From positions 1-42,418 of the forward strand of contig CAZSRG010000004.1 in assembly GCA_964609315.1 (NCBI GenBank): a stretch of DNA of 42,418 nucleotides, given 5' to 3'. Source of the DNA: an uncultured Planctomycetia bacterium (lineage in GTDB: Bacteria; Omnitrophota; Gorgyraeia; Duberdicusellales; Duberdicusellaceae). The notes beneath the pieces were generated by a model. It was not told the DNA's origin and searched no databases. It saw only the letters and a list, made by a program, of their open reading frames with translations. Positions within the stretch are counted from its first letter, which is position 1; the number at the start of each line of letters is the position of its first letter. Both the position numbers and the translations under genes were made by a program. Below are positions 1 to 42,418 of the stretch, piece after piece.

Positions 1-81
1 CAATTCGGCTATAGACTTTTTCTTCGAAAAAGTCTAAGTCTCATTGATTAAAATTTACCCGCGCATACTCTTAATTATTTT

Positions 82-1485
82 TTAAAGGACAGGGGACAAA
101 CCTGTCCCTGCCACCTGGCCGTACAGGCTTAAATATTTCTTAGCAGTTTCTTCCCATGAAAAATTAAGAGCCGAAACTCTCTGCTGGAGCAGGCGCCAGT
201 TACTCTTATCCTGAAACAAATTATAGGCCTGATCAGCCTTTTCAATCAGGGCTTTAGCTGAATACTCGGTAAAGACAAAACCCGTTCCGGACTGAGGGTC
301 AGAAATGCAGTCGGTTACTGTATCTTTAAGCCCGCCAGTAGCTTTTACCAGAGGAAGAACCGCATACTTAAAACTTATCAGCTGAGATAAACCGCAGGGT
401 TCAAAACGTGAAGGCATAAGAAACACATCTGAAGAAGCATATATCTTGTGAGCTAAAGTTTCGTCAAACTTAAGATGCAGAGAAAAGTTCTCAGGATAAG
501 ACTCAACTAAAGAAGAAAGTATCCGGTGATACTTAGGTTCTCCCGTCCCTAAAATAACAACCTGATATTTCTTTAATATCTCCGGTAAACTCTCAGCTAA
601 TATATCAACTCCCTTTTGTTCAGCCAAACGGGTAACCATGCCTATCAGAAACTTGTCTCTGCCTTTGCTTAAGCCGAATTCCTTCTGTAAGGAAAGTTTA
701 TTCTCTATTTTTTCTTTTAGGCTGCCAAAGTTGTATTTATGATAAATAGAAGCATCTGTTTCCGGCGACCAGACCTCGTAATCAACAGCGTTCAAGATAC
801 CCGAGAGCTTCTCTTTGTTTTCTCTAAGCACAGCATCTAAGCCGCAGCCAAACTCTTCTGTCTGAATCTCCTCCGCGTAGGAAGGACTGACTGTATTAAT
901 CCTGTCGGAAGAAATAAGCCCTCCCTTAAGAAGGTTAATCCGGCCGTAAATTTCTAAATCAGCTTTGTTACCTTCATCTATACCAATAATACCGAATTTA
1001 TCTAAAGGGAAATATCCCTGAAAAGCTAAATTATGAACAGTTAAAACAGATCTTGCCTTTTTAAAAAACGGATCATTTTTATACAGCGATTTCAAATAAA
1101 CAGGGACTAAAGACGACTGCCAATCATTACAGTGAAGGATATCAGGAGAAAAGTTGATTTCTTTTAAGATTTCCAGAGACTTCCTGCAGAAAAAACTGAA
1201 TCTTTCTAAATTATCAGGATAATCTCCTTCAGGCGTATTATACAAATAATCCCTTAGATAAAACTCATCATTCTTTATAAAAATTATCTCCATACTGTTG
1301 GAAACTTTTGTTTCGCCGAAACTCTCTGAAAGGACCTCCGGCTTAATGTTTTTGTATAAAGGCATAAAAACTTTGACTTCCAAGCCAAGCTCAGATAAAG
1401 CTTTGGGCAATGCTCCGGACACATCAGCCAATCCTCCGGTCTTAGCAAAAGGAAAAACTTCTGAAGAAAAAAACGCTACTTTCAT
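82..1485 (-). CDS. glgA: glycogen (starch) synthase, ADP-glucose type
   Basis: 467-aa ORF with N-terminal FAKTGGLADV (K-x-GGL) motif and typical GT5 length. ATG at 1483-1485 is preceded by GAGGA. Confidence 0.9.
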   Translation of the reverse strand: MKVAFFSSEVFPFAKTGGLADVSGALPKALSELGLEVKVFMPLYKNIKPEVLSESFGETKVSNSMEIIFIKNDEFYLRDYLYNTPEGDYPDNLERFSFFCRKSLEILKEINFSPDILHCNDWQSSLVPVYLKSLYKNDPFFKKARSVLTVHNLAFQGYFPLDKFGIIGIDEGNKADLEIYGRINLLKGGLISSDRINTVSPSYAEEIQTEEFGCGLDAVLRENKEKLSGILNAVDYEVWSPETDASIYHKYNFGSLKEKIENKLSLQKEFGLSKGRDKFLIGMVTRLAEQKGVDILAESLPEILKKYQVVILGTGEPKYHRILSSLVESYPENFSLHLKFDETLAHKIYASSDVFLMPSRFEPCGLSQLISFKYAVLPLVKATGGLKDTVTDCISDPQSGTGFVFTEYSAKALIEKADQAYNLFQDKSNWRLLQQRVSALNFSWEETAKKYLSLYGQVAGTGLSPVL

Positions 1486-1575
1486 ACCTAATCCTCACTT
1501 TCTATAATCATCCGTTCTGTCAAGAATATTTTTGTTATTACGGACGGGCTCTTAACTCTTGGCTCTCATTCTTTA

Positions 1576-1640
1576 CTATCAACTATCAACTATCAACTAT
1601 CAGCTATCAGCTATGAGCCATGAGCTATCAGCCATTAGCT
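1576..1640. repeat. degenerate heptamer tandem array (ctatcaa/ctatcag/ccatgag type)
   Basis: About 9 consecutive 7-nt units read directly. The gagccatgagctat-agcca segment recurs at 35990-36013. Confidence 0.85.
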
Positions 1641-1860
1641 GACAAATATATACATCGCGCGCCCGATAAAAACTCTAAATTCTAAATTCTAAACTCTAAA
1701 CTCTAAACAATTTCAAATATCAAATGTTTTAAATCCTAAACTAAACTCTAAATTCTAATACCAAATGTTCTAAACATTGTTTTGAATTTTGTATTTTGAA
1801 CATTTAAGATTGTTTAGTATTTAGAATTTTGTGCTTAGGATTTATTTATTTTCGCTATTT
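1641..1860. repeat. family-1 heptad-periodic palindromic intergenic element, subtype A
   Basis: The left arm is made of ctctaaa/ttctaaa heptads and the right arm of tttagaa/cttagga heptads. 1696-1859 differs at only 3 positions from 36961-37124. The left flank gacaaatata..catcgcgcgcccgataaaaactctaaa recurs at 25466-25506. Confidence 0.9.
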
Positions 1861-1868
1861 GCCATTCG

Positions 1869-4403
1869 CTATTTAGTGGCTTCCAGCCAGTTTTTCCCTG
1901 ACTGGATATTAACTTTCAAAGGGACAGATAATTCTACTGTCCGTTCCATTTCCTCTTTAACTATTCTTTCTGCCTGCTCAAGTTCATCTCTTTTAACATC
2001 AAAAACAAGCTCATCATGTATCTGGATGATAAGCCGGGAAACCATTCTCAAATCCTTAAATCTATTGTAGATCGATACCATCGCTATTTTTATGATATCA
2101 GCCGCCGTCCCCTGAATAGGGGCGTTTACTGCCTGCCTGAAAGCATATTCCCTTAAAGATTTATTCGGGCTGTTGATATTTCTTAAATATCTCCTCCTCC
2201 CGAAAATTGTCTCCACAAATTTGTACTTTCTTACAAACTCCAGAGTCCTGTCAATATACTCCTTGACTTTCGGGTACCTCAAGAAATAACTTTCAATAAA
2301 ACTTTCTGCTTCAGGAACGCTTATCTTCAATTCCTTTGACAAACCGTAAGGGCTCATACCGTAAACAATCCCAAAATTTATGCGTTTGGCAAATGACCTT
2401 TCCGAAGGAGTAACTTCATTTTCTTCCTTAGCAAATAATAAAGACGCTGTGCTGAGATGGACATCCTTACCGGAATTAAAAGCTGTTGTCAAATTTCTGT
2501 CGCCGGATATGTGAGCCAGTATCCTGAGTTCTATCTGGGAATAATCAGAGCTCAAGATAAACCCGTCTTTAAAAGAAGGGATGAAAACTGACCTGAACTC
2601 TTTTCCCTCTTTGCCGCGGACAGGGATATTCTGAAGATTGGGAGAAAAAGATACCAGCCTTCCGGTAACACTTGAAACCTGGCTGAATTTAGGGAATATT
2701 CTCCCCTTATTCTTTTCAGCGCTTTCTAAGAAAGGACCGGCATAAGTAGAAATCAGCTTTGAAAGTTTACGGTAATCTAATATCTTTCCTACGACCGGAT
2801 GCGCGCCTAAAAGTTTCGTTAAAGATTCTTCATTGGTAGAGAATCCAGTCTTGGTCTTCTTAACCGGGCTAAGTTTCAGTTCAGAAAACAATAATACGGA
2901 TAATTGTTTAGGAGAATCAAGGTTAACTCCCTTATCTGAATACCGCAATATTGATTTTTCTAAAATGCCTTTCTTTTCCCTCAAAGAAGACAGCACCTCT
3001 TTTAAACGGGAAGTATCTAAACTTACGGGAGACTCCTCCATCCAGGAAAGCACATCGATTAAAGGCATTTCAATCCGGTAAAAGATCCGGCCAAGATTCT
3101 CCTCCCGCAATTTATTTCTCAGCATGTCCGACAATTCTTCCAAATAATATGCTTCATCCGCAGCGCCTGCGTTAGATAAAGATATCCCCGTATATTCTAA
3201 AAGAACATCCTCAAAAGAACCCGCGCGGGAATCCCAGCCCAAAAGAAATGCCGCTATCATAACATCAAAATAAGGAGGGATTATACGTACTCCTTTCAAA
3301 TAAGCCTCTGCTTTCTGTTTCTTTAAATCAAAGGATACCTTCTCTATATCAGGATTAATCAAAATATCCTTGATCTTTTCCGTTTCAAAACTATAGACTT
3401 TTTTACGGAAAGAAAGAAAGCTTCCTTTTTCTGAAATATGAAAAACTGTTCTTTTTGATTTGAGTATGTCCTCTAATAACCCTTCAGTATAGCCGGCCTC
3501 CGCCTGCCTGCTGCGCAAAGCTTCGTCCTTAGCAGAGAATTCTTTCAGAAGAGATTTAAAGCCCAGTTCTTTAAACAAACCGCAGACTCTTTCAGTATCT
3601 ATTTCACCTATTTTCAGTTCTTCTAATGCCATATCAAAAGGGACGTTTTTATCCAACATGGCTAACTCTCTGCTTAGAAAGGCTGTTTCTTTAGAAGAAG
3701 AAAGCATGTTTTTTAAACGGCTGCTGCTTATCATATCCGTATTATTGAACAATTCATCTATCCCTCCAAAACGCTCTATTAAAGACTTAGCAGTCTTAGG
3801 GCCGATACCTTTCACCCCCGGTATATTGTCAACAGAATCTCCGGATAAAGCGAACAAGTCGGGAATATCTTCGGGATTAACGCCAAGGATTTCTTTTACT
3901 TTCTTCTCATCAAAAAAGATGTTCTTGTGAGGATCATAAACAATAACTTCTCTATCCTTTACCAGCTGTAGAATATCTTTATCAGAACTAACCGCTACAC
4001 TAACCATATTCCGCATACAAGCTTTCTTTGAAAGAGTAGCTATGATATCATCCGCTTCATACCCCTCTTTTTCACACACAGGCACAGATAACGCTGACAG
4101 GACTTCCCTTACTAAAGACATCTGTTCTTTGAACCCGTCCGGCGCGGCAGGACGGTTGACTTTATAATCCTTGAATTTATCACTCCGGAAAGTACGGTGC
4201 GAAACATCAAAGCATACAGCCATATATACCGGAGAGAATTCTTTGATTATTTTACGCAGGGTGTTTATAAAACCGAAAACTGCCCCTGTAGGCAATCCTT
4301 TTGAAGAACTTAAGCCTTTTATAGCATAAAAGGACCGGTAGACAAAAGCTGTCCCGTCAACTAAATAAAGGGTATTACCGGAATCAAAAATATCTTTGTC
4401 CAC
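1869..4403 (-). CDS. polA: DNA polymerase I (5'-nuclease plus family A polymerase)
   Basis: 844 aa with polymerase motifs DYSQIELR, RSFAKRINFGIVYG and QIHDELVF, plus an N-terminal FEN-like region. GTG start. Classic 3'-5' exonuclease carboxylate motifs are not evident by eye. Confidence 0.93.
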   Translation of the reverse strand: MDKDIFDSGNTLYLVDGTAFVYRSFYAIKGLSSSKGLPTGAVFGFINTLRKIIKEFSPVYMAVCFDVSHRTFRSDKFKDYKVNRPAAPDGFKEQMSLVREVLSALSVPVCEKEGYEADDIIATLSKKACMRNMVSVAVSSDKDILQLVKDREVIVYDPHKNIFFDEKKVKEILGVNPEDIPDLFALSGDSVDNIPGVKGIGPKTAKSLIERFGGIDELFNNTDMISSSRLKNMLSSSKETAFLSRELAMLDKNVPFDMALEELKIGEIDTERVCGLFKELGFKSLLKEFSAKDEALRSRQAEAGYTEGLLEDILKSKRTVFHISEKGSFLSFRKKVYSFETEKIKDILINPDIEKVSFDLKKQKAEAYLKGVRIIPPYFDVMIAAFLLGWDSRAGSFEDVLLEYTGISLSNAGAADEAYYLEELSDMLRNKLREENLGRIFYRIEMPLIDVLSWMEESPVSLDTSRLKEVLSSLREKKGILEKSILRYSDKGVNLDSPKQLSVLLFSELKLSPVKKTKTGFSTNEESLTKLLGAHPVVGKILDYRKLSKLISTYAGPFLESAEKNKGRIFPKFSQVSSVTGRLVSFSPNLQNIPVRGKEGKEFRSVFIPSFKDGFILSSDYSQIELRILAHISGDRNLTTAFNSGKDVHLSTASLLFAKEENEVTPSERSFAKRINFGIVYGMSPYGLSKELKISVPEAESFIESYFLRYPKVKEYIDRTLEFVRKYKFVETIFGRRRYLRNINSPNKSLREYAFRQAVNAPIQGTAADIIKIAMVSIYNRFKDLRMVSRLIIQIHDELVFDVKRDELEQAERIVKEEMERTVELSVPLKVNIQSGKNWLEATK

Positions 4404-4548
4404 AAATGTCAGTAGGTATAAAACCGGCGGAAATCAAACCTTGATTCTCTCTGTTTCAAGAATACCAGCCTCTAAATCTGTATGTTTCTGTTTATTTTTA
4501 ACAGGGAAAACTAAATAATGGCGGATATTTTCGATAGATAAAAACGGG

Positions 4549-5358
4549 CTATTCTTTCGGAATTTTCGGGACTAAGCTCATAGCCTTTCTGAGTTCCTGA
4601 AGTAAAGACAAATAATCCTTTTCTTCAAGATAATTCAATCCATTTTCCATGTATCCTTTTATACTTTTGCGTAACGCCGCGGCCTCAGCAGCTGTATAAT
4701 ACTTTTGGGCATCATTTAACAGCTTTTTATCTGAAGGATTTAAACCTATCACTGTTTTAAACTCTCCTTCAGCCTGCTGATACCGGCCTTTTCCTAATGC
4801 CTTAGACCCCAAATCAAAATGTAACCATGCTTCTTTCAGCCTCTGCCGTTCCCGTTTATACACCAAATTTTTGGACAAAGTAAGAGCCTTGTCCTCTAAT
4901 TCATCCCTCATAGCCCGGGGATAAGCCCCTAACTTAATCAAATGTTCCCTCGCTTTTTGAGTCCAATACTCTCTCCTATCACCTAAGAAATAGCGTTTTC
5001 CCCAATAATAAGAAGCCTTAGACACATTATTCTTTTTTTCATAGAGGAACCCCAAATTAGCATAGGGCGCTAAATATTTGGAATCAACTCTAATAGCTTC
5101 CAAATACATCTTCTCGGCTTTATCCAAAAAACCCATCTTTTCATAAATAACCCCTGCATCATTATAAGCTTCCTTATAAGAAGGGTCAGCCCCAATGGCT
5201 TTAAGATAAAAGGATAACGCGTCCTGGTAATTCCCCATACTTTGAAGCTTATAGCCCTGTCCACAGTAACTCTGAGCCTGTTCTCTAAGAACTCCTGAGG
5301 GATATACCGGGAAGATAATACTTATAAAAGATAAGGCGAGGATGATCCTTTTCAACAT
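4549..5358 (-). CDS. secreted tetratricopeptide (TPR) repeat protein
   Basis: 269 aa with an N-terminal hydrophobic signal-like segment. Repeated A-x-x-x-Y-x-x-A-I/L-x-x-D/N-P TPR-like units (ALSFYLKAIGADPSY, AEKMYLEAIRVDSKY). Confidence 0.6.
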   Translation of the reverse strand: MLKRIILALSFISIIFPVYPSGVLREQAQSYCGQGYKLQSMGNYQDALSFYLKAIGADPSYKEAYNDAGVIYEKMGFLDKAEKMYLEAIRVDSKYLAPYANLGFLYEKKNNVSKASYYWGKRYFLGDRREYWTQKAREHLIKLGAYPRAMRDELEDKALTLSKNLVYKRERQRLKEAWLHFDLGSKALGKGRYQQAEGEFKTVIGLNPSDKKLLNDAQKYYTAAEAAALRKSIKGYMENGLNYLEEKDYLSLLQELRKAMSLVPKIPKE

Positions 5359-5492
5359 AACCTATTTTGTTTTAACTTATCATATTATTCGGATCCTGTC
5401 AATAAAAAACACCAAATTCTCATGTCCAATTCCCTGACAACAATTCAACCATTTAACAATATAACAGTTTAACAGTTTGACAATTTAACCAT

Positions 5493-6467
5493 TTAACGCA
5501 GAATTCTATTTACTAAATCCTCCGGGCTGTATCCTTCACGAGAAAAATTAAATATTTCTCTGCCTTCAAAAAGATTAGAACCCGCGGCCGCGCCCTGCCG
5601 GAAAGCAAGATCCCTATTACCGGCAAATCCTTTTTGAAAATATACATCTGAATTTATCATATCTCCGCAGGAAAAACAAAAATCATAACCTAACCTCAGA
5701 GTCTCATCAACCTTAATCGCGCTGTTACGAATTAAAGCAGGGGTATCTTTCACAATGTCTGTATCCGGCGAAAGCACCGTATCTAAAAACAGTAAATCGC
5801 AAGCTAAGAATTTACCCGAAGACATCTTTACGGCTCTCACTCTGGATTCTCCTAAGGCTTCGCTAATATTTTCACCGGGAAGAAAATCTATACCCTTTCC
5901 TCTGAAGATAGAGGCTATTTTATCTTTGTATTCCGAAGGGAAAGAGTTAAATTCAGGAATTATGGCCTTAATTTCCTTATTGCAAATACTCCTGATTTTC
6001 AAAGATAGATCAACTGACATCAAAGTTTCACCATAAACGACAATGTGATTAAACATCCTGATGCTTTCTTTTAACCCTGAAGGCTTTACCCTCCCTAAAT
6101 AATAGACGCCCTCTTTATATTCACCGGCTATGCCGAGTTTTTTAGGCTTTAGGCCGCAGGCTAAAACTAACTTATCGAAAGACAAAGGAGTCCCTTTTTT
6201 CAAAAAGACTTTTTTCTTTTCGAAATTTACTCTTACTGCTTTGTCATTAATGATTTCTATCCCGGGAAAGATTTTTCTTAATTCTTCAAAAGATACAAAA
6301 AAATCTGTATCCGAAACCTTTCCGGCCAGCCAGTCCGATAAAAGGCACTTACGAAAAGGAAACGGTTCTTTTTCAATCAAAGAAACGTTAATACCTTCCT
6401 TATCTCTGCTTATATGCTCAATACAAGCACTTCCTGATATCCCTCCGCCTATAATAACTACTTTCAT
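5493..6467 (-). CDS. FAD-dependent pyridine nucleotide-disulfide oxidoreductase family protein
   Basis: N-terminal Rossmann motif VVIIGGGISGSA. I place the start at the ATG at 6465-6467 (MKVVIIGGG), not the longer track ORF. The second dinucleotide-binding motif looks degenerate. Confidence 0.6.
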   Translation of the reverse strand: MKVVIIGGGISGSACIEHISRDKEGINVSLIEKEPFPFRKCLLSDWLAGKVSDTDFFVSFEELRKIFPGIEIINDKAVRVNFEKKKVFLKKGTPLSFDKLVLACGLKPKKLGIAGEYKEGVYYLGRVKPSGLKESIRMFNHIVVYGETLMSVDLSLKIRSICNKEIKAIIPEFNSFPSEYKDKIASIFRGKGIDFLPGENISEALGESRVRAVKMSSGKFLACDLLFLDTVLSPDTDIVKDTPALIRNSAIKVDETLRLGYDFCFSCGDMINSDVYFQKGFAGNRDLAFRQGAAAGSNLFEGREIFNFSREGYSPEDLVNRILR

Positions 6468-6567
6468 CTTACTCTCTACTTGAAAACTCGGTATTATCAA
6501 AAATATATAAACTTTAACGCCCAAAATCTAAACTATAGATAAATTCCAATAACCAAGAAACAAGATA

Positions 6568-6593
6568 CCTGCCTACGCTAAAGCTTCGGCAGG
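6568..6593. repeat. GC-rich hairpin module (cctgcc-tacgctaaagcttc-ggcagg)
   Basis: 6-bp stem with a 14-nt loop. The same loop occurs in inverted orientation, with a compensated stem, at 38341-38366. Confidence 0.8.
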
Positions 6594-6599
6594 CAGGCA

Positions 6600-6715
6600 A
6601 ACAAATCCCAATCTCCAATAATCAATCATCAAACAACCCAATTATCTTGATTTTTATTATTTTTTTGGTTATTGAAATTTGGCTGCTGGTCATTATTTGA
6701 TTATTGTTACTTGCC
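6600..6715. repeat. palindromic intergenic element, ccaat/attgg subtype C
   Basis: The left arm is ccaatctccaataatcaatca and the right arm is ggttattgaaatttggctgctggtcattatttgattattg. The right arm resembles 17231-17262. Confidence 0.7.
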
Positions 6716-6791
6716 TGTGCCCATTAGGGTATTAGGGTATATCTTGATTATTTTATTCCCTTGACATCATTCTTTCATACGGCTCTTGACT

Positions 6792-7142
6792 TTACCTAAA
6801 TGCTCCTTTTAACAAATAGAACTCCAACGCCTCTTCAAATCTCAATATTGAAAGGACGTCATACCTGATACGCGTATCGAAACTGCCGGTTTTCTTAAGA
6901 TAAACCATCGCGGTCTTTTTAATTTTCTCTATCTTTCTCTCATCAACCGCTTCATAAGGAAAGTACTTAAAAGGAAAACTCCTGCCTTTGACTTCAATAA
7001 AACAGAGCCATCCTTCATTTTCAGCTATAATATCTATTTCCCCTTTATATGACCTAAAATTCCTTGTTTTGATTCTGTACCCTTTTCCCTCCAAATACCC
7101 GCAAGCCGAGTTTTCAAAATAACTTCCCTGTTGAATACTCAT
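6792..7142 (-). CDS. yraN: YraN/UPF0102 family endonuclease-like protein
   Basis: 116 aa with a GEIDIIA...FIEVK core typical of UPF0102. Overlaps the rnhB stop by 4 nt, the usual rnhB-yraN pairing. Confidence 0.7.
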   Translation of the reverse strand: MSIQQGSYFENSACGYLEGKGYRIKTRNFRSYKGEIDIIAENEGWLCFIEVKGRSFPFKYFPYEAVDERKIEKIKKTAMVYLKKTGSFDTRIRYDVLSILRFEEALEFYLLKGAFR

Positions 7143-7714
7143 AGTCCAAGATTGAACGACATCCTGTGTATTGGAGAGACACCTTTTTCCTTTATACGCT
7201 GTCTGTGTCCTTCGGTAGAATACCCTTTATGCTTAGCAAACCCCCATCCCGGAAAAAGTCTATCATAAGACCTGAGTATCCTGTCCCTTAAAACTTTAGC
7301 CAAAATTGAAGCGGCAGATACAACTCTAATTGTCTTATCCGCCGAAACAACACATTTAGCATTATACCCCCCATATTTAAAATAAGGCCCGTCAATAATA
7401 AACAATACATCTTCCTTGTTAAAACCGCTGAGAGACAAAAATCTCTCAATTGATTTCAAAAAAGACAGCTGGCTTGCCCAAAAGATATTGAGTTTATCAA
7501 TTGAATCTTCCCTAACCAAACCAAAGGAATAAAAAGCATCCCCGCGGATTTTATCAGACAGTTCTTCCCGTTTAGACGGAGATATTTCCTTAGAATCCCG
7601 GAGTTGATATTTCACTCTGTGTTTAAAACAAACACAGGCAGATACCACCGGCCCGCATAATGCTCCTCTGCCTACCTCATCAACCCCCGCTATAAACTTA
7701 TATTTCTTAGGCAT
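7139..7714 (-). CDS. rnhB: ribonuclease HII
   Basis: 191 aa with the GVDEVGRGALCGPVV active-site motif and a DSK motif. Confidence 0.85.
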   Translation of the reverse strand: MPKKYKFIAGVDEVGRGALCGPVVSACVCFKHRVKYQLRDSKEISPSKREELSDKIRGDAFYSFGLVREDSIDKLNIFWASQLSFLKSIERFLSLSGFNKEDVLFIIDGPYFKYGGYNAKCVVSADKTIRVVSAASILAKVLRDRILRSYDRLFPGWGFAKHKGYSTEGHRQRIKEKGVSPIHRMSFNLGL

Positions 7715-7732
7715 CAGCTCCTGAATATACAG

Positions 7733-8062
7733 AAAACTCTAAACTCTTCAGCCATAGGCTGATTCTAAACAAATCCTGAAAGCAAACTCTAAATTCTAAC
7801 CAAATCCTAAATCCTAATTTCTAAATTCTAAATAAATTCTAAATTTCAATCTCAAATGTTCTAAACTTTATTTTGGACTCTGCATCTTTCTGTTTTGGTC
7901 ATTTGATATTATTTAGCCTGCCTGCGTCAAGGCTTCCCTCGGCTTCGCCGAGAGGCGAGCGCCGAGAGGCAAGCGGCAGACAGGTATTTAGGGTTTATTT
8001 ATTATTTGGCATTCCGGCCTCTGTCCTTATGTATGATATCAAGACCTGACACCTGATACTGA
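7733..8062. repeat. family-1 element (mosaic, subtype A-like) with embedded GC-rich hairpin
   Basis: ctaaa heptad arm, a ctcttcagccataggctgat module shared with 38148-38170, GC hairpin 7927-7984, and right arm tatttagggtttatttattatttggc. Confidence 0.8.
7927..7984. repeat. GC-rich hairpin module, long version
   Basis: cctgcctgcgtcaaggcttccctcggcttcgccgagaggcgagcgccgagaggcaagcggcagacagg. Homologous in reverse complement to 12744-12797 and carries an internal cgccgagaggc duplication. Confidence 0.8.
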
Positions 8063-8146
8063 CTAACTCTACGGCATCTGTATATTCTAAAAAAACCTGT
8101 TTACTCTACCGATATATTCAATAATCAGTAATGGATTAAAATTGAT

Positions 8147-8497
8147 TCAAACAGTGGTAGCTCTTTTCCCTACTTTAGTCCGCAAATAATACAAACGCGC
8201 CCGGCGAGGAGTTCTCTTAGCAGGCTGAATGATTTCAATCTTTTCTAAAAGAGGCGATAATAAAGGAAAAGTTACTTCCATAAATTCACCGTAAGAAATT
8301 CTCCTTAAAGTAAAAGATTTACGGTGCATCGCCCCTTGCATCTTAATAACAATTCCCGATATTGAATGCAGACGAGACTTATCCTTTTCCTGAATCTTAT
8401 AAGTTATCTTTATAGTATCGCCCACCTTGAATTCGGGAAAATCCTTCTTTAAAGATTCTTTGAACCCCTGCTCAATCTGAAACAACTTACCTGACAT
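8147..8497 (-). CDS. rplS: 50S ribosomal protein L19
   Basis: L19-like sequence (FKVGDTIKITYKIQEKDKSR...). ATG at 8495-8497 has AGGAGG 5 nt upstream. The track ORF start at 8515 is a GTG extension. Confidence 0.9.
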   Translation of the reverse strand: MSGKLFQIEQGFKESLKKDFPEFKVGDTIKITYKIQEKDKSRLHSISGIVIKMQGAMHRKSFTLRRISYGEFMEVTFPLLSPLLEKIEIIQPAKRTPRRARLYYLRTKVGKRATTV

Positions 8498-8520
8498 AAC
8501 ATCCTCCTTTTCCACACTTT

Positions 8521-8735
8521 GGTATTATCAAGAATATTTTTGTTCTCTAAAACTCTAAACCCGAAACTCTAAATAAACCCCAAACATAAAACCTCAAACT
8601 CAAAACGGTAATAAATATAATACTCTTTGTTTTGGGTTTTGTGTTTCCTTCATTTTGAATTTGTTTACCCCGTTAGAGAATTTTGTCTAACATAGATTCT
8701 CTCTAACGGGGTTTAGGATTTAGAATTTAGGATTT
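8521..8735 (+). repeat. family-1 element, subtype B
   Basis: Core is aaaacggtaataaatataatactctttgttttggg. Arms are of aaac/ctaaa heptads versus tttagg heptads. The right arm overlaps the last codons of trmD. Confidence 0.85.
8668..8711. repeat. hairpin insert (ccccgttagagaa...ttctctctaacgggg) in the right arm of the family-1 element
   Basis: Imperfect stem of about 13 bp. It sits between ..gaatttgttta and tttaggatttag, the same relative site as the other inserts. Confidence 0.75.
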
Positions 8736-9476
8736 AGTGTTTCTTCCCCTTCTGCCTTCTGTAACAGGTGTCTGTCCTCTTTTATCCTTTAACAAAAGGT
8801 CCGGCCTTCTAACCATAGTCCTTTGTAAAGCCTGTTTTTCCCTCCAGTCCTTTATCCGCTTATGGTTACCCGAAAGAAGGACTGAAGGGACTCTCCATCC
8901 TTTAAAAATTCCCGGCTTAGTATAATCAGGATAATCAAGAAGCCTTTTTTCAAAACTTTCGTCTTTTACTGAATCAGGATTGCCGGGCACGCCCGGAATA
9001 AGCCTTGCCAAACAGTCAACCAATACCATAGCGGGAATTTCTCCTCCGGAAAGTATATAATCTCCTATGGATATTTCTTCATCAACTAAATGTTCCCTGA
9101 CTCTCTCGTCAACGCCCTCATAACGGCCGCAGATAAGAATAAGATGTTTCTTCTTAACCAGTCTTCTACCTTCTTTCTGAGTTAAGGCCTTCCCCTGAGG
9201 ACTTAAAAGAACAGTCCTTATATTCTTCCCGGATTTACTATATAACTTCTTTACTTTCTCTACAGCCCTGAATATTGGCTGGCACTGTAAAACCATACCC
9301 GGGCCGCCCCCATAAGGAGACGCGTCAACTTTTTTATGCTTATTATCTGTATAATCTCTTAAATTATGAACAGCTATATCGAGAAGTTTTTTGTCCCTGG
9401 CTATCTTTACCGTTCCGGAGGAAAAGACTTCCCGAAACATTTCGGGGAATATAGTAATTATATCTATCCGCATCAT
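8727..9476 (-). CDS. trmD: tRNA (guanine37-N1)-methyltransferase
   Basis: 249 aa with MRIDIITIFPEMF and the LSGGEIPAMVLVD SPOUT-knot motifs. The last codons and stop lie inside an intergenic repeat arm. Confidence 0.9.
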   Translation of the reverse strand: MMRIDIITIFPEMFREVFSSGTVKIARDKKLLDIAVHNLRDYTDNKHKKVDASPYGGGPGMVLQCQPIFRAVEKVKKLYSKSGKNIRTVLLSPQGKALTQKEGRRLVKKKHLILICGRYEGVDERVREHLVDEEISIGDYILSGGEIPAMVLVDCLARLIPGVPGNPDSVKDESFEKRLLDYPDYTKPGIFKGWRVPSVLLSGNHKRIKDWREKQALQRTMVRRPDLLLKDKRGQTPVTEGRRGRNTKS

Positions 9477-9528
9477 AATGCTAAATCCAAAATTCCAGTA
9501 TTACAGATACCGCGAAAAACTTAACCTC

Positions 9529-10689
9529 TCAGCCGTCATCTTTATCAGAATCTAAAACCGCGCTATTCTCAAAATAACCGGCCAGAAAATCTTTTTTGAA
9601 TTTACGAAAACTCCCCTTTTTAATTTCCCGGCGTATCCTCTTCATAAACTCCATAAACCACCATATATTATGAAAAGAAATAAGTTTTCCGCCTAAAACT
9701 TCATTGGCATTAATAAGGTGGCGGATATACCCGCGGGAGAAATTCCGGCAGGCGTAACAGCCGCATCCTTCGTCTAAAGGCATAGAATCTTTACGAAAGG
9801 CCGAATTACGCACTACAATTTTCCCCTTGTCCGTAAAGGCTGTTCCTGTGCGGCCCAAACGAGTCGGGATAACACAGTCAAAAAGATCCATGCCTCTATC
9901 TACTAATTCTAAAATATCTTCGGGCTCTCCTATCCCCATAACATATCTCAAAGAACCCTCAGAAAAATTCCCGGAAAGAAAATCAATGATATTATATCTT
10001 AAATCCTTCGATTCGCCAACACTTAATCCGCCTATGGCAAAATGATCATATCCTGTTCCAATAAGAAATTCTAAAGACTTCTTCCTCAACTCAGGATAAA
10101 TTGAACCTTGTATAATGCCTAAAGGTAAAGGCGAATAGGCAAACTTTTCAAGGCACTCCTTAAATGCCTGTTGAGACAGTTTCGCCCAATGATTAGTTAA
10201 CGCCAGTGAATCTTCAGCGTACTTTAAGGTTACCGGAAACTTCAAACATTCATCTAAAGGCAAAACAACGCTGGAGCGGACTCTAAACTGCATTCTGATT
10301 ATATCTTCGGGTTTTAAGAAATGCCGCGACCCGTCAATATGGGAATTAAATTCTACCCCTTCCTTATAAACTTTTATTAACTTAGCTAAACTAAAGATCT
10401 GGTATCCTCCGCTGTCAGTTATAACCGGTTTTTTCCACCCCATAAACTTACGCAGGCCGCCGAGGCCCTCAATAACATCTATGCCAGGACGAAGGTACAA
10501 ATGGTAGATATTGCTTAATAATCCCTGCACACCGCAGGAATTTAAATCTTTCGGAGAAAGAGTCTTTACCGCCGCCTGGGTAGCTACCGGGAAAAAAGCA
10601 GGAGTTAAAACTTCTCCGTTTAAACTCACAATTCTGCCCAGCCTGGCTTTACATTCTTTGCTTTGATAAATCAAGTCAAAATTATTCAT
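9529..10689 (-). CDS. tgt: queuine tRNA-ribosyltransferase
   Basis: 386 aa with DCVIPTR and the CGCYAC...H zinc motif. Confidence 0.9.
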   Translation of the reverse strand: MNNFDLIYQSKECKARLGRIVSLNGEVLTPAFFPVATQAAVKTLSPKDLNSCGVQGLLSNIYHLYLRPGIDVIEGLGGLRKFMGWKKPVITDSGGYQIFSLAKLIKVYKEGVEFNSHIDGSRHFLKPEDIIRMQFRVRSSVVLPLDECLKFPVTLKYAEDSLALTNHWAKLSQQAFKECLEKFAYSPLPLGIIQGSIYPELRKKSLEFLIGTGYDHFAIGGLSVGESKDLRYNIIDFLSGNFSEGSLRYVMGIGEPEDILELVDRGMDLFDCVIPTRLGRTGTAFTDKGKIVVRNSAFRKDSMPLDEGCGCYACRNFSRGYIRHLINANEVLGGKLISFHNIWWFMEFMKRIRREIKKGSFRKFKKDFLAGYFENSAVLDSDKDDG

Positions 10690-10690
10690 G

Positions 10691-10912
10691 CTATTTCTTA
10701 AAGAAGAGGAAGAAAATCAAAGATAGGATTACACTCAGGATAATTGAGGTTGTCAGAGGAAAATAAAAGATAAGATTCTTTTTCCGGATAAGGATATCTC
10801 CCGGAATCCTGCTTAAAAAATGAGGACTAACCTTTGATAAAAAGATAAATATTAACCCCGCGGCCAAAAAACCTATTCCCAAAACAACAAAAAACCTGCC
10901 TATATTAAACAT
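10691..10912 (-). CDS. small membrane protein, DUF2905-like
   Basis: 73 aa with two hydrophobic helices and a central PGDI motif. Confidence 0.55.
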   Translation of the reverse strand: MFNIGRFFVVLGIGFLAAGLIFIFLSKVSPHFLSRIPGDILIRKKNLIFYFPLTTSIILSVILSLIFFLFFKK

Positions 10913-10921
10913 GTCAATCTT

Positions 10922-11968
10922 CTAAAACAACCTATCCTGAACTTCTTTACTATAATCTATGCCTAAATGTCTATAGGCTGTTTCTAAAGCGACTCTCCCC
11001 CTTGGGCTTCTTTTTATAAACCCTATTTTTAAAAGGTAAGGTTCAACAACATCAATAAGAGTATCCGGTTCTTCTCCCAAACTGGCGGAAATTGGTTCAA
11101 CTCCGGCAGGCCCCCCTTGATAAATATCAATAAGCACCTTTAAGTACTTCCGGTCAAGCTCATCTAACCCTTTACCGTCAATCTTTAAAAAGTCCAGGGC
11201 CTTGCCGACAGTCTCAGGCTTAATCAGACCTTCTTCTTTAACCTGGGAATAATCCCTGACTCTCCTCAACAGCCGGTTAGCTATCCGGGGAGTCCCCCTT
11301 GCCCTCCGCGAAATCTCTAAAGCTGACTGTTTATCAATACTTACACTTAAAAGTTTTGACGAACGTTCAATAACTAAGGATAAATCATTCTCTGAGTAGA
11401 AATCAAAATGAAGAAATAACCCAAACCTGCTTCTAAGAGGCGCGCTTAAAAGGCCTTCCCTGGTAGTCGCCCCAATTAGAGTAAAAGGTTTGAGATTAAA
11501 CTTTATACTTTTGGCATAAGGGCCTTTGTCAATAACAAAGTCTATCTGAAAATTTTCTATCGCCGGGTAAAGAAACTCCTCTACTATCTTACTAAGCCTA
11601 TGTATTTCATCTATAAAGAGGATATCCCCCCTCTCCAAATTAGTCAGTATGCCTATTAAATCCCCGGCGCGCTCTATTGCCGGCCCTGATGTTGCCACGA
11701 TTTTAGAAGAAAGCTCATTAGAAACACAATGAGCCAAAGAAGTTTTGCCTAATCCCGGCGGCCCGGACAGCAAAAGATGTTCTAAAGGTTCGCTTCTCTT
11801 TTTCGCGGCCTCAATAGCTATCTTCAAAGAAGAAATATTATCTCTCTGGCCTACGAATTCAGAGAGGCCCCTGGGCCTGAGAGAAAGGTTAAATACAAAT
11901 TCTTCTTCAGTCTCCTGAGGAACATCAAGCCGGCCCGCTTGAGGAAATTTATTGTTTTCTTTAACCAT
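10922..11968 (-). CDS. ruvB: Holliday junction branch migration ATPase RuvB
   Basis: 348 aa with Walker A GPPGLGKTS, Walker B FIDEIHRL and a RuvB C-terminal winged-helix region. Confidence 0.92.
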   Translation of the reverse strand: MVKENNKFPQAGRLDVPQETEEEFVFNLSLRPRGLSEFVGQRDNISSLKIAIEAAKKRSEPLEHLLLSGPPGLGKTSLAHCVSNELSSKIVATSGPAIERAGDLIGILTNLERGDILFIDEIHRLSKIVEEFLYPAIENFQIDFVIDKGPYAKSIKFNLKPFTLIGATTREGLLSAPLRSRFGLFLHFDFYSENDLSLVIERSSKLLSVSIDKQSALEISRRARGTPRIANRLLRRVRDYSQVKEEGLIKPETVGKALDFLKIDGKGLDELDRKYLKVLIDIYQGGPAGVEPISASLGEEPDTLIDVVEPYLLKIGFIKRSPRGRVALETAYRHLGIDYSKEVQDRLF

Positions 11969-11970
11969 CT

Positions 11971-12681
11971 TTAAGATACTCCCGCGTTTCTGGCAATCGC
12001 GATATCTCCAAACAAAGCTTCCTGAAATACTCCTATTTCCTTTAAACGGATAAGTTCTAGAATAGCCAGAAAAGTAGCAACAATCTCAAGTTTGTTTTTA
12101 GCGCTGGCAAAAAGTTCGTTAAGTTTAACTTTAGGCTGTTCCAACACCAGATGCAGAATATCATGAACCTTCTGCTCAACGGTAAATTCATCCTTAATTA
12201 CTTCAAAAAATACCTCTTTAGGTATATCTTTTAAAGCCGCTTTAAACGCGGTTATTAAATCAAATATGCTTGCCTCAAAATAGTTATCCTCGGATTTATA
12301 CCGGTCTAAAGAACCCGGACGGGTCAAATAGTTTAAACGGTTTAGTTCTTTTTCCTTCAAGGACTTGGCTATCTCTTTATACTTCTGGTATTCTAAGAGT
12401 TTCCGGACAAGCTCTTCTCTAGGATCCTCTTCTTCCTCCTCGTCAGATGCTTCCTCATTACGGGGAATAAGTGTCCTTGATTTAATCTGGATTAGAGTAG
12501 CGGCCATAACCAAATATTCTGAAACCACATCTATATCTAAAAGCTTCATCAGTTCCATATATTCCAGGTACTGGTTTAAAACCAAGACAATGGGAATATC
12601 GTAAATATTGATGTGATTCTTCTTTATAAGATACAGGAGTAAATCCAAAGGCCCTTCAAAAATATCCAATTTTACCTTCAT
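11971..12681 (-). CDS. scpA: segregation and condensation protein A (kleisin)
   Basis: 236 aa. Has the FEGPLDLLLYLI N-terminus characteristic of ScpA and an acidic central linker. Confidence 0.8.
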   Translation of the reverse strand: MKVKLDIFEGPLDLLLYLIKKNHINIYDIPIVLVLNQYLEYMELMKLLDIDVVSEYLVMAATLIQIKSRTLIPRNEEASDEEEEEDPREELVRKLLEYQKYKEIAKSLKEKELNRLNYLTRPGSLDRYKSEDNYFEASIFDLITAFKAALKDIPKEVFFEVIKDEFTVEQKVHDILHLVLEQPKVKLNELFASAKNKLEIVATFLAILELIRLKEIGVFQEALFGDIAIARNAGVS

Positions 12682-12710
12682 ATCTTTTCTTTATATTTTC
12701 CTTACATTTA

Positions 12711-12931
12711 GAAAATTAAACTCTAAACTCAAAATCCTAAATCCCTGTCTGCCGCTCGCCTCTCGGCGAAACCGATGGAAACCTTGGCACAGGCAGGCTA
12801 AATAAACACAAAATGAAAGAAAACACAAAAACCAAAACAAAGAACATTATATTTATTATCGTTTTGGGTTTGAGACATTTGAGTTTTAGATTTATTTAGA
12901 GTTTCGAGTTTAGGACTTAGAGTTTAAGATT
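12711..12931 (-). repeat. family-1 element, subtype B, inverted relative to the others
   Basis: The reverse complement of its core aligns with the cores at 8560-8665 and 21830-21900. Carries the GC hairpin at 12744-12797. Confidence 0.85.
12744..12797. repeat. GC-rich hairpin module
   Basis: cctgtctgccgctcgcctctcggcgaaaccgatggaaaccttggcacaggcagg, the reverse-complement homologue of 7927-7984. Confidence 0.8.
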
Positions 12932-12952
12932 ATACAATTGTCTATTTATCTT

Positions 12953-13933
12953 CTATATCCTAACGGCTTCTTTGACTTTGAGCCATGTCTTCTCAGCTTC
13001 TATAGAAGCTTTTTTTCTTCCTTCTTCTAAAATTGCCAACAACTTATCTTTATTTTTAAGAAGCTTCTTTTTCTCCTCTCTCCTAAACTTTATAAGTCCG
13101 GAAAATTTACCGGCTAATATTGCCTTACATTCTGTGCACCCTCTTTCAGCCTTTGTACACCAATTATGGACATCGGGAGAGGCGGACTCGAAAAAAGCCT
13201 TGTAATAAGAATAAACATTGCATACTTCCGGATGCCCAGGGTCGGTTTTTCTTATCCTCTTAGGATCAGTAAACATCGTCCTGACTTTTTCTTTTATCTC
13301 TGAATCTTCATCTGAAAGATATATAGAATTCCCATAACTCTTGCTCATCTTCCTGCCGTCCAATCCTAAAAGGCGGGGCACAGGCGTAAGAATAGGCTTA
13401 GGTTCAGGAAAAATAGAACTTTTATATATATTGCTGAACCTTCTGACAATTTCTCTGGTTAATTCCAAATGCGGAAGCTGATCATTCCCTACCGGGACGA
13501 ACTCCGCCCGGTACAAAAGAATATCCGCGGCCTGAAGGACAGGGTAACCTAAAAAAGCATGGGTATTAATTTCTTTAGAGCTCAATTGGGTTATCTGCTC
13601 TTTGAAAGTGGGACAGCGGTAAAGCCAGCCTAAAGGAGTTAGAATGGACAAAACCATAGAAAGCATTAAATGCTCTTTTACTTCCGACTGGACAAAGATG
13701 ACCGATTTCTCAGGAGAAATACCCCAGCTAATCCAATCCGCGACATTATCTAAAGCTAAATCCCTGACTGGAAAAGAACTCTTATACTCGCTCATTAAAG
13801 CATGCCAGTCGGCAACCATAAAAAAACAGCTGTACTCATCCTGCAGATCCACCCATTTAGACAAAGCCCCGGCCCAATGCCCTATGTGAAGCCTGCCTGT
13901 AGGCCTCATACCGCTCAATATTCGTTTCTTCAT
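12953..13933 (-). CDS. trpS: tryptophan--tRNA ligase
   Basis: 326 aa, class I signature LHIGH-like (GRLHIGHWAG) and KMSKS. Confidence 0.9.
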   Translation of the reverse strand: MKKRILSGMRPTGRLHIGHWAGALSKWVDLQDEYSCFFMVADWHALMSEYKSSFPVRDLALDNVADWISWGISPEKSVIFVQSEVKEHLMLSMVLSILTPLGWLYRCPTFKEQITQLSSKEINTHAFLGYPVLQAADILLYRAEFVPVGNDQLPHLELTREIVRRFSNIYKSSIFPEPKPILTPVPRLLGLDGRKMSKSYGNSIYLSDEDSEIKEKVRTMFTDPKRIRKTDPGHPEVCNVYSYYKAFFESASPDVHNWCTKAERGCTECKAILAGKFSGLIKFRREEKKKLLKNKDKLLAILEEGRKKASIEAEKTWLKVKEAVRI

Positions 13934-13945
13934 CAGCTTTAAGGT

Positions 13946-15865
13946 TTATACATCAATCCTCCGGGCAGTAGATTCTTCCTTAAACCCTTCTATAATATCA
14001 TCTACCTGAACACCATTATAAGATATCCCTATCCCGCACTCAACCCCTTCTCCCACTTCTTTTACATCTTCTTTAAACCGCTTCAGAGAATGGATCTTCC
14101 CCTTAAAAACTTCATCTTTGCCGCGTAAAAGCCGGCAGAGGATATTCCTCTGAAGTTTGCCTTTTTCCACAATGCTTCCGGCGATAATTCCAAATTTGGA
14201 GAGCCTGAATACTTTTTTGACCTTCGCCCTGCCTAAGAATATCCTTTTAACCACAGGCTTAAGCAAGCCCTCAATAGCCGCCTTTATATCCGAAACGAGC
14301 TCGTAAATAACCTGGTAGGTTTTAATCTGAATACCTTTATCCTTAGACTGCTTTGAAGCCGCCGGCTCCACCCCTGTTTTAAACCCTACAATCAGCGCAT
14401 CCGAAGCTTCCGCGAGAACAACATCAGAAAGATTGACCGCGCCTACGCCTTTATGCAGGATATTTATGGATACTTCTTTTAAGTCTATCCTATTCAGTAT
14501 ATCGCTTATAGCTTCCAACGTGCCGTAAGCATCGGCTTTTATAATCACCCGGAATTGTTTTAACTTATTCTCTTTCATCTTCTTATACAAGTCTTCTATC
14601 CGGATATGCTGGACAGGAGATGAACCGTCCTGCCTGCTTCCAGAAATCTTTCTGCCGGTAATTTCCCGGGCCTGTTTTTCAGAGGGAACAACAAAAAAAT
14701 TATCTCCGGCAGAAGGTATCCCCTGCAAGCCTACAATCTCAATACATTCCGAAGGAAAAGCTTCTTTTAAATCGGCTCCCTTATCATTCCTCAAGACCTT
14801 TACTTTTCCCCATATTTTCCCGCAGACTACCGTATCCTTAATTTTCAGGACCCCCTGCTGGACAATAACGGAAGAAACCGGACCTAACCCTTTGGAAAGG
14901 CGGGATTCAATAACCACGCCTAAAGCCGGGCGGTCAAAATCAGCCTTGAGCTCGAGAAGCTCAGCCTCTAACAAAAGCATATCTAAAAGGTCATCAATCC
15001 CTTTACCGGTCTTTGCCGAAACAGGAACGACAATAGTTTTTCCGCCCCAGTCTTCAGGAGTTAAACCTAACTTTGACAACTGCTGTTTAACCATATCCGT
15101 CTGGACATTCTCTCTGTCAATCTTGTTCAGAGCTACAATAATCGGAACCCCCGCAGCCTTCGCGTGGCTCACAGCTTCCTCGGTCTGGGGTTTCACACCT
15201 TCATCAGCGGCAACAACTAATATAACAATATCGGTTATATCAGCTCCTCTCGACCGCATAGCCGTAAATGTTTCATGGCCGGGAGTATCAACAAAAGTAA
15301 TCCTGCCTTTACCGGTATCCACCTGATAAGCTCCTATATGCTGAGTAATTCCTCCCGACTCTCTATCAGTAATACGAGACTTGCGGATATAATCCAGGAT
15401 ACTGGTCTTCCCATGGTCAATGTGCCCCATAAGAGTAACAACCGGGGGACGGGGTTTCAAATTCGCGGAAGATGGCCCCTGTTTAAAAACAAGTTTCTCT
15501 TCTAATAAACTTTTTTCCCTGAGATTAAACCCCATGCTTCTGCCCAACTCAATAGATAAATCTTTATCTATATTCTGGTTAATACTCAGCCTTTTTCCTT
15601 TCTTTAAAAGAAGCATTATTATCTCTGAAGGTTTTTTATTAACCTTTACAGCAAAATTCTTCACTGTTAAAGGAAAATCAACTTCTATAGAATTCTCCTG
15701 AATCTTTTTTTCTTTCAAATCTTTAAATTCACCGCGGATAATATCCGCCGTATCCTTATCAATAACAGAGAGATGGCTTTTTAAAGAGAAATTCATCTCT
15801 CTAAGCCTCTTAATAAACTCTTTAGAATCTACCCCTAATTCTTTTGCCAATTCATGAACTCTCAT
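13946..15865 (-). CDS. infB: translation initiation factor IF-2
   Basis: 639 aa with GTPase motifs GHIDHGKTS, DTPGHE and NKID. Conserved MRVHELAKELG N-terminus. Confidence 0.95.
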   Translation of the reverse strand: MRVHELAKELGVDSKEFIKRLREMNFSLKSHLSVIDKDTADIIRGEFKDLKEKKIQENSIEVDFPLTVKNFAVKVNKKPSEIIMLLLKKGKRLSINQNIDKDLSIELGRSMGFNLREKSLLEEKLVFKQGPSSANLKPRPPVVTLMGHIDHGKTSILDYIRKSRITDRESGGITQHIGAYQVDTGKGRITFVDTPGHETFTAMRSRGADITDIVILVVAADEGVKPQTEEAVSHAKAAGVPIIVALNKIDRENVQTDMVKQQLSKLGLTPEDWGGKTIVVPVSAKTGKGIDDLLDMLLLEAELLELKADFDRPALGVVIESRLSKGLGPVSSVIVQQGVLKIKDTVVCGKIWGKVKVLRNDKGADLKEAFPSECIEIVGLQGIPSAGDNFFVVPSEKQAREITGRKISGSRQDGSSPVQHIRIEDLYKKMKENKLKQFRVIIKADAYGTLEAISDILNRIDLKEVSINILHKGVGAVNLSDVVLAEASDALIVGFKTGVEPAASKQSKDKGIQIKTYQVIYELVSDIKAAIEGLLKPVVKRIFLGRAKVKKVFRLSKFGIIAGSIVEKGKLQRNILCRLLRGKDEVFKGKIHSLKRFKEDVKEVGEGVECGIGISYNGVQVDDIIEGFKEESTARRIDV

Positions 15866-15959
15866 ATTATTATTTTATCCTTTCTAACCCGGATCTGATA
15901 GATTATAACAACAGCGCGGCTTTTACTTTACCCTGTCAGAAAAAATCTTCTAACAGGGT

Positions 15960-17099
15960 TCACTGCTTAATCATCTTTCCAGCCTGTTTAATAATATCTA
16001 AGGCTTTCTTTTTACCAATACCTTTTATTTTTGCTAAAACTTTCACATCTGTTCTTGCTAAAACATGGATACTCTGAATACCGGCTTTCACCAAATTATC
16101 CACAGTCTGTTTACCTATGCCTTTCAATTCATTCATCCGGTCAATCCCTGACTGCAATTCTTCCTTGGAACGTATATCAATCTCCCATCCGGTCAGGCGG
16201 GAAGCTAAACGGACATTCTGCCCCCCCTTGCCAATAGCCAAAGAAAGCTGGTCTTTATCAACCACAACCAATACTCTTTTCTCTTCTTTGTTCAAAAATA
16301 CCCTGCTTAACTGAGCAGGAGAAAGCGCTGTCCGGATAAATTCTTCGGAATTATCCGAGTAACGGACAATATCAATCTTCTCCCCTCTAAGTTCCTGCAC
16401 GATATTTTTCACCCTCGCCCCTCTCATTCCGACACAAGCGCCTACACAATCAACTTTATCATCTTTAGAATAAACAGCTATTTTTGTCCTGTCCCCGGCA
16501 TCGCGGGATACAGCTTTTATTTCTACAATCCCCTCATAAATCTCAGGGACTTCTAATTCAAAGAGTTTCTTAACAAAACCGGCAGTTCTCCGGGAAGCTA
16601 TAATTTGAGGCCCCTTTTCCCTCTTAACCTCAATACAATGAGCCTTTATCCTCTCCCCTAAATTGAAATTATCCAAAGGAGACAGCTCTGACTTGGGAAT
16701 AACTGATTCTGCTTTACCTAACAAATCTACAATAATACCACTCCGTTCAAAACGGTAAACCACACCGGAAATCAAAGAACCGACTTTATCTTTAAAGTCA
16801 TTAAAGACAACATCTTTCTCTGCCTCTCTCAACTTCTGAATAATAACCTGCTTCGCGGTCTGGGCCGCAATTCGGGCTAAATCTTTTGAAAGCATTTCAG
16901 CCCCGCCTACAAAAGCCTGAATCTCTCCACTGTCACGGTTAATCTTCACTGATATCTCAGCATCAGGATTAGTAGTGATTTTGGCTATTTTCTTAGCGGC
17001 AACAATTAAAGCTTCTTCAATAGATTCAATAAGCCTTTCCCTGTCAATCCCTTTTTCCCTCTCGATCTGTTCTAAGATAGCTAAAAATTCTCCATTCAT
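15960..17099 (-). CDS. nusA: transcription termination/antitermination factor NusA
   Basis: S1 and KH regions (GACVGMRGARV) and a C-terminal HhH region. I place the start at the ATG at 17097-17099 (MNGEFLAILEQ), which has GGAGGA upstream. The track ORF is N-terminally over-extended. Confidence 0.9.
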   Translation of the reverse strand: MNGEFLAILEQIEREKGIDRERLIESIEEALIVAAKKIAKITTNPDAEISVKINRDSGEIQAFVGGAEMLSKDLARIAAQTAKQVIIQKLREAEKDVVFNDFKDKVGSLISGVVYRFERSGIIVDLLGKAESVIPKSELSPLDNFNLGERIKAHCIEVKREKGPQIIASRRTAGFVKKLFELEVPEIYEGIVEIKAVSRDAGDRTKIAVYSKDDKVDCVGACVGMRGARVKNIVQELRGEKIDIVRYSDNSEEFIRTALSPAQLSRVFLNKEEKRVLVVVDKDQLSLAIGKGGQNVRLASRLTGWEIDIRSKEELQSGIDRMNELKGIGKQTVDNLVKAGIQSIHVLARTDVKVLAKIKGIGKKKALDIIKQAGKMIKQ

Positions 17100-17129
17100 G
17101 ATTTTCTTCCTCCGCTGTTCTAACAGCAA

Positions 17130-17265
17130 ACTGCAATAACCAGGCAACAAAATATAAACAATAACCAATAGTCAATAATCAAACGTAAAATAAGTTTAAG
17201 TTTTGAATATTGGAATCTGGAATTTGTTTGGTTATTGCATCCTGGTCATTGTTTTTATTAAGAAT
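17130..17265. repeat. palindromic intergenic element, subtype C
   Basis: gcaataaccagg... on the left pairs with ...ggttattgcatcctggtcattg on the right. Related to 6600-6715. Confidence 0.65.
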
Positions 17266-17280
17266 ATGCCTCATTGTTTA

Positions 17281-17751
17281 TTAAGGAATTATCTCTCTGC
17301 CTTTATGGACAGCTTTTAAGGGAATTTCTATCACTTCTCCCTTTATACGTAAGGATATAACTTCTTTAGCCTCATCTATTCTTTCTAAAATCCCTTCATA
17401 ATATTTCTTCCCCTGAACCTCCCCATTAAGCCACAGACTTATATTCCGGCCGCAGGACCTTTTAAAATCCTTAACAACGGTTAAATCCCTGTCAATTCCC
17501 GGCGAAGACACTTCTAACACAAACTCCTTTCCCAATACATTTTCTTTATCCAGGTACTCCGAAACCATGCGGTTGAGCTGAGCGCATTTTTCCAAAGACA
17601 TCCCTCCGGATTCATAATCCACCTCTATCTTTAAAGAGATACCCTGCCTTATGTAATACGCCTTAAGGCCAAATAGTCTGAGCCCCTCTTTCTCTATAAA
17701 CGGCAGAATCAGATCTTCCAGCCTCTTTTTTATATCTTTCAGATTCGTCAT
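17281..17751 (-). CDS. rimP: ribosome maturation factor RimP
   Basis: 156 aa with the EVSSPGIDR motif, upstream of nusA-infB as usual. Its ATG shares one base with the TGA of the upstream ATPase gene (TGATG). Confidence 0.8.
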   Translation of the reverse strand: MTNLKDIKKRLEDLILPFIEKEGLRLFGLKAYYIRQGISLKIEVDYESGGMSLEKCAQLNRMVSEYLDKENVLGKEFVLEVSSPGIDRDLTVVKDFKRSCGRNISLWLNGEVQGKKYYEGILERIDEAKEVISLRIKGEVIEIPLKAVHKGREIIP

Positions 17752-19013
17752 CAGAAATTTATATCTTTGACCTGGGTTCTTGCTTTCAATTTATCAATAA
17801 ATGAAGGAATAACCCCTGTAAAGTTCAAAGATAAAACTTCTCCTCCGTCTATAAAAGCCTGCTTTAAATTATATATGTCTTTGATCTCAAACTCTCCTTT
17901 ATTAAGGCCAACCTCAGATATCTGAGACACTATTCTGTTGCCCTTAATATCTCTCCTCAAATGAACCACTAAGTCTATCCCCATTGAAATGAAACGCCTT
18001 ATAACAGAAGGGCTGATATTAGGCCTGGCCATTAAACTTAACAGCTCAATTCTGGCTAAAGCGTCCAGAGCATCATTGGCATGAAGAGTACACATAGACC
18101 CTTCATTGCCGGTATTAATCGCATGGAGGAAAGAGAATGATTCTTCGCCCCGAATTTCACCAATAACTATCCTGTCCGGCCTGAGATGAAGAGACAACCT
18201 TACTAAATCCTGGAGAGTGATTTCTCCTTTGCCTTCAATACTGGACGGACGGGTAAGCAGTTTAAGAGAATGGTGATATTCAGAAAGAGAAATTTCTTCA
18301 GTATCTTCAATAACTATAGTTCTTTCATTATTAGGAACAAACCTCAGCAAAGAAGACATAAGGGTAGTCTTACCGACACCGGTAGATCCGGTAATTAATA
18401 TATTAAGCCTGGCTTTTACCGCCAGCCCTAAAAATTCCAGGACGTTCCTGGTAAGAGTCCCTAATTCTACAAGATTCTCCGGCGCGAATATTTCTCCGGA
18501 AAACTTTCTTATAGATATTGCCGGCCCGGATGAAGATACCGGAGGGATTACTGCGGTAACCCGTGACCCGTCTGCTAATTTAAAATCAACAAAGGGAGAA
18601 AACTGGTCTATTCTTCTTCCGCTGCCTACCATCATCCGGTCAATTATTGAACGGATTTCCTCAACGCTGTTAAACCTTAGGTTCGCCCTGAACAACTCTC
18701 CCTTCTTTTCAATAAATACCTGAGAAGGGCTGTTAACCAACACATCAGTAATTAAAGGATCTTTCATCAAATCATCCAAACAGCCGTACCCGCGTATATC
18801 GGATAAGACCTGCTCTGCCAATTTATCCAGTTCCTCTCTGCCGGGATTAAGGCGGTATTCTTTCAGAGCCCCTTTCATTACTTTCTTTATCCGTAATAAC
18901 AATTCTTCCTGCTTTGATTTCTCCGAGATTAAGAACGCGAAATCCTTCCCGTCAAACATCCTGCGGCGTATAACCTCTTTGGTCTTCTCTTTAACCAGGT
19001 TTATTTTGTCCAT
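17751..19013 (-). CDS. CpaF/TadA-family secretion ATPase (type II/IV secretion NTPase), paralogue 1
   Basis: 420 aa with Walker A GSTGVGKTT, Asp box ERTIVIEDTEE, Walker B PDRIVIGEIRG and His box CTLHAN. Confidence 0.8.
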   Translation of the reverse strand: MDKINLVKEKTKEVIRRRMFDGKDFAFLISEKSKQEELLLRIKKVMKGALKEYRLNPGREELDKLAEQVLSDIRGYGCLDDLMKDPLITDVLVNSPSQVFIEKKGELFRANLRFNSVEEIRSIIDRMMVGSGRRIDQFSPFVDFKLADGSRVTAVIPPVSSSGPAISIRKFSGEIFAPENLVELGTLTRNVLEFLGLAVKARLNILITGSTGVGKTTLMSSLLRFVPNNERTIVIEDTEEISLSEYHHSLKLLTRPSSIEGKGEITLQDLVRLSLHLRPDRIVIGEIRGEESFSFLHAINTGNEGSMCTLHANDALDALARIELLSLMARPNISPSVIRRFISMGIDLVVHLRRDIKGNRIVSQISEVGLNKGEFEIKDIYNLKQAFIDGGEVLSLNFTGVIPSFIDKLKARTQVKDINF

Positions 19014-19035
19014 AACTAATACCTCTCTAATAATT

Positions 19036-19214
19036 CCGTTCTGTCAAAAACATTTTTATTTTCTAAAACTCTAAACACCAAACCCGAAACTCTAAATAAA
19101 TCTAAAATCACAAACTCAAAATTCAAAACATTCATCATCTTCTATCTTTATATTGTTTTGGAATTTGGATTTTCTTCATTTTGAGTTTATTTAGAATTTA
19201 GGATTTAGGATTTT
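19036..19214 (+). repeat. family-1 element, subtype B
   Basis: Starts with ccgttctgtcaaaaacatttttatt and has ctaaa heptads. The right arm is ttcttcattttgagtttatttagaatttaggatttagg. Confidence 0.85.
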
Positions 19215-19250
19215 CTCCCCCCTCATATCAACGTAATGGACTCCAAATAT

Positions 19251-20486
19251 CTAACAGAGTGAATCTATCTTGTCTCTAATCCCACAGCCTTCCCCTTCTG
19301 TTATCACCCGCAGGTTATCCTTCCGCCTGATAATTTCAACTTTCCCCTTCTTAGACTGTTTCTTGCCCACCACTATCAAGAAAGGAATCCCTATCAGATA
19401 GGAATCTTTAAACTTTACGCCTGAATATCCAGGCCTGTCGTCAAAAAGAACATCAAGGCCTGCCTCCTTAAGAGAAGAGTAGATACCTTCCGCGAAGGAA
19501 AACACATCCTTATCCTCAGTATTCAGACAGATAACCTCCGCGTCAAAAGGAGCAATGTTAACCGGCCATTTTATCCCGTCTTTATCGTAATTCTGTTCAA
19601 TAACAGCGGAAATTATTCTGCTTACCCCTATACCGTAACATCCCATAATAAGAGGTAAACGCCTGCTTTTATCATCAAGGAAATCCGCTCCTAATTTCCC
19701 GGAATATTTTACTCCTAACTTGAAAATATGCCCCAACTCCAAAGCTTTCTTTTCTTCAACAGGGCGATTCGAACATTTAGGGCATTGTTTCCCGTCCTTA
19801 AAATAAGAACCGCATTTACCGCAGTATAAGAGTATATCTTCTCCTGAATCAGCAGGGGCTAAAAATTCATGAGATTTACTCCCCCCTATAAATCCTGTAT
19901 CCGCCTCCAAAACGGCTGTATCCACACCGCACTCTTTAAATATTTCCTTATAGGCTGACAGTATGAGTTCATAATTATGATCCAGCCCTTCCCCTGTAGA
20001 ATCAAAACTATAGGCATCTTTCATAACAAACTCGCAACCTCTGATAAGCCCGGACTTAGGCCTGACTTCATCACGGAACTTGGACTGAATCTGGTAAAGT
20101 ATTAAAGGAAGCTGTTTATAAGAAGATATATATTTAGAGGCTAAATCGGTTACAACCTCCTCATGAGTAGGGCCTAAACACAGTTTTCTTCCGCGGCGGT
20201 CTTCAAACTTAATCATCACCTCGCCTAAAAGTTTATCTCTTCCGGTCTTGGACCATAATTCTAAAGGCTGCAAAGCCGGCATTAGAATTTCATTAGCGCC
20301 GCGGAGGTTCATATGTTTCCTAATAATATTTTCTATCTTTCTTAAAACCTTCAGCCCCAAAGGGAGATAGGTATATATACCGGAAGCTAAAGAAGAAATT
20401 AACCCCGCTTTCAAAGAAAGATTAAAAGAGATACTTTCTTCTTTTACTTCCCTCAGAGTAGGTATCAAATATTTTGAAAACCGCAC
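19251..20486 (-). CDS. proS: proline--tRNA ligase, bacterial type, lacking the INS editing domain
   Basis: 411 aa with class II motif 2 (FRDEVRPKSGLIRGCEFVMKDAYSF), motif 3 (GCYGIGVSRII) and a C-terminal anticodon-binding domain. A short CGKC...CPKC insert sits where INS normally lies. GTG start. Confidence 0.85.
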   Translation of the reverse strand: MRFSKYLIPTLREVKEESISFNLSLKAGLISSLASGIYTYLPLGLKVLRKIENIIRKHMNLRGANEILMPALQPLELWSKTGRDKLLGEVMIKFEDRRGRKLCLGPTHEEVVTDLASKYISSYKQLPLILYQIQSKFRDEVRPKSGLIRGCEFVMKDAYSFDSTGEGLDHNYELILSAYKEIFKECGVDTAVLEADTGFIGGSKSHEFLAPADSGEDILLYCGKCGSYFKDGKQCPKCSNRPVEEKKALELGHIFKLGVKYSGKLGADFLDDKSRRLPLIMGCYGIGVSRIISAVIEQNYDKDGIKWPVNIAPFDAEVICLNTEDKDVFSFAEGIYSSLKEAGLDVLFDDRPGYSGVKFKDSYLIGIPFLIVVGKKQSKKGKVEIIRRKDNLRVITEGEGCGIRDKIDSLC

Positions 20487-20488
20487 AG

Positions 20489-21745
20489 CTATGCCTCCTT
20501 AAAGATATCTTCAGAAAAAGAAACTCCTCTCTTGAAAAACTTATCCATAAACTTAGGTTTAAGTCCGGTAGGTTTAAACCTTCCTAAAACCCTGCCTGAG
20601 GGATCAAACCCTTCCTGCTCAAAAACAAATAAGTCCCTGCACATAGATCGGTCTTCCCCTTCGGCCACCTCGCTTATGCGGGTAATCTTACGGGACCCGT
20701 CAACCAACTGGTCCTGCTGGACAACTAAATCCAAACCGTGCGAAATCTGTTTTCTTATTATCCATTCCGAAAGATTAGTCCCGGAATATAAAACCATAGT
20801 CTCTAAACGGTTAATGACATCTTCCGGCGAAGAAGCATGGATTACCGCCAGAGCCCCGGAATGGCCGCTGTTTAATGACTGGAGAAAGTCAAGAGCCTCA
20901 GCGCCGCGTATTTCGCCTAAGATAATCCGTGTAGGCCTCATACGCAAAGTATTTATAAACAGTTCCTTAGTAGTAATTTCTCCCCTGCCTTCAATATTCG
21001 GGCCTCGGGTAAGAAGGCGCACAACATGGCCCTGCCTAAGATGAAGTTCTAAGGCATCTTCAATAGTTATAATCCTCTCACTTGAATCAATGTACGAAGA
21101 AAGCACTTCCAAAGTAGTGGTCTTACCCACGCCGGTAGCTCCTGAAAAAACAATATTTACTTTTGCTTTAACACAAGCTTTGAGAAATACCGCCATATCA
21201 TTGTTGAGAGTCCCCATTTCAGTTAAATCTTCTATTTTCTCTATCTGTTTCAAAAACTTTCTTATTGTAATACTGGCCCCTCCGACAGATAAGGGAGGAA
21301 GAATCACATTCACCCTGGAACCGTCAGGAAGGGAAAAGTCAACATAGGGATAAGACTCATCTACTCTCCTTCCGGTGGGCCTTATCATCCGCTCAACTAT
21401 ATACCTTAAATGGTTTTCATCGTCGAACTGCACATCAGCAAGAGTCTTACGGCCGGATTTCTCAATATAAATCTTATGCGGGCCGTTTACCATAATTTCG
21501 GTAACATAAGGATCATCCGCAAATTTCTGAAGAGGGCCCCATCCCAAAAGGTCATTTACCAATTCTCCGGCCAGTTCTTCCTGCTCGGAAGAAGGTATTT
21601 CAACGCCCTCATCTCTCTGAATAACTTCAAATATCCTGCTTACTCTCTGCCGGACTTCACTCTCATCCAAAGCGTTATCTTTCATCTTTCCATACCCTAA
21701 GAACAACCTCTGCCTAAGAATCTTCTTTATTTCTTTTTTATCCAT
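20489..21745 (-). CDS. CpaF/TadA-family secretion ATPase, paralogue 2
   Basis: 418 aa with Walker A GATGVGKTT, ERIITIEDALE, PTRIILGEIRG and VIHAS. Its stop lies 2 nt before the proS start. Confidence 0.8.
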   Translation of the reverse strand: MDKKEIKKILRQRLFLGYGKMKDNALDESEVRQRVSRIFEVIQRDEGVEIPSSEQEELAGELVNDLLGWGPLQKFADDPYVTEIMVNGPHKIYIEKSGRKTLADVQFDDENHLRYIVERMIRPTGRRVDESYPYVDFSLPDGSRVNVILPPLSVGGASITIRKFLKQIEKIEDLTEMGTLNNDMAVFLKACVKAKVNIVFSGATGVGKTTTLEVLSSYIDSSERIITIEDALELHLRQGHVVRLLTRGPNIEGRGEITTKELFINTLRMRPTRIILGEIRGAEALDFLQSLNSGHSGALAVIHASSPEDVINRLETMVLYSGTNLSEWIIRKQISHGLDLVVQQDQLVDGSRKITRISEVAEGEDRSMCRDLFVFEQEGFDPSGRVLGRFKPTGLKPKFMDKFFKRGVSFSEDIFKEA

Positions 21746-21767
21746 TCCACCATCCCCCGCTACTATT

Positions 21768-21903
21768 CAAACTCTAAATCCTAAACTCGAAACTCTAAAC
21801 TCTAAATAAATCCCAAACTTAAATCTTTTAAACTCAAAACAATAAATATAATACTCTTTGTTTTGGGTTTTGGGTTTTGGATTTTGTGCTTTCTTCATTT
21901 TGA
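21768..21903 (+). repeat. family-1 element, subtype B, left part (interrupted by X1)
   Basis: Ends ...ttcttcattttgag, then GTTAAC of X1 begins. The expected continuation (a)gaatttaggatttagaattt resumes at 22113. Confidence 0.85.
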
Positions 21904-22112
21904 GTTAACCGGGAAAATGCTGTTGAGTGTGCGAAATATCCATAACACCTAGTAATCTAAATAATTACATTAAACGGACGTTGTATTAAAAAGTACACAG
22001 CATTTTCCCCGTAGGTAACCTCAGTCCTATCCGCCTTTCCCCCGCCTACGGCGTGGTAAACGCGGGGCTGACCCTGCGGGCAAATAATGCTAACCGCATT
22101 ATTTGGGTTAAC
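21904..22112 (+). repeat. element X1: 209-nt candidate structured RNA or miniature mobile element bounded by GTTAAC
   Basis: GTTAAC at both ends. A perfect 13-bp long-range stem pairs 21911-21923 (gggaaaatgctgt) with 21997-22009. Terminal 10-bp hairpin at 22081-22105. Homologous in reverse complement to 41607-41884. Confidence 0.8.
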
Positions 22113-22136
22113 AGAATTTAGGATTTAGAATTTCTA
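22113..22136 (+). repeat. family-1 element right-arm remainder after the X1 insertion
   Basis: agaatttaggatttagaatttc matches the right arms at 19195-19214 and 28580-28594. Confidence 0.8.
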
Positions 22137-22168
22137 TTTCTAACTCCCTTTATCCTCATTACCTTACA

Positions 22169-23224
22169 TCAATGGGAAACTTCTATATATTTTAAAAGGA
22201 TGCCCAAAGCTTCTTCTTCTCTTACTCTTCTTAAAACTTCCCCCTTTTTAAACAGCATACCGTATCCTTTACCAAAGGCTATGCCGATATCAGCAGAAAC
22301 AGCTTCACCCGGCCCGTTTACAGGACATCCCATTAAAGCGATACTGATATCTTTATTATAAAAACTATTACGGTTTTTATAAAGGATTTCTTTAAACTTT
22401 TCCACCTTCCCCTTAAGATCAACTCTACAGCGGGAACAGGTCGGGCAGGATATAATCTCCGGAGAAAACCTGCGCAGAGATACCCCCTGAAGAAGTATTT
22501 TAGCCGCCTTAACTTCCTCAAAAGAATCAGCGTTTAAAGACAACCTAACCGCATCCCCTATACCTTCATAAAGCAATATACCCAAAGCCGAAGAACTTTT
22601 TATTAACCCCTCCGTATAAGGCCCAGACGCGGTCAGCCCCAAATGCAAAGGGTAAGGAAACTTCCTGTAAAGAGAACGGTTTACCAAAACAGTGGAACTC
22701 AAACTATGGGTCTTAGCAGAAAGCATAATATTTTTAAAGCCTTCTTTCTCCATAAATCTTACATATCCTGATATTTTATTAAGCATAAGATCAGAAAGCT
22801 GTTTATCAGAAACTCTCTTTCTAAAGCCTCCGGAATTAATCCCTACCCGTATAGGCACCTTATTAATCAATGCCGCTCTTACAACTTCCCGAATCTCTTT
22901 CTTTTTGTATATGTTCATAGGGTTAAGCCTCAAAGCATCTATACCTAAATCTAAAGCGGACAAAGCTAACCGGTAGTCAAAATGGACATCCGCTTCTAAA
23001 GGAACAGATACTGTTTTCTTAATCCTCTTTACAACCCCTGAATGGCTCTTTCTCTCAAAAGCTACCCTTATAATCTCACACCCTTCTTTCTCAAGCCGCG
23101 AAGCTTCTCCTATAACTCTCTCAGGGTCATTCAAAGAAGATTTAAGCATCCCTTTTACCACTACAGGGTTATCTCCTCCGACTTTAATTCCGCCTACTTG
23201 TACAACTCTTTTATTCCTTCTCAT
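22169..23224 (-). CDS. ispG: 4-hydroxy-3-methylbut-2-en-1-yl diphosphate synthase
   Basis: 351 aa. GcpE-like TIM-barrel region and C-terminal CPTCSRC...GCPVNGPGE Fe-S motif. Confidence 0.9.
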   Translation of the reverse strand: MRRNKRVVQVGGIKVGGDNPVVVKGMLKSSLNDPERVIGEASRLEKEGCEIIRVAFERKSHSGVVKRIKKTVSVPLEADVHFDYRLALSALDLGIDALRLNPMNIYKKKEIREVVRAALINKVPIRVGINSGGFRKRVSDKQLSDLMLNKISGYVRFMEKEGFKNIMLSAKTHSLSSTVLVNRSLYRKFPYPLHLGLTASGPYTEGLIKSSSALGILLYEGIGDAVRLSLNADSFEEVKAAKILLQGVSLRRFSPEIISCPTCSRCRVDLKGKVEKFKEILYKNRNSFYNKDISIALMGCPVNGPGEAVSADIGIAFGKGYGMLFKKGEVLRRVREEEALGILLKYIEVSH

Positions 23225-23237
23225 ACATTACCTGAAA

Positions 23238-24305
23238 TTACTTCTTAAAAAGACCCTGGCCGAACCTCATAACATCATTATACATAACCAAAGTTACCAG
23301 TATAATTAAGAAAGTTATGCCTATTCTGGAGATAATCTCCTCTGTCCTTGAAGAAAGAGGCTCCCCTCTTATTTTTTCTATCATAAGAAAGAAAATATGC
23401 CCTCCGTCCAAAACAGGCAGAGGCAAAAGATTAAAAACAGCCAAACTCATACTTAAAAGCGCCATAAGGTGAATAACTGCCGCAACCCCGATATGAGAAG
23501 CCTGTTTAGTTACATAGTAAATACCCAAAGGCCCGGTGAAAGTATCCCTTAAAGGCAAGGCGCCAATGATGACATACCCCAGAGCTTTCAAAGTCATCCA
23601 GGTAAACCCGAACAGAGAAGACACACCCTTACCTACAGCTTCAAAAAAAGGGTATTTGAGCTTAACAACTTCATCTGAAGGACGTATCCCTATAAAAGAA
23701 AGGGTATGCTTTTTCTTAAAAATATCTGTCTTTTCCTCTCTCTTAGGATGAAGGACAAACTGTTTCTTTTCCCCCGCTCTCAATACAGTCAGAATCAGAG
23801 ATCCTTCCTCTGTATTATGGATTATGCCCGAAACATCCTCCCATGTTTTAACATCCTTTCCATCTATATTTAAAATCAAGTCCCCCTCTTTTATCCCTGA
23901 GGCTACCGCGGGATAACCGTCAACCAATTTGCCTACACGGGAAGAAGGAACCGGAAACCCTATTAAAAAGACAAGTATAAACAAGAACATAGCTAAAATA
24001 TAATTGAACAAAGGCCCTGCCGCTATCACTAATCCCCGTATAAAAAGAGGCTTGGATAAAAAATCAGACTTAAGCCCTTTGGTTTCCTCCGGAGAAAAAC
24101 CTGCCAGTTTAACATACCCCCCCCAAAGAACAGCGCAAATAAGAAAATCAAAGCTTTGAAACTTCTTCCTGTATAACACAGGACCGAACCCAATAGAAAA
24201 GACATCAACTTTTATACCTGAGGCTTTAGCTGTAATAAAATGGCCGAACTCATGAATAACTATAAGAAGGCCTAAAGTAAATATAAAAATCAATAAACTC
24301 ATCAT
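23238..24305 (-). CDS. rseP: RIP zinc metalloprotease (site-2 protease) RseP
   Basis: 355 aa with HEFGH, a central PDZ-like region and an NLLPLPVLDGG motif. Confidence 0.87.
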   Translation of the reverse strand: MMSLLIFIFTLGLLIVIHEFGHFITAKASGIKVDVFSIGFGPVLYRKKFQSFDFLICAVLWGGYVKLAGFSPEETKGLKSDFLSKPLFIRGLVIAAGPLFNYILAMFLFILVFLIGFPVPSSRVGKLVDGYPAVASGIKEGDLILNIDGKDVKTWEDVSGIIHNTEEGSLILTVLRAGEKKQFVLHPKREEKTDIFKKKHTLSFIGIRPSDEVVKLKYPFFEAVGKGVSSLFGFTWMTLKALGYVIIGALPLRDTFTGPLGIYYVTKQASHIGVAAVIHLMALLSMSLAVFNLLPLPVLDGGHIFFLMIEKIRGEPLSSRTEEIISRIGITFLIILVTLVMYNDVMRFGQGLFKK

Positions 24306-25444
24306 TTACCCGCTATCTCTTTCACTTTATCCGCCGCCCACCTGCTCCAGTATAAAACATCATCCAGGTTCTGTAAATCCCTGCCTTGGTGTGAATCAAC
24401 TGTCCTTTTCACAATATCATAGATCTGGAGAAATTTTATCCTTCCTTCCAAATAAAGGCTGACAGCTTTCTCATCAGCAGACACAAATACAGAAGGGTAA
24501 CTTCTCTGTTTTTCGGCAACATAGTAAGCCAGCTTTAGAGAAGGAAACTTTTTATAATCAGGAGACAGAAACTCCATTTTCCCAAACTTAGCCAGGTCTA
24601 AAGGCTTGGTAAAAGAAGGGCTTTTGCCTCCATCCAAGCCGGCGGAAATAGGTATCCTCATATCCGAAGAGAAATAAAAAGCTGTAACTGTTTTATCTTC
24701 CCTTTCTATCAAAGCGTGTATTATCGACTGAGGGTGAATCAAAACTTTTATTTTCTCAACCGCTATACCGAACAACCGGCTTATCTCCATAACTTCAAAC
24801 CCTTTATTCATCAGAGTAGCCGAGTCTACTGATATCTTCCTCCCCATTCTCCATACCGGATGAGAAAGGGTTTCTTTCAGAGAAACCTTTCTAAGAAACT
24901 TCCTGTCTTTACGCAGAAACGGCCCTCCGGAAGCGGTTATATAAACCTTATCCGTTTTTCCGGATGAGGACTCCAAAAGATTCCGGACAGCCCATGCCTC
25001 GCTGTCAACAGAGATAATTTGAGAAGAAGACTTTCTCCTCGCTTTATCAAACATCTCTCCGGAAGCGATAATAGCCTCTTTATTGGCTAAAAGTATCTTC
25101 TTAGCTTTTCCCAGACTGCTGAACAGAGGTTTAAGCGCCGCTAATCCCGATATCCCTAAGACTAAGATATCGCATACAGACGATGAGAGTTTAAGCAGGC
25201 CTTCTTCTCCGGCTGATACTTTAGCAGAAGAATTATTCTTCAACTTAAGGTAATCGTCCTTAAGGCCTATATTTATGTATTTAGGCTTAAACTCCTCTGC
25301 CTGTCTTAAAAGCAGTCTGGAATTCAGGTTTCCCGAAAGGCCTAAAACTTCAAACCTCCGGCGGTTTCTCCGGACAACATCCAAAGTATTCCTGCCTATT
25401 GATCCGGTAGAACCTAAAATTATTATTTTCTTCTTTTCAGCCAT
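24302..25444 (-). CDS. dxr: 1-deoxy-D-xylulose 5-phosphate reductoisomerase
   Basis: 380 aa with the GSTGSIG NADPH motif. Overlaps the rseP start by 4 nt. Confidence 0.9.
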   Translation of the reverse strand: MAEKKKIIILGSTGSIGRNTLDVVRRNRRRFEVLGLSGNLNSRLLLRQAEEFKPKYINIGLKDDYLKLKNNSSAKVSAGEEGLLKLSSSVCDILVLGISGLAALKPLFSSLGKAKKILLANKEAIIASGEMFDKARRKSSSQIISVDSEAWAVRNLLESSSGKTDKVYITASGGPFLRKDRKFLRKVSLKETLSHPVWRMGRKISVDSATLMNKGFEVMEISRLFGIAVEKIKVLIHPQSIIHALIEREDKTVTAFYFSSDMRIPISAGLDGGKSPSFTKPLDLAKFGKMEFLSPDYKKFPSLKLAYYVAEKQRSYPSVFVSADEKAVSLYLEGRIKFLQIYDIVKRTVDSHQGRDLQNLDDVLYWSRWAADKVKEIAGK

Positions 25445-25465
25445 ATCTCTCTCTATCCTCTAAGT

Positions 25466-25657
25466 GACAAATATATATACATCGCGCGCCCGATAAAAAC
25501 TCTAAACTCCAAATCCTAAATTCTAAATAAACTCAAAATTCAAATGTTCAAATGTTCAAAACAAACTTCTTTTCAATGAGTTATGAAGAACGTTTTGAAT
25601 TTTAATCATTTTGATTTTGGATTTGTTTAGGTTTTAGAGTTTAGGATTTAGGGTTTA
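25466..25657 (+). repeat. family-1 element between dxr and cdsA
   Basis: The left flank is identical in pattern to 1641-1680. Has ctaaa heptads, a caaatgttcaaatgttcaaaac centre and the right arm tttgtttaggttttagagtttaggatttagggttta. Confidence 0.85.
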
Positions 25658-25677
25658 CATGTCTGTGTATTCAATAT

Positions 25678-26514
25678 CTAAGGAATAAGGTGAACAAAAG
25701 AAATATTCTTAAGCATGGTAAAATAGAAATAAAAAACCGGAGCTGTAAATATCAGGCTATCTATCACATCTAATACCCCGCCCATACCCGAAATAAGCCT
25801 GCCCGAATCCTTAACTCCGCAGTCGCGTTTTATCAATGATTCAAACAAATCTCCCAACTGCCCTATCACGCTCAACACAAAAGACAGAAGGACAATCTGT
25901 CCCAAGTTTACCCCTTTAAGAAAGCCTCTAAACAAAACAGCAAAAAGAATACTTAACAATACCCCTCCTACCGCCCCTTCTACGGATTTTTTAGGGCTCA
26001 CCCTCTTAATAAGCGGCCTCCGGCCTAAGAACGTGCCAACAAGATAAGCGCCTATATCCTGAACCTTTACTACCGTTATCAGAAAAGCCAAAAGATAAAC
26101 CCCTCCTTCTAACGCCCTTATTCTTATAATAAAACTAAAACACCAGGACACATAAAGAACGCCGAATACAGTCCCCGACAGAGAAAGGATTGTCTCTTGA
26201 TTCTCTTTCCGGGTTAATTCTAAAAGGAATAATAAAAAAAGGCCTGATAATATAAAAAAAAGCTGCCACTCCCGGGTTACCGGGAAACGGAAGAATATTG
26301 AAAGGGGAATAATCCCCCCTAAAAAAAGGCCGAATATCTTAAATAATTTTACACCTTTCTTCTCCAGCATGGAAAAGAATTCCCAGAGGCCTAAAAGGGT
26401 AAGAAAAACAACTGTAATAAAACACAAAGGCTTTACAATAATCGCAGCAACACTCACCCCTATTAAAATAATCCCGCTTACAACTCTTTTTCTCATACTC
26501 TTAAACTTTGCCAA
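25678..26514 (-). CDS. cdsA: phosphatidate cytidylyltransferase
   Basis: 278 aa, polytopic, with a C-terminal SLIKRDCGVKDSG...GMGGVLDVIDS signature region. It deviates from the usual ...HGG..DR.D pattern as I remember it. Confidence 0.8.
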   Translation of the reverse strand: MAKFKSMRKRVVSGIILIGVSVAAIIVKPLCFITVVFLTLLGLWEFFSMLEKKGVKLFKIFGLFLGGIIPLSIFFRFPVTREWQLFFILSGLFLLFLLELTRKENQETILSLSGTVFGVLYVSWCFSFIIRIRALEGGVYLLAFLITVVKVQDIGAYLVGTFLGRRPLIKRVSPKKSVEGAVGGVLLSILFAVLFRGFLKGVNLGQIVLLSFVLSVIGQLGDLFESLIKRDCGVKDSGRLISGMGGVLDVIDSLIFTAPVFYFYFTMLKNISFVHLIP

Positions 26515-27226
26515 ACCTTCTCTCCCTCATTTTAAAAGAGTCCAGGGCTTTATCAAACTCTCCGGCTGTGAAATCGGGCCATAGGACATTGGTAAAATAC
26601 AACTCGGCATAAGCTATGCGCCAAAGCATAAAATTGCTTATCCGCTCCTCTCCTGAAGTGCGTATTAATAAGTCCACATCCGGAATAAACGGATCATAGA
26701 GATACCCTTGAAAGAACCTTTCATCTAAAGACTTTAGGCTTAAGGAACCTTCTTTAAAATCCTCCGCTATTCTCTTAGCAGCAAAAACGATTTCATCCCT
26801 CCCCCCGTAGTTAAAAGCTATGTTCAGGATGATTTTATCATTATCTTTTGTTTCCTCAACAGCTTCATCTATTCCCGATATTAAATCTTCAGGCAGGCCT
26901 CTTCTCGAGCCCATAACATTAAAGCGGATATCTTTATCACCCTTATTTTCAGACAGGTATTTTTTGAAAGAAGAGAACAAGAAATCAATTTCCTCCTTTG
27001 GCCTTGACCAGTTCTCGGTAGAAAAAGCAAACAAGCTCAGTATTCGGACTCCTCTATCCTTAGCAGATTTAATCACCTTTTGGACATTATCTATCCCTCT
27101 CTTGTGGCCAAAATTCCTGGGCAAGCCTCTTTTCTCCGCCCAACGGCCGTTCCCGTCCATTATTAAGGCTACATGATAAGGAACCGCTGATAATTTACTC
27201 ATTTTATTATTATTTTTTATCGCCAT
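26501..27226 (-). CDS. uppS: undecaprenyl (isoprenyl) diphosphate synthase
   Basis: 241 aa with IMDGNGRWA and the RTSGEERISNFMLWR motifs. Confidence 0.9.
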   Translation of the reverse strand: MAIKNNNKMSKLSAVPYHVALIMDGNGRWAEKRGLPRNFGHKRGIDNVQKVIKSAKDRGVRILSLFAFSTENWSRPKEEIDFLFSSFKKYLSENKGDKDIRFNVMGSRRGLPEDLISGIDEAVEETKDNDKIILNIAFNYGGRDEIVFAAKRIAEDFKEGSLSLKSLDERFFQGYLYDPFIPDVDLLIRTSGEERISNFMLWRIAYAELYFTNVLWPDFTAGEFDKALDSFKMRERRFGKV

Positions 27227-27290
27227 TAGCCATTCGCTATTCGCTCTTGGCTATTCGCTATTCGCTATTTGCCATTTGCCATTAGGCCCC
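27221..27290. repeat. degenerate heptamer tandem array (ccattag/ccattcg/ctattcg type)
   Basis: About 9-10 consecutive 7-nt units. The related short array ctatttgccattcgctattta lies at 1853-1875. Confidence 0.85.
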
Positions 27291-27318
27291 TATAAAAAAT
27301 TCGGGGGCTTAAGCCCCC
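27290..27318 (-). terminator. Rho-independent terminator after the OmpA-like/coiled-coil gene pair
   Basis: Perfect GGGGGC-TTAA-GCCCCC hairpin at 27303-27318, followed on the minus strand by GAATTTTTTAT. Confidence 0.7.
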
Positions 27319-27353
27319 TTTATTAGAAAAAACACTTGCTGTCCTGTTAAACC

Positions 27354-27722
27354 TTAAGGATTATCCTGATTAACTAACTCATCTTTCAAATTTTCTTCTA
27401 ACTTCTCTTTTAAACAGTTAAGCTTGTTAATTTCTTCCCGCAATTTTTCAATATTCCCGTCTTTCACAGCAACTTGAGCCTGGGACTGTTCCACCTCTAT
27501 CTTCAGTCTGTTGATTTCCTCATCCTGGCTCTTGATTAAATCGTTCTTTGCCTCCAATTTCTTACTAAGGGTATCTATCTTCTCTTCAGCTTTAATCCTG
27601 TCTGCTGTTTCTTTAGCCGCGATCTGATGCTGTTTACTAAAATGGTAGCCTAAAGAAAATATAACCACCAGCAAAACAAGAATTATTCCTGCTAATACTC
27701 CGATAAGAGGCGAATTTTTCAT
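27354..27722 (-). CDS. membrane-anchored coiled-coil protein
   Basis: 122 aa with one N-terminal TM helix followed by heptad-rich E/K/L sequence. Lies 2 nt downstream of the OmpA-like gene. Confidence 0.5.
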   Translation of the reverse strand: MKNSPLIGVLAGIILVLLVVIFSLGYHFSKQHQIAAKETADRIKAEEKIDTLSKKLEAKNDLIKSQDEEINRLKIEVEQSQAQVAVKDGNIEKLREEINKLNCLKEKLEENLKDELVNQDNP

Positions 27723-27724
27723 AA

Positions 27725-28381
27725 CTATTTAAGTATTTCTTCTGTAGATTTTTTTTCAACTCCGGTATTATCAGGTATATTGAGTTTTTTCACCAAACGG
27801 GGAAGAATTACTATTTCTACCCTCCGGTTTAACTGGCGGCCTTCCTCACTATCATTAGAAGCAACCGGCCTGTACTGGCCGTATCCTACGGCAGATAACC
27901 TGTCAGGCGAAACACCTTTACCAGCCATATAGTGTAAAACATTTAAAGCCCTATGTGAAGACAATTCCCAATTTGATTTCCAGCCTGAATATTTTATGGG
28001 AACATTATCAGTATGCCCCTCTATGCCTACTTGATGTCCTAAAGCTTCCCTGTTTAAAACTTTAGCTACTTTATCCAAAATAGGATAACTTGATTCGCGC
28101 AGGACATCTTTTCCTGAATCAAACAGGACTTCGGTTAAAACAGTAATAACCAACCCTTTATCTTTCATCTCAAGCTTAACTTCTTTATCCTTGATTTCCT
28201 CAGAAAGCCGTTTTTCCAATACGGATTTTGTAGAGCGGAGTTCAGACAGCTCATTCTTTAAAGATTCTATCTTTTCCAAATCAGAACGCCGGCCTTTTTG
28301 AATTACCAAAGCACAGCCCGAAAGAAAAAACGAAAGCAAAAATATACCGGAAAGAAAGAAGAATATTCTTGATTTATTCAT
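27725..28381 (-). CDS. OmpA/MotB-domain peptidoglycan-binding lipoprotein
   Basis: Lipobox FLSGC and an OmpA_C-like region ending NRRVEIVI. I prefer the ATG at 28379-28381, which has GGGGGA upstream, over the GTG-extended track ORF. Confidence 0.75.
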   Translation of the reverse strand: MNKSRIFFFLSGIFLLSFFLSGCALVIQKGRRSDLEKIESLKNELSELRSTKSVLEKRLSEEIKDKEVKLEMKDKGLVITVLTEVLFDSGKDVLRESSYPILDKVAKVLNREALGHQVGIEGHTDNVPIKYSGWKSNWELSSHRALNVLHYMAGKGVSPDRLSAVGYGQYRPVASNDSEEGRQLNRRVEIVILPRLVKKLNIPDNTGVEKKSTEEILK

Positions 28382-28407
28382 AAGGTCCCCCTTATTCTTA
28401 ATCACGT

Positions 28408-28600
28408 ATTGTCAAAGCTATCTTTGTTTTCTAAAACTCTAAACTCTAAATCCAAAACTCTAAATAAACCTAAAACTCAAATGCTTTAAACTCAAAACAT
28501 TAATAAATATACTGCTTTTGCTTTAAACTATATTGTTTTGGGTTTTGGGTTTTCTTCATTTTGAGTTTGTTTAGGGTTTAGAATTTAGGATTTTCTCCCC
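28408..28600 (+). repeat. family-1 element, subtype B
   Basis: Starts attgtcaaagctatctttgtt and has ctaaa heptads. The right arm is ttcttcattttgagtttgtttagggtttagaatttaggatttt. Confidence 0.85.
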
Positions 28601-28645
28601 GCTACTTATACTTTTTCATACAACTCTTGACACTACTTTTGAACT

Positions 28646-28674
28646 ATCTTACCATATGGCAAATACCCCGTCAA
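28646..28674 (-). promoter_or_regulatory. candidate sigma70-type promoter upstream of the OmpA-like gene
   Basis: On the minus strand: TTGACG (28674-28669), a 17-nt spacer, then TAAGAT (28651-28646). The family-1 element would then lie in the 5' UTR. Confidence 0.3.
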
Positions 28675-28740
28675 GATATTTCGCATATGGGACCAGTCCC
28701 TATTTAAGAATAAATAAAACTAACTAAATAGAGGCTGTCC

Positions 28741-30027
<1,287 letters not shown>

Positions 30028-31749
30028 TCACATGGAATCTAAAACGCCATCCAAAGATCCACCCCCAACCTGAAAGCTGAAAATCCTGTTATTATTTAAA
30101 AGAATAACCCCCCCTCTATTTATGCCTAATTCTGCGGATAGACTATTGTTATCTTTCAATGTCTTTTCTCCTTTATCCGATAAAGCGAACTCAGTTACTT
30201 TATCCGTATCAATCCCCAACTTCTTAAACGGCAGGTTCCAGAAACTGCTTGTTATGGTGTTAACCCTCCCTAAAAGATATTTCCAGAACTTATTAGGATA
30301 AAGAACTTTAACACTTAAAATCCTCAGGCATTCTTCTTTTTCAGGCAGGCTTCCCTTTTTGAAAATGAAATGGACTTCTAAATTAAGTTTTTTCTTCTCA
30401 GCTTTAGTCTTCACTTTCCTCAAGATATCAGAAAACCCTTTCTGAAAAGGTTCAATGAATAAATCAACCTTTCTATCAATAACCGGCCGGCTCAGATAAT
30501 AAAATATTCCCGAAAACCGGGAAGAAAGGAAGTACTTCTTACCTTTCTTTTCAAAAGCCCCGGATAATTCATCAAAGTTTTGCGCCTCTTCAACATTCCG
30601 GCTGAAGACAAATACCGGCAGAGTACTAATCCCAAAAGTTTTTATAAGTTTTTTAGCTTCCGGAGATTTGTAATCTATTTTCCTAAATTTAACTCCCCGG
30701 AAATACTTCTTCAAAAAAGACTCGGTTAATTTTGTAGAACATGCCGGGCAGTTTTCCATACCTATAACAACGGCTTCTAAAGGTTTCCCTTTTCGGTATA
30801 AGCATTGAGCAGGCTGTCCTCCTATACCCGGGTTGCTGCAAGACCTTACCATCCCCTCTTTCTCCGGGCAGTTAGAATCCAAAAAACATTCGGGAATAAT
30901 TTTTTTAACACTTGGATCTTCCGCGCGGGTCAAAGGTAAAGCTATGTCTTCAGAAGTATATTCTTTAACATTACCATCTGCCAATTTAATTATCAATTTC
31001 CCAATCTTTTTCGCCTGAAAATAAGGGTAGGCTTCTATTGTCTTCCCCTCTCTCTGAAGGCCTTGCCCATTTGAAGGATAACTGAATATAACAAGGTTAA
31101 TTTCAGGAAACTTACTCAAAAGGCCATTGGTTTCATCCCTGCTTAGAGAAGACAGTAAAACGACAGCGCCTACTTTCTCCTTCTTAAAAAAGCTGACTGC
31201 TTTACTTAAAGAATCTTCGTACTCTCCAACAGCCACATTAAAAGACGATAAAGACTTTGGGCTTATTCCGGTAATTCCTACTCTTATAGAACCCGCCTGT
31301 TTTATAATATAAGGCTTGACTCCTTTCAAAGTTACATTGCAGGAAACAAAAGGGAAATTTGTCTTGTTTATGCTTTTCTCAAAAAAATCTCTGCCGAGCC
31401 TGAATTCATCTTCAGCAATCCCCGCGGCATCATACTTCATTGCCTGCATTGCTCTTAAAGCAGCTTCTGTCCTCTGTTTATCTAAATCTACCCCTATACT
31501 GAACTCATCCAAAGGCCCTGCCGCGAATACACTGCCTGAATCAACCAATATTAAATCTTTATCCTTTGCCCTTTCCTTTTTAACAGCAGCCGCCCTTCTG
31601 GATACCCCTCCGCCGACACTTGCCGGACAATGGCCGCAGGGATAAAGGGAAGAATGAGAAGAACCGGTATAAAGGATTGTCAAATCCTGAGAGAATACGG
31701 GAGAAACAAAAAGAGAAATAATAGCGGATAGAGCTATGAATAAACGCAT
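30028..31749 (-). CDS. secreted protein: degenerate 5'-nucleotidase/metallophosphoesterase-like N-terminal part plus thioredoxin-fold-like CPAC C-terminal part
   Basis: Signal peptide. Layout is ILYTGSSHSSLYPCGHCP...GGVSRRAAAV...LILVDSGSVF, and the usual metal-ligand motifs are substituted. A central CPAC motif is present. I place the start at the ATG at 31747-31749, with GGAGG 8 nt upstream. Confidence 0.4.
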   Translation of the reverse strand: MRLFIALSAIISLFVSPVFSQDLTILYTGSSHSSLYPCGHCPASVGGGVSRRAAAVKKERAKDKDLILVDSGSVFAAGPLDEFSIGVDLDKQRTEAALRAMQAMKYDAAGIAEDEFRLGRDFFEKSINKTNFPFVSCNVTLKGVKPYIIKQAGSIRVGITGISPKSLSSFNVAVGEYEDSLSKAVSFFKKEKVGAVVLLSSLSRDETNGLLSKFPEINLVIFSYPSNGQGLQREGKTIEAYPYFQAKKIGKLIIKLADGNVKEYTSEDIALPLTRAEDPSVKKIIPECFLDSNCPEKEGMVRSCSNPGIGGQPAQCLYRKGKPLEAVVIGMENCPACSTKLTESFLKKYFRGVKFRKIDYKSPEAKKLIKTFGISTLPVFVFSRNVEEAQNFDELSGAFEKKGKKYFLSSRFSGIFYYLSRPVIDRKVDLFIEPFQKGFSDILRKVKTKAEKKKLNLEVHFIFKKGSLPEKEECLRILSVKVLYPNKFWKYLLGRVNTITSSFWNLPFKKLGIDTDKVTEFALSDKGEKTLKDNNSLSAELGINRGGVILLNNNRIFSFQVGGGSLDGVLDSM

Positions 31750-31893
31750 AATCAAAACCTCCTTACATTAGCCGCTAAAACAAAAGACATAAAACAGATT
31801 GATACATTATTAAATTGCTAAACTGTTAAACTGCTAAACAAAAACAAAATATAGAAAATAGATAAATACACAAGACTCAATCATCCTTTGCCG

Positions 31894-33483
31894 CTATGAT
31901 ATTTTTATAAATTTAACGTTGCTGAAGTCGCTGTCCGAAAGTATTTCTTCTATAATTTCTCCGGTCAAAGGTGTATCTATTGTCAGGGCGGTAATTGCCA
32001 GCCCTTCTTCTTTCTTACGGCCAAAACTCATTGTGGCAATATTAATCTTACGTCTGCCTAACATAGCGCCTAACTTTCCTATAACCCCCGGCTTATCGCG
32101 GTTGGAAAGAAAAATCATATACTTAGCCGGGCTGATTTCTAAATAAAAGCCGTTAATTTTAACAATCCGGGGATAATGGTTCGCGAATAAAGCGCCCTCT
32201 AAGCTAATCTCTTCTTTATCGGATTTAATCCTCACCGCTATTGAATTTAAGTAATCTGTCCCTTCCGAAGATTTCGTAGATTCTATCTTGATACCTCTGT
32301 CCTTAGCTAAATTAAAGGCGTTAACAAAATTTACCGTTCCTTCCAAAATAGGCGAAAGCACGCCTTTAACTAAAGAAGAAGTAACCGGGATAAGTTTAAA
32401 AGAAGTAATATCTCCGGCATAACTAATCCAGACTTCTTTTATCCGCCCCTCAATCAGCTGAGAAGAAACCATGCCGAGTTTTTCAGCTAAACTTATATAA
32501 GGAGAAAGAGCGGTAAAAGTTTCCGGGTCAAGAGAAGGAAAATTAACCGCGTTCTTTAAGGCTCTGCCCTTAAGGACATCCTTTACACAATGAGCAATTT
32601 CCACCGCTACATTTATCTGGGCCTCTTTGGTAGAAGCTCCTAAATGCGGGCTTAAGACAATATTATCTAATCTAAATAAGGGATTATCTTTTTCAGGGGG
32701 TTCTTTTTCATAAACATCCAAAGCGGCAAAGGATATTTTCTTATCCTTTAAGGCGAGGTATAAAGCCTTTTCACTAATTATCCCCCCCCTGGCGCAGTTT
32801 ATAACCCGGGCATTAGGTTTCATAATTGAGAATTCATCGTCAGAAATCAAACCGCGGGTTTCTTCAGTCAAAGGAGTATGAACCGTGATATAATCCGCCT
32901 CTGAAAGCAGTTTTTTCAACTCAACTATTTCTATATCCAGCTTCTTAGCCACATCTTCAGAGATAAAGGGGTCATAAGAAACCACCTTCATTCCAAAAGA
33001 TAGAGCCCGTTTAGAAATCTCTCTTCCAATACGGCCTAACCCTATAACACCAAGAGTCTTGTTATAAAGCTCCGTCCCTTTAAACTTAGAACGTTCCCAC
33101 TTACCTGCCCTTACGGATTTGTCGGCTAAAGCAACGTTCCTTGACATAGCCAACATCAAAGCAAAGGCCTGTTCACAGGTAGAAATGGAATTACCCGAAG
33201 GAGCGTTCATAACAATAATCCCCTGCTTAGTAGCAGATTCAATATCAACGTTATCCAACCCGACACCGGCTCTGCCGATTGCTTTCAGTCTGGCCGCTTT
33301 ACTAAGTATATCCCCGGTCAGTTTTGTCTGGCTGCGGATAACAATAGCATCATATCCTCCAATAATTGAAGATAATTCTTCGGGAGTTAAGCCGGTCTTG
33401 ACATCTACCTGAATATCCTTCTCCGCTTTTAAGATTTCAACCCCTTCTTCCGCTAATTTATCACTCACAAGGATTTTAAGCAT
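31894..33483 (-). CDS. serA: D-3-phosphoglycerate dehydrogenase (long form with ACT domain)
   Basis: 529 aa with the NAD motif GVIGLGRIGREI and a C-terminal ACT-like region. Confidence 0.9.
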   Translation of the reverse strand: MLKILVSDKLAEEGVEILKAEKDIQVDVKTGLTPEELSSIIGGYDAIVIRSQTKLTGDILSKAARLKAIGRAGVGLDNVDIESATKQGIIVMNAPSGNSISTCEQAFALMLAMSRNVALADKSVRAGKWERSKFKGTELYNKTLGVIGLGRIGREISKRALSFGMKVVSYDPFISEDVAKKLDIEIVELKKLLSEADYITVHTPLTEETRGLISDDEFSIMKPNARVINCARGGIISEKALYLALKDKKISFAALDVYEKEPPEKDNPLFRLDNIVLSPHLGASTKEAQINVAVEIAHCVKDVLKGRALKNAVNFPSLDPETFTALSPYISLAEKLGMVSSQLIEGRIKEVWISYAGDITSFKLIPVTSSLVKGVLSPILEGTVNFVNAFNLAKDRGIKIESTKSSEGTDYLNSIAVRIKSDKEEISLEGALFANHYPRIVKINGFYLEISPAKYMIFLSNRDKPGVIGKLGAMLGRRKINIATMSFGRKKEEGLAITALTIDTPLTGEIIEEILSDSDFSNVKFIKIS

Positions 33484-34606
33484 AATATACCTCCTGAAAA
33501 GCTTTTAAACTAACTCCTTTTTCTATTGAAACGCCTGAATCCGCTAAGACTTTCTCCAAAACCGACAGGCACATAACAATATCCGAAGGGTTTATATATC
33601 CCATATGGGCTATTCTCACAATTTTTCCTTTCAAATGCCCCTGCCCTCCGGCAATACTTATCCCGTATTCTTTTCTCATCTTTCTAACAATAGACGCGGT
33701 ATCTATTTCTTTAACCAGGGCCGCGGTAACCGAAGATGACGGGCTTTTAGAAAGAATCTCAAAACCCAAAGAAGTTAAAGCTGACCTGAGCGCCCGTCCC
33801 ATTTTCCCAAAATCTTTCCAGCGGGTTTCCAGCCCCTCTTCTCTAATAACCCTCAAGCTCTCCCTTAAAGCAAATATCAGGCTCACCGAAGGAGTAAAAG
33901 GAGTATCATTTTTCTCCCAGGACTTGGAAGCCTTTTTCAAGTCAAAATAGTATTTAGGTAAATCTGATTCTTCCAAAAACTTCTCAGCTTTTTTGCTGAA
34001 AGAAAGAAACGCCAATCCCGGAGGAAGCATAAGTCCCTTTTGAGAACCTGAAACAACCACATCAACTCCCCATTCATCAGTTTTTAAAACATCCTGTCCT
34101 AACCCGCTTACCGCGTCAACAACACAAAGCAGGCCTTTTTTACGGATAACTTCGGCAATGCTCTTTATGTCATAAACCGTAGCAGTAGACGTTTCACAAA
34201 GAGTGGTATATACAGCTTTAATTCCGGAATCCGCGTCTAAGAGCTTTTCTATATCTTCAGATATAGGAGCGTTTCCCCACTCAACATTTAGAGGAACAGT
34301 TTCAACTCCAAAACTTTCGCATATTTCCTTCCATCGTTCGCCGAATTTTCCACCCATAACAATCAGGGCTTTATCCTCTTTCTTAAGAAAGTTTGACACC
34401 GCGGCTTCCATTGCTCCTGTGCCGGAAGAAGAAAAGATTAAAACAGGATTTTTTGTCTGAAAAAGGTACTTAAGCCCTTCATGGGCTTCTTTCAATACTT
34501 CCCTAAACTCATCAGTCCTGTGGTGAATAATGTCTCTGCCTAAAGCAGCCTTTACTTCAGGGAGCAAAGGCGAAGGCCCCGGAGTCATCAAATAACTATG
34601 TTTCAT
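33476..34606 (-). CDS. class V (AGXT-type) aminotransferase, probable phosphoserine/serine-pyruvate aminotransferase
   Basis: Has the PLP-lysine context SGSQKGLM and overlaps serA by 8 nt. I place the start at the ATG at 34604-34606 (MKHSYLMTPGP), which has GGAGAGG upstream. The TTG-extended track ORF runs into repeat Y-A. Confidence 0.8.
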   Translation of the reverse strand: MKHSYLMTPGPSPLLPEVKAALGRDIIHHRTDEFREVLKEAHEGLKYLFQTKNPVLIFSSSGTGAMEAAVSNFLKKEDKALIVMGGKFGERWKEICESFGVETVPLNVEWGNAPISEDIEKLLDADSGIKAVYTTLCETSTATVYDIKSIAEVIRKKGLLCVVDAVSGLGQDVLKTDEWGVDVVVSGSQKGLMLPPGLAFLSFSKKAEKFLEESDLPKYYFDLKKASKSWEKNDTPFTPSVSLIFALRESLRVIREEGLETRWKDFGKMGRALRSALTSLGFEILSKSPSSSVTAALVKEIDTASIVRKMRKEYGISIAGGQGHLKGKIVRIAHMGYINPSDIVMCLSVLEKVLADSGVSIEKGVSLKAFQEVYYA

Positions 34607-34618
34607 TTCTCCTCTCCT

Positions 34619-34749
34619 CAATGAGGCCGCAGCTTATGGAGTCCGAAGGATGACATAAGCTGCATGGCCGAATTGATCCCGCCGAAGGTTGGTAAATTGT
34701 CAACGATAATTTACCAACATCTTCTCTGAGGCGGGATTACCTTAATATT
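34619..34749 (-). repeat. element Y-A: two-hairpin structured unit directly upstream of the aminotransferase SD
   Basis: Plus-strand order is caatgag, hairpin 1 (ggcc gcagcttat...ataagctgc..ggcc), gaattgatcccgccgaagg, hairpin 2 (ttggtaaatt..aatttaccaa), then catcttctctgaggcgggattaccttaatatt. Confidence 0.85.
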
Positions 34750-34932
34750 ATAAATCAGCTATCTGTAATTACTCTGGCTGTTGATAGATAATTCTTTCGT
34801 TTTAGCATAATTAGCGAGTCTGCCATTCGCCATCCTCTGTATTTGTTAACAATTCAACCATTTAACAATATATTAATGTATTAATCTCTTCTCTCATTCT
34901 CTGACTCCTGCCCTCTGACTTCTGTCCTCTGC

Positions 34933-35526
34933 CTATTTATGCGGCAGGATAACTTCATCAATCAAGCCGTACTGTTTAGCTTCATCCGCGCTCATAAAAT
35001 AATCTCTGTCAGTATCTTCTTTTACTTTCTTAACCGTTTTTTTGGTATGAGCAGAGAGGATTCCATTTACCTTTTCTCTCAGCCTGAGTATTTCCTTTGT
35101 CTGAATAGAGATATCTTCCGCTGTCCCCTGAGCTCCGCCCCAAGGCTGATGAATCATAATCCGGGAATTAGGCAGAGCAAAACGTTTACCATCTTTGCCC
35201 GCTGCCAAGAGTAAAGCGCCCATACTCGCCGCCTGGCCTATACAGTAAGTAGCCACATCCGGTTTAACAAACTGCATCGTATCATATACAGCCAATCCCG
35301 CGGTGATGGAACCACCCGGAGTGTTGACATACACGCTTATATCTTTTGAAGGATCTTCCATCTGGAGAAAAAGCATTTGAGCGATAACCACATTCGCTAC
35401 GTTATCATCTATCGGTGTCCCGACAAAGATTATCCTGTCTTTTAACAAACGGGAATAAATATCATATGCCCTTTCAGTCCGCTGAGTCTGCTCAATTACT
35501 ATAGGAACATACCCCTGATTTTTCAT
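34933..35526 (-). CDS. clpP: ATP-dependent Clp protease proteolytic subunit
   Basis: Catalytic contexts GQAASMGA and MIHQP. I place the start at the ATG at 35524-35526 ([10 protein letters not shown]), which has GAGGAGG upstream. The track ORF start runs into repeat Y-B. Confidence 0.95.
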
Positions 35527-35538
35527 AAACAACCTCCT

Positions 35539-35670
35539 CAATGAGGCCGCAACTTATGGAATCCGAAGGATGACATAAGCTGCATGGCCGAATTGATCCC
35601 GCCGAAGGCTAGGGTAATTATCAAAGATAATTACCCTGCATCTTCTCTGAGGCGGGATTACCTTAATATT
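35539..35670 (-). repeat. element Y-B, directly upstream of the clpP SD
   Basis: Hairpin 1 matches Y-A except for 2 substitutions. Hairpin 2 is the alternative version agggtaatta..taattaccct. Confidence 0.85.
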
Positions 35671-35681
35671 TATTAATTAAC

Positions 35682-35813
35682 CAATGAGACTGTGATTTTT
35701 TATTATTCCCAATGATAAAAAATCACTTAGTCGAATTGATCCCGCCGAAGGCTAGGGTAATTATCAAAGATAATTACCCTGCATCTCCTCTGAGGCGGGA
35801 TTTCCTTAATATT
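35682..35813 (-). repeat. element Y-C
   Basis: Same conserved single-stranded blocks. Hairpin 1 is replaced by the unrelated 12-bp stem gtgattttttat/ataaaaaatcac. Hairpin 2 matches Y-B. Confidence 0.85.
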
Positions 35814-35823
35814 TACAAATTAG

Positions 35824-35951
35824 CAGTGAGCGCACAACTTACAGAACGAAGTGATTGTAAGTTGTCCGCGCGAATTGATCCCGCCGAAGGTTGGTAAATT
35901 GTCAACGAGAATTTACCAACATCTTCTCTGAGGCGGGATTACCTTAATATT
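35824..35951 (-). repeat. element Y-D
   Basis: Hairpin 1 is replaced by gcgc-acaacttaca/tgtaagttgt-gcgc. Hairpin 2 matches Y-A. Confidence 0.85.
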
Positions 35952-35960
35952 ATAAATTAG

Positions 35961-36013
35961 CTCTTTGCTCTTTGTTACTATCTCTTTGCTAAGAGCCATG
36001 AGCTATGAGCCAA
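35961..36013. repeat. degenerate heptamer tandem array (ctctttg/ccatgag type)
   Basis: Reads ctctttg ctctttg ttactat ctctttg ctaagag ccatgag ctatgag. Shares the ccatgagctat-agcc segment with 1606-1640. Confidence 0.75.
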
Positions 36014-36907
36014 TTACCCCAAATTGCTCAAAATAAACCCTATAACAGATTCATATATGTTATTGTTATCAAAGTTAAGGTTTTCCTTTTTGGCAATAGA
36101 TTCCAAAATATAATACAGCCTGACCTGTTCTTCAGCTAAAGCTTCCGCTTTACGCGATATTTCTTCCTGCTGTTTTTTTATCTCCTCTTCAGAAACACCT
36201 TTAGACCTTAAATCAACAACAGCCTGAGTAATAAACCTCTGTTTCTGCTCGTTAACCACGGAAGAAGGAAGCTGGAATTTCAGTTCAGAAAGAAGCCTGC
36301 CGGTTATTTCCTTTTCAACAGCCCGCCTTCTCTGAACGGCCTTATTAAGGTATAATTCCGAAGATAGAGCTTTCCTAAACTCGGGCTCATCTTTATATCC
36401 CGCCCAAAGAGAGACAAACCTGTTATCAATGTCACTTTCATTTTTACCGGTTATCTTAGTTAAATTATCCTTAAACCGGCCAATGAACTTATCAATTTCT
36501 TTCTCATCTTCCTCTATGCTGTCAATCTTAACTTTAATTTTATAGTACATTCTCCTGGCAACTTCTATCTCGGGCTTTACATCCACTAAAGCTGTAAAAG
36601 ACAATTTTCCTCCCTTGTAATCAATCTCTTTTATGTCCGGAGAAGCAACCGGTTCCAATTTCTTCTCTTCCAAAACCCGGCTGTAATAATGAGGCACCGC
36701 GTCTTTGACTAAATTATCTCTGACTAATTCGGGAAACCGCTGTTCAATCAAATCCAAAGGAGCTTTACCCTTACGGAACCCGGGAATATTAACTGTGTTG
36801 CTCAACTTGTTAAGGACTTTACTTTTAACCTCTCCCAAAGAATCCTTTGATACGGTTATTCTTATATTCCGCTTAACTTCTCCATCCTTTTTAATCTCAA
36901 CTTCCAC
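36014..36907 (-). CDS. tig: trigger factor lacking the PPIase domain
   Basis: 297 aa. The N-terminal ribosome-binding motif GFRKGKAP and the C-terminal arm region are recognisable. No FKBP-like segment lies between them. Confidence 0.75.
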   Translation of the reverse strand: MEVEIKKDGEVKRNIRITVSKDSLGEVKSKVLNKLSNTVNIPGFRKGKAPLDLIEQRFPELVRDNLVKDAVPHYYSRVLEEKKLEPVASPDIKEIDYKGGKLSFTALVDVKPEIEVARRMYYKIKVKIDSIEEDEKEIDKFIGRFKDNLTKITGKNESDIDNRFVSLWAGYKDEPEFRKALSSELYLNKAVQRRRAVEKEITGRLLSELKFQLPSSVVNEQKQRFITQAVVDLRSKGVSEEEIKKQQEEISRKAEALAEEQVRLYYILESIAKKENLNFDNNNIYESVIGFILSNLG

Positions 36908-36940
36908 TAAATTCCTCCTATTTTATAACACCTGCACTAT

Positions 36941-37188
36941 CAAACTCTAAATCCTAAATTCTAAACTCTAAACAATTTCAAATATCAAATGTTCTAAATC
37001 CTAAACTAAACTCTAAATTCTAATACCAAATGTTCTAAACATTGTTTTGAATTTTGTATTTTGAACATTTGAGATTGTTTAGTATTTAGAATTTAGTGCT
37101 TAGGATTTATTTATCATTTGGTCATCTGACTTCTGCCCTTTGTCTTCTATCAATGTGTAGGCCTGACCCCTATTCCGGTATTTGTGTT
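36941..37188. repeat. family-1 element, subtype A, plus right-flank module
   Basis: 36961-37124 differs at 3 positions from 1696-1859. The right flank tttggtcatctgacttctgccc...caatgtgtaggcctgac recurs at 38311-38392. Confidence 0.9.
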
Positions 37189-37228
37189 TAGGACTTAAGA
37201 TTATTCCCTCTAAGTGCTCCTGATAATA

Positions 37229-37951
37229 TTACATCTTAAAATTTTCGCCTAAATATATCTTCCTCGCATCGGGGTCATTTATCAAAGCCCATGAACTGCC
37301 TGAAATTAAAATTTTACCTTCGGCAATAAGATAAGCCCTGTCGGTAATGGAAAGCATCTCCCTGACATTATGGTCGGTAAGCAAAACACCTATACCTTTT
37401 GCCTTCAGCCCTTTTATAATTTCCTGGGCTTCATTTACCACAATAGGGTCTATTCCCGAAAAAGGCTCATCTAAAAGGATAAAAGAAGGGTTTTTAACCA
37501 AAGCACGGGTTATTTCCAGCCTCCTTTTTTCCCCTCCGGAAAGAGTATAAACCTTATTCTTGCGCAGCCGGCTGATATTAAGCTCTCCAAGCAGATGTTC
37601 TAACCGTTTATGCCTCTGTTTCCAGCTGACCGGGATAGTTTCCAATATCGCCATTATATTTTCTTCTACTGTAAGGGAATTAAATACCGAAGGTTCCTGA
37701 GGAAGATACCCTATTCCAAAACGCGCGCGGACATGTATAGGCAGTTTGGCTATATCCTGATTATCAAAAAGGATCTCCCCTTCATCAGGAGGGACAACCC
37801 CTACAATCATATAGAAAGTAGTAGTTTTACCTGCTCCGTTAGGGCCTAATAACCCAACAATCTCTCCTCTTTTGACATAAAGGTTGACTTTGTCAACCAC
37901 TCTTCTACGGCGGTATTCTTTAACTAAACCTTTAACTTCCAACAGGCGCAT
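37229..37951 (-). CDS. lptB: LPS export ABC transporter ATP-binding protein
   Basis: 240 aa with Walker [10 protein letters not shown], signature LSGGEKRR and Walker B ILLDEP. Confidence 0.9.
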
Positions 37952-38246
37952 AAAACTTCACTCCATCTTACACTCCGTAAATGTCGTGGATTATCTTTAC
38001 GAAGTATAATACCGAGTTATTCTTTTGCTCCCCCACTAATAACTCGCCATTAATCACTAACTACTAAATTCTCTAAACAAAGTCTGAAAGCAAATTCTAA
38101 ATTCTAAACTCTAAACAATTTCAAATATCAAATGTTCTAAATTCTAAACTCTTCAACTATAGGCTGATCCGCCTCAGGCGGAAAATTCTAATACTGTTCT
38201 AAACATTGTTTTGAATTTTGTATTTTGAACATTTGAGATTGTTTAG

Positions 38247-38276
38247 CCTGCCTGCGCCAAGGTTTCGGCAGGCAGG
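38247..38276. repeat. 30-bp GC-rich hairpin module cleanly inserted into the family-1 right arm
   Basis: cctgcctgcgccaaggtttcggcaggcagg is present here and absent at the matching junction gattgtttag|tatttag (37081-37083). Confidence 0.9.
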
Positions 38277-38340
38277 TATTTAGGATTTAGTGCTTAGGAT
38301 TTATTTATTATTTGGCCATCTGACTTCTGCTCTCTGCCTG

Positions 38341-38366
38341 CCCTCCGAAGCTTTAGCGTAGGAGGG
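38341..38366. repeat. GC-rich hairpin module (ccctcc-gaagctttagcgta-ggaggg)
   Basis: Inverted homologue of 6568-6593 with two compensatory base-pair changes in the stem. Confidence 0.8.
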
Positions 38367-38399
38367 TCTCCTGTCAATGTGTAGGCCTGACATTCCGGA

Positions 38400-39131
38400 T
38401 TACTTAAACATACCCTGCCCTTCGCCTGAGAATATAACCAAGCGGGGACTACCCTCAAGGCGTATTTTCTTATCGGACATTTCATAAATGGCTTTCTTGG
38501 AAAAAGAAGTATCCTTACCGCGGACAATACGGACACTGCCTTCAGCAACCACTTTATCTAAAACCTGCTTTTTCATATCAAAATACACAGTGGCTTTATC
38601 CGAAAAGAGCTCAGCATCTTTCTGGCTGACTTTAACATCATTATAAAAAACAGCTTTGCCTCCCTGATAATCTATATCAAGCGGGCCTTTACAGGTAATC
38701 ATAATGAAATCTCCCCCGGACTGAGGAACTTTAACCGTAACTTCTTTCCTGACTTCAGCTGTTTTCAAAGAAGTCTGGGCGTTTAAACCCTTACCGGTAA
38801 TCTCCATAGCCCCCTGTTTAGTTATTTTTACCGGCAGGTCGGTTGTAATATCACCGCTCTTCTGGTTCCAGTTAAGGCGGTCAGTCTTTAAATTCAATCC
38901 TTTATCGGTACTTATATTCACATCATCCCGCATCTCTAAAGTGCCGTCGGATTTATTAAAGACAGCCTTCTTTGCCTGAAAATTAATCTTGCTGTCATTA
39001 GTAGAAGTAATCCCGTTAATATCTTCCTGGACCACAACATCTTTCAAAGAACTGTCTTCTTTATCTCCGCAAAAACAGCTTTCGGGAATTACAGCAAGAA
39101 TAAAAAGGCTTATGGATAATACCCTCAGCAT
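38400..39131 (-). CDS. lptA: OstA/LptA-family periplasmic LPS transport protein (N-terminal half LptC-like)
   Basis: 243 aa with a signal/anchor segment and beta-jellyroll-like repeats. Lies between kdsC and lptB, where lptC-lptA normally lie. Confidence 0.6.
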   Translation of the reverse strand: MLRVLSISLFILAVIPESCFCGDKEDSSLKDVVVQEDINGITSTNDSKINFQAKKAVFNKSDGTLEMRDDVNISTDKGLNLKTDRLNWNQKSGDITTDLPVKITKQGAMEITGKGLNAQTSLKTAEVRKEVTVKVPQSGGDFIMITCKGPLDIDYQGGKAVFYNDVKVSQKDAELFSDKATVYFDMKKQVLDKVVAEGSVRIVRGKDTSFSKKAIYEMSDKKIRLEGSPRLVIFSGEGQGMFK

Positions 39132-39248
39132 ATAGCAATTGGCTGTAATCTGTATTTAATTTTTACCATAGTTTCTAATGATAAGAATATGGAAACTATG
39201 TATAATAACGCAGGGATAATTTATGTCAAGCAAAAGAGGCAGGCAGTC

Positions 39249-39752
39249 TTACCAATCCCAGGCTCCTTTGGCTTTCATAATTATTTCCGCTACTTCCCTG
39301 ACAGCTCCTTTACCGCCTTTATGCTCAGTAACCAAATCGGCTTTCTCTTTAAGTTCCCGGCAGGCATCGCTGACAGCTATTGAAAACCCGGCTTTCTCCG
39401 AAGCTTTTATATCTATCAAATCATCGCCCAAAAAGCATACTTCATCTTTGGAGACCTTATATTTATCAATTATCTTATCTAAAACATCCTCTTTAGGCGT
39501 GCCGGAGAAAACCTCCTTAATCCGCATATCTTTTATTCTCCTGTTCAGTGCCTTCGTTCCTCTCGCGGTCAAGACAACCGTATCAACCCCTTTCTGAGAC
39601 AGGAGAAAAACTCCTAATCCGTCTTTAACATTAAAAACCCTGAGATCTCTCCCCTTGCTGTCGTAAATAATACTTCCTTCTGTAAGCACGCCGTCGGAAT
39701 CTAAAACAAGAAGTTTAATCTTTTTAGCTTTATGGACAATATCTTCTTTCAT
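39249..39752 (-). CDS. kdsC: 3-deoxy-D-manno-octulosonate 8-phosphate phosphatase
   Basis: 167 aa, HAD motif I LDSDGVLT, with a GDDLID motif. Confidence 0.8.
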   Translation of the reverse strand: MKEDIVHKAKKIKLLVLDSDGVLTEGSIIYDSKGRDLRVFNVKDGLGVFLLSQKGVDTVVLTARGTKALNRRIKDMRIKEVFSGTPKEDVLDKIIDKYKVSKDEVCFLGDDLIDIKASEKAGFSIAVSDACRELKEKADLVTEHKGGKGAVREVAEIIMKAKGAWDW

Positions 39753-39755
39753 TAT

Positions 39756-40748
39756 CTATAAAACAACGCCTGCTTTAAGCAAATCCTGGACATCTAAAAG
39801 GCCGGCTGCCTGCCCCTGTTTATCTACCACCGGAGCTTCATCTATCTTTTTCTCTTCTAAAATACGCATAGCTTCCGCGGCAAGCATATCTTTTAAAAAA
39901 ACAACCGGATTCTTAGTCATAACCCTGTTGACTTTCCTCTTAGATAAAAGAGGGTCTTTCCCTAAGTTCCGGCGGAGATCCCCGTCAGTGAAAATACCTA
40001 TGACTTTACCTCTATCATCAACAATAATCGCGGCCCCCGCCCTGGCCTGAGTAATAGCTATAAGCGCTTGAGAAACTCTTGCCGAACCGTTTATCACCGG
40101 ATTTGCTTTTCCCTTGCGCATACAATCTCCCACTTTAAGCAAGAGTTTTCTTCCTAAACTGCCTTTGGGGTGATACCGGGCAAAATCTTTCGCCTTAAAC
40201 CTCTTCATTTTCTGCAGAACCATAGCCAAAGCGTCGCAGAGGCTTAACATAACAGTAGTAGAAGTAGTAGGCGCTAAACCTAAAGGGCAGGCTTCCCGGC
40301 TGACTTTCACGTCCAAAGACACATCTGAATACCTGGCAAGGAAAGAATTCTTATTGCCGGTAAGAGATATAATCTTAGCTCCTATCCTCTTTAAAAAGGG
40401 AAGGAGGACCTTAACTTCTTCTGTTTCTCCGCTGTAAGAAAGGACAACCGTTAAATCTTCTTTCAAAACCCTGCCTAAATCGCCGTGGACGGCTTCTGCC
40501 GGATGAAGCCAGATAGACGGCGTTCCGGTTGAAGACAGAGTAGCCGATAACTTCTGGGCGATTATTCCGGCTTTGCCCATACCGGTAGCTACAACTTTGC
40601 CTCTGCATTTTAACAAAAGGCTTACAGCCGAAACAAAATTTTCTCCCAGCCTTCCGGCAAGGATTTTGACTTCCTCAGATTCTAAAACAAGAATTTCTTT
40701 TGCCGCCTTCAATATCTCTAAGGATTTACTTCCGGCAGGGTTACGCAT
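39756..40748 (-). CDS. kdsD: arabinose-5-phosphate isomerase (SIS plus CBS pair)
   Basis: 330 aa with the SIS motif GMGKAG and C-terminal tandem CBS-like segments. Confidence 0.85.
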   Translation of the reverse strand: MRNPAGSKSLEILKAAKEILVLESEEVKILAGRLGENFVSAVSLLLKCRGKVVATGMGKAGIIAQKLSATLSSTGTPSIWLHPAEAVHGDLGRVLKEDLTVVLSYSGETEEVKVLLPFLKRIGAKIISLTGNKNSFLARYSDVSLDVKVSREACPLGLAPTTSTTVMLSLCDALAMVLQKMKRFKAKDFARYHPKGSLGRKLLLKVGDCMRKGKANPVINGSARVSQALIAITQARAGAAIIVDDRGKVIGIFTDGDLRRNLGKDPLLSKRKVNRVMTKNPVVFLKDMLAAEAMRILEEKKIDEAPVVDKQGQAAGLLDVQDLLKAGVVL

Positions 40749-41541
40749 TTAAGACTCCCATTATTTTAAATACTTGATTAAGGATTGTTTCTACTTCCTT
40801 AAAATTTATGCTGGTAGAACTGTCCGATAAGGCTTTTTCAGGATCAGGATGGACCTCGCAGAAAATCCCGTCAACGCCGAAAGCCGCGGCTGCCTTAGAC
40901 AGAGGCAGGGCATACTCTCTCTCTCCCGAAGCCCCGGACTTGCCCGCTGTTGGAAGCTGTAAAGAATGAGTTACATCAAATATCACCGGATAGCCTAACT
41001 TTCTTAACTTCCCGAAAGACTTGAAATCAACCACCAAGTTATGATAGCCGAAACACACACCCCGTTCAGTAAGGAGAATTTTCCGGTTACGGCAGGATTC
41101 TATCTTCTGAACAGCATATTTCATATCTTCAGGGGCCAAGAACTGCCCTTTCTTAATATTAACCGCCTTACCGGTTTTCGCCGCCTCTAAAAGCAAATCA
41201 GTCTGCCGGCAGAGAAAAGCGGGTATCTGGATAACATCCAGGACCTCAGCGGCAGGTTTAACCTGCGAAACACAATGGACATCGCTTAAAATTTTGACCT
41301 TGAACCTGTCCCTTACCTTTTTTAAGACTCTGAGCCCTTTTTTTAGGCCAGGGCCCCTGAAAGACTTTAAAGAAGTCCGGTTCGCCTTATCAAAACTGGC
41401 TTTGAAGATAAAATCTACGGGATAAACAGAGGTGATTTTTTTGAGTTTCTCCGCTATATCAAGAGTGAGTTTTTCATTCTCAATAACACACGGCCCGGCA
41501 ATAAAGATAAATCTTTTAGATTTAAGTTTTTTTGTTTTCAT
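40741..41541 (-). CDS. kdsA: 3-deoxy-8-phosphooctulonate (Kdo8P) synthase
   Basis: Has KASFDKANRTS and other DAHP/Kdo8P-synthase motifs. I place the start at the ATG at 41539-41541, with GGGAGA upstream. The track ORF is over-extended. Confidence 0.9.
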   Translation of the reverse strand: MKTKKLKSKRFIFIAGPCVIENEKLTLDIAEKLKKITSVYPVDFIFKASFDKANRTSLKSFRGPGLKKGLRVLKKVRDRFKVKILSDVHCVSQVKPAAEVLDVIQIPAFLCRQTDLLLEAAKTGKAVNIKKGQFLAPEDMKYAVQKIESCRNRKILLTERGVCFGYHNLVVDFKSFGKLRKLGYPVIFDVTHSLQLPTAGKSGASGEREYALPLSKAAAAFGVDGIFCEVHPDPEKALSDSSTSINFKEVETILNQVFKIMGVLNA

Positions 41542-41606
41542 TATTTCTCCCAACCGCGTCTGATATCGGATTGCTCTTTGAAAAACTCTCAAAAAATAAG
41601 TTTTTT

Positions 41607-41884
41607 GTTAACCCAAATAACGCGGTTAGCATTATTTGCCCGCCTGTGCCCGCAAGGGTACCTGTGCCCGCAAGGATACAAGGGTAAAAGGCCGGGATTA
41701 CCTAAGGGGAAAATGCTGTGTACTCTTTAATACAACCTCTGTTTAATACAACTATTTAGGCTGCCAGGCGTTATGAGCCCTGTTAGAAAAAGTGTATCTT
41801 TTTTCTCTAACCCCTAACAGGGTGAGCATCTTGCGTTTTCAAACGCGAAACCTGCCCTTAGGATACAGCATTTTCCCGGTTAAC
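41607..41884 (-). repeat. element X2: 278-nt copy of X, minus-strand sense, between the VR-like gene region and kdsA
   Basis: GTTAAC at 41607-41612 and 41879-41884. The 13-bp stem pairs 41707-41719 with 41865-41877. Terminal hairpin at 41614-41638. Has the conserved block ttgtattaaa-agtacacagcattttcccc-taggtaa. Confidence 0.8.
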
Positions 41885-42048
41885 TCTTCTATCTTTGCCA
41901 TAGCATCTAAAACATCTTTTAGATATAGACTGAGAATAATAGTATCAGAAACAGTTATGTTTTTCAAGAGTTTTTGCTGAGGGGTAACACGGGCAAGAAT
42001 TTGTAAGTTCTCCTGAACCGAATCAGTAAAACGGAGCCAGGCCTGCAC
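41839..42048 (-). CDS. doubtful small ORF (69 aa, GTG start) whose last 15 codons lie inside element X2
   Basis: No convincing SD. The C-terminal KIEELTGKML and central DSVQENLQILA loosely recall helices of Avd / 23S-IVS four-helix-bundle proteins. It may be a remnant or non-coding. Confidence 0.2.
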   Translation of the reverse strand: MQAWLRFTDSVQENLQILARVTPQQKLLKNITVSDTIILSLYLKDVLDAMAKIEELTGKMLYPKGRFRV

Positions 42049-42199
42049 ATTTTACATTTCAACTTAAATCAGAAAACAGACGCGGATTTTTCCAGAATCA
42101 AACCCCCATACAATAGTTATTCGGCAATGCCAATCTCTATTCCCCTCTCTCCGGTATATATTTTTCAAAGAGTAAAAGGGTAAAAGTACAAAGTGTTAC

Positions 42200-42418
42200 T
42201 TAGAAGCCCTGCCGACAAACGCGCCCGCCATAGCCGCTGCCACGACTGGTGAAAGTGTGAGCGGCATTGCCGCGGTCAGATACCCGCGTGTAGTGGGTGA
42301 AGCTACCCCAACTACCGCCCCGAAACCCGGAGCCTGTCGCTCCGGTAACCTCTCCTGAACTGGACCCCGGCCAGTCAGATATATCAGCATTACCGTTTGA
42401 AGACAGTTCTCCATTCCC
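42200..42418 (-). CDS. 3' end of a CDS truncated by the window edge; C-terminus resembles a DGR variable region in a C-type-lectin/FGE-like fold
   Basis: Frame with first codon at 42418-42416 reads ...SGFRGGSWGSFTHYTRVSDRGNAAHTFTSRGSGYGGRVCRQGF with stop at 42202-42200. 27 of the 31 codons after the W are NNY. The segment is locally GC-rich. The ORF track does not list it because the window contains no start codon for it. Confidence 0.55.
   Translation of the reverse strand, partial: GNGELSSNGNADISDWPGSSSGEVTGATGSGFRGGSWGSFTHYTRVSDRGNAAHTFTSRGSGYGGRVCRQGF

Follow-up and report, generated by a model that had tools for sequence, protein, structure and literature searches.

A mosaic, MITE-like repeat family with TTAA flanks in one lineage of Omnitrophota

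Two related non-coding elements, X1 and X2, lie in inverted orientation in the window, the 42,418-nt stretch of DNA from an uncultured Omnitrophota bacterium that was analysed here. The earlier note had described them as inverted paralogues that share several blocks, and had pointed both to an inserted, mobile type of unit and to an RNA with a likeness to retrons or other template RNAs. The question raised by this locus is which kind of element X is: a transposed repeat, a structured RNA, or the template of an RT.

Two inverted copies of a non-coding element

The likeness of X1 to X2 is real and far above chance, as had been proposed. Alignment of X1 with the reverse complement of X2 showed identical 5' ends (GTTAACCGGGAAAATGCTG), a near-identical central block that ends in ACAGCATTTTCCCC-N-TAGGTAA, and a near-identical 3' block (GCGGGCAAATAATGCTAACCGC-R-TTATTTGGGTTAAC). 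A repeat finder recovered two pairs of inverted arms, 21941-22018 with 41698-41775 (78 nt, 85%) and 22076-22116 with 41603-41643 (41 nt, 95%). The 13-bp stem common to both elements was recovered as well: the window has four occurrences of the 13-mer GGGAAAATGCTGT, arranged in two inverted pairs, where 0.04 would be expected by chance. The 27-nt block that holds the 10-bp terminal hairpin was found in the window in X1 and X2 only, with the single A/G difference between them that had been described. The features of the two elements are as follows.

21905..21908, no strand: left TTAA flank of X1, one copy of the putative target-site duplication; TTAA here in 36 of 47 complete copies
21909..22107, plus strand: X1 element proper, 199 nt, with TTAA at both flanks
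21909..21923, plus strand: block A, the left terminus of X1, CCGGGAAAATGCTGT, as read in the sequence
21997..22009, plus strand: block B (ACAGCATTTTCCC), the 3' arm of the 13-bp stem in X1
22081..22107, plus strand: right terminus of X1, the 10-bp hairpin CAAATAATGC-TAACC-GCATTATTTG followed by GG; identical in 63 of 87 sites
22108..22111, no strand: right TTAA flank of X1, second copy of the putative target-site duplication; TTAA in 79 of 87 sites
41608..41611, no strand: TTAA flank at the 3' end of X2, whose sense strand is the minus strand
41612..41879, minus strand: X2 element proper, 268 nt, with TTAA at both flanks
41640..41680, minus strand: two tandem 18-nt units (ACCCTTGCGGGCACAGGY) of X2; copy number 0-5 across the family
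41778..41822, no strand: nested 45-nt MITE Y in X2; TGAG duplicated at 41774-41777 and 41823-41826
41880..41883, no strand: TTAA flank at the 5' end of X2, by sequence

Both termini are sequestered in local stems. The left terminus pairs with block B over 13 bp, the 5' arm in X1 being bases 21911-21923, and the right terminus pairs over 10 bp with the segment directly upstream. X1 represents a short-core subtype made up of the left end, the core, block B, a CCGCC...GGCGTGGTAAACGCGG hairpin module and the right-end hairpin, with no 18-nt units; its 3' hairpin module is the rarer one and was also found in two other copies (L022 and L068). X2 represents a long-core subtype, with an extra ATCCTAAGGGCAGGTTTCGCG segment, the nested Y and two 18-nt units. 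The segments between the shared blocks had been called unrelated. This was borne out for the 3' segment, the only one in which X1 and X2 carry different modules, but not for the first variable segment, which is homologous in the two copies and differs in X2 by a 22-nt indel and a 49-nt nested insertion, the latter consisting of the 45-nt Y and one 4-bp duplication.

The stop codon of ispG (GcpE) is on one side of X1 and the start of a gene for a T2SSE-family ATPase on the other; X1 is antisense to both genes. A kdsA-kdsD-kdsC-lptC/A cluster begins with kdsA, and X2 is located 16-66 nt upstream of this gene in the same sense. Both elements are intergenic and stand beside housekeeping genes, and all genes of the window are on one strand. 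Neither X1 nor X2 is overlapped by an ORF of at least 80 aa, in agreement with the earlier view that X has no protein gene of its own, and a scan of the window for tRNA and tmRNA genes detected none. The end of a DGR-like hypervariable gene lies about 310 nt from X2; comparison of X with this hypervariable region revealed no similarity.

Copy number and distribution

Further copies, which the earlier note had left to a wider search, proved to be numerous. There were 93 matches to block C, which represent 87 distinct insertion sites after collapsing by 3' flank, with 47 complete copies of 70-291 nt. Another 33 copies run into a contig end, as repeats of this kind typically break assemblies. One locus (L073) is a strain variant of the X2 locus, with 1 mismatch in 268 nt.

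The family was confined to one Omnitrophota lineage, represented by the MAG Candidatus Omnitrophica bacterium 4484_171 and three JGI metagenomes. An exact 21-mer of block B was found among 185,579 species-representative genomes in three contigs, all from MAG 4484_171 (MVCW01 only). A 20-mer of the 3' hairpin searched against JGI and ENA metagenome contigs matched 76 stretches, 75 of which were from the three JGI metagenomes, mostly Ga0164318. A match from human gut (L056) was rejected as a chance match, the rest of the hairpin being missing. BLAST searches of plasmid and phage collections with X2 gave no match, and a scan of viral contigs for both X ends gave one unrelated, GC-rich chance match and nothing else. 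Literature searches brought up no specific account of MITEs in Omnitrophica or of bacterial MITEs with TTAA.

Insertion boundaries and target site

X1 is inserted within a family-1 repeat and splits it. The earlier note had placed the break at GTTAAC; the interruption itself stood, but the boundary is TTAA and the base that follows it is variable. The true boundaries of X are TTAA-CCGGGAAAATGC...GCATTATTTGGG-TTAA rather than GTTAAC. Conservation across the family extends through ...GCATTATTTGGGTTAA, and the base after the 3' TTAA varies among the 87 sites (T31/G21/C18/A16), so that the 3' C of GTTAAC in X1 is coincidental. Since TTAA is a conserved flank, the elements proper span 21909-22107 (X1) and 41612-41879 (X2).

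Of the 47 complete copies, 36 have TTAA directly before CCGGGAAAATGCTG at the 5' end, and 35 have TTAA at both sides; the 3' tetramer is TTAA in 79 of the 87 sites. Four complete copies have a variant 3' tetramer. Two of these carry the same variant at the 5' side (ATAA/ATAA in L001 and TTTA/TTTA in L042), one has a variant base common to both tetramers (CTGA/TTGA in L025), and in the fourth (L021) the variant 3' tetramer differs from the 5' one. The 5' tetramer is unlike the 3' tetramer in about 8 genuine complete copies (10 were counted, 2 of which are indel offsets). These mismatches fit neutral decay, and they also fit a flexible 5' target.

Empty sites were rebuilt for two copies that had landed in other repeats. 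One copy (L032) sits within another repeat family, and its empty site, assembled from the flanks and one TTAA, aligns across the junction with two uninterrupted paralogues, L023 (...GAGTTTAATTGGTTATTG...) and L004, each of which has a single TTAA. The rebuilt empty site of X1 (...TTCATTTTGAGTTAACAGAATTTAGG...) aligns across the junction with the family-1 paralogues at 19119-19213 and 28485-28586. These are degenerate exactly at the X1 junction (GAGTTTATTTAGAATT) and therefore do not fix the target tetramer of X1. The empty sites with a single TTAA are paralogous repeats, and taken alone they are compatible either with a duplication or with a terminal TTAA borne by the element. Orthologous empty sites were also sought, and none was found: the neighbours of X1 occur only in the source contig (ERZ27227322, k141_1779469), with X1 in place, and L073 has X2.

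Taken together, the flanks suggest that insertion of X duplicates a 4-bp target site, TTAA. At the extreme ends of the element, 12 nt on either side make up an imperfect inverted repeat (CCGGGAAAATGC and CCCAAATAATGC), which is weak at 8 of 12 identical positions. In a mini-copy of about 50 nt (L067), the ends CCGGGAAAATGTTGT and CCCGAAAATGCTAT are identical at about 12 of 15 positions.

Orientation and single-strand transposition

The flanks were also examined in relation to a different mode of movement, in which X would be REP/BIME-like or derived from IS200/IS605 elements. A Y1 (HUH) or RAYT enzyme would then move single-stranded DNA, insertion would take place 3' of TTAA(C), and the element would bring its own terminal TTAA. 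Several properties of X are in keeping with such a history. The two ends are unlike each other, a subterminal hairpin standing 7 nt in from the right one; the 5' flank has a conserved TTAAC and the 3' flank is random; the modules form a BIME-like mosaic; the empty paralogous sites with one TTAA fit equally well; and the 5' tetramers vary more (11 of 47) than the 3' tetramers (8 of 87). Against it, the matching variant tetramers (ATAA/ATAA, TTTA/TTTA and in part CTGA/TTGA), of which there are few informative copies, are expected for a duplication, and the near-symmetric mini-copy has inverted-repeat ends.

Single-strand transposons prefer the lagging-strand template for insertion, and X has no such preference. 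Taking all sites together, 44 copies point the same way as the gene downstream of their 3' end and 38 point the opposite way. When the X-sense strand of the flanking DNA was examined for GC skew, G was in excess in 39 cases and C in 32 (p=0.48). As genes in this genome nearly all follow the skew, the latter comparison doubles as a test of replication-strand bias, and it detected none (39:32). No RAYT or TnpA gene was seen in the 0.57 Mb of sequence of the X loci. A Y1/RAYT origin of X is the chief alternative and was considered unlikely on this evidence. According to the account of REP/BIME elements with their RAYTs and of IS200/IS605 PATEs (PMC2817692), these systems resemble X in being high-copy, mosaic intergenic palindromes with a hairpin beside a short motif; X differs from what is described there in its evidence for a target-site duplication, its lack of strand bias and the absence of an associated Y1 transposase.

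Mosaic interior and nested elements

The grammar of the interior was read from an alignment of 31 long copies and a listing of all copies. From the left end, the order of modules is an optional ACCCTAAGGGCAGG, a 34-nt unit (GCACCTCCTTCGTCCTTCGGACTACGGCGGGCAG, 0-2 copies per element), a core of about 75 nt and block B; 3' of block B, it is TAGGTAACCCC, a hairpin module, the 18-nt units (ACCCTTGCGGGCACAGGC, 0-5 tandem copies) and the right-end hairpin. The hairpin module is of two or more alternative types, one per copy. In at least 16 short copies (70-119 nt), nothing but 18-nt units stands between the left and right ends; these copies have no block B and hence no partner for the 13-bp stem. 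Strain pairs at one locus differ in unit number, with lengths of 153 and 171 nt in L048 and L066, and of 92 nt in L003/L055 and 185 nt in L037.

The Y element nested in X2 has 9-bp terminal inverted repeats (CCCTGTTAG...CTAACAGGG), and the corresponding stretch in copies of X that lack Y is GATGCTCATAA, in which CTCA occurs once. Another element of the Y type is located at 8668-8711 of the window, flanked by TTTA/TTTA, within another family-1 repeat, and a paralogue at 28560-28580 has the uninterrupted sequence TTTGTTTAGG that matches this second site. Y was also found at an unrelated locus (L011), at the same internal position of X as in X2. This indicates that the X+Y composite was copied after Y had inserted, and the copied composite is direct evidence that X has moved. 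The earlier view of X as a discrete, inserted, mobile-type unit was upheld.

These data bear on the proposed likeness to a retron, or to another RT template RNA in which a closing stem surrounds variable cargo. The 13-bp stem that closes the core does resemble the a1/a2 repeats of retron non-coding RNA, as does the general plan of a long closing stem around a structured interior known from msr/msd, and the DGR-like gene end near X2 might have been taken as a hint of the same kind. Unlike a retron, X occurs at 87 dispersed sites and not as one per system, with TTAA flanks and in random orientation with respect to genes. The partner of the stem is missing from the short copies, and what had been called variable cargo is made up of tandem units, swapped modules and a nested MITE. 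No RT was seen in the window or in any of about 80 loci (0.57 Mb of flanking sequence), and X is unlike the hypervariable region in sequence. The retron or template-RNA reading of X is contradicted on each of its testable defining features and is almost certainly wrong, which removes a false lead at X1 and X2.

RNA structure and strand

A broader possibility is that X is primarily a functional structured RNA, either a multi-copy sRNA or a cis-acting stabiliser, attenuator or processing site, and that its spread is secondary. Folding in the X sense was better than that of shuffled sequences for both elements (z = -4.3 for X1 and -3.1 for X2), and the stems are conserved. The opposite strand folds as well (z = -3.0 for X1 and -2.95 for X2), and a similar degree of folding on both strands is expected because X is palindromic DNA. 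The earlier note had taken the single A/G difference in the terminal hairpin as a sign of an RNA read in the X sense. This did not hold across the family, where hairpin variants favour neither strand: those compatible with G-U pairing comprise two types (7 sites) in the X sense and one type (4 sites) on the opposite strand, and one type is compatible with neither.

Covariation was negligible. In an RNAalifold analysis of 31 long copies, the covariation term was -0.56 kcal/mol and both sides had changed in 1 of 39 pairs; the 13-bp stem is nearly invariant in these copies and is therefore uninformative. One striking column pair, TAA[T/C]G with TT[A/G]CATTA (13 T-A, 9 C-G, 3 T-G and 1 C-A), was rejected as a pairing. 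No helix is possible there, and the columns track linked differences between subfamilies (CAGCGG or CAGAGG). A few compensatory changes were found in one internal hairpin module (CCGACC/GGTCGG, CCGGCC/GGCCGG and CCAACC/GGTTGG), which indicates some structural constraint at the level of either DNA or RNA. On the antisense strand, the 18-nt unit is predicted to form CCC-GNRA-GGG hairpins in three of four loop variants.

A search of the whole window against Rfam at the gathering threshold found no family. Rfam was also run at an E-value threshold around X1 and X2, and the best sub-threshold match, of the 3' hairpin of both elements to Bacilli-1, was rejected as chance-level (20-21 bits, compared with a gathering threshold of 55.6). 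No promoter-like or terminator-like sites were found in X1 or X2, promoters being sought by consensus scan, and orientation is random with respect to genes. In favour of an RNA role, the distance from the end of X to the next start codon is 9-30 nt in some copies, and the bacterial MITEs BOX, ERIC and Correia do affect the mRNAs with which they are co-transcribed (PMC3049150). Block B and large parts of the structure are missing from the short copies described above, which argues against a primary RNA function, and such a function for X was judged very unlikely.

Search for a partner enzyme and proposed mechanism

X has the anatomy of a MITE: small (below the 500 bp or so typical of the class), non-coding, dispersed intergenic copies with TTAA flanks and inverted-repeat ends, nested with other repeats and present in one lineage. 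It is probably a new mosaic MITE family of the BOX or BrickBuilt type, mobilised in trans by a transposase encoded elsewhere. The earlier note had named an ordinary MITE, with copies lying next to a transposase, as the alternative to its own reading; this came close to the outcome, except that no transposase was seen in or beside any copy in the roughly 80 loci. Nor did the 0.57 Mb of loci contain an autonomous IS with matching ends. Copies that had block A and no nearby block C were only truncated or rearranged copies beside ordinary genes. A scan for 4-bp duplications with CC...GG inverted repeats 0.9-3 kb apart yielded nothing relevant, with a filter that misses repeats as weak as those of X. 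All-against-all BLASTN of the 0.57 Mb found no long repeat except strain duplicates. Five of the paralogous protein families in the loci, as assigned with Pfam, were sensor kinases, AAA ATPases, HD proteins and a protein with an FGE-sulfatase domain; the largest family includes the two T2SSE ATPases of the window, and neither a transposase nor an RT was among the families scanned against Pfam.

In the most likely mechanism, a transposase encoded elsewhere would bind the ends of X (CCGGGAAAATGCTGT on the left and the 10-bp hairpin ending in GCATTATTTGGG on the right). It would excise or copy the element and open a TTAA target by a cut staggered by 4 bp, into which the element would be inserted; repair of this cut would duplicate TTAA, as in a DDE-type cut-and-paste or copy-paste mechanism. 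The interior is dispensable and changes by slippage of the 18-nt and 34-nt tandem units, by exchange or deletion of hairpin modules, and by insertion of other small MITEs. This explains why X1 and X2 have common ends and a common core and differ in between.

IS1380-family insertion sequences and the eukaryotic piggyBac elements make a 4-bp duplication, have TTAA as the canonical target and have termini of the form CC(C)...(G)GG. Both the 4-bp TTAA duplication and CC...GG termini are present in X, which we take to point to the IS1380/piggyBac superfamily as a lead only. X is like these elements and their MITEs in both features; it differs in its weak inverted repeats and in the absence of such a transposase gene from the 0.57 Mb of loci, and for these reasons membership is a lead and not a finding. 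Y, with CCC...GGG ends and 4-bp duplications, has the same signature. A combined reading, which appears unlikely, is that X and Y are both footprints of a TTAA-targeting CC...GG cut-and-paste system in Omnitrophota, with a transposase that is either a prokaryotic piggyBac/IS1380-like one or undescribed, and that the mosaics have been taken over to serve as structured RNA modules within the leaders and spacers of operons.

Comparison with known modular MITEs

As MITEs, the X copies add a new family to a well-known class. BOX elements have the structure boxA-boxB(n)-boxC, a length of 67-637 bp, terminal inverted repeats and target-site duplications (PMC3049150). The pneumococcal BOX elements and X are both small, non-coding, intergenic and multi-copy, with fixed end modules around variable tandem units, a wide size range (70-291 nt in X and 67-637 bp in BOX), an RNA predicted to fold strongly, lengths that vary from strain to strain, and copies nested with other repeats (PMC3049150). 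X differs from BOX in having no sequence similarity to it, a host of a different phylum, a specific TTAA flank and more types of module (the 18-nt and 34-nt units, two alternative hairpin modules, and a core closed by a stem of its own), and in that no candidate IS partner was found for X in the 0.57 Mb of loci.

The description of BrickBuilt in Porphyromonas gingivalis (PMC4596501) gives a leader, a 23-nt tandem minisatellite, a tail and small inverted-repeat ends. As described there, BrickBuilt is like X a tandem-unit MITE (unit of 23 nt, compared with 18 nt in X) that is always intergenic and restricted to a species. The same account reports 19 copies and promoter activity by experiment, in contrast to the at least 87 sites of X, for which the consensus scan found no promoter-like sites, and X has an additional structured core relative to the BrickBuilt plan given in it.

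The MITE that this reduced, uncultivated lineage would appear to carry is modular, has been active recently and bears a clean TTAA signature, and this signature provides a handle for finding the transposase responsible. X and at least two other small, nested repeat families of the same genome fragment Omnitrophota metagenome assemblies, in which the X family can be masked. Because its copies are polymorphic in length between strains, X can also be used as a strain marker.

Palindromic repeats and elements inserted in them

About ten intergenic regions of the window are filled by family-1 repeats, which are long imperfect palindromes built of units with a 7-nt periodicity (AAACTCT/AAATCCT ... 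GTTTAGG/ATTTAGA). Arrays of other heptamers (ACTATCA, CGCTATT, CTCTGAC) were also present.

Family-1 repeats: 1670-1850, 7802-8023, 8530-8745, 12700-12945, 19045-19230, 21776-22140, 25497-25670, 28412-28610, 36942-37145, 38085-38340
Other heptamer arrays: 1582-1648, 27210-27283, 34896-34934

Y is a second small MITE family, with members of 44-45 nt and the ends CCCYGTTAG...CTAACRGGG. One of the copies listed here lies within a family-1 repeat and the other within X2, a minus-strand copy of the MITE family X, and each is flanked by a 4-bp duplication. A third inserted element, also palindromic, has the form TTTAGCCTGCCTGCG..CAAGG...CGCCGAGAGGCGAGCGGCAGACAGG.

8668-8711: Y copy within a family-1 repeat, duplication TTTA at 8664-8667/8712-8715
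41778-41822: Y copy within X2, duplication TGAG at 41774-41777/41823-41826
7902-7996, 12732-12812, 38232-38306: third inserted palindromic element

This third element sits at the same position of family-1 as the insertions of Y and of X1, the plus-strand X copy, and within the family-1 right arm the TTTA/TTAA-rich centre appears to act as a hot spot for insertion.

Modules and longer variants of X

Free-standing tandem arrays of the 18-nt X unit, ACCCTTRCGGGCACAGGC, were also present outside complete X elements, in either orientation. Judged from sequence, three of the four loop variants of the unit would fold into a CCC-GNRA-GGG hairpin when read on the antisense strand. Longer X variants had a different interior, with GC-rich tandem repeats (...ACGTGGCTCCCCGTGAGGTGGGACGTTGCCCAC..., and CCACCAACGGGGGCTCACGTCCACG in two to three copies) upstream of the usual right end; those in the four fetched loci listed below all run off contig ends and are seen incomplete.

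18-nt arrays outside complete X: L076 2185-2225 and 2318-2390; L050 4485-4545; window 6716-6729
Longer X variants: L008 1-192; L026 1-276; L051 1-240; L079, minus strand, first ~220 nt of the reverse complement

A clustered structured repeat

A structured repeat of 90-110 nt, GATCCCGCCGAAGG-hairpin-CTCTGAGGCGGGAT, is unrelated to X and had no Rfam match at gathering level. Its four copies (66-96% identity) all lie inside 1.4 kb around the ORF at 34933-35541.

34614-34765, 35534-35679, 35732-35822, 35858-35967: structured repeat copies

A hypervariable gene end near X2

L073 represents this locus in a different strain; of its 47 differences from the window over 1.78 kb, 45 fell within a C-terminal coding stretch of ~140 nt.

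42191-42329, minus strand: hypervariable C-terminal coding stretch, stop near 42198, gene running off the window end

An 84% paralogue (L043 1496-1733) belongs to a protein of 538 aa with an FGE-sulfatase domain and the C-terminus ...GFRGGSW.... The stretch resembles the variable region found in targets of diversity-generating retroelements; neither the window nor the fetched loci yielded a template repeat or an RT.

Gene orientation

Every sizeable gene of the window is on the minus strand, and GC skew is negative throughout the 42 kb (-0.08 to -0.33); therefore, gene orientation follows skew very tightly.

Follow-up and report, generated by a model that had tools for sequence, protein, structure and literature searches.

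REP elements are repeats of 20 to 40 nt with a conserved GTAG which lie 3′ of genes, usually in alternating orientation, and stabilize the upstream mRNA; the RNase III sites of the phage T7 early genes (R-sites) are single hairpins of one sequence family at which cleavage has been demonstrated. BOX elements of Streptococcus pneumoniae (boxA-boxB(n)-boxC) are modular, vary in length between strains, and are regarded as largely parasitic; they are predicted to form stem-loops when co-transcribed, and are thought to influence the expression of neighboring genes (PMC3049150). The Correia elements (CREE) of Neisseria are intergenic and transcribed, are bound or cut by RNase III, and can alter the expression of adjacent genes (PMC2649163). 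BOX elements, which it resembles in kind only, are the closest known kind to the repeat described here, followed by Correia elements.

We analyzed a window of 42,418 nt (positions 1 to 42,418 of CAZSRG010000004.1, an ENA metagenome contig) in which all genes are on the minus strand; homologues of its trigger factor assign the organism to Candidatus Omnitrophota. The 472 nt spacer between tig and clpP contains three head-to-tail units of about 138 to 140 nt (YD, YC, and YB in gene sense) which together span 35536-35955 on the minus strand, and a fourth unit, YA, stands singly 5′ of a serC-like gene. The four units register as repeat family D3 (4 copies in the window, at 34668, 35589, 35732, and 35870) and share a 19-mer, GAATTGATCCCGCCGAAGG, of which the window has 4 copies where chance would give 0.01; mean column identity in an alignment of the four is 77%. 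The initial annotation had described the three tandem units plus YA as sharing identical blocks while shuffling versions of two hairpins, and so they do: the blocks are invariant in the four-unit alignment, and the versions combine as 1a+2a in YA, 1a+2b in YB, 1c+2b in YC, and 1d+2a in YD. The parts, with scores from covariance model R1, are these:

36014-36907, minus strand: tig, trigger factor with Trigger_N and Trigger_C and without a PPIase domain, the gene 5′ of the array
35956-36013, minus strand: spacer from the tig stop codon to YD, with degenerate heptamers GCTCATA / GCAAAGA, outside the unit
35821-35955, minus strand: unit YD, first in the array in gene sense, 143.8 bits (R1)
35878-35939, minus strand: SL-A of YD, hairpin 2a
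35824-35877, minus strand: SL-B of YD, hairpin 1d, GCGC clamp
35679-35817, minus strand: unit YC, 140.8 bits (R1)
35739-35801, minus strand: SL-A of YC, hairpin 2b, GGAG/CUUC including a G-U pair
35682-35738, minus strand: SL-B of YC, hairpin 1c, GACU/AGUC clamp
35536-35674, minus strand: unit YB, last in the array, 149 bits (R1)
35596-35658, minus strand: SL-A of YB, hairpin 2b
35539-35595, minus strand: SL-B of YB, hairpin 1a, GGCC clamp
35533-35538, minus strand: Shine-Dalgarno (SD) sequence AGGAGG of clpP, read from the sequence, directly 3′ of CTCATTG
35526-35524, minus strand: ATG of clpP, read from the sequence
34933-35526, minus strand: clpP, the gene 3′ of the array
34616-34753, minus strand: unit YA (single), 159.5 bits (R1), 5′ of the class-V aminotransferase gene
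34676-34737, minus strand: SL-A of YA, hairpin 2a
34619-34675, minus strand: SL-B of YA, hairpin 1a
34618-34614, minus strand: SD sequence AGGAG of the serC-like gene
34606-34604, minus strand: ATG of the serC-like gene
33476-34606, minus strand: class-V aminotransferase (serC-like), the gene 3′ of YA, followed by serA

The 3′ end of YD is CTCACTG, followed by the linker to YC; the 3′ end of YB is CTCATTG and adjoins the clpP SD sequence.

We aligned 27 distinct full units (23 found in related contigs in addition to the 4 of the window) and obtained a consensus of 42 base pairs (RNAalifold). Read in gene sense, an AU-rich 5′ flank (..AAUAUUAAGGWA) is followed by two hairpins of 45 to 65 nt which are contiguous, with zero spacer: SL-A, of 24 to 25 bp with two bulges, and SL-B, of about 20 bp with a 2x2 loop. 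SL-A runs in the order AUCCCGCC, UCAGA bulge, GAAG, AU bulge, variable hairpin 2, CUUC, and GGCGGGAU, with A-U and U-A pairs plus CCCGCC/GGCGGG at its base and a G-C pair between the AU bulge and hairpin 2; SL-B runs CAAU, UC x UC internal loop, covarying 4-bp clamp, variable hairpin 1, and AUUG. Both hairpins had been glimpsed in the initial annotation, but incompletely: the CCCGCC/GGCGGG helix is real but runs on past the UCAGA bulge into GAAG/CUUC and hairpin 2, and hairpin 1 is real but its closing helix, CAAU/AUUG across the UC x UC internal loop, had been missed. Because SL-A and SL-B are adjacent, they could stack as one rod, and in such a stacked model the 5′ flank and the 3′ flank would exit side by side.

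That the pairing is under selection, as had been proposed from the four units for a folded nucleic acid, is supported by the 27-unit alignment: i) compensatory changes that alter both sides occur at 21 of the 42 pairs; ii) 97.4% of cells pair, against 85.4% in shuffles; iii) the covariation score is 0.344, far above shuffles (0.125) and slid partners (at most 0.092); and iv) the clamp exists as GGCC/GGCC, GACU/AGUC, GCGC/GCGC, GCAC/GUGC, and GACC/GGUC, while the basal helix, mostly C-G in the wider alignment, also covaries, with U-A in one copy and A-U in another. The array folds far better than its shuffles on either strand (z = -10.7 for the gene strand, z = -11.8 for the other). Column identity reaches 0.96 to 0.99 in the basal helix, P1, the UC/UC loop, and the two bulges, but is 0.68 for the stems of the clamp and hairpin 1 and 0.57 for the loop of hairpin 1; conservation of CCTTCGGCGGGATCAATTC is partly built in because this block lay within the 19-mer used as search query, the remaining conserved parts being outside it. 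The claim that the hairpin-1 versions are unrelated in sequence did not hold, since 1a (CAGCUUAUG) and 1d (CAACUUACA) differ by compensated substitutions and intermediates occur in other copies. Covariation among paralogous repeat copies can reflect limits on spread, or a need to be harmless, besides RNA function.

Two asymmetries favor an RNA read in gene sense. Well-aligned units have 15 G-U pairs on the gene strand against 5 A-C mismatches (22 against 13 in all units); the one hairpin-1 substitution between YA and YB (C to T on the gene strand) gives G-U on the minus-strand transcript, as had been noticed at the outset, and the difference from GGCC to GGCU in a nearly identical strain (a clpP-serC piece from a JGI sample) is again a wobble on the gene strand. 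Terminator-like sites (a hairpin plus a T-run) are present on the antisense (plus) strand only, at hairpin 2, so that reversed insertions would be selected against; the same scan rejected an intrinsic terminator inside the units on the gene (minus) strand, and no hairpin is followed by a U-tract in sense orientation, in agreement with the original description. The wobble asymmetry is modest, and a strand-specific mechanism acting on single-stranded DNA would predict it too if genes and replication run in the same direction. The SD sequence is predicted to be of middling accessibility (mean unpaired probability 0.5). We rejected a conserved switch that would sequester it, since its pairings in minimum-free-energy folds are idiosyncratic and involve downstream coding sequence.

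The initial annotation had proposed a covariance-model search for further copies and a tabulation of the genes they precede. A 19-mer scan of metagenomes, combined with two covariance models (R1 and R2), shows that the element is not restricted to this locus: about 35 full units were found in Candidatus Omnitrophota, grouped into about 20 arrays that hold 1 to 5 units each. The metagenome scan returned 40 loci, of which 28 contain the element, mostly from the one JGI sample that also holds the species of the window; 31 R1 matches scored 80 bits or more, each in the same orientation as its downstream ORF, and every array faces its downstream gene, as expected from the sense-strand RNA originally favored. 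About 20 unrelated genes lie downstream, among them clpP, serC, a leuB/icd-like dehydrogenase, MetE, DapA, PFOR, ferredoxin, rpsK (S11), SecG, a DEAD-box helicase, acyl-CoA dehydrogenase, a pseudopilin, a PTS-EIIA/CBS protein, an AsnC regulator, an FmdB-type zinc ribbon, MscS, an SPFH protein, and H+-PPase, which excludes a metabolite-specific riboswitch. The gene upstream of the array is always co-directional in the arrays examined; in 9 of 17 cases, rpsM>rpsK and PFOR>ferredoxin among them, the array 5′ end falls -13 to +70 nt from the stop codon of that gene; and about 20 of 24 terminal units read CUCAUUG|AGGAG(G), then 5 to 9 nt, then AUG.

Searches of other collections found no counterpart. 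Rfam 15 covariance models gave 0 matches at the gathering score in the window and 13 related loci, and at E up to 10 gave only chance-level matches to miRNA-type hairpins, with bits far below gathering; a distant blastn search against plasmids and phages found no match; a viral contig scan gave one chance match, inside coding DNA; a scan of genome contigs for CCCGCCTCAGAG-N20-50-CTTCGGCGGG gave only 5 single chance matches in G+C-rich genomes; no tRNA or tmRNA was found; and the literature searched (by sequence strings and for Omnitrophota repeats) contains no description. The repeat, which has no counterpart in Rfam or the literature searched, is previously undescribed.

Like BOX, the units are composite intergenic repeats built of modules, whose tandem copies vary in number (three here, one in a close relative); unlike BOX, which has terminal inverted repeats and no fixed SD register, they consist of two adjacent irregular hairpins with invariant bulges, are strictly sense, and abut the SD sequence, and neither the phylum nor the sequence matches (there is no homology to boxA, boxB, or boxC). 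Like CREE, they are short multi-copy elements in intergenic regions, but CREE, being a MITE, has long inverted repeats at its termini, a duplicated TA, and an IHF site, and inserts in either orientation, features which full units lack; MITE-like head-to-head module pairs do exist in two contigs (L051 and L008), but these come from other lineages. The REP/BIME elements of enterobacteria and pseudomonads, which are RAYT-associated, are likewise multi-copy mosaics of hairpin modules in operon intergenic regions with compensatory stem changes, but our units are about 138 nt long, directly oriented, and 5′ of the SD sequence, and assignment to REP/BIME was rejected on the alignment, where the hairpins are 45 to 65 nt, variable in sequence, and without a conserved GTAG at the 5′ foot. 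The initial annotation had not recognized the units as any described riboswitch, leader, or REP class, and the Rfam result and the missing REP hallmark agree with this. T7 R-sites are also irregular hairpins with internal loops, intercistronic, just 5′ of the next ribosome-binding site, and present at many junctions of one genome, and SL-A and SL-B have the same structural features (an irregular hairpin of at least about 20 bp with an internal loop, lying between co-directional genes); the hairpin sequences here are highly diverse, and the likeness is a structural one.

The lptC-lptB-tig-clpP-serC-serA block is syntenic across Omnitrophota, so that filled and empty junctions can be compared. 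Four compact relatives (L056-L059) have only 10 to 17 nt between tig and clpP and 11 to 30 nt between clpP and serC, an example being TAA-tca-AGGAGG-caggt-ATG, and neither R1 nor R2 detects the element at these junctions. The median spacer is 127 nt in the window versus 2 to 30 nt in the compact relatives, and the non-coding share of the span is 13% versus 3%. A relative whose Tig is 87% identical has one tig-clpP unit versus three in the window; the hairpin versions of that unit differ from those here, and its P1 has partly degenerated; the spacer 5′ of this unit is (AAATAGC)n, at a position matching the heptamer spacer here, and its serC unit has kept hairpin 1a while a foreign G+C-rich hairpin is inserted in SL-A. 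Because the compact relatives lack the element and the 87% relative has one unit versus three, the units are lineage-specific insertions between stop codon and SD sequence that were then amplified and recombined. The simplest history is insertion into the 2 to 5 nt gap between stop codon and SD sequence in tight operons, after which units multiplied locally and exchanged parts by recombination in their conserved blocks, this last step being supported by mosaic pairs such as YA/YD, with 99% identity in SL-A and 52% in SL-B. Copies at different loci are at most 95% identical and none are identical, and so there is no sign of recent bursts.

Such a history explains why the last unit abuts AGGAGG, namely because it was inserted between stop codon and SD sequence, without the SD sequence having to belong to the element. 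Strictly, the CUCAUUG|AGGAGG register is tighter than passive insertion into 2 to 5 nt requires, and this hints at a function, or at the SD sequence being part of a terminal unit variant. Comparison of filled and empty tig>clpP junctions revealed no target-site duplication, and no mobilizing enzyme or terminal inverted repeat accompanies full units at the loci examined. A MITE was rejected on the same grounds, the unit ends (GCTAATTT... and ...CTCATTG) not being inverted repeats and tig>clpP having no duplication.

Parts of the unit recur in other settings. A type II composite repeat of about 166 nt places the SL-B module (GGAUCAAUUC-hairpin-CUCAUUGAUU) behind other small hairpins; its copies are not followed by an SD sequence, lie in either orientation relative to genes and to the units described above (type I), and coincide with contig ends. 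The window begins with one:

1-49, plus strand: 3′ part of a type II repeat (SL-B module ending CTCATTGATT), 42.5 bits and E 8.5e-8 with R2, its 5′ end cut by the window edge

This copy is on the strand opposite all window genes, and is identical to full type II copies in five other contigs (L010, L028, L039, L043, and L044). Within contigs, type II lies opposite to type I in 5 cases and on the same strand in 2, and no transposase was found beside the type II copies examined. In other Omnitrophota, the head-to-head module pairs mentioned above are found in L008 and, 5′ of the H+-PPase gene, in L051, and the module is antisense between clpP and serC in L053. A minimal form, a CCGCC-UUCG-GGCGG hairpin followed by SL-B, in tandem, occurs in a contig from the Smithellaceae (Syntrophales) between an isochorismatase gene and mtrA/mtrB-like genes, 5′ of promoter-like sites of mtrA and adjoined by type II-like hairpins with GCAAGC loops; the core GGGAUCAAUUC-hairpin-CUCAUUGA is thus common to Omnitrophota and Syntrophales. 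In sum, these hairpin modules form a mosaic family which spreads, between phyla too, and only in the lineage of the window does it behave as a sense-only insert abutting the SD sequence.

The initial annotation had implied a regulatory RNA specific to tig-clpP. We see instead a dispersed repeat, absent at the equivalent junctions of other Omnitrophota and variable in copy number between close relatives, and on balance we judge the units probably to be a dispersed, modular, non-coding structured repeat of Candidatus Omnitrophota, REP/BOX-like, tolerated, and co-transcribed in sense. The units would be transcribed within the polycistronic mRNA, and selection may keep the stems paired so that each insert collapses to a compact stacked hairpin pair that is harmless or useful: folding would bring the upstream stop codon and the downstream SD sequence close together, the SD sequence being free in principle, and would avoid a long unstructured untranslated RNA open to attack by Rho or RNase. 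The invariant bulges and junctions may point to a trans-acting reader, whether the spreading machinery, an RNase, or an RNA-binding protein, and the units are probably also points of mRNA processing or stability. What is unusual about them is the two-hairpin unit with invariant bulges, the strict sense orientation together with the SD register, and a core module found in two phyla.

A dedicated RNA function is possible, and in practice it overlaps with a tolerated structured repeat. Each unit could be a cis-acting signal, the site of an endoribonuclease or RNA-binding protein that cuts or insulates cistrons, although we lean against this. Candidate enzymes would be RNase III, acting on the irregular 20 to 25 bp hairpins, and RNase E, acting in the AU-rich linker. 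Protective hairpins would then remain at the 3′ end of the upstream mRNA and at the 5′ end of the downstream mRNA, the latter beside a free SD sequence, and extra units would tune the effect. The near invariance of unpaired motifs while stems vary and covary speaks for such a signal, as do the strict sense orientation and fixed register with the SD sequence, the location of units within operons such as rpsM>rpsK and PFOR>ferredoxin, the retention of the SL-B module across two phyla, and a geometry of long intercistronic helices with internal loops which, by analogy, would suit RNase III as in phage T7. Against it, most Omnitrophota lack the element at equivalent junctions and relatives have gained or lost it; related copies are antisense, in 3′ regions, 5′ of promoters (Smithellaceae), or in inverted pairs; and no candidate protein has emerged. 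More ambitious still, and in our view doubtful, is that the units represent either a new operon-junction RNA module, in which the UCAGA bulge, the UC x UC loop, and the junction of SL-A with SL-B are recognized by a trans-acting protein or RNase and the module governs processing, stability, or translational coupling of many housekeeping cistrons at once, or a new mobile element that targets stop-codon/SD junctions.

We think it distinctly unlikely that the structure matters at the DNA level, with hairpins in single-stranded DNA as the substrate of a strand-specific enzyme such as an HUH/Y1 transposase (REP/RAYT or IS200/IS605-derived). The stems would then covary to suit transposition, and it would be the replication strand, not transcription, that biases unit orientation. 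A multi-copy repeat with modules and arrays, the inverted pairs in L051 and L008, a module in two phyla that suggests horizontal spread, and the fact that the genes and all four units of the window are on one strand would all fit, and the CAAU...AUUG helix flanking a hairpin resembles, by analogy, the guide/cleavage-site pairing at IS608 ends. Type II copies on either strand relative to type I within contigs (5 opposite, 2 same) nevertheless count against a single-stranded-DNA mechanism; the stems differ so greatly between copies in one genome that they are a poor fit to sequence-specific recognition; there is no GTAG-like conserved 5′ tetranucleotide and no transposase gene in the loci examined; and exact insertion at stop-SD junctions is left unexplained.

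A promoter cassette, in which the AT-rich 5′ flank (TTTATAATATTAAGG, in some cases TTGACA) would serve as promoter and transcripts would begin at each unit, stabilized by a 5′ hairpin, is very unlikely: one promoter-like match (GTAACA-18-TATAAT) does lie at the 5′ edge of YD, and TTGACA precedes the first units in L036, L039, and L043, but promoter-like sites number 9 against 8.3 in shuffles (no enrichment), TTGACA adjoins AATATT so that the -35/-10 spacing is wrong, and several arrays begin 0 to 20 nt past the upstream stop codon, or overlap it, in conserved operons. A ligand-sensing riboswitch, attenuator, or intrinsic terminator scarcely deserves credence. Some riboswitches do occur as tandem structured elements in 5′ regions, but the units have no Rfam match even at E up to 10, their downstream genes are functionally unrelated, no U-tract follows the hairpins in sense, no alternative fold conserved among them sequesters the SD sequence, and the variable parts are whole hairpins, not peripheral stems round a conserved pocket.

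Several other candidates were rejected. Integron attC sites would have RYYYAAC ... GTTRRRY core sites, which are absent from the unit ends, and the flanks are syntenic housekeeping genes; CRISPR, type III toxin-antitoxin, and reverse-transcriptase-associated ncRNA arrays were dismissed for the same neighbors and no associated protein. The AUG in GAAGAUG opens 6-codon frames that are unconserved between hairpin-2 versions, and a 61-aa plus-strand ORF at 35712-35897 lies inside the repeats. GGCGGGAUCAAUUC looks somewhat like a tRNA T-arm, and CUCAUUGA like boxA, but both likenesses were set aside as unsupported.

The repeat adds a strongly covarying nucleic-acid structure family from an uncultivated phylum; the R1 and R2 covariance models can be used to annotate it, and it accounts for assembly breaks and inflated spacers in these genomes. 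Compact operons, it appears, can take structured inserts exactly at the stop-codon/SD junction with the operon unbroken, which suggests a rule that an insert is tolerated or useful if folded as a compact rod holding the stop codon near the SD sequence. Should the invariant bulges be read by a trans-acting factor, the family would constitute a global layer of post-transcriptional control.

Spacers repeatedly carry a G+C-rich hairpin, GCCTGCCTGC...GCAGGCAGG, and related metagenome contigs (L-numbers) hold two-hairpin units, the ~140-nt repeats found between stop codon and Shine-Dalgarno sequence, in which this hairpin has been inserted, either in the GGGAU/CAAUUC linker or in place of hairpin 2; repeats are thus nested within repeats. 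The SL-B module, the second stem-loop of the unit, also occurs with several small hairpins in a second, high-copy composite repeat of ~166 nt (type II). Type II copies lie in either orientation, are not followed by a Shine-Dalgarno sequence, and coincide with contig ends; type II is therefore the probable cause of assembly breaks.

G+C-rich hairpins and type II copies
Window 38246-38276, about 7930-7990 and about 5560-5600: G+C-rich hairpin
L021 6474-6641; L050 3682-3813 (related contigs): G+C-rich hairpin within a two-hairpin unit
Window 1-49, plus strand: type II copy
L010 4440-4534: type II copy
L043 2929-3023 and 4378-4472: two type II copies
L039 71-165: type II copy
L044 26-120: type II copy
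L028 10307-10401: type II copy

A minimal module, consisting of a GC hairpin with a UUCG loop followed by GGGAUYAAUUC-hairpin-YUCAUURA, is common to Syntrophales and Omnitrophota. In a Syntrophales genome, tandem copies of this module, together with GCAAGC-loop hairpins, are flanked by an isochorismatase gene and mtrA/mtrB-like genes (Smithellaceae contig L060, 8490-8770; also L013, L035, L037, L047, L031, and L019), and near-identical copies are present at two or more different loci.

Shorter repeats were also seen: i) tandem heptamer arrays (GCTATCA, GCCATGA, AAATAGC) directly after stop codons, at window 1575-1640, 27220-27283, and 35960-36010, and in the clpP-serC spacer of the relative L050, where the array is much longer (about 200 nt); ii) an 18-nt CCTGTGCCCGCAAGGATA-like tandem repeat, recurrent in several contigs from one sample (window 41643-41679; L043 about 2760-2850; L044 about 200-300); and iii) the motif AACAAAAATATTCTTGACAGAACGGA (gene sense), which precedes three start codons by about 30 nt (window 1511-1536, 8519-8544, and 19035-19060) and is a possible promoter or operator common to them.

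The trigger factor of this phylum (tig, window 36014-36907; homologues are alike) has about 297 residues, with Trigger_N and Trigger_C but without the PPIase (FKBP) domain. Most other long window spacers are long imperfect hairpins made of heptamer repeats, AAACTCT/AAATTCT in one arm and TTTAGGA/TTTAGAG in the other; the lptB-tig spacer, of this type, folds with z = -5.7 relative to shuffled sequences.

Heptamer-hairpin spacers
Window 36908-37228, 1646-1873, 7762-8023, 8515-8742, 12685-12940
Window 19031-19223, 21745-21906, 25473-25670, 28399-28603, 38061-38339

These spacers are a repeat family separate from the two-hairpin units, and one by which operon junctions are likewise inflated.

Follow-up and report, generated by a model that had tools for sequence, protein, structure and literature searches.

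Heptad-armed intergenic hairpins of an Omnitrophota genome as probable gene-less descendants of a PF05635 four-helix-bundle cassette

A family of about 100 imperfectly palindromic loci in one Omnitrophota genome most probably arose by internal deletion from a cassette of roughly 500 nt that encodes a PF05635 four-helix-bundle protein, its members being MITE-like. According to this reading, to which we assign a probability of about 0.8, the copies spread by transposition and persist as tolerated selfish DNA. The window, the whole 42,418-nt stretch of DNA that was analyzed, is contig C4 of the host MAG (Omnitrophota, 1.44 Mb, 115 contigs, 96% complete). All 36 of its ORFs lie on the minus strand and all are housekeeping genes, including glgA, polA, rnhB, rplS, trmD, tgt, ruvB, scpA, infB, nusA, rimP, ispG, rseP, dxr, cdsA, uppS, purA, serA, clpP, tig, lptB, and kdsA. 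As a preliminary description of this DNA had noted, none of the 36 encodes a transposase.

The preliminary description listed ten loci in the window, and related elements are indeed present at all of them, each with AAAYYCT-type units in its 5' arm and the complementary AGRRTTT units in its 3' arm (Table 1). The reported orientation also holds, with nine loci alike and the one at 12711-12931 inverted, and the gene calls behind the statement that an element splits the uppS-cdsA / dxr-rseP-ispG cluster are correct. Two core subtypes had been proposed; we distinguish at least three (A, B, and C) as well as mosaics. The segments 36961-37124 and 1696-1859, said to differ at 3 of 164 positions, do show three differences within the first 154, but the last 10 positions are unrelated and the ungapped count is 12 of 164. 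A repeat finder matched E9 to 1677-1849, 35 kb away, with 97% identity over 173 nt, and E10 is identical to E9 over 52 nt. The last codons of trmD, together with its stop codon, are supplied by an arm of E3, and one terminus of E7 departs from the consensus in reading ACATG instead of ACGATG. Nested small hairpins or another MITE are present in several element copies.

Table 1. Family elements in the window and the features that accompany them
Feature	Position	Strand	Basis
E1, mosaic: subtype-C left terminus (1640-1657) and subtype-A core	1640..1849	-	copy alignment
E2, A-like, with nested GC-rich hairpin inserts; between rplS and rnhB, whose orthologous spacer is 34-95 nt in close relatives	7733..8062	-	
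E3, subtype B, with nested 45-nt hairpin; repeat match 8711-8742	8521..8742	-	
E4, subtype B, inverted, with nested GC-rich insert at ~12732-12812	12711..12931	+	
E5, subtype B	19036..19216	-	
E6, subtype B, interrupted by an unrelated small element at ~21904-22112	21768..22136	-	
E7, complete subtype-C copy between cdsA and dxr; inverted termini TGACAAATATATATACATCG / CGATGTCTGTGTATTCAATA (consensus)	25465..25676	-	
E7 left target-site duplication, TCTAAG	25459..25464		
E7 right target-site duplication, TCTAAG	25677..25682		
E8, subtype B, outer ends GTATTGTCAA / TTGACACTAC; in the leader of an OmpA-family gene	28406..28636	-	
Promoter-like site, TTGACG, 17 nt, TG-n-TAAGAT; a few bases ahead of E8	28646..28674	-	consensus match only
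E9, focal element, subtype A; gene-less copy of the C61 cassette	36941..37114	-	alignment to C61:6556-7055
E9, right-hand associated extension	to ~37188		
Remnant of the first 9-10 ORF codons, MFKIQNSKQ..., within the E9 arm	37040..37068	-	cf. intact C61 ORF MTKMENSKQYDLEER
E10, subtype A, with two small hairpins nested in the arms	38066..38399	-	

The arms had been described as strictly phased in units of 7 nt. Autocorrelation placed lag 7 at the top of lags 5-10 at all ten loci and showed a harmonic at lag 14. With z values of +4.2 to +7.9 relative to dinucleotide shuffles, the 7-nt periodicity is significant. Fourier analysis, by contrast, detected no significant coherent power at period 7.0 over the whole element at any locus, because the phase slips. 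The heptad phasing is thus local rather than strict, with runs of 3-6 units between slips to 6, 8, or 9 nt. Genome-wide, we counted 46 and 43 strictly phased arms, defined as at least four AAA or TTT triplets at 7-nt phase (that is, at least three full units), as opposed to none in shuffles. Seven was also by far the commonest tandem-repeat period of the genome, accounting for 365 of 1,306 arrays, and intergenic DNA as a whole showed peaks at lags 7, 14, and 21 that were missing from coding DNA. Indels among paralogous copies had a secondary peak at exactly 7 nt, which indicates that whole heptad units are gained and lost.

Each unit, read directly, carries TAA in the 5' arm or TAG in the 3' arm, so that stops occur in three frames on both strands. 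With a unit length that three does not divide, any reading frame entering from either side is closed within 21 nt. The proposed folding into a long imperfect hairpin was borne out by RNA folding, which gave z values of -5.6, -5.4, and -3.4 relative to shuffles; for E9, the values were -5.6 for the minus strand and -5.4 for the plus strand.

The elements are by no means confined to the window. A BLAST census with the ten elements returned 100 loci, several of them at contig ends, and these are spread over 47 of the 115 contigs; the copy number is a lower bound because the assembly is in 115 pieces. Ninety-eight of the 100 loci are intergenic, and the family makes up 1.0% of the genome and 6.4% of its intergenic DNA. 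The elements are 150-330 nt long, AT-rich, and non-coding. Together with the 97% identity of copies 35 kb apart, the distribution over 47 contigs agrees with the recent spread suggested earlier. The statement that elements fill nearly every long intergenic gap is correct for the window, with 10 occupied among its 14 spacers of at least 150 nt, but it does not extend to the genome, where the proportion falls to 68 of 368.

Placement of the copies is strongly biased. Among spacers of at least 150 nt, 64 of 310 between co-directional genes and 4 of 23 between convergent genes were occupied, as opposed to 0 of 35 between divergent genes. Between co-directional genes, 52 elements were in the standard orientation and 6 were inverted (p = 3e-10). 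This gene-sense placement suggests that the elements are transcribed within operon mRNAs, in which the arms would be able to pair into a long stem. Eight copies overlap the stop codon of the upstream gene, E3 at trmD being one example. All copies are found between protein-coding genes and not in helix 9, 25, or 45 of 23S rRNA.

The likely source of the family is a cassette on contig C61. A single intact cassette of roughly 500 nt was found in the host MAG, at C61:6556-7055, and the sole PF05635 gene of the genome (C61:6654-7013) lies within it, exactly between two family loci; its single-copy status is likewise a lower bound, given the 115 contigs. The encoded protein scored 65.8 bits on TIGR02436 (cut-off, 24) and 45 bits on PF05635 (cut-off, 33.8) and matched PDB entry 2rld at E = 3e-12. 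The neighboring genes are ordinary and co-directional, with no reverse transcriptase among them. Two other MAGs, one from Omnitrophota (L122) and one from Terrybacteria, likewise contain gene-bearing cassettes with AAAYYCT arms. In minimum-free-energy folds, the first and last 110 nt formed 63 pairs with each other in the C61 cassette and 49 in that of L122. The cassette therefore has the layout of an intervening sequence (IVS), with a PF05635 ORF in the loop and terminal inverted repeats that close a long stem.

Alignment to this cassette reveals what the gene-less copies lack. E9 matches C61:6556-7055 with 91.6% identity over 167 columns and a single long gap, and E1 does so with 90.4% identity and the same ORF-sized gap. 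The gap, C61:6652-6986, corresponds to the body of the ORF, which is missing from near codon 10 onward, stop codon included. The start of the ORF and its first codons survive inside the arm in subtypes A and B, whereas in subtype C we recognized, by eye, a weaker MIKIQN. The remnant start reads MFKIQNSKQC in E10 and MKKTQNPKQY in E8. Remnant starts that fit M.[KR].[QEK][NK].[KN][QPK][YC] are found in subtypes A and B; the strict remnant-start motif was present in only 9 of 76 loci. Remnant starts were on the strand of the flanking genes in 8 of 8 cases. Gene-less copies in the standard orientation are thus placed so that the lost gene would be co-transcribed with the host operon.

Signs of mobility come from subtype C, the youngest subtype. 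Its copies occupy at least six contigs, E7 being 94-97% identical to those on C14, C24, C44, C68, and C5, and the ends of the subtype are sharp and mutually inverted (Table 1). The left terminus occurs 12 times in the host MAG, compared with 0 times for a reversed control. In ten copies that have both ends, the element is bordered by 6-bp direct repeats whose sequence varies among the copies, as illustrated by TCTAAG, GCTATT, ATTAAG, GTTTAC, and ATTACT. The two flanks agreed at 6 of 6 positions in five copies, 5 of 6 in three, and 4 of 6 in two (mean, 5.3 of 6), a total that was reached by none of 100,000 permutations. Target duplications were not seen for subtypes A and B, whose ends are fuzzy or mosaic. 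Subtype B ends in GTATTGTCAA and TTGACACTAC, and the elements are palindromic over their whole body.

Comparison with other genomes reveals spacers that appear to lack an insertion. The trmD-rplS spacer is 5-38 nt long in seven relatives and 211 nt here, and the rplS-rnhB spacer is 10-95 nt in the closest relatives and 432 nt here; with the nearest genomes only ~65-68% identical in TrmD, these empty sites are comparisons between genera and not strain-level alleles.

The preliminary description likened the elements, in role, to REP/BIME or MITE systems. The second likeness is apt: the elements are dispersed in many copies, are small and non-coding, and end in inverted repeats, and one subtype, C, combines sharp termini with copy-specific duplications of a fixed length, 6 bp. 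The parent of which they are deletion derivatives, however, encodes a four-helix-bundle protein and not a known transposase. The comparison with REP/BIME sequences and their RAYT enzymes fails, as discussed below.

The search for an enzyme that could move the elements yielded several candidates, which were rejected. No catalytic motif is known in the C61 four-helix-bundle protein. The sole DDE transposase found in the host MAG is an IS481-like enzyme on contig C115 (200.8 bits on NF033577). The IS481 family makes 6-bp duplications. The ends of this insertion sequence (TGTTCCCACA.AAATTGCACA) are unlike the element termini. PF01609 is absent from the host MAG. Across 85 genomes of the order, no longer element with subtype-C termini was found, only short copies, 12 of them in the host MAG. 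A pair of weak terminus matches on contig C28 encloses ordinary genes, and an exact terminus match in another genome (G039) is a stray terminus located after a gene.

We evaluated how general the association between PF05635 genes and heptad arms is in a survey of about 50 genomes from at least five phyla. The survey comprised 40 relatives of the same order and 12 unrelated genomes (Pedobacter, Chryseobacterium, Ulvibacterium, Nostoc, Okeania, Geminocystis, an Ignavibacteria MAG, four Patescibacteria, and an "Elusimicrobia" MAG); the Geminocystis genome returned no PF05635 match. Of 57 PF05635 genes, 44 had a flanking inverted repeat with z > 4, 39 had an arm of at least 25 nt, and 32 had 7 as the best lag. 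The respective numbers for 113 neighboring control genes were 4, 3, and 3 (Fisher p = 2.7e-24 for the inverted repeat and 9e-16 for the heptad arms). The units themselves were very diverse, as illustrated by CGTAACG, AAGTTCT, ATCAATK, AGAAGTT, and GGGGGCA. Arm similarity nonetheless tracked protein identity (Spearman 0.23; reached in 0 of 1,000 permutations). The proteins closest to that of C61 are from the Terrybacteria MAG (60%) and from Omnitrophota L122 (53%), as opposed to a median of 32%, and both genes have AAAYYCT arms. Gene and arms therefore appear to travel together, also across phyla. Among the 40 relatives, the number of repeat hits correlated with the number of PF05635 genes (rho = 0.63, p = 1e-5).

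Arrays of the unit without regard to the gene are widespread. A public scan for (AAAYYCT)4 returned loci in many phyla, 9 of 80 with a complementary arm within 300 nt. These nine belong to Omnitrophota, Patescibacteria, an "Elusimicrobia" MAG, and single MAGs labelled as Gammaproteobacteria, Saprospiraceae, and unclassified bacterium. The other 71, which include all of the cyanobacterial ones, have no such arm; most of what the scan returned was unpaired arrays of cyanobacteria and Bacteroidota and telomere-like runs at contig ends.

It is conceivable, though we are doubtful, that the PF05635 four-helix-bundle protein is the trans-acting partner of the heptamer arrays, with a pentameric ring reading approximately one 7-nt unit per protomer; the median arm length is 32 nt, or 4.6 units. 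If so, gene and arrays would form a self-propagating system comparable to RAYT-REPIN, with one gene servicing about 100 gene-less copies, and the rRNA IVSs, together with much of the heptanucleotide repeat DNA that is unexplained in bacteria (STRR, Xanthomonas, Geobacter), would be products of one class of mobile elements without a classical transposase.

The history that we favor for the family would have run as follows. In gene-less copies, the ORF would have been removed from roughly its tenth codon up to and including the stop, with the start and first codons, which are located in the arm, being kept. Transposition would be of a cut-and-insert type that duplicates a 6-bp target, as shown for the youngest subtype and presumed for the older mosaic ones. 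The similarity of their arms would let copies recombine with one another, and complete 7-nt units would be added or dropped. The copies persist almost only between co-directional genes, oriented so that host transcription runs in the sense of the ORF or of what remains of it. The 7-nt period is a general feature of the arms that flank PF05635 genes across many phyla and nothing special to this family.

A different explanation of the placement would be that the host has selected the hairpins as RNA signals for intercistronic processing, stability, or termination in operon mRNAs. The 52:6 bias toward the gene sense fits such a role, as do the absence from divergent, promoter-bearing spacers, the stable folds, the copies that supply stop codons or sit in leaders, and the three-frame stops that TAA or TAG in every unit provides on both strands. 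We nevertheless regard it as unlikely. Ten subtype-B copies displayed no covariation (term, +0.19; compensatory changes in 2 of 27 pairs), G.U-compatible mismatches between arms were as frequent in the antisense (130) as in the sense (132) direction, and the strand with the lower free energy varied by locus. The orthologous spacers of near relatives are short, the stems are not terminator-like, and the RNase III gene was not found in the host MAG. No terminator-like site (a GC-rich stem with a U-tract) coincided with an element in the interval 19000-38500, promoter matches did not coincide with elements except for the one just upstream of E8, and Rfam covariance models, including the Gut-1 motif, had no hit in the whole window at the gathering threshold or at E <= 1. 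The elements thus show no sign of host selection on their stems and are best read as tolerated selfish DNA. The direction of descent could also be the reverse, with the gene-less heptad hairpin primary and the four-helix-bundle gene a cargo that landed in one loop. Gene-less copies do outnumber gene-bearing ones by about 100 to 1, and small hairpins and another MITE do insert into elements. This order of events is, in our judgment, quite improbable: the gene-less copies keep the start codon and about nine codons of the ORF, the deletion ends at the stop codon, the combination of this arm type with this protein subfamily is found again in Omnitrophota L122 and the Terrybacteria MAG, and 77% of PF05635 genes across phyla have arms.

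Two further explanations concern how the copies arose and are, to our mind, both very improbable. In a REP/BIME or REPIN-type system, RAYT-like Y1/HUH transposases encoded in the genome would move the palindromes in the form of single-stranded hairpins. The search for such an enzyme, proposed in the preliminary description, did uncover eight RAYT-like PF01797 genes; the one that was scanned against NCBIfam scored 76.5 bits on the REP-associated tyrosine transposase model, the longer ones have a tail resembling DnaA domain IV, and a strong orientation bias such as that of the elements would also be in keeping with this mechanism. Yet none of the eight has a family element within 3 kb, and across 41 genomes the Y1 gene counts did not follow the repeat hits (rho = 0.25, p = 0.12). 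Furthermore, Y1 transposition makes no target duplications, whereas 6-bp duplications are present here, and REPs are GC-rich sequences of 20-40 nt, whereas the elements are AT-rich and 150-330 nt long. Alternatively, immobile hairpins may have grown in place by replication slippage of heptamers and fold-back copying, in the manner of STRR and simple-sequence repeats. The dominance of period 7 among intergenic tandem arrays (290 of 365), the excess of exact 7-nt indels among copies, and the existence of several other heptamer classes as unpaired direct arrays all point in that direction. Against it stand the extended non-repetitive cores that copies share, their well-defined ends, the target duplications specific to each copy, the 97% identity between some copies 35 kb apart, and the gene remnant kept in the cores. 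Slippage accounts for the drift in unit number but not for the origin or the dispersal of the elements, for which descent from the PF05635 cassette remains the preferred reading.

Cleavage by an RNase III-type enzyme had been raised as a possible fate of the hairpins. In the host MAG, neither PF14622 nor PF00636 gave a match, the signature motif of RNase III was absent, and tblastn with E. coli Rnc returned nothing below E = 2; PF00636 was absent from 37 of the 41 genomes searched. Such cleavage of the elements therefore cannot be assumed, and the mode of excision employed by rRNA IVSs is probably not operating here. We speculate that the apparent absence of RNase III from the order may help the host to tolerate long-stem inserts in its mRNAs. 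A testable form of this idea is that such inserts may be tolerated wherever this double-strand-specific nuclease is missing.

Reports of tandem heptanucleotide repeats in bacteria go back to 1990, and those of 23S IVSs that bear S23p genes to the early 1990s. We know of no accepted origin or function for either. Our literature search found no paper that links a class of heptamer repeats to the PF05635 gene family. The host MAG unites the two in one genome, with an armed cassette, about 100 gutted descendants, recent copies, and target-site duplications.

Bacterial MITEs that reside inside operons and fold in the mRNA include the Correia/NEMIS elements of Neisseria and the ERIC elements of enterobacteria. 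The present family resembles them in being small, non-coding, multi-copy, and intergenic, in having terminal inverted repeats, target duplications, and nested or mosaic copies, and in its probable co-transcription with flanking genes. It differs in that its parent is a four-helix-bundle cassette and not a transposase-bearing insertion sequence, its body is wholly palindromic in 7-nt units, and its duplication is 6 bp rather than TA. Cyanobacterial STRR, reportedly described by Mazel in 1990, are direct heptamer arrays. Direct heptamer repeats, TAACTGA, are also found in Beggiatoaceae (PMC4679880). Both share with the elements the tandem heptanucleotides between genes, the orientation relative to the downstream gene, and the three-frame stops; unlike the elements, both are mostly unpaired direct arrays.

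The suspicion that the ORF-bearing IVSs of 23S rRNA are mobile and selfish is an old one (PMC4990558). The selfish IVS in helix 45 of the Coxiella burnetii 23S rRNA combines an S23p ORF with a 28-bp terminal stem cut by RNase III, and its arm has two to three tandem GACAGAT heptamers directly 5' of the ATG, in a number that varies among strains (PMC4990558). The cassette described here resembles such IVSs, those of Coxiella and Leptospira among them, in that its terminal inverted repeats pair into a long stem whose loop contains a PF05635/S23p gene (PMC4990558). In contrast to them, the present elements lie between protein genes, exist as about 100 mostly gene-less copies, and have target duplications, in a genome with no detectable RNase III.

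Gene-less paired heptamer arrays are known from Xanthomonas, as convergent pairs of GGGAATC (PMC4692102), and Geobacter metallireducens has multicopy elements of 4-5 heptanucleotides (PMC2700814). Like the present family, these are intergenic inverted arrays of about 4-5 heptamers that are capable of forming stem-loops and occur in tens to hundreds of copies. They have been read as quadruplex-forming repeats or as binding sites of regulators, with no gene family, termini, or duplications linked to them, whereas a gene-bearing parent is identified here. In REPIN-RAYT systems, the repeats on either side of a single-copy gene recur throughout the genome as hundreds of gene-less hairpin copies (PMC3116915), a layout that the host MAG shares. 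The gene in the present case is, however, not a Y1 transposase, the RAYT-like genes do not adjoin elements, and target duplications are present.

For annotation, these results offer a handle: heptad-armed hairpins in the operon spacers of Omnitrophota and Patescibacteria would be described as cassette derivatives and not as regulatory RNAs. In several other genera, the orthologous trmD-rplS or rplS-rnhB spacers hold heptad hairpins made of quite different units.

Gene-bearing cassettes with AAAYYCT arms like those of G000, the Omnitrophota genome to which the window belongs, were found in a Candidatus Terrybacteria MAG (MHSZ01000026; loci L222/L075) and in another Omnitrophota genome (JAHFGE010000154; locus L122). 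The proteins encoded at these loci were 53 to 60% identical to the four-helix-bundle protein of the G000 cassette. Together, the common arms and the level of protein identity point to transfer of the entire cassette between Omnitrophota and Patescibacteria.

The heptad-hairpin load across the order is patchy. In some genera, operon spacers were filled by heptad hairpins of many unrelated units, GACCATW, CAGGGTA, GCTACAR, GAACGTY, and AGTCGAY among others (genomes G017, G026, G027, G031, and G032; loci L041 to L045). The window's own family has eight other genomes; 20-kb samples from seven of them contained no heptad hairpins, and the sample from the eighth, G006, yielded five weaker matches.

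We considered two types of genes elsewhere in G000 as possible movers of the heptad elements. Eight Y1/HUH (RAYT-like) genes, 174 to 346 amino acids in length, were located on contigs C24, C32, C2, C38, C9, C43, and C21; none of the eight had a heptad element beside it. The longer ones (about 310 to 335 amino acids; C24, C32, C2, and C38) encoded a C-terminal tail resembling DnaA domain IV, with NCBIfam confirmation for the C24 gene only. The other candidate, an IS481-like transposase of 405 amino acids, was the lone gene of the smallest contig, C115 (1,697 nt), and the element had inverted ends of 22 bp (TGTTCCCACA.AAATTGCACA). C115 is likely a multi-copy insertion sequence that was collapsed into one contig.

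No RNase III gene was found in G000 with the PF14622 and PF00636 profiles, with a search for the RNase III signature motif, or with E. coli Rnc as a tblastn query, which returned nothing below E = 2. PF00636 was without a match in 37 of the 41 genomes searched (G000 and 40 relatives), and the matches in the remaining four were just 150 to 185 amino acids long.

The window contained several further repeats (see the table). A palindrome of a second family resembled the heptad elements in architecture but not in sequence, and its 3' arm contained a nested GC-rich hairpin. Small hairpins were also nested at recurrent positions inside the heptad arms of the window (for example, CCTGCCTGC..GCAGGCAGG; ACCCCGTTAGAG..CTCTAACGGGG; CAGCCATAGGCTG + CCGCCTCAGGCGG). 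They are reminiscent of the very small dispersed repeats of Nostoc, which reportedly insert into heptamer arrays. Additional heptamer classes formed direct, mostly unpaired arrays that adjoined gene starts or stops. Genome-wide, the next most frequent heptamer units were AACCAAT (18 arrays), AAGACAG (15), and ACAGAGG (8), and period 8 ranked second among intergenic tandem periods, with 100 arrays.

Additional features of the window
Feature	Position	Strand	Detail
Direct heptamer arrays	1575-1640, 27220-27283, 34899-34931, 35960-36010		ATCAGCT/ATCAACT, TCGCTAT, CTCTGAC, GCTCTTT classes
Period-8 arrays in spacers	5439-5497, 31811-31839		AACAATTT and TAAACTGC
Second-family palindrome	6525-6791		AACCAAT/ATTGGTT-type units
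Nested small hairpins	38247-38276, 6568-6597, 8674-8718, 38139-38190, 7734-7763, 12732-12812
ruvB-tgt "spacer"	10690-10921		232 nt
Predicted extended -10 promoter	28646-28674	minus	Good match: TTGACG, 17 nt, TG-n-TAAGAT

The predicted promoter stops a few bases short of the upstream end of E8, the heptad element in the leader of the OmpA-family gene, so that E8 would form the extreme 5' end of the OmpA-family mRNA. The ruvB-tgt "spacer" can be read as a small hydrophobic open reading frame (..RIPGDILIRKKNLIFYFPLTTSIILSVILSLIFFLFF..), and locus L043 of a relative encodes a similar peptide. This stretch is probably no true gap and instead encodes a small membrane protein that escaped annotation.

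Follow-up and report, generated by a model that had tools for sequence, protein, structure and literature searches.

A mosaic interspersed repeat of Omnitrophota beside a DGR-type variable region, most probably by coincidence

The window analysed here (the whole stretch of 42,418 nucleotides, which is an entire contig) ends in a kdsA gene block, an intergenic region, and the 3' part of a gene for a protein with an FGE-sulfatase fold (Table 1). The gene block downstream of kdsA is syntenic in relatives L082-L085. Exact-sequence look-ups of the KdsA and KdsD proteins of the window gave no match. Between kdsA and the FGE gene lie a small reading frame, a non-coding spacer, and X2, which is a complete copy of an interspersed repeat family (X). 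The 3' end of X2 is 66 nt from the kdsA start codon, and X2 is in sense orientation. No promoter-like or terminator-like signal above background flanks X2.

Table 1. Features of the window at the kdsA-FGE gene locus, and the second copy of the X family.
Feature	Position	Strand	Remark
X1, second family copy in the window, 207 nt	21905-22111	(+)	Between a T2SSE-type ATPase gene and ispG
kdsA, first gene of the kdsA-kdsD-kdsC-lptC/A-lptB-tig block	40741-41541	(-)	Pfam
X2, complete copy (long form, 276 nt) of mosaic interspersed repeat family X	41608-41883	(-)	Bounds from family alignment
X2 3' terminal module, hairpin AAATAATGC-TAACC-GCGTTATTT then GGGTTAA	41608-41641	(-)	
X2 linker and two 18-nt units, whole block	41642-41706	(-)	
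X2 tandem 18-nt units, two	41660-41677 and 41642-41659	(-)	Period-18 tandem repeat
X2 linker, holds the 11-mer at 41680-41690	41678-41706	(-)	
X2 core module, terminating in ACAGCATTTTCCC	41707-41775	(-)	
13-bp stem of X2, 3' arm ACAGCATTTTCCC	41707-41719	(-)	Inverted copy of the 5' terminal motif
X2 optional internal modules, both together	41776-41864	(-)	Carried by only some copies
X2 inserted hairpin	41776-41823	(-)	Restricted to X2/L069, L004, and L014
X2 optional module ATCCTAAGGGCAGG...GATGCTC	41824-41864	(-)	
13-bp stem of X2, 5' arm GGGAAAATGCTGT	41865-41877	(-)	
X2 5' terminal module TTAACCGGGAAAATGCTGT	41865-41883	(-)	Near-invariant across 46 complete copies
69-aa GTG ORF, orphan, probably not a gene	41839-42048	(-)	Only self-matches
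Non-coding spacer 3' of the VR	42049-42199	(-)	No ORF; 11-mer at 42176-42186
Hypervariable region (DGR-type VR), reaches 9 nt beyond the stop codon	42191-42329	(-)	Strain comparison
FGE-sulfatase-fold protein gene, 3' fragment: 72 codons and stop 42200-42202	42200-42418	(-)	Contig ends inside the gene

The end of the FGE gene is hypervariable between strains. A 1,778-nt comparison of the window with this locus in another strain (L069; JGI) gives 46 differences. Forty-four of these fall within the 139 nt of the VR, and two are in the other ~1,640 nt. A third assembly of the locus (L080; ENA) carries the L069 allele. The 72-aa fragment has 72% identity with the C-terminus of a 538-aa paralogue (L042/L075), which has the same VR scaffold and matches PF03781 (FGE-sulfatase). 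PF03781 is missed when the fragment is searched alone; judging from the match of the full-length paralogue, this would be no argument against FGE membership. The FGE gene family numbers over 5,000 members, most of them from Omnitrophota. A PDB match of the VR fragment to TvpA of Treponema denticola was rejected as not significant (E = 1.4).

A 49%-identical homologue in MAG GCA_030691585.1 (L086) heads a cassette consisting of target, bAvd (PF22296), TR, RT (PF00078), and a second target. The VRs of this cassette depart from their own TR in 21 of its 33 A columns and in one of the 96 others. Because the TR of the source genome of the window was not found, adenine specificity of the window VR could be assessed by proxy only; placed on the L086 TR, its variable columns coincide with 24 of the 33 adenine columns and 25 of the 96 others (p = 3e-6). 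With A placed in the variable columns, the resulting template is rich in asparagine, as is typical of DGRs. DGR target genes are recognised by a hypervariable C-terminal stretch in a C-type-lectin/FGE-sulfatase fold that varies only at adenines of the template. By these sequence comparisons, the end of the FGE gene is a real DGR-type variable region, as originally predicted: it is hypervariable between strains and homologous to the VRs of a canonical Omnitrophota DGR. The L069 and L080 assemblies stop within about 100 nt of the place where the window ends, and the contig end is caused by near-identical paralogous sequence beside the VR.

X2 contains the perfect 13-bp long-range stem that had drawn attention to it. 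GGGAAAATGCTGT is the exact reverse complement of ACAGCATTTTCCC, and the two arms enclose a 145-nt loop on the minus strand. The complete copies of X (n = 46, with the duplicate of X2 in L069 counted) are 78-299 nt long. Their alignment indicates a mosaic, with a fixed 5' module (TTAACCGGGAAAATGCTGT) and a fixed 3' module (GGGCAAATAATGCTAACCGCATTATTTGGGTTAA) enclosing variable modules. The termini are TTAACCGGG...GGGTTAA. The core ends in ACAGCATTTTCCCCTTAGGTAA, an inverted copy of the 5' module, and an optional hairpin has the form CCATATTTTCC-AGTG-GAAAATATGG. A tandem unit of 18 nt (ACCCTTGCGGGCACAGGC) is present zero to three times per copy, and these GC-rich hairpin units are also found alone. 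Two allelic pairs (L004/L014 and L046/L062) are exactly one 18-nt unit apart, with flanks 99.5-100% identical; X2 itself has 87-88% identity with the L004/L014 copies. Read on the opposite strand, the tetraloop of the 18-nt unit is GCAA, GUAA, GUGA, or GCGA (GNRA) in 124 of 136 units, and this limited variation hints at selection on the folded strand.

The 13-bp stem occurs in 30 of the 45 complete copies of X, without covariation. It is a repeat-internal inverted repeat and no DGR RNA helix. It exists because long-form copies hold an inverted copy of their own 5' terminal motif, and short forms are without it because the core is missing.

The X family has at least 80 copies in Omnitrophota genomes (one JGI metagenome and the MAG Omnitrophica 4484_171). 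X1, which is the other copy in the window, runs antisense to the T2SSE ATPase and ispG genes on either side. It has the 5' end, the 13-bp stem, the 3' hairpin, and the closing helix (TTAACC/GGTTAA) in common with X2; its stem loop is 73 nt, and its middle differs. In species-representative genomes, a two-block pattern scan located three true copies, and MAG Candidatus Omnitrophica bacterium 4484_171 holds all of them; the other three of the six genome-contig matches (L001, L003, and L005) were chance matches in unrelated bacteria and were discarded. In metagenome contigs, a 20-nt scan for the 3' hairpin of X matched 68 loci, nearly all from Ga0164318 (JGI 3300013103). The loci examined, a few of which are counted double, hold 81 3' modules, and 29 of the 81 are cut by a contig end, as expected of a dispersed, assembly-breaking repeat.

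Copies of X are intergenic without exception. They lie amid housekeeping genes in either orientation; between co-directional genes, 15 have the same orientation as the genes and eight the opposite, a bias that is not significant. Beyond the Omnitrophota metagenomes, X had no match in viral contigs, phage records, or plasmid records, and it is absent from the other Omnitrophota loci examined, including the canonical L086 cassette. Rfam 15 covariance models had no match at gathering score in the whole window. A snoRNA match in 41500-42418 was spurious (E = 1.9); it lies inside the FGE gene fragment and outside X2. We found no description of the X family in Rfam, in phage and plasmid records, or in the literature searched. 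X2 and a copy in MAG 4484_171 are 87% identical, and the corresponding KdsA proteins are only 64% identical. This points either to horizontal spread within the community or to sequence constraint, and constraint would suit a functional RNA.

The ends of X are imperfect terminal inverted repeats, with 13 of the first 16 nt matching (TTAACC...GGTTAA), and the closing helix is 95% paired across copies. Flanks beyond the TTAA are unrelated between copies. Mobility is what we infer rather than observe, since the loci examined had no empty site (the search gave only allelic unit-number variants), no clear-cut target-site duplication, and no transposase whose ends match X; between the inverted X pairs of L028 and L055 there are only housekeeping genes. 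X would be non-autonomous, with a transposase encoded elsewhere recognising the TTAACC...GGTTAA termini, and the TTAA found at each end may have arisen by target duplication. The 18-nt units may gain or lose copies through slippage or unequal recombination, which has been reported for the boxB modules of pneumococcal BOX elements (PMC3049150). If X2 is co-transcribed in the leader of the kdsA operon, it may act through its hairpins on the stability of the mRNA or on read-through.

The most probable reading of the locus is that X2, a non-autonomous Omnitrophota repeat of BOX/BIME/MITE-like kind, and the orphan or remote DGR target are unrelated and adjacent by coincidence. Coincidental adjacency was one of three options in the original prediction, and it is the only one that survives, with X a dispersed repeat and the VR real.

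It is unlikely that X is not selfish DNA but a set of functional structured RNAs with a role in regulation or in the service of a mobile element, in which case the copy beside the VR could even act on DGR targets. Fold stability is significant (z = -3.5 and -4.3; for X2, z = -3.5, with 0 of 200 shuffles equally stable), and this, the high identity of X across lineages with divergent KdsA, and the GNRA-restricted loops are consistent with such a function. However, the four main helices are 97% paired with a compensatory change in only one of 38 pairs, so covariation is essentially nil; helices kept as sequence without covariation are as expected of young repeat copies. Module content is extremely variable, to the point that short forms are without the 13-bp stem, and copies face either way with respect to the genes. 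The lack of promoter-like or terminator-like signals around X2 also argues against a functional RNA, as does the absence of X from the canonical DGR cassette and the other Omnitrophota loci. X does adjoin both FGE target genes seen, but its position differs: it lies ~310 nt downstream of the VR in the window and ~500 nt upstream of the start codon of the paralogue in L042, which indicates that there is no fixed arrangement of X and target.

GNRA-type loops stabilise DNA hairpins. The GNRA-type loops of X could thus also belong to a REP/BIME-type element (with a REP-associated tyrosine transposase) or to a palindrome-associated derivative of IS200/IS605, either of which would move as ssDNA via subterminal hairpins, in contrast to a classical MITE with inverted ends. 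The 3' hairpin of X is subterminal (7 nt from the end), the 18-nt GC-rich hairpin units are also solitary, and there is no clear target-site duplication beyond TTAA, all of which would fit. We rate this origin somewhat lower than a functional RNA: a Y1 transposase gene was not seen in the few intervals inspected, the orientation bias is not significant, and the ends of X are also imperfect inverted repeats, which is MITE-like.

The predicted link between X and DGRs found no support. X is dispersed over intergenic regions of housekeeping genes in at least 80 copies, and tblastn searches of the X-bearing loci (about 0.6 Mb) for RT and bAvd gave nothing at E <= 1e-3; there were also no RT-motif ORFs in the flanks of X. 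The suggestion of an unusual DGR-associated RNA is likewise unsupported, as X is absent from the L086 cassette and dispersed elsewhere. In the loci examined, both FGE-type target genes have X in the adjacent intergenic region; this is a biased sample because the loci were fetched through X. A combined reading would be that X is a horizontally shared structured-RNA or ssDNA-hairpin family under constraint in co-resident Omnitrophota, and that copies beside FGE targets aid retrohoming far from the RT, for example as a structure or recruitment site. We regard this as very improbable. Coincidence of a dispersed repeat and a DGR target remains the preferred reading.

The 69-aa GTG ORF was predicted as a doubtful small frame with loose Avd-like character, its last codons overlapping the 5' arm of the stem. 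The frame and the overlap are present, and the doubt was justified, since the ORF is an orphan whose 3' end is X sequence. Among 5.8 billion proteins, its sole match was itself in another assembly of the same locus. It had no Pfam match (E <= 1), no NCBIfam match (E <= 10), no Avd-type PHROG match, and no relevant PDB match, and it does not resemble the bAvd of L086. Avd/bAvd proteins are four-helix bundles of about 110-130 aa. The Avd-like character was thus not borne out by profile searches (PF05635, PF22296, NCBIfam, PHROG, and PDB) or by comparison with a real bAvd. Residues 56-69 (the last 14 codons, ELTGKMLYPKGRFRV) are the sequence of the X 5' module, and the ELTGKMLYPKGRFRV peptide recurs in the same frame at many copies of X. 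An orphan without Avd signal whose tail is X points to a chance frame, and the ORF is probably a chance reading frame running into X2.

The spacer following the VR stop codon was found as described, with about 150 nt without an ORF. The 11-mer CTTTTACCCTT (plus-strand aagggtaaaag) occurs in the window only at the two positions predicted, one in the X2 linker and one in the spacer. The chance expectation for an 11-mer common to a ~280-nt element and a ~150-nt spacer is about 0.02, which is weak evidence given the many comparisons a reader makes. The copy in X2 is simply the family consensus (CCTTTTACCCTT in most copies of X). Downstream of the VR in the paralogue locus L042, only CTTTTA, the first six bases of the 11-mer, is in common, and the homology between the two loci stops there. 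The match between the spacer and X2 is probably due to chance.

Searches for DGR machinery in the 42-kb window were also empty. Tblastn with the L086 RT gave only noise (E <= 10), as did tblastn with the L086 bAvd. No second copy of the VR was detected by blastn, consistent with the earlier observation that the segment looped out by the X2 stem is not the VR template. In all loci examined, blastn gave no template repeat and a degenerate pattern made from the invariant columns matched only the VRs themselves; a scan of viral contigs was empty. The 660 nt downstream of the VR have no similarity to the L086 cassette by blastn.

In two more distant relatives, the gene order is rfaE-kdsB-(pyrG)-kdsA, with kdsB or pyrG directly upstream of kdsA, and the FGE gene, DGR, and X are absent there. 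In the closest relative (88% KdsA identity), the 225 nt that precede kdsA contain no X, and the flanks are not alignable. Judging from these kdsA loci, the FGE gene, spacer, and X2 were added in this lineage and are not what is left of a cassette. That the locus is a DGR cassette in decay or rearrangement, with the 69-aa ORF as an Avd remnant and X2 as a TR-RNA remnant, can practically be dismissed: X2 does sit downstream of a real VR and the canonical target-bAvd-TR-RT order exists in a related lineage, but the ORF gave no Avd-family signal in Pfam, NCBIfam, PHROGs, or PDB and is not similar to the real Omnitrophota bAvd, no trace of bAvd, RT, TR, or a second VR-like sequence is detected in the window by tblastn or blastn, a DGR is missing at this site from the kdsA operons of the more distant relatives, and X2 is complete and belongs to a repeat family of at least 80 copies.

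Coincidental adjacency leaves the window with an actively diversifying DGR target and no retroelement within 42 kb downstream. The TR and RT of the source genome would lie elsewhere, making the FGE gene a remote target, or upstream beyond the contig end; this TR and RT were never found, so that a remote target is what we infer. Large DGR surveys acknowledge that remote targets escape them (Roux et al., 2021; PMC8144416). The results leave the current understanding of DGRs unchanged. They remove a false lead, in that a long-range helix beside a VR, seemingly a new DGR RNA, is an interspersed repeat. They also describe X as a previously unreported mosaic repeat family of Omnitrophota, which fragments metagenome assemblies, is common to divergent lineages of one community, and belongs to a known kind of mosaic or MITE-like repeat.

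The RNA of canonical DGRs, for which the L086 cassette serves as the example, consists of the avd 3' end, TR, and a spacer. X2 resembles it only in its position downstream of a VR and in having a long-range helix. In contrast to a DGR RNA, the loop of X2 has no template repeat, X2 has no neighbouring Avd or RT and no similarity to L086, and the at least 80 occurrences of X lie away from any DGR component.

Enterobacterial BIMEs and REP elements are, like X, mosaics of short palindromic units and other motifs, and their units are also solitary. X differs in having defined termini, and a REP-associated transposase was not found. MITEs, such as Correia of Neisseria and Nezha of cyanobacteria (PMC3049150), have in common with X that they are short, non-coding, and intergenic, with many dispersed copies, terminal inverted repeats, extensive base pairing, and a tendency to break short-read assemblies. 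X departs from them in that the TTAA at its ends may be either a duplication or part of the inverted repeat, in that no autonomous partner was found, and in its GC-rich internal units, so that it is not AT-rich throughout.

BOX elements of Streptococcus pneumoniae (boxA-boxB(n)-boxC) consist of fixed end modules with variable tandem internal modules (Croucher et al., 2011; PMC3049150), as does X. There is no sequence similarity between the two, and they belong to different phyla. X has more kinds of optional module, one of which is its 5' end repeated internally in inverted form, and it is without a candidate mobilising IS or a demonstrated target-site duplication. Fixed ends together with a tandem unit number that varies between strains mark elements of the BOX/BIME type, and X has both. 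BOX and X both vary widely in size (67-637 bp for BOX, PMC3049150; 78-299 nt for X). They are also alike in that module number at the same locus depends on the strain, and in being intergenic, with extensive predicted stem-loops and ends that are partly inverted repeats.

Positions 7900-13300 of the compared MAG locus L086 (GCA_030691585.1, JAUYEC010000011.1) encode a canonical DGR of Omnitrophota that has two targets, both of the FGE fold, and a secretin-type gene cluster lies directly upstream of this DGR. The locus of protein P0018 has a similar cluster (AAA ATPase, secretin) followed by tandem FGE-family genes. The three independent assemblies of the variable-region (VR) locus, namely the window and two from another strain (L069 and L080), all stop less than about 100 nt upstream of the VR. 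Because they end there and the FGE-sulfatase paralogue in L042/L075 is approximately 95% identical to the terminal stretch, the contig break is probably due to paralogous repeats adjoining the hypervariable stretch.

Coordinates of DGR components, assembly ends, and repeats in the window and compared loci.
Feature	Locus	Positions	Strand
VR1	L086	9537-9712	
bAvd	L086	9728-10066	
TR	L086	10227-10402	
RT	L086	10444-11622	
VR2	L086	13006-13181	
Assembly end upstream of VR	window	42330-42418	
Assembly end upstream of VR	L069	1-50	
Assembly end upstream of VR	L080	1-90	
Hairpin-rich repeats, four ~140-nt units surrounding ORF 34933-35541	window	34614-35967	
Solo 18-nt X unit	window	6713-6730	(-)
Solo 18-nt X unit	L075	9940-9957	(-)
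Solo 18-nt X unit	L075	12813-12830	(+)
X 3' modules, isolated or tandem, without 5' module within 600 nt	L064	5880-6021	(-)
X 3' modules, isolated or tandem, without 5' module within 600 nt	L073	11414-11433	(+)
7-nt arrays (examples)	window	1575-1850, 7760-7850, 8540-8740, 12685-12930, 19065-19215	
7-nt arrays (further examples)	window	21769-21890, 25497-25660, 28434-28600, 36942-37110, 38070-38310	

The window also carries a second hairpin-rich repeat family, which is separate from X and unrelated to it. Further members occur in six compared loci (L022, L036, L055, L058, L068, and L072). The fold z-score of the window repeat is about -7, both strands alike, and Rfam gave no significant match for it.

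Arrays of 7-nt repeats are present in most intergenic regions of the window, bordering nearly every gene or operon, and are common to several metagenome loci. They are two-sided (AAACTCT/AAATTCT-type on one flank, GTTTAGG/TTTAGGA-type on the other), and inverted pairs are frequent.

Across all X-bearing loci, the four loop bases of the 18-nt X unit are almost exclusively TTGC, TTAC, TCAC, or TCGC, which read from the opposite strand are GNRA tetraloops (124 of 136 units); TAAC forms the loop in 11 of the 136. X 3' modules in two loci lack a nearby 5' module, and therefore partial or solo X modules exist. The 18-nt unit itself (ACCCTTGCGGGCACAGGC and variants) is also found singly, away from X elements, and in this solo form it resembles a small REP-type motif.

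Follow-up and report, generated by a model that had tools for sequence, protein, structure and literature searches.

The contig CAZSRG010000004.1 of assembly GCA_964609315.1, from an Omnitrophota bacterium, breaks off within a minus-strand reading frame whose product resembles the C-terminal variable region (VR) of a protein diversified by a DGR, that is, by a reverse transcriptase (RT) that copies a template repeat (TR) with errors at adenines. The locus raises the question of whether this tail was indeed written by adenine mutagenesis, and, if so, from where it was served. The stretch analysed here, referred to throughout as the window, comprises positions 1-42,418 of the forward strand of this contig, 42,418 nucleotides in all.

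The frame at the contig end is the 3' end of a 557-residue gene

Translation of the minus-strand frame that begins at 42418 yields GNGELSS...GGRVCRQGF followed by a TAA stop codon at 42202-42200, which is exactly the peptide and the stop that an initial annotation, made from the letters alone, had quoted. A recount also agrees with its figure of 27 pyrimidine-ending codons among the 31 (42307-42215) that follow the Trp codon at 42310-42308. Pyrimidine-ending codons account for 50.4% of the codons in the 33 other ORFs of the window, giving a binomial P of 2e-5 for 27 of 31, and a count of 27 is reached in only 4 of 10,599 windows of 31 codons. The GC-rich island reported for this segment is likewise present, with 63% GC at 42200-42330 compared to 40% in the window and 46% in the body of the gene.

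The remainder of the gene lies past the end of the window. It was recovered on a JGI metagenome contig, Ga0164318_10003066 (L082), found with a profile of the tail, whose terminal 231 nt match the end of the window with 0 mismatches and which carries the full ORF of 557 aa at positions 8546-10219. An identical 557-aa protein (P0152) is encoded on the ENA contig k141_2033104 (L106); its overlap with the window is 302 nt long and contains one SNP, located in the spacer 70 nt downstream, while the VR is identical. Since L082 continues the frame ending at 42202-42200 upstream into a single 557-aa ORF, the ORF that the automatic list places at 42196-42414 is an artefact, as the initial annotation had suspected, and the true ORF is missing from that list because it runs off the window end. 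The two frames are as follows.

42200-42418, minus strand: last 72 codons and TAA stop of the 557-aa target gene, the remainder lying past the window end (translation, overlap with L082, PF03781 match, AF2 model)
42196-42414, minus strand: artefactual ORF of 72 aa, another frame of the target-tail DNA (compare translation and L082)

The target is predicted to be a secreted protein with an FGE-type lectin domain

The 557-aa protein consists of an N-terminal signal-like helix or signal peptide, a beta-sandwich and a domain of the FGE-sulfatase/CLec fold. A CLec/FGE-type fold had been proposed in the initial annotation, together with an HMM search of the full protein as a way of checking it; this search identifies PF03781 (FGE-sulfatase) with 39.5 bits, above the cutoff of 23.3, and in the paralogue described below the PF03781 match extends to the C-terminus. 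An AlphaFold (AF2) model computed from 68 homologues (pLDDT 87.5, pTM 0.90) agrees with this assignment, as a fold search with the model retrieves solved formylglycine-generating enzymes with a probability of 1.0. Based on sequence and model, the target is thus predicted to be a secreted lectin-like protein with an FGE-type C-type-lectin domain.

Catalytic members of the FGE/SUMF1 family are recognised by two cysteines that bind copper in the C-terminal segment of the active site. In a weak, sub-threshold profile alignment, the 'LCHESYC' segment of FGE falls on the variable VR residues; in the target these are WGSFTHYT, with no Cys. This weak alignment suggests that the target protein lacks enzymatic activity. 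The searches retrieved over 6,000 homologues, of which those with a named organism are nearly all proteins from Omnitrophota/Omnitrophica MAGs; the databases label them SUMF1/EgtB/PvdO or formylglycine-generating enzyme, and such enzyme labels would be misleading for this protein family.

Homologous tails belong to DGR loci

When proteins were first searched with the 72-aa tail, one match was obtained, P0001, whose locus on a 2.7-kb contig comprises a VR, an RT, a bAvd and a TR, with 19 of 20 mismatches at template adenines. Among 24 metagenome loci with related tails, ten carry an RT directly 3' of the target (L001, L085-L089, L091, L093, L094 and L096), and nine of those an Avd too; the contig of L087 stops within the RT, and Avd is not among its genes. 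TRs with A-only mismatches were found in seven to eight of the ten RT-bearing loci, whereas none was found in L087 and L093.

The closest full-length homologue, P0006 (62% identical; L111 in MAG GCA_964496355.1), is part of a cassette in the order target-bAvd-TR-RVT_1, in which 20 of 24 VR/TR mismatches fall on TR adenines; with radical-SAM and BacA genes as neighbours, this cassette looks chromosomal. The next homologue, P0153 (57% identical), is encoded in L108 of the Omnitrophota MAG GCA_028703535.1, where positions 4238-5674 hold the target, bAvd and a 106-nt TR with 17 of 17 mismatches at adenines. Its TR homology ends 30 nt short of the VR stop and a Y1 transposase (Y1_Tnp) gene occupies the place expected for the RT, so that the cassette is apparently decaying and cassettes in this lineage appear to be subject to decay. 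The identity of the window frame as a DGR target, which had been proposed from its scaffold, is supported by its relatives: homologues of the tail adjoin RT and Avd genes, and their TR/VR mismatches lie almost only at adenines.

Alignment of the window VR with the VRs and TRs of these homologues proceeds codon for codon, and the non-conserved codons are those where the TRs have AAC or AAT. The maxima of family-wide entropy fall on the same residues as the hypervariable core. On this basis, the following parts can be distinguished.

42201-42342, minus strand: VR, extent approximate, set by its homology with the VR/TR pair of L111 (141 nt) and by alignment with VRs and TRs of real DGRs
42231-42314, minus strand: hypervariable core, containing all 28 VR differences from the paralogue in L083, 25 of them at codon positions 1-2
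42188-42230, minus strand: invariant GC-rich 3' end of 43 nt, IMH-like, spanning the stop and 12 nt beyond, 100% identical to the paralogue

The 43-nt invariant end is homologous to the 3' end that VR and TR of L111 have in common, and a cognate repeat would be expected in the form GGCTCCGGGTTTCGGGGCGG, followed by ~84 nt and GGCGGGCGCGTTTGTCGGCAGGGCTTC. Folding of the sequence downstream of the VR revealed no significant hairpin (z = -1.45). Just after the VR of L111 (3620-3700) there is a 13-bp palindrome (CCGTTACATCCCC ... GGGGATGTAACGG) whose loop is partly masked; the window lacks it at the matching site, where the flanking TTTTACTCTTTG motif is retained. This palindrome was considered as a DGR hairpin and dropped, since the true VR/TR pair of L108 lacks such a structure and the loop is long as well as partly masked. 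In another Omnitrophota MAG (L112/L113, 8398-11632), two FGE-sulfatase paralogues are found in tandem right after secretin and AAA ATPase genes, which together with other pairs of matches whose contigs agree in length suggests that tandem expansion is common in the FGE-sulfatase family.

A paralogue differs from the target mainly at template adenines of homologous DGRs

A paralogue of 538 aa (P0158), located on L083 and L110 in the gene order recG - target - PDDEXK fragment - rsmD, is present in the same JGI and ENA samples as the target. Its VR occupies about 11470-11614 of L110. Its contig has dispersed repeats in common with the window and shows a tetranucleotide correlation of 0.97 with it; taken together with the shared samples, this means that the two genes very probably belong to one genome. 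A variant of the paralogue in NCBI (P0270) departs from P0158 by five residue changes within the 13-residue stretch 192-204 (GIDESTSAFHENGA versus GSNESLYAFHENGV), the VR being identical.

While the bodies of target and paralogue have a protein identity of ~52%, their last 231 nt show 36 differences, 28 of which lie inside the 84-nt core (42231-42314). These 28 are distributed 25:3 between codon positions 1-2 and position 3, compared to 271:234 in the gene body (Fisher P 1e-4). In a test by proxy, in which the paralogue differences were scored against the TRs of homologous DGRs, 21-24 of the 28 core differences coincide with adenines of the heterologous TRs (L001, L088, L096, L108 and L111; hypergeometric P 5e-7 to 5e-10). 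Where the base in the L111 TR is not A, the two VRs differ from one another at 7 of 86 sites and each of them from the L111 TR at 28-30 of 86, which indicates that both share one lineage-specific template. Among codons encoding identical amino acids, the fraction with a synonymous difference is 0.30-0.62 in the body and declines to 0.19, 0.08 and finally 0 toward the 3' end. The final 43 nt, including 12 nt of noncoding sequence past the stop, are identical in both genes, and the loci diverge beyond them. The initial annotation had explained the pyrimidine-ending codons by AAY codons of a template mutagenised only at adenines, and the paralogues do differ from each other as two VRs from one AAY-rich template should. 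Judged by sequence comparison, the pattern is the trace left when one TR retrohomes into two targets.

It could be argued that no DGR was ever involved and that the paralogues diverged under diversifying selection, with gene conversion homogenising their 3' ends and codon bias generating the NNY codons. Such an origin would be in line with the climb in paralogue identity over ~330 nt, more than the length of a typical TR, and with the four other 31-codon windows of the contig that also reach 27 NNY codons. It fits poorly, however, with differences that shun third codon positions (25:3, P 1e-4) and fall on adenines in the TRs of homologous DGRs (P as low as 5e-10), as well as with the occurrence of true TRs in the closest homologues, and we consider it very improbable. 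Conversely, we hold it to be highly likely that the tail of the target was written at some time by DGR-type adenine mutagenesis.

The target lies in an LPS-core cluster without a donor cassette

The sequence that follows the VR is made up of the following elements.

42105-42199, minus strand: spacer; blastn aligns 42105-42220, which takes in part of the VR tail, with the VR-to-avd spacer of L108 at 74% identity (also aligned by eye)
41595-41885, minus strand: dispersed structured repeat of ~200-290 nt, not part of a DGR (three copies aligned)
40741-41541, minus strand: kdsA, the next real gene downstream (PF00793, 229 bits)

The homology of the spacer to L108 stops where avd would begin. Because the next gene is kdsA, separated from the target by ~660 nt of noncoding sequence, there is no Avd/TR/RT cassette behind the target, and the cis arrangement target-Avd-TR-RT is absent at the window locus. 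A search of 41541-42205 with an Avd profile gave nothing. Pfam searches with the 72-aa tail alone and with a 69-aa ORF at 41839-42048 gave no match, and this ORF, which overlaps the dispersed repeat, is probably not a gene. An Rfam search downstream of the VR, dispersed repeat included, was equally negative; no terminator was detected downstream of the VR, and a single promoter-like match is at chance level.

Past kdsA follow kdsD, kdsC, an lptC-like gene, an ABC-type ATPase gene, the trigger factor gene and clpP. Upstream of the target, beyond 42418, lie genes for glycosyl-/heptosyltransferases, a polysaccharide deacetylase and a PfkB-type kinase as well as kdsB. With kdsB and LPS-core genes on one side and the kdsA cluster on the other, the target is situated inside a cluster for LPS core and transport. 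The best GTDB relatives of the KdsA protein encoded in the window are 56-60% identical, with Omnitrophota at the top, too distant for synteny to be informative. Neither KdsA nor KdsD had an exact database match, nor did a 34-mer from the spacer in genome, metagenome or viral contigs, and the window probably represents a slightly different assembly or strain.

The initial annotation had found neither an RT gene nor a second copy of the invariant stretch in the window. Searches by tblastn with three Avd and two RT proteins and with an RT profile on the six-frame translation agree, as they detect no Avd or RT in the window; the invariant stretch is likewise present only once, and no repeat in the window fits a template with adenines at the mismatches. 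The annotation had further placed TR and RT, if they exist, beyond 42418 or elsewhere and had proposed extending the contig past that position. A location just beyond 42418 proved wrong for at least 10 kb: the extension consists of LPS-core genes, and neither an RT nor a matching repeat was found in it. In sum, no TR, RT or Avd was found in the 42.4-kb window, in the 10 kb upstream (L082, L106) or on the paralogue contigs L083/L110, a search that covered ~52 kb of contiguous sequence at the target and 13 kb at the paralogue. The 384 retrieved proteins include no third paralogue and no TR-spanning ORF with an RVCRQGF tail. A search with a C-terminal profile built to include a translated inferred TR yielded short fragments only, which are no more than 65% identical and all lack the RVCRQGF tail, and a 20-mer and a 27-mer from the VR flanks had no exact match in 2.9 million IMG/VR viral contigs.

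The consensus VR is the same in the window, the JGI contig and the ENA contig, and is also unchanged between P0270 and P0158, which speaks weakly against frequent turnover. Three contigs from separate assemblies end near the VR stop, the window 216 nt before it, the JGI contig 12 nt after it and the ENA contig 83 nt after it; the ENA contig of the relative ends 106 nt past its own stop. These breaks fit, rather than prove, repeated or heterogeneous sequence at the VR.

A DGR at another locus of the genome may serve the target in trans

How, then, would a VR be written at a locus that has no cassette? We lean towards the view that the target is a non-adjacent (trans) target of a DGR located elsewhere in the same genome, which would also serve the paralogue. 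The last ~47 codons of the target would constitute the VR of this DGR. Its RT would copy the TR, misincorporating opposite template adenines, and the cDNA would replace the VR, with the invariant GC-rich 3' end acting as the anchor. The first two bases of AAY-derived codons would be rewritten in this process, and a ligand-binding surface would be diversified at the place occupied by the active site in FGE. As the donor cassette is absent at the target locus, the target would be served in trans, and a single TR would have written the VRs of both the target and the paralogue elsewhere in the genome. The DGR would accordingly still exist at a distance from the two copies and continue to serve both.

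A serious rival to this trans arrangement is that the VR is a fossil. The lineage would have lost the cassette, which perhaps once lay directly downstream as it does in L111, and the VR would now be frozen coding sequence. Such a loss would explain a spacer that is homologous to the one between VR and avd in L108 and yet has nothing DGR-like behind it, and L108, with its truncated TR and a transposase in the place of the RT, provides an example of a decaying cassette. Consensus VRs that are the same across assemblies and strain variants, and an RT and TR that were found neither in the window and the 10 kb upstream nor on the paralogue contigs or among the retrieved proteins, point in the same direction. 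On the other hand, the 3' ends of the two genes are identical over 43 nt and their VRs hardly differ at non-adenine sites, yet the synonymous sites of their bodies are strongly diverged, which implies that the last retrohoming was recent relative to the duplication. Moreover, the ORFs of target and paralogue are both intact, and the search for RT and TR extended over a minor part of the genome (~52 kb and 13 kb). Loss of the cassette therefore appears to us a real possibility, albeit one that we would not expect to hold.

The donor might also reside on a phage, a plasmid or another mobile element and diversify chromosomal genes in trans whenever it is present. Neither the target nor the paralogue has a cis cassette, both end in the same IMH-like sequence, and three assemblies, the window included, end less than 300 nt from the VR, all of which could be accommodated by such a donor. 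But the invariant VR flanks are without an exact match in the 2.9 million IMG/VR contigs, and the cassette of the closest homologue, L111, looks chromosomal with its radical-SAM and BacA flanks, so that we judge a mobile donor to be improbable. The same low expectation applies to its corollary, a genome that has no DGR of its own and maintains two chromosomal lectin genes with landing sites that are rewritten only in the presence of a mobile element or an element of another cell. If this were true, hypervariation of surface proteins would be a conditional trait, acquired with a borrowed element, in a possibly host-dependent Omnitrophota bacterium.

Relation to known DGR systems

The prototype DGR is that of Bordetella phage BPP-1, composed of Mtd, Avd, TR and Brt, in which adenine-specific mutagenic retrohoming acts on a C-terminal CLec VR that ends in a GC-rich IMH. 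The mechanism proposed for the window target is the same, but the target is cellular rather than phage-borne, is of the FGE and not the Mtd subtype, and has neither a cis cassette nor a significant hairpin downstream. Closest at the sequence level is the L111 cassette, whose target is 62% identical over the full length and has the same VR scaffold, the GC-rich 3' end and a similar GC content (40%). There, however, Avd, the 141-nt TR and the RVT_1 gene follow within 2 kb of the target, whereas in the window the spacer, the dispersed repeat and kdsA take their place.

FGE-sulfatase domains containing a CLec1 VR form category 'b', the largest target class, with 19% of DGRs (Wu et al., 2018). The window target resembles this class in its FGE-sulfatase domain, C-terminal VR, N-terminal extension of unknown function and AAY-type codons; the class is usually set by a TR match, while the window target is placed in it by homology and by comparison with its paralogue. 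An example of FGE-sulfatase targets with a C-terminal CLec1 VR is TvpA of Treponema denticola (PMC5758913), which shares with the window protein the C-terminal VR in an FGE-sulfatase-type CLec domain, the secretion signal and the expectation that it has no FGE catalysis. TvpA comes from another phylum and is not closely related in sequence to the window protein, being absent from the results of both the sequence and the fold searches, and the window protein has an additional N-terminal beta-sandwich. Among 372 DGRs, 45 have been credited with non-adjacent or remote targets, of which Treponema has seven (PMC5758913). The Treponema DGR thus also resembles the arrangement proposed here in having several related targets scattered away from the RT, but its donor TR and RT are known, while none was found within ~52 kb plus 13 kb in the present case.

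Since FGE-type and non-adjacent DGR targets are both well documented, the window target does not alter any concept; its only unusual points are the unlinked arrangement and the place between kdsB and kdsA. In the literature searched, Omnitrophota are tied to DGRs nowhere beyond one taxon list. Metagenome surveys anchored on the RT miss remote targets, by their own statement (PMC8144416). Scans of this kind are blind to targets like the one described here, and an ORF track drops a target that runs off its contig. The unlinked pair of VRs and the decaying cassette of L108 could serve as a system in which to study how targets persist after, or apart from, their retroelement.

Dispersed repeats and other features of the window

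The structured repeat downstream of the target occurs in three copies, at 41595-41885 (minus strand) and 21880-22125 (plus strand) of the window and at 9250-9510 of L110, in varying orientation to the neighbouring genes. It includes an inverted repeat of 13 nt (GGGAAAATGCTGT / ACAGCATTTTCCC) alongside a second hairpin (CAAATAATGC / GCATTATTTG). Arrays of 7-nt units (AAACTCT or AAATTCT and their complements) occupy most of the intergenic gaps, often as inverted pairs around a short centre. These arrays are located in the window at approximately 1670-1850, 7800-8030, 8540-8740, 12718-12940 and 19050-19220, and further at 21776-21900, 25497-25670, 28434-28600, 36942-37110 and 38085-38310; arrays resembling them precede the target genes in L106 and L110. 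An ORF of 575 aa on the minus strand (30028-31755) belongs to no Pfam family at E <= 1e-5. Around clpP, at 34614-35967, there are four nested-hairpin elements of ~91 nt (CCGAATTGATCCCGCC ... GGCGGGAT) together with longer flanking repeats (families D3, D12 and D18), and a unit similar to the ~91-nt element is found in L083 at ~11640-11700. Finally, positions 1-52 of the window recur with 100% identity at 13007-13058 of L110 and with 98% identity at 2794-2845 of L106, which indicates that the window also starts in a dispersed repeat.
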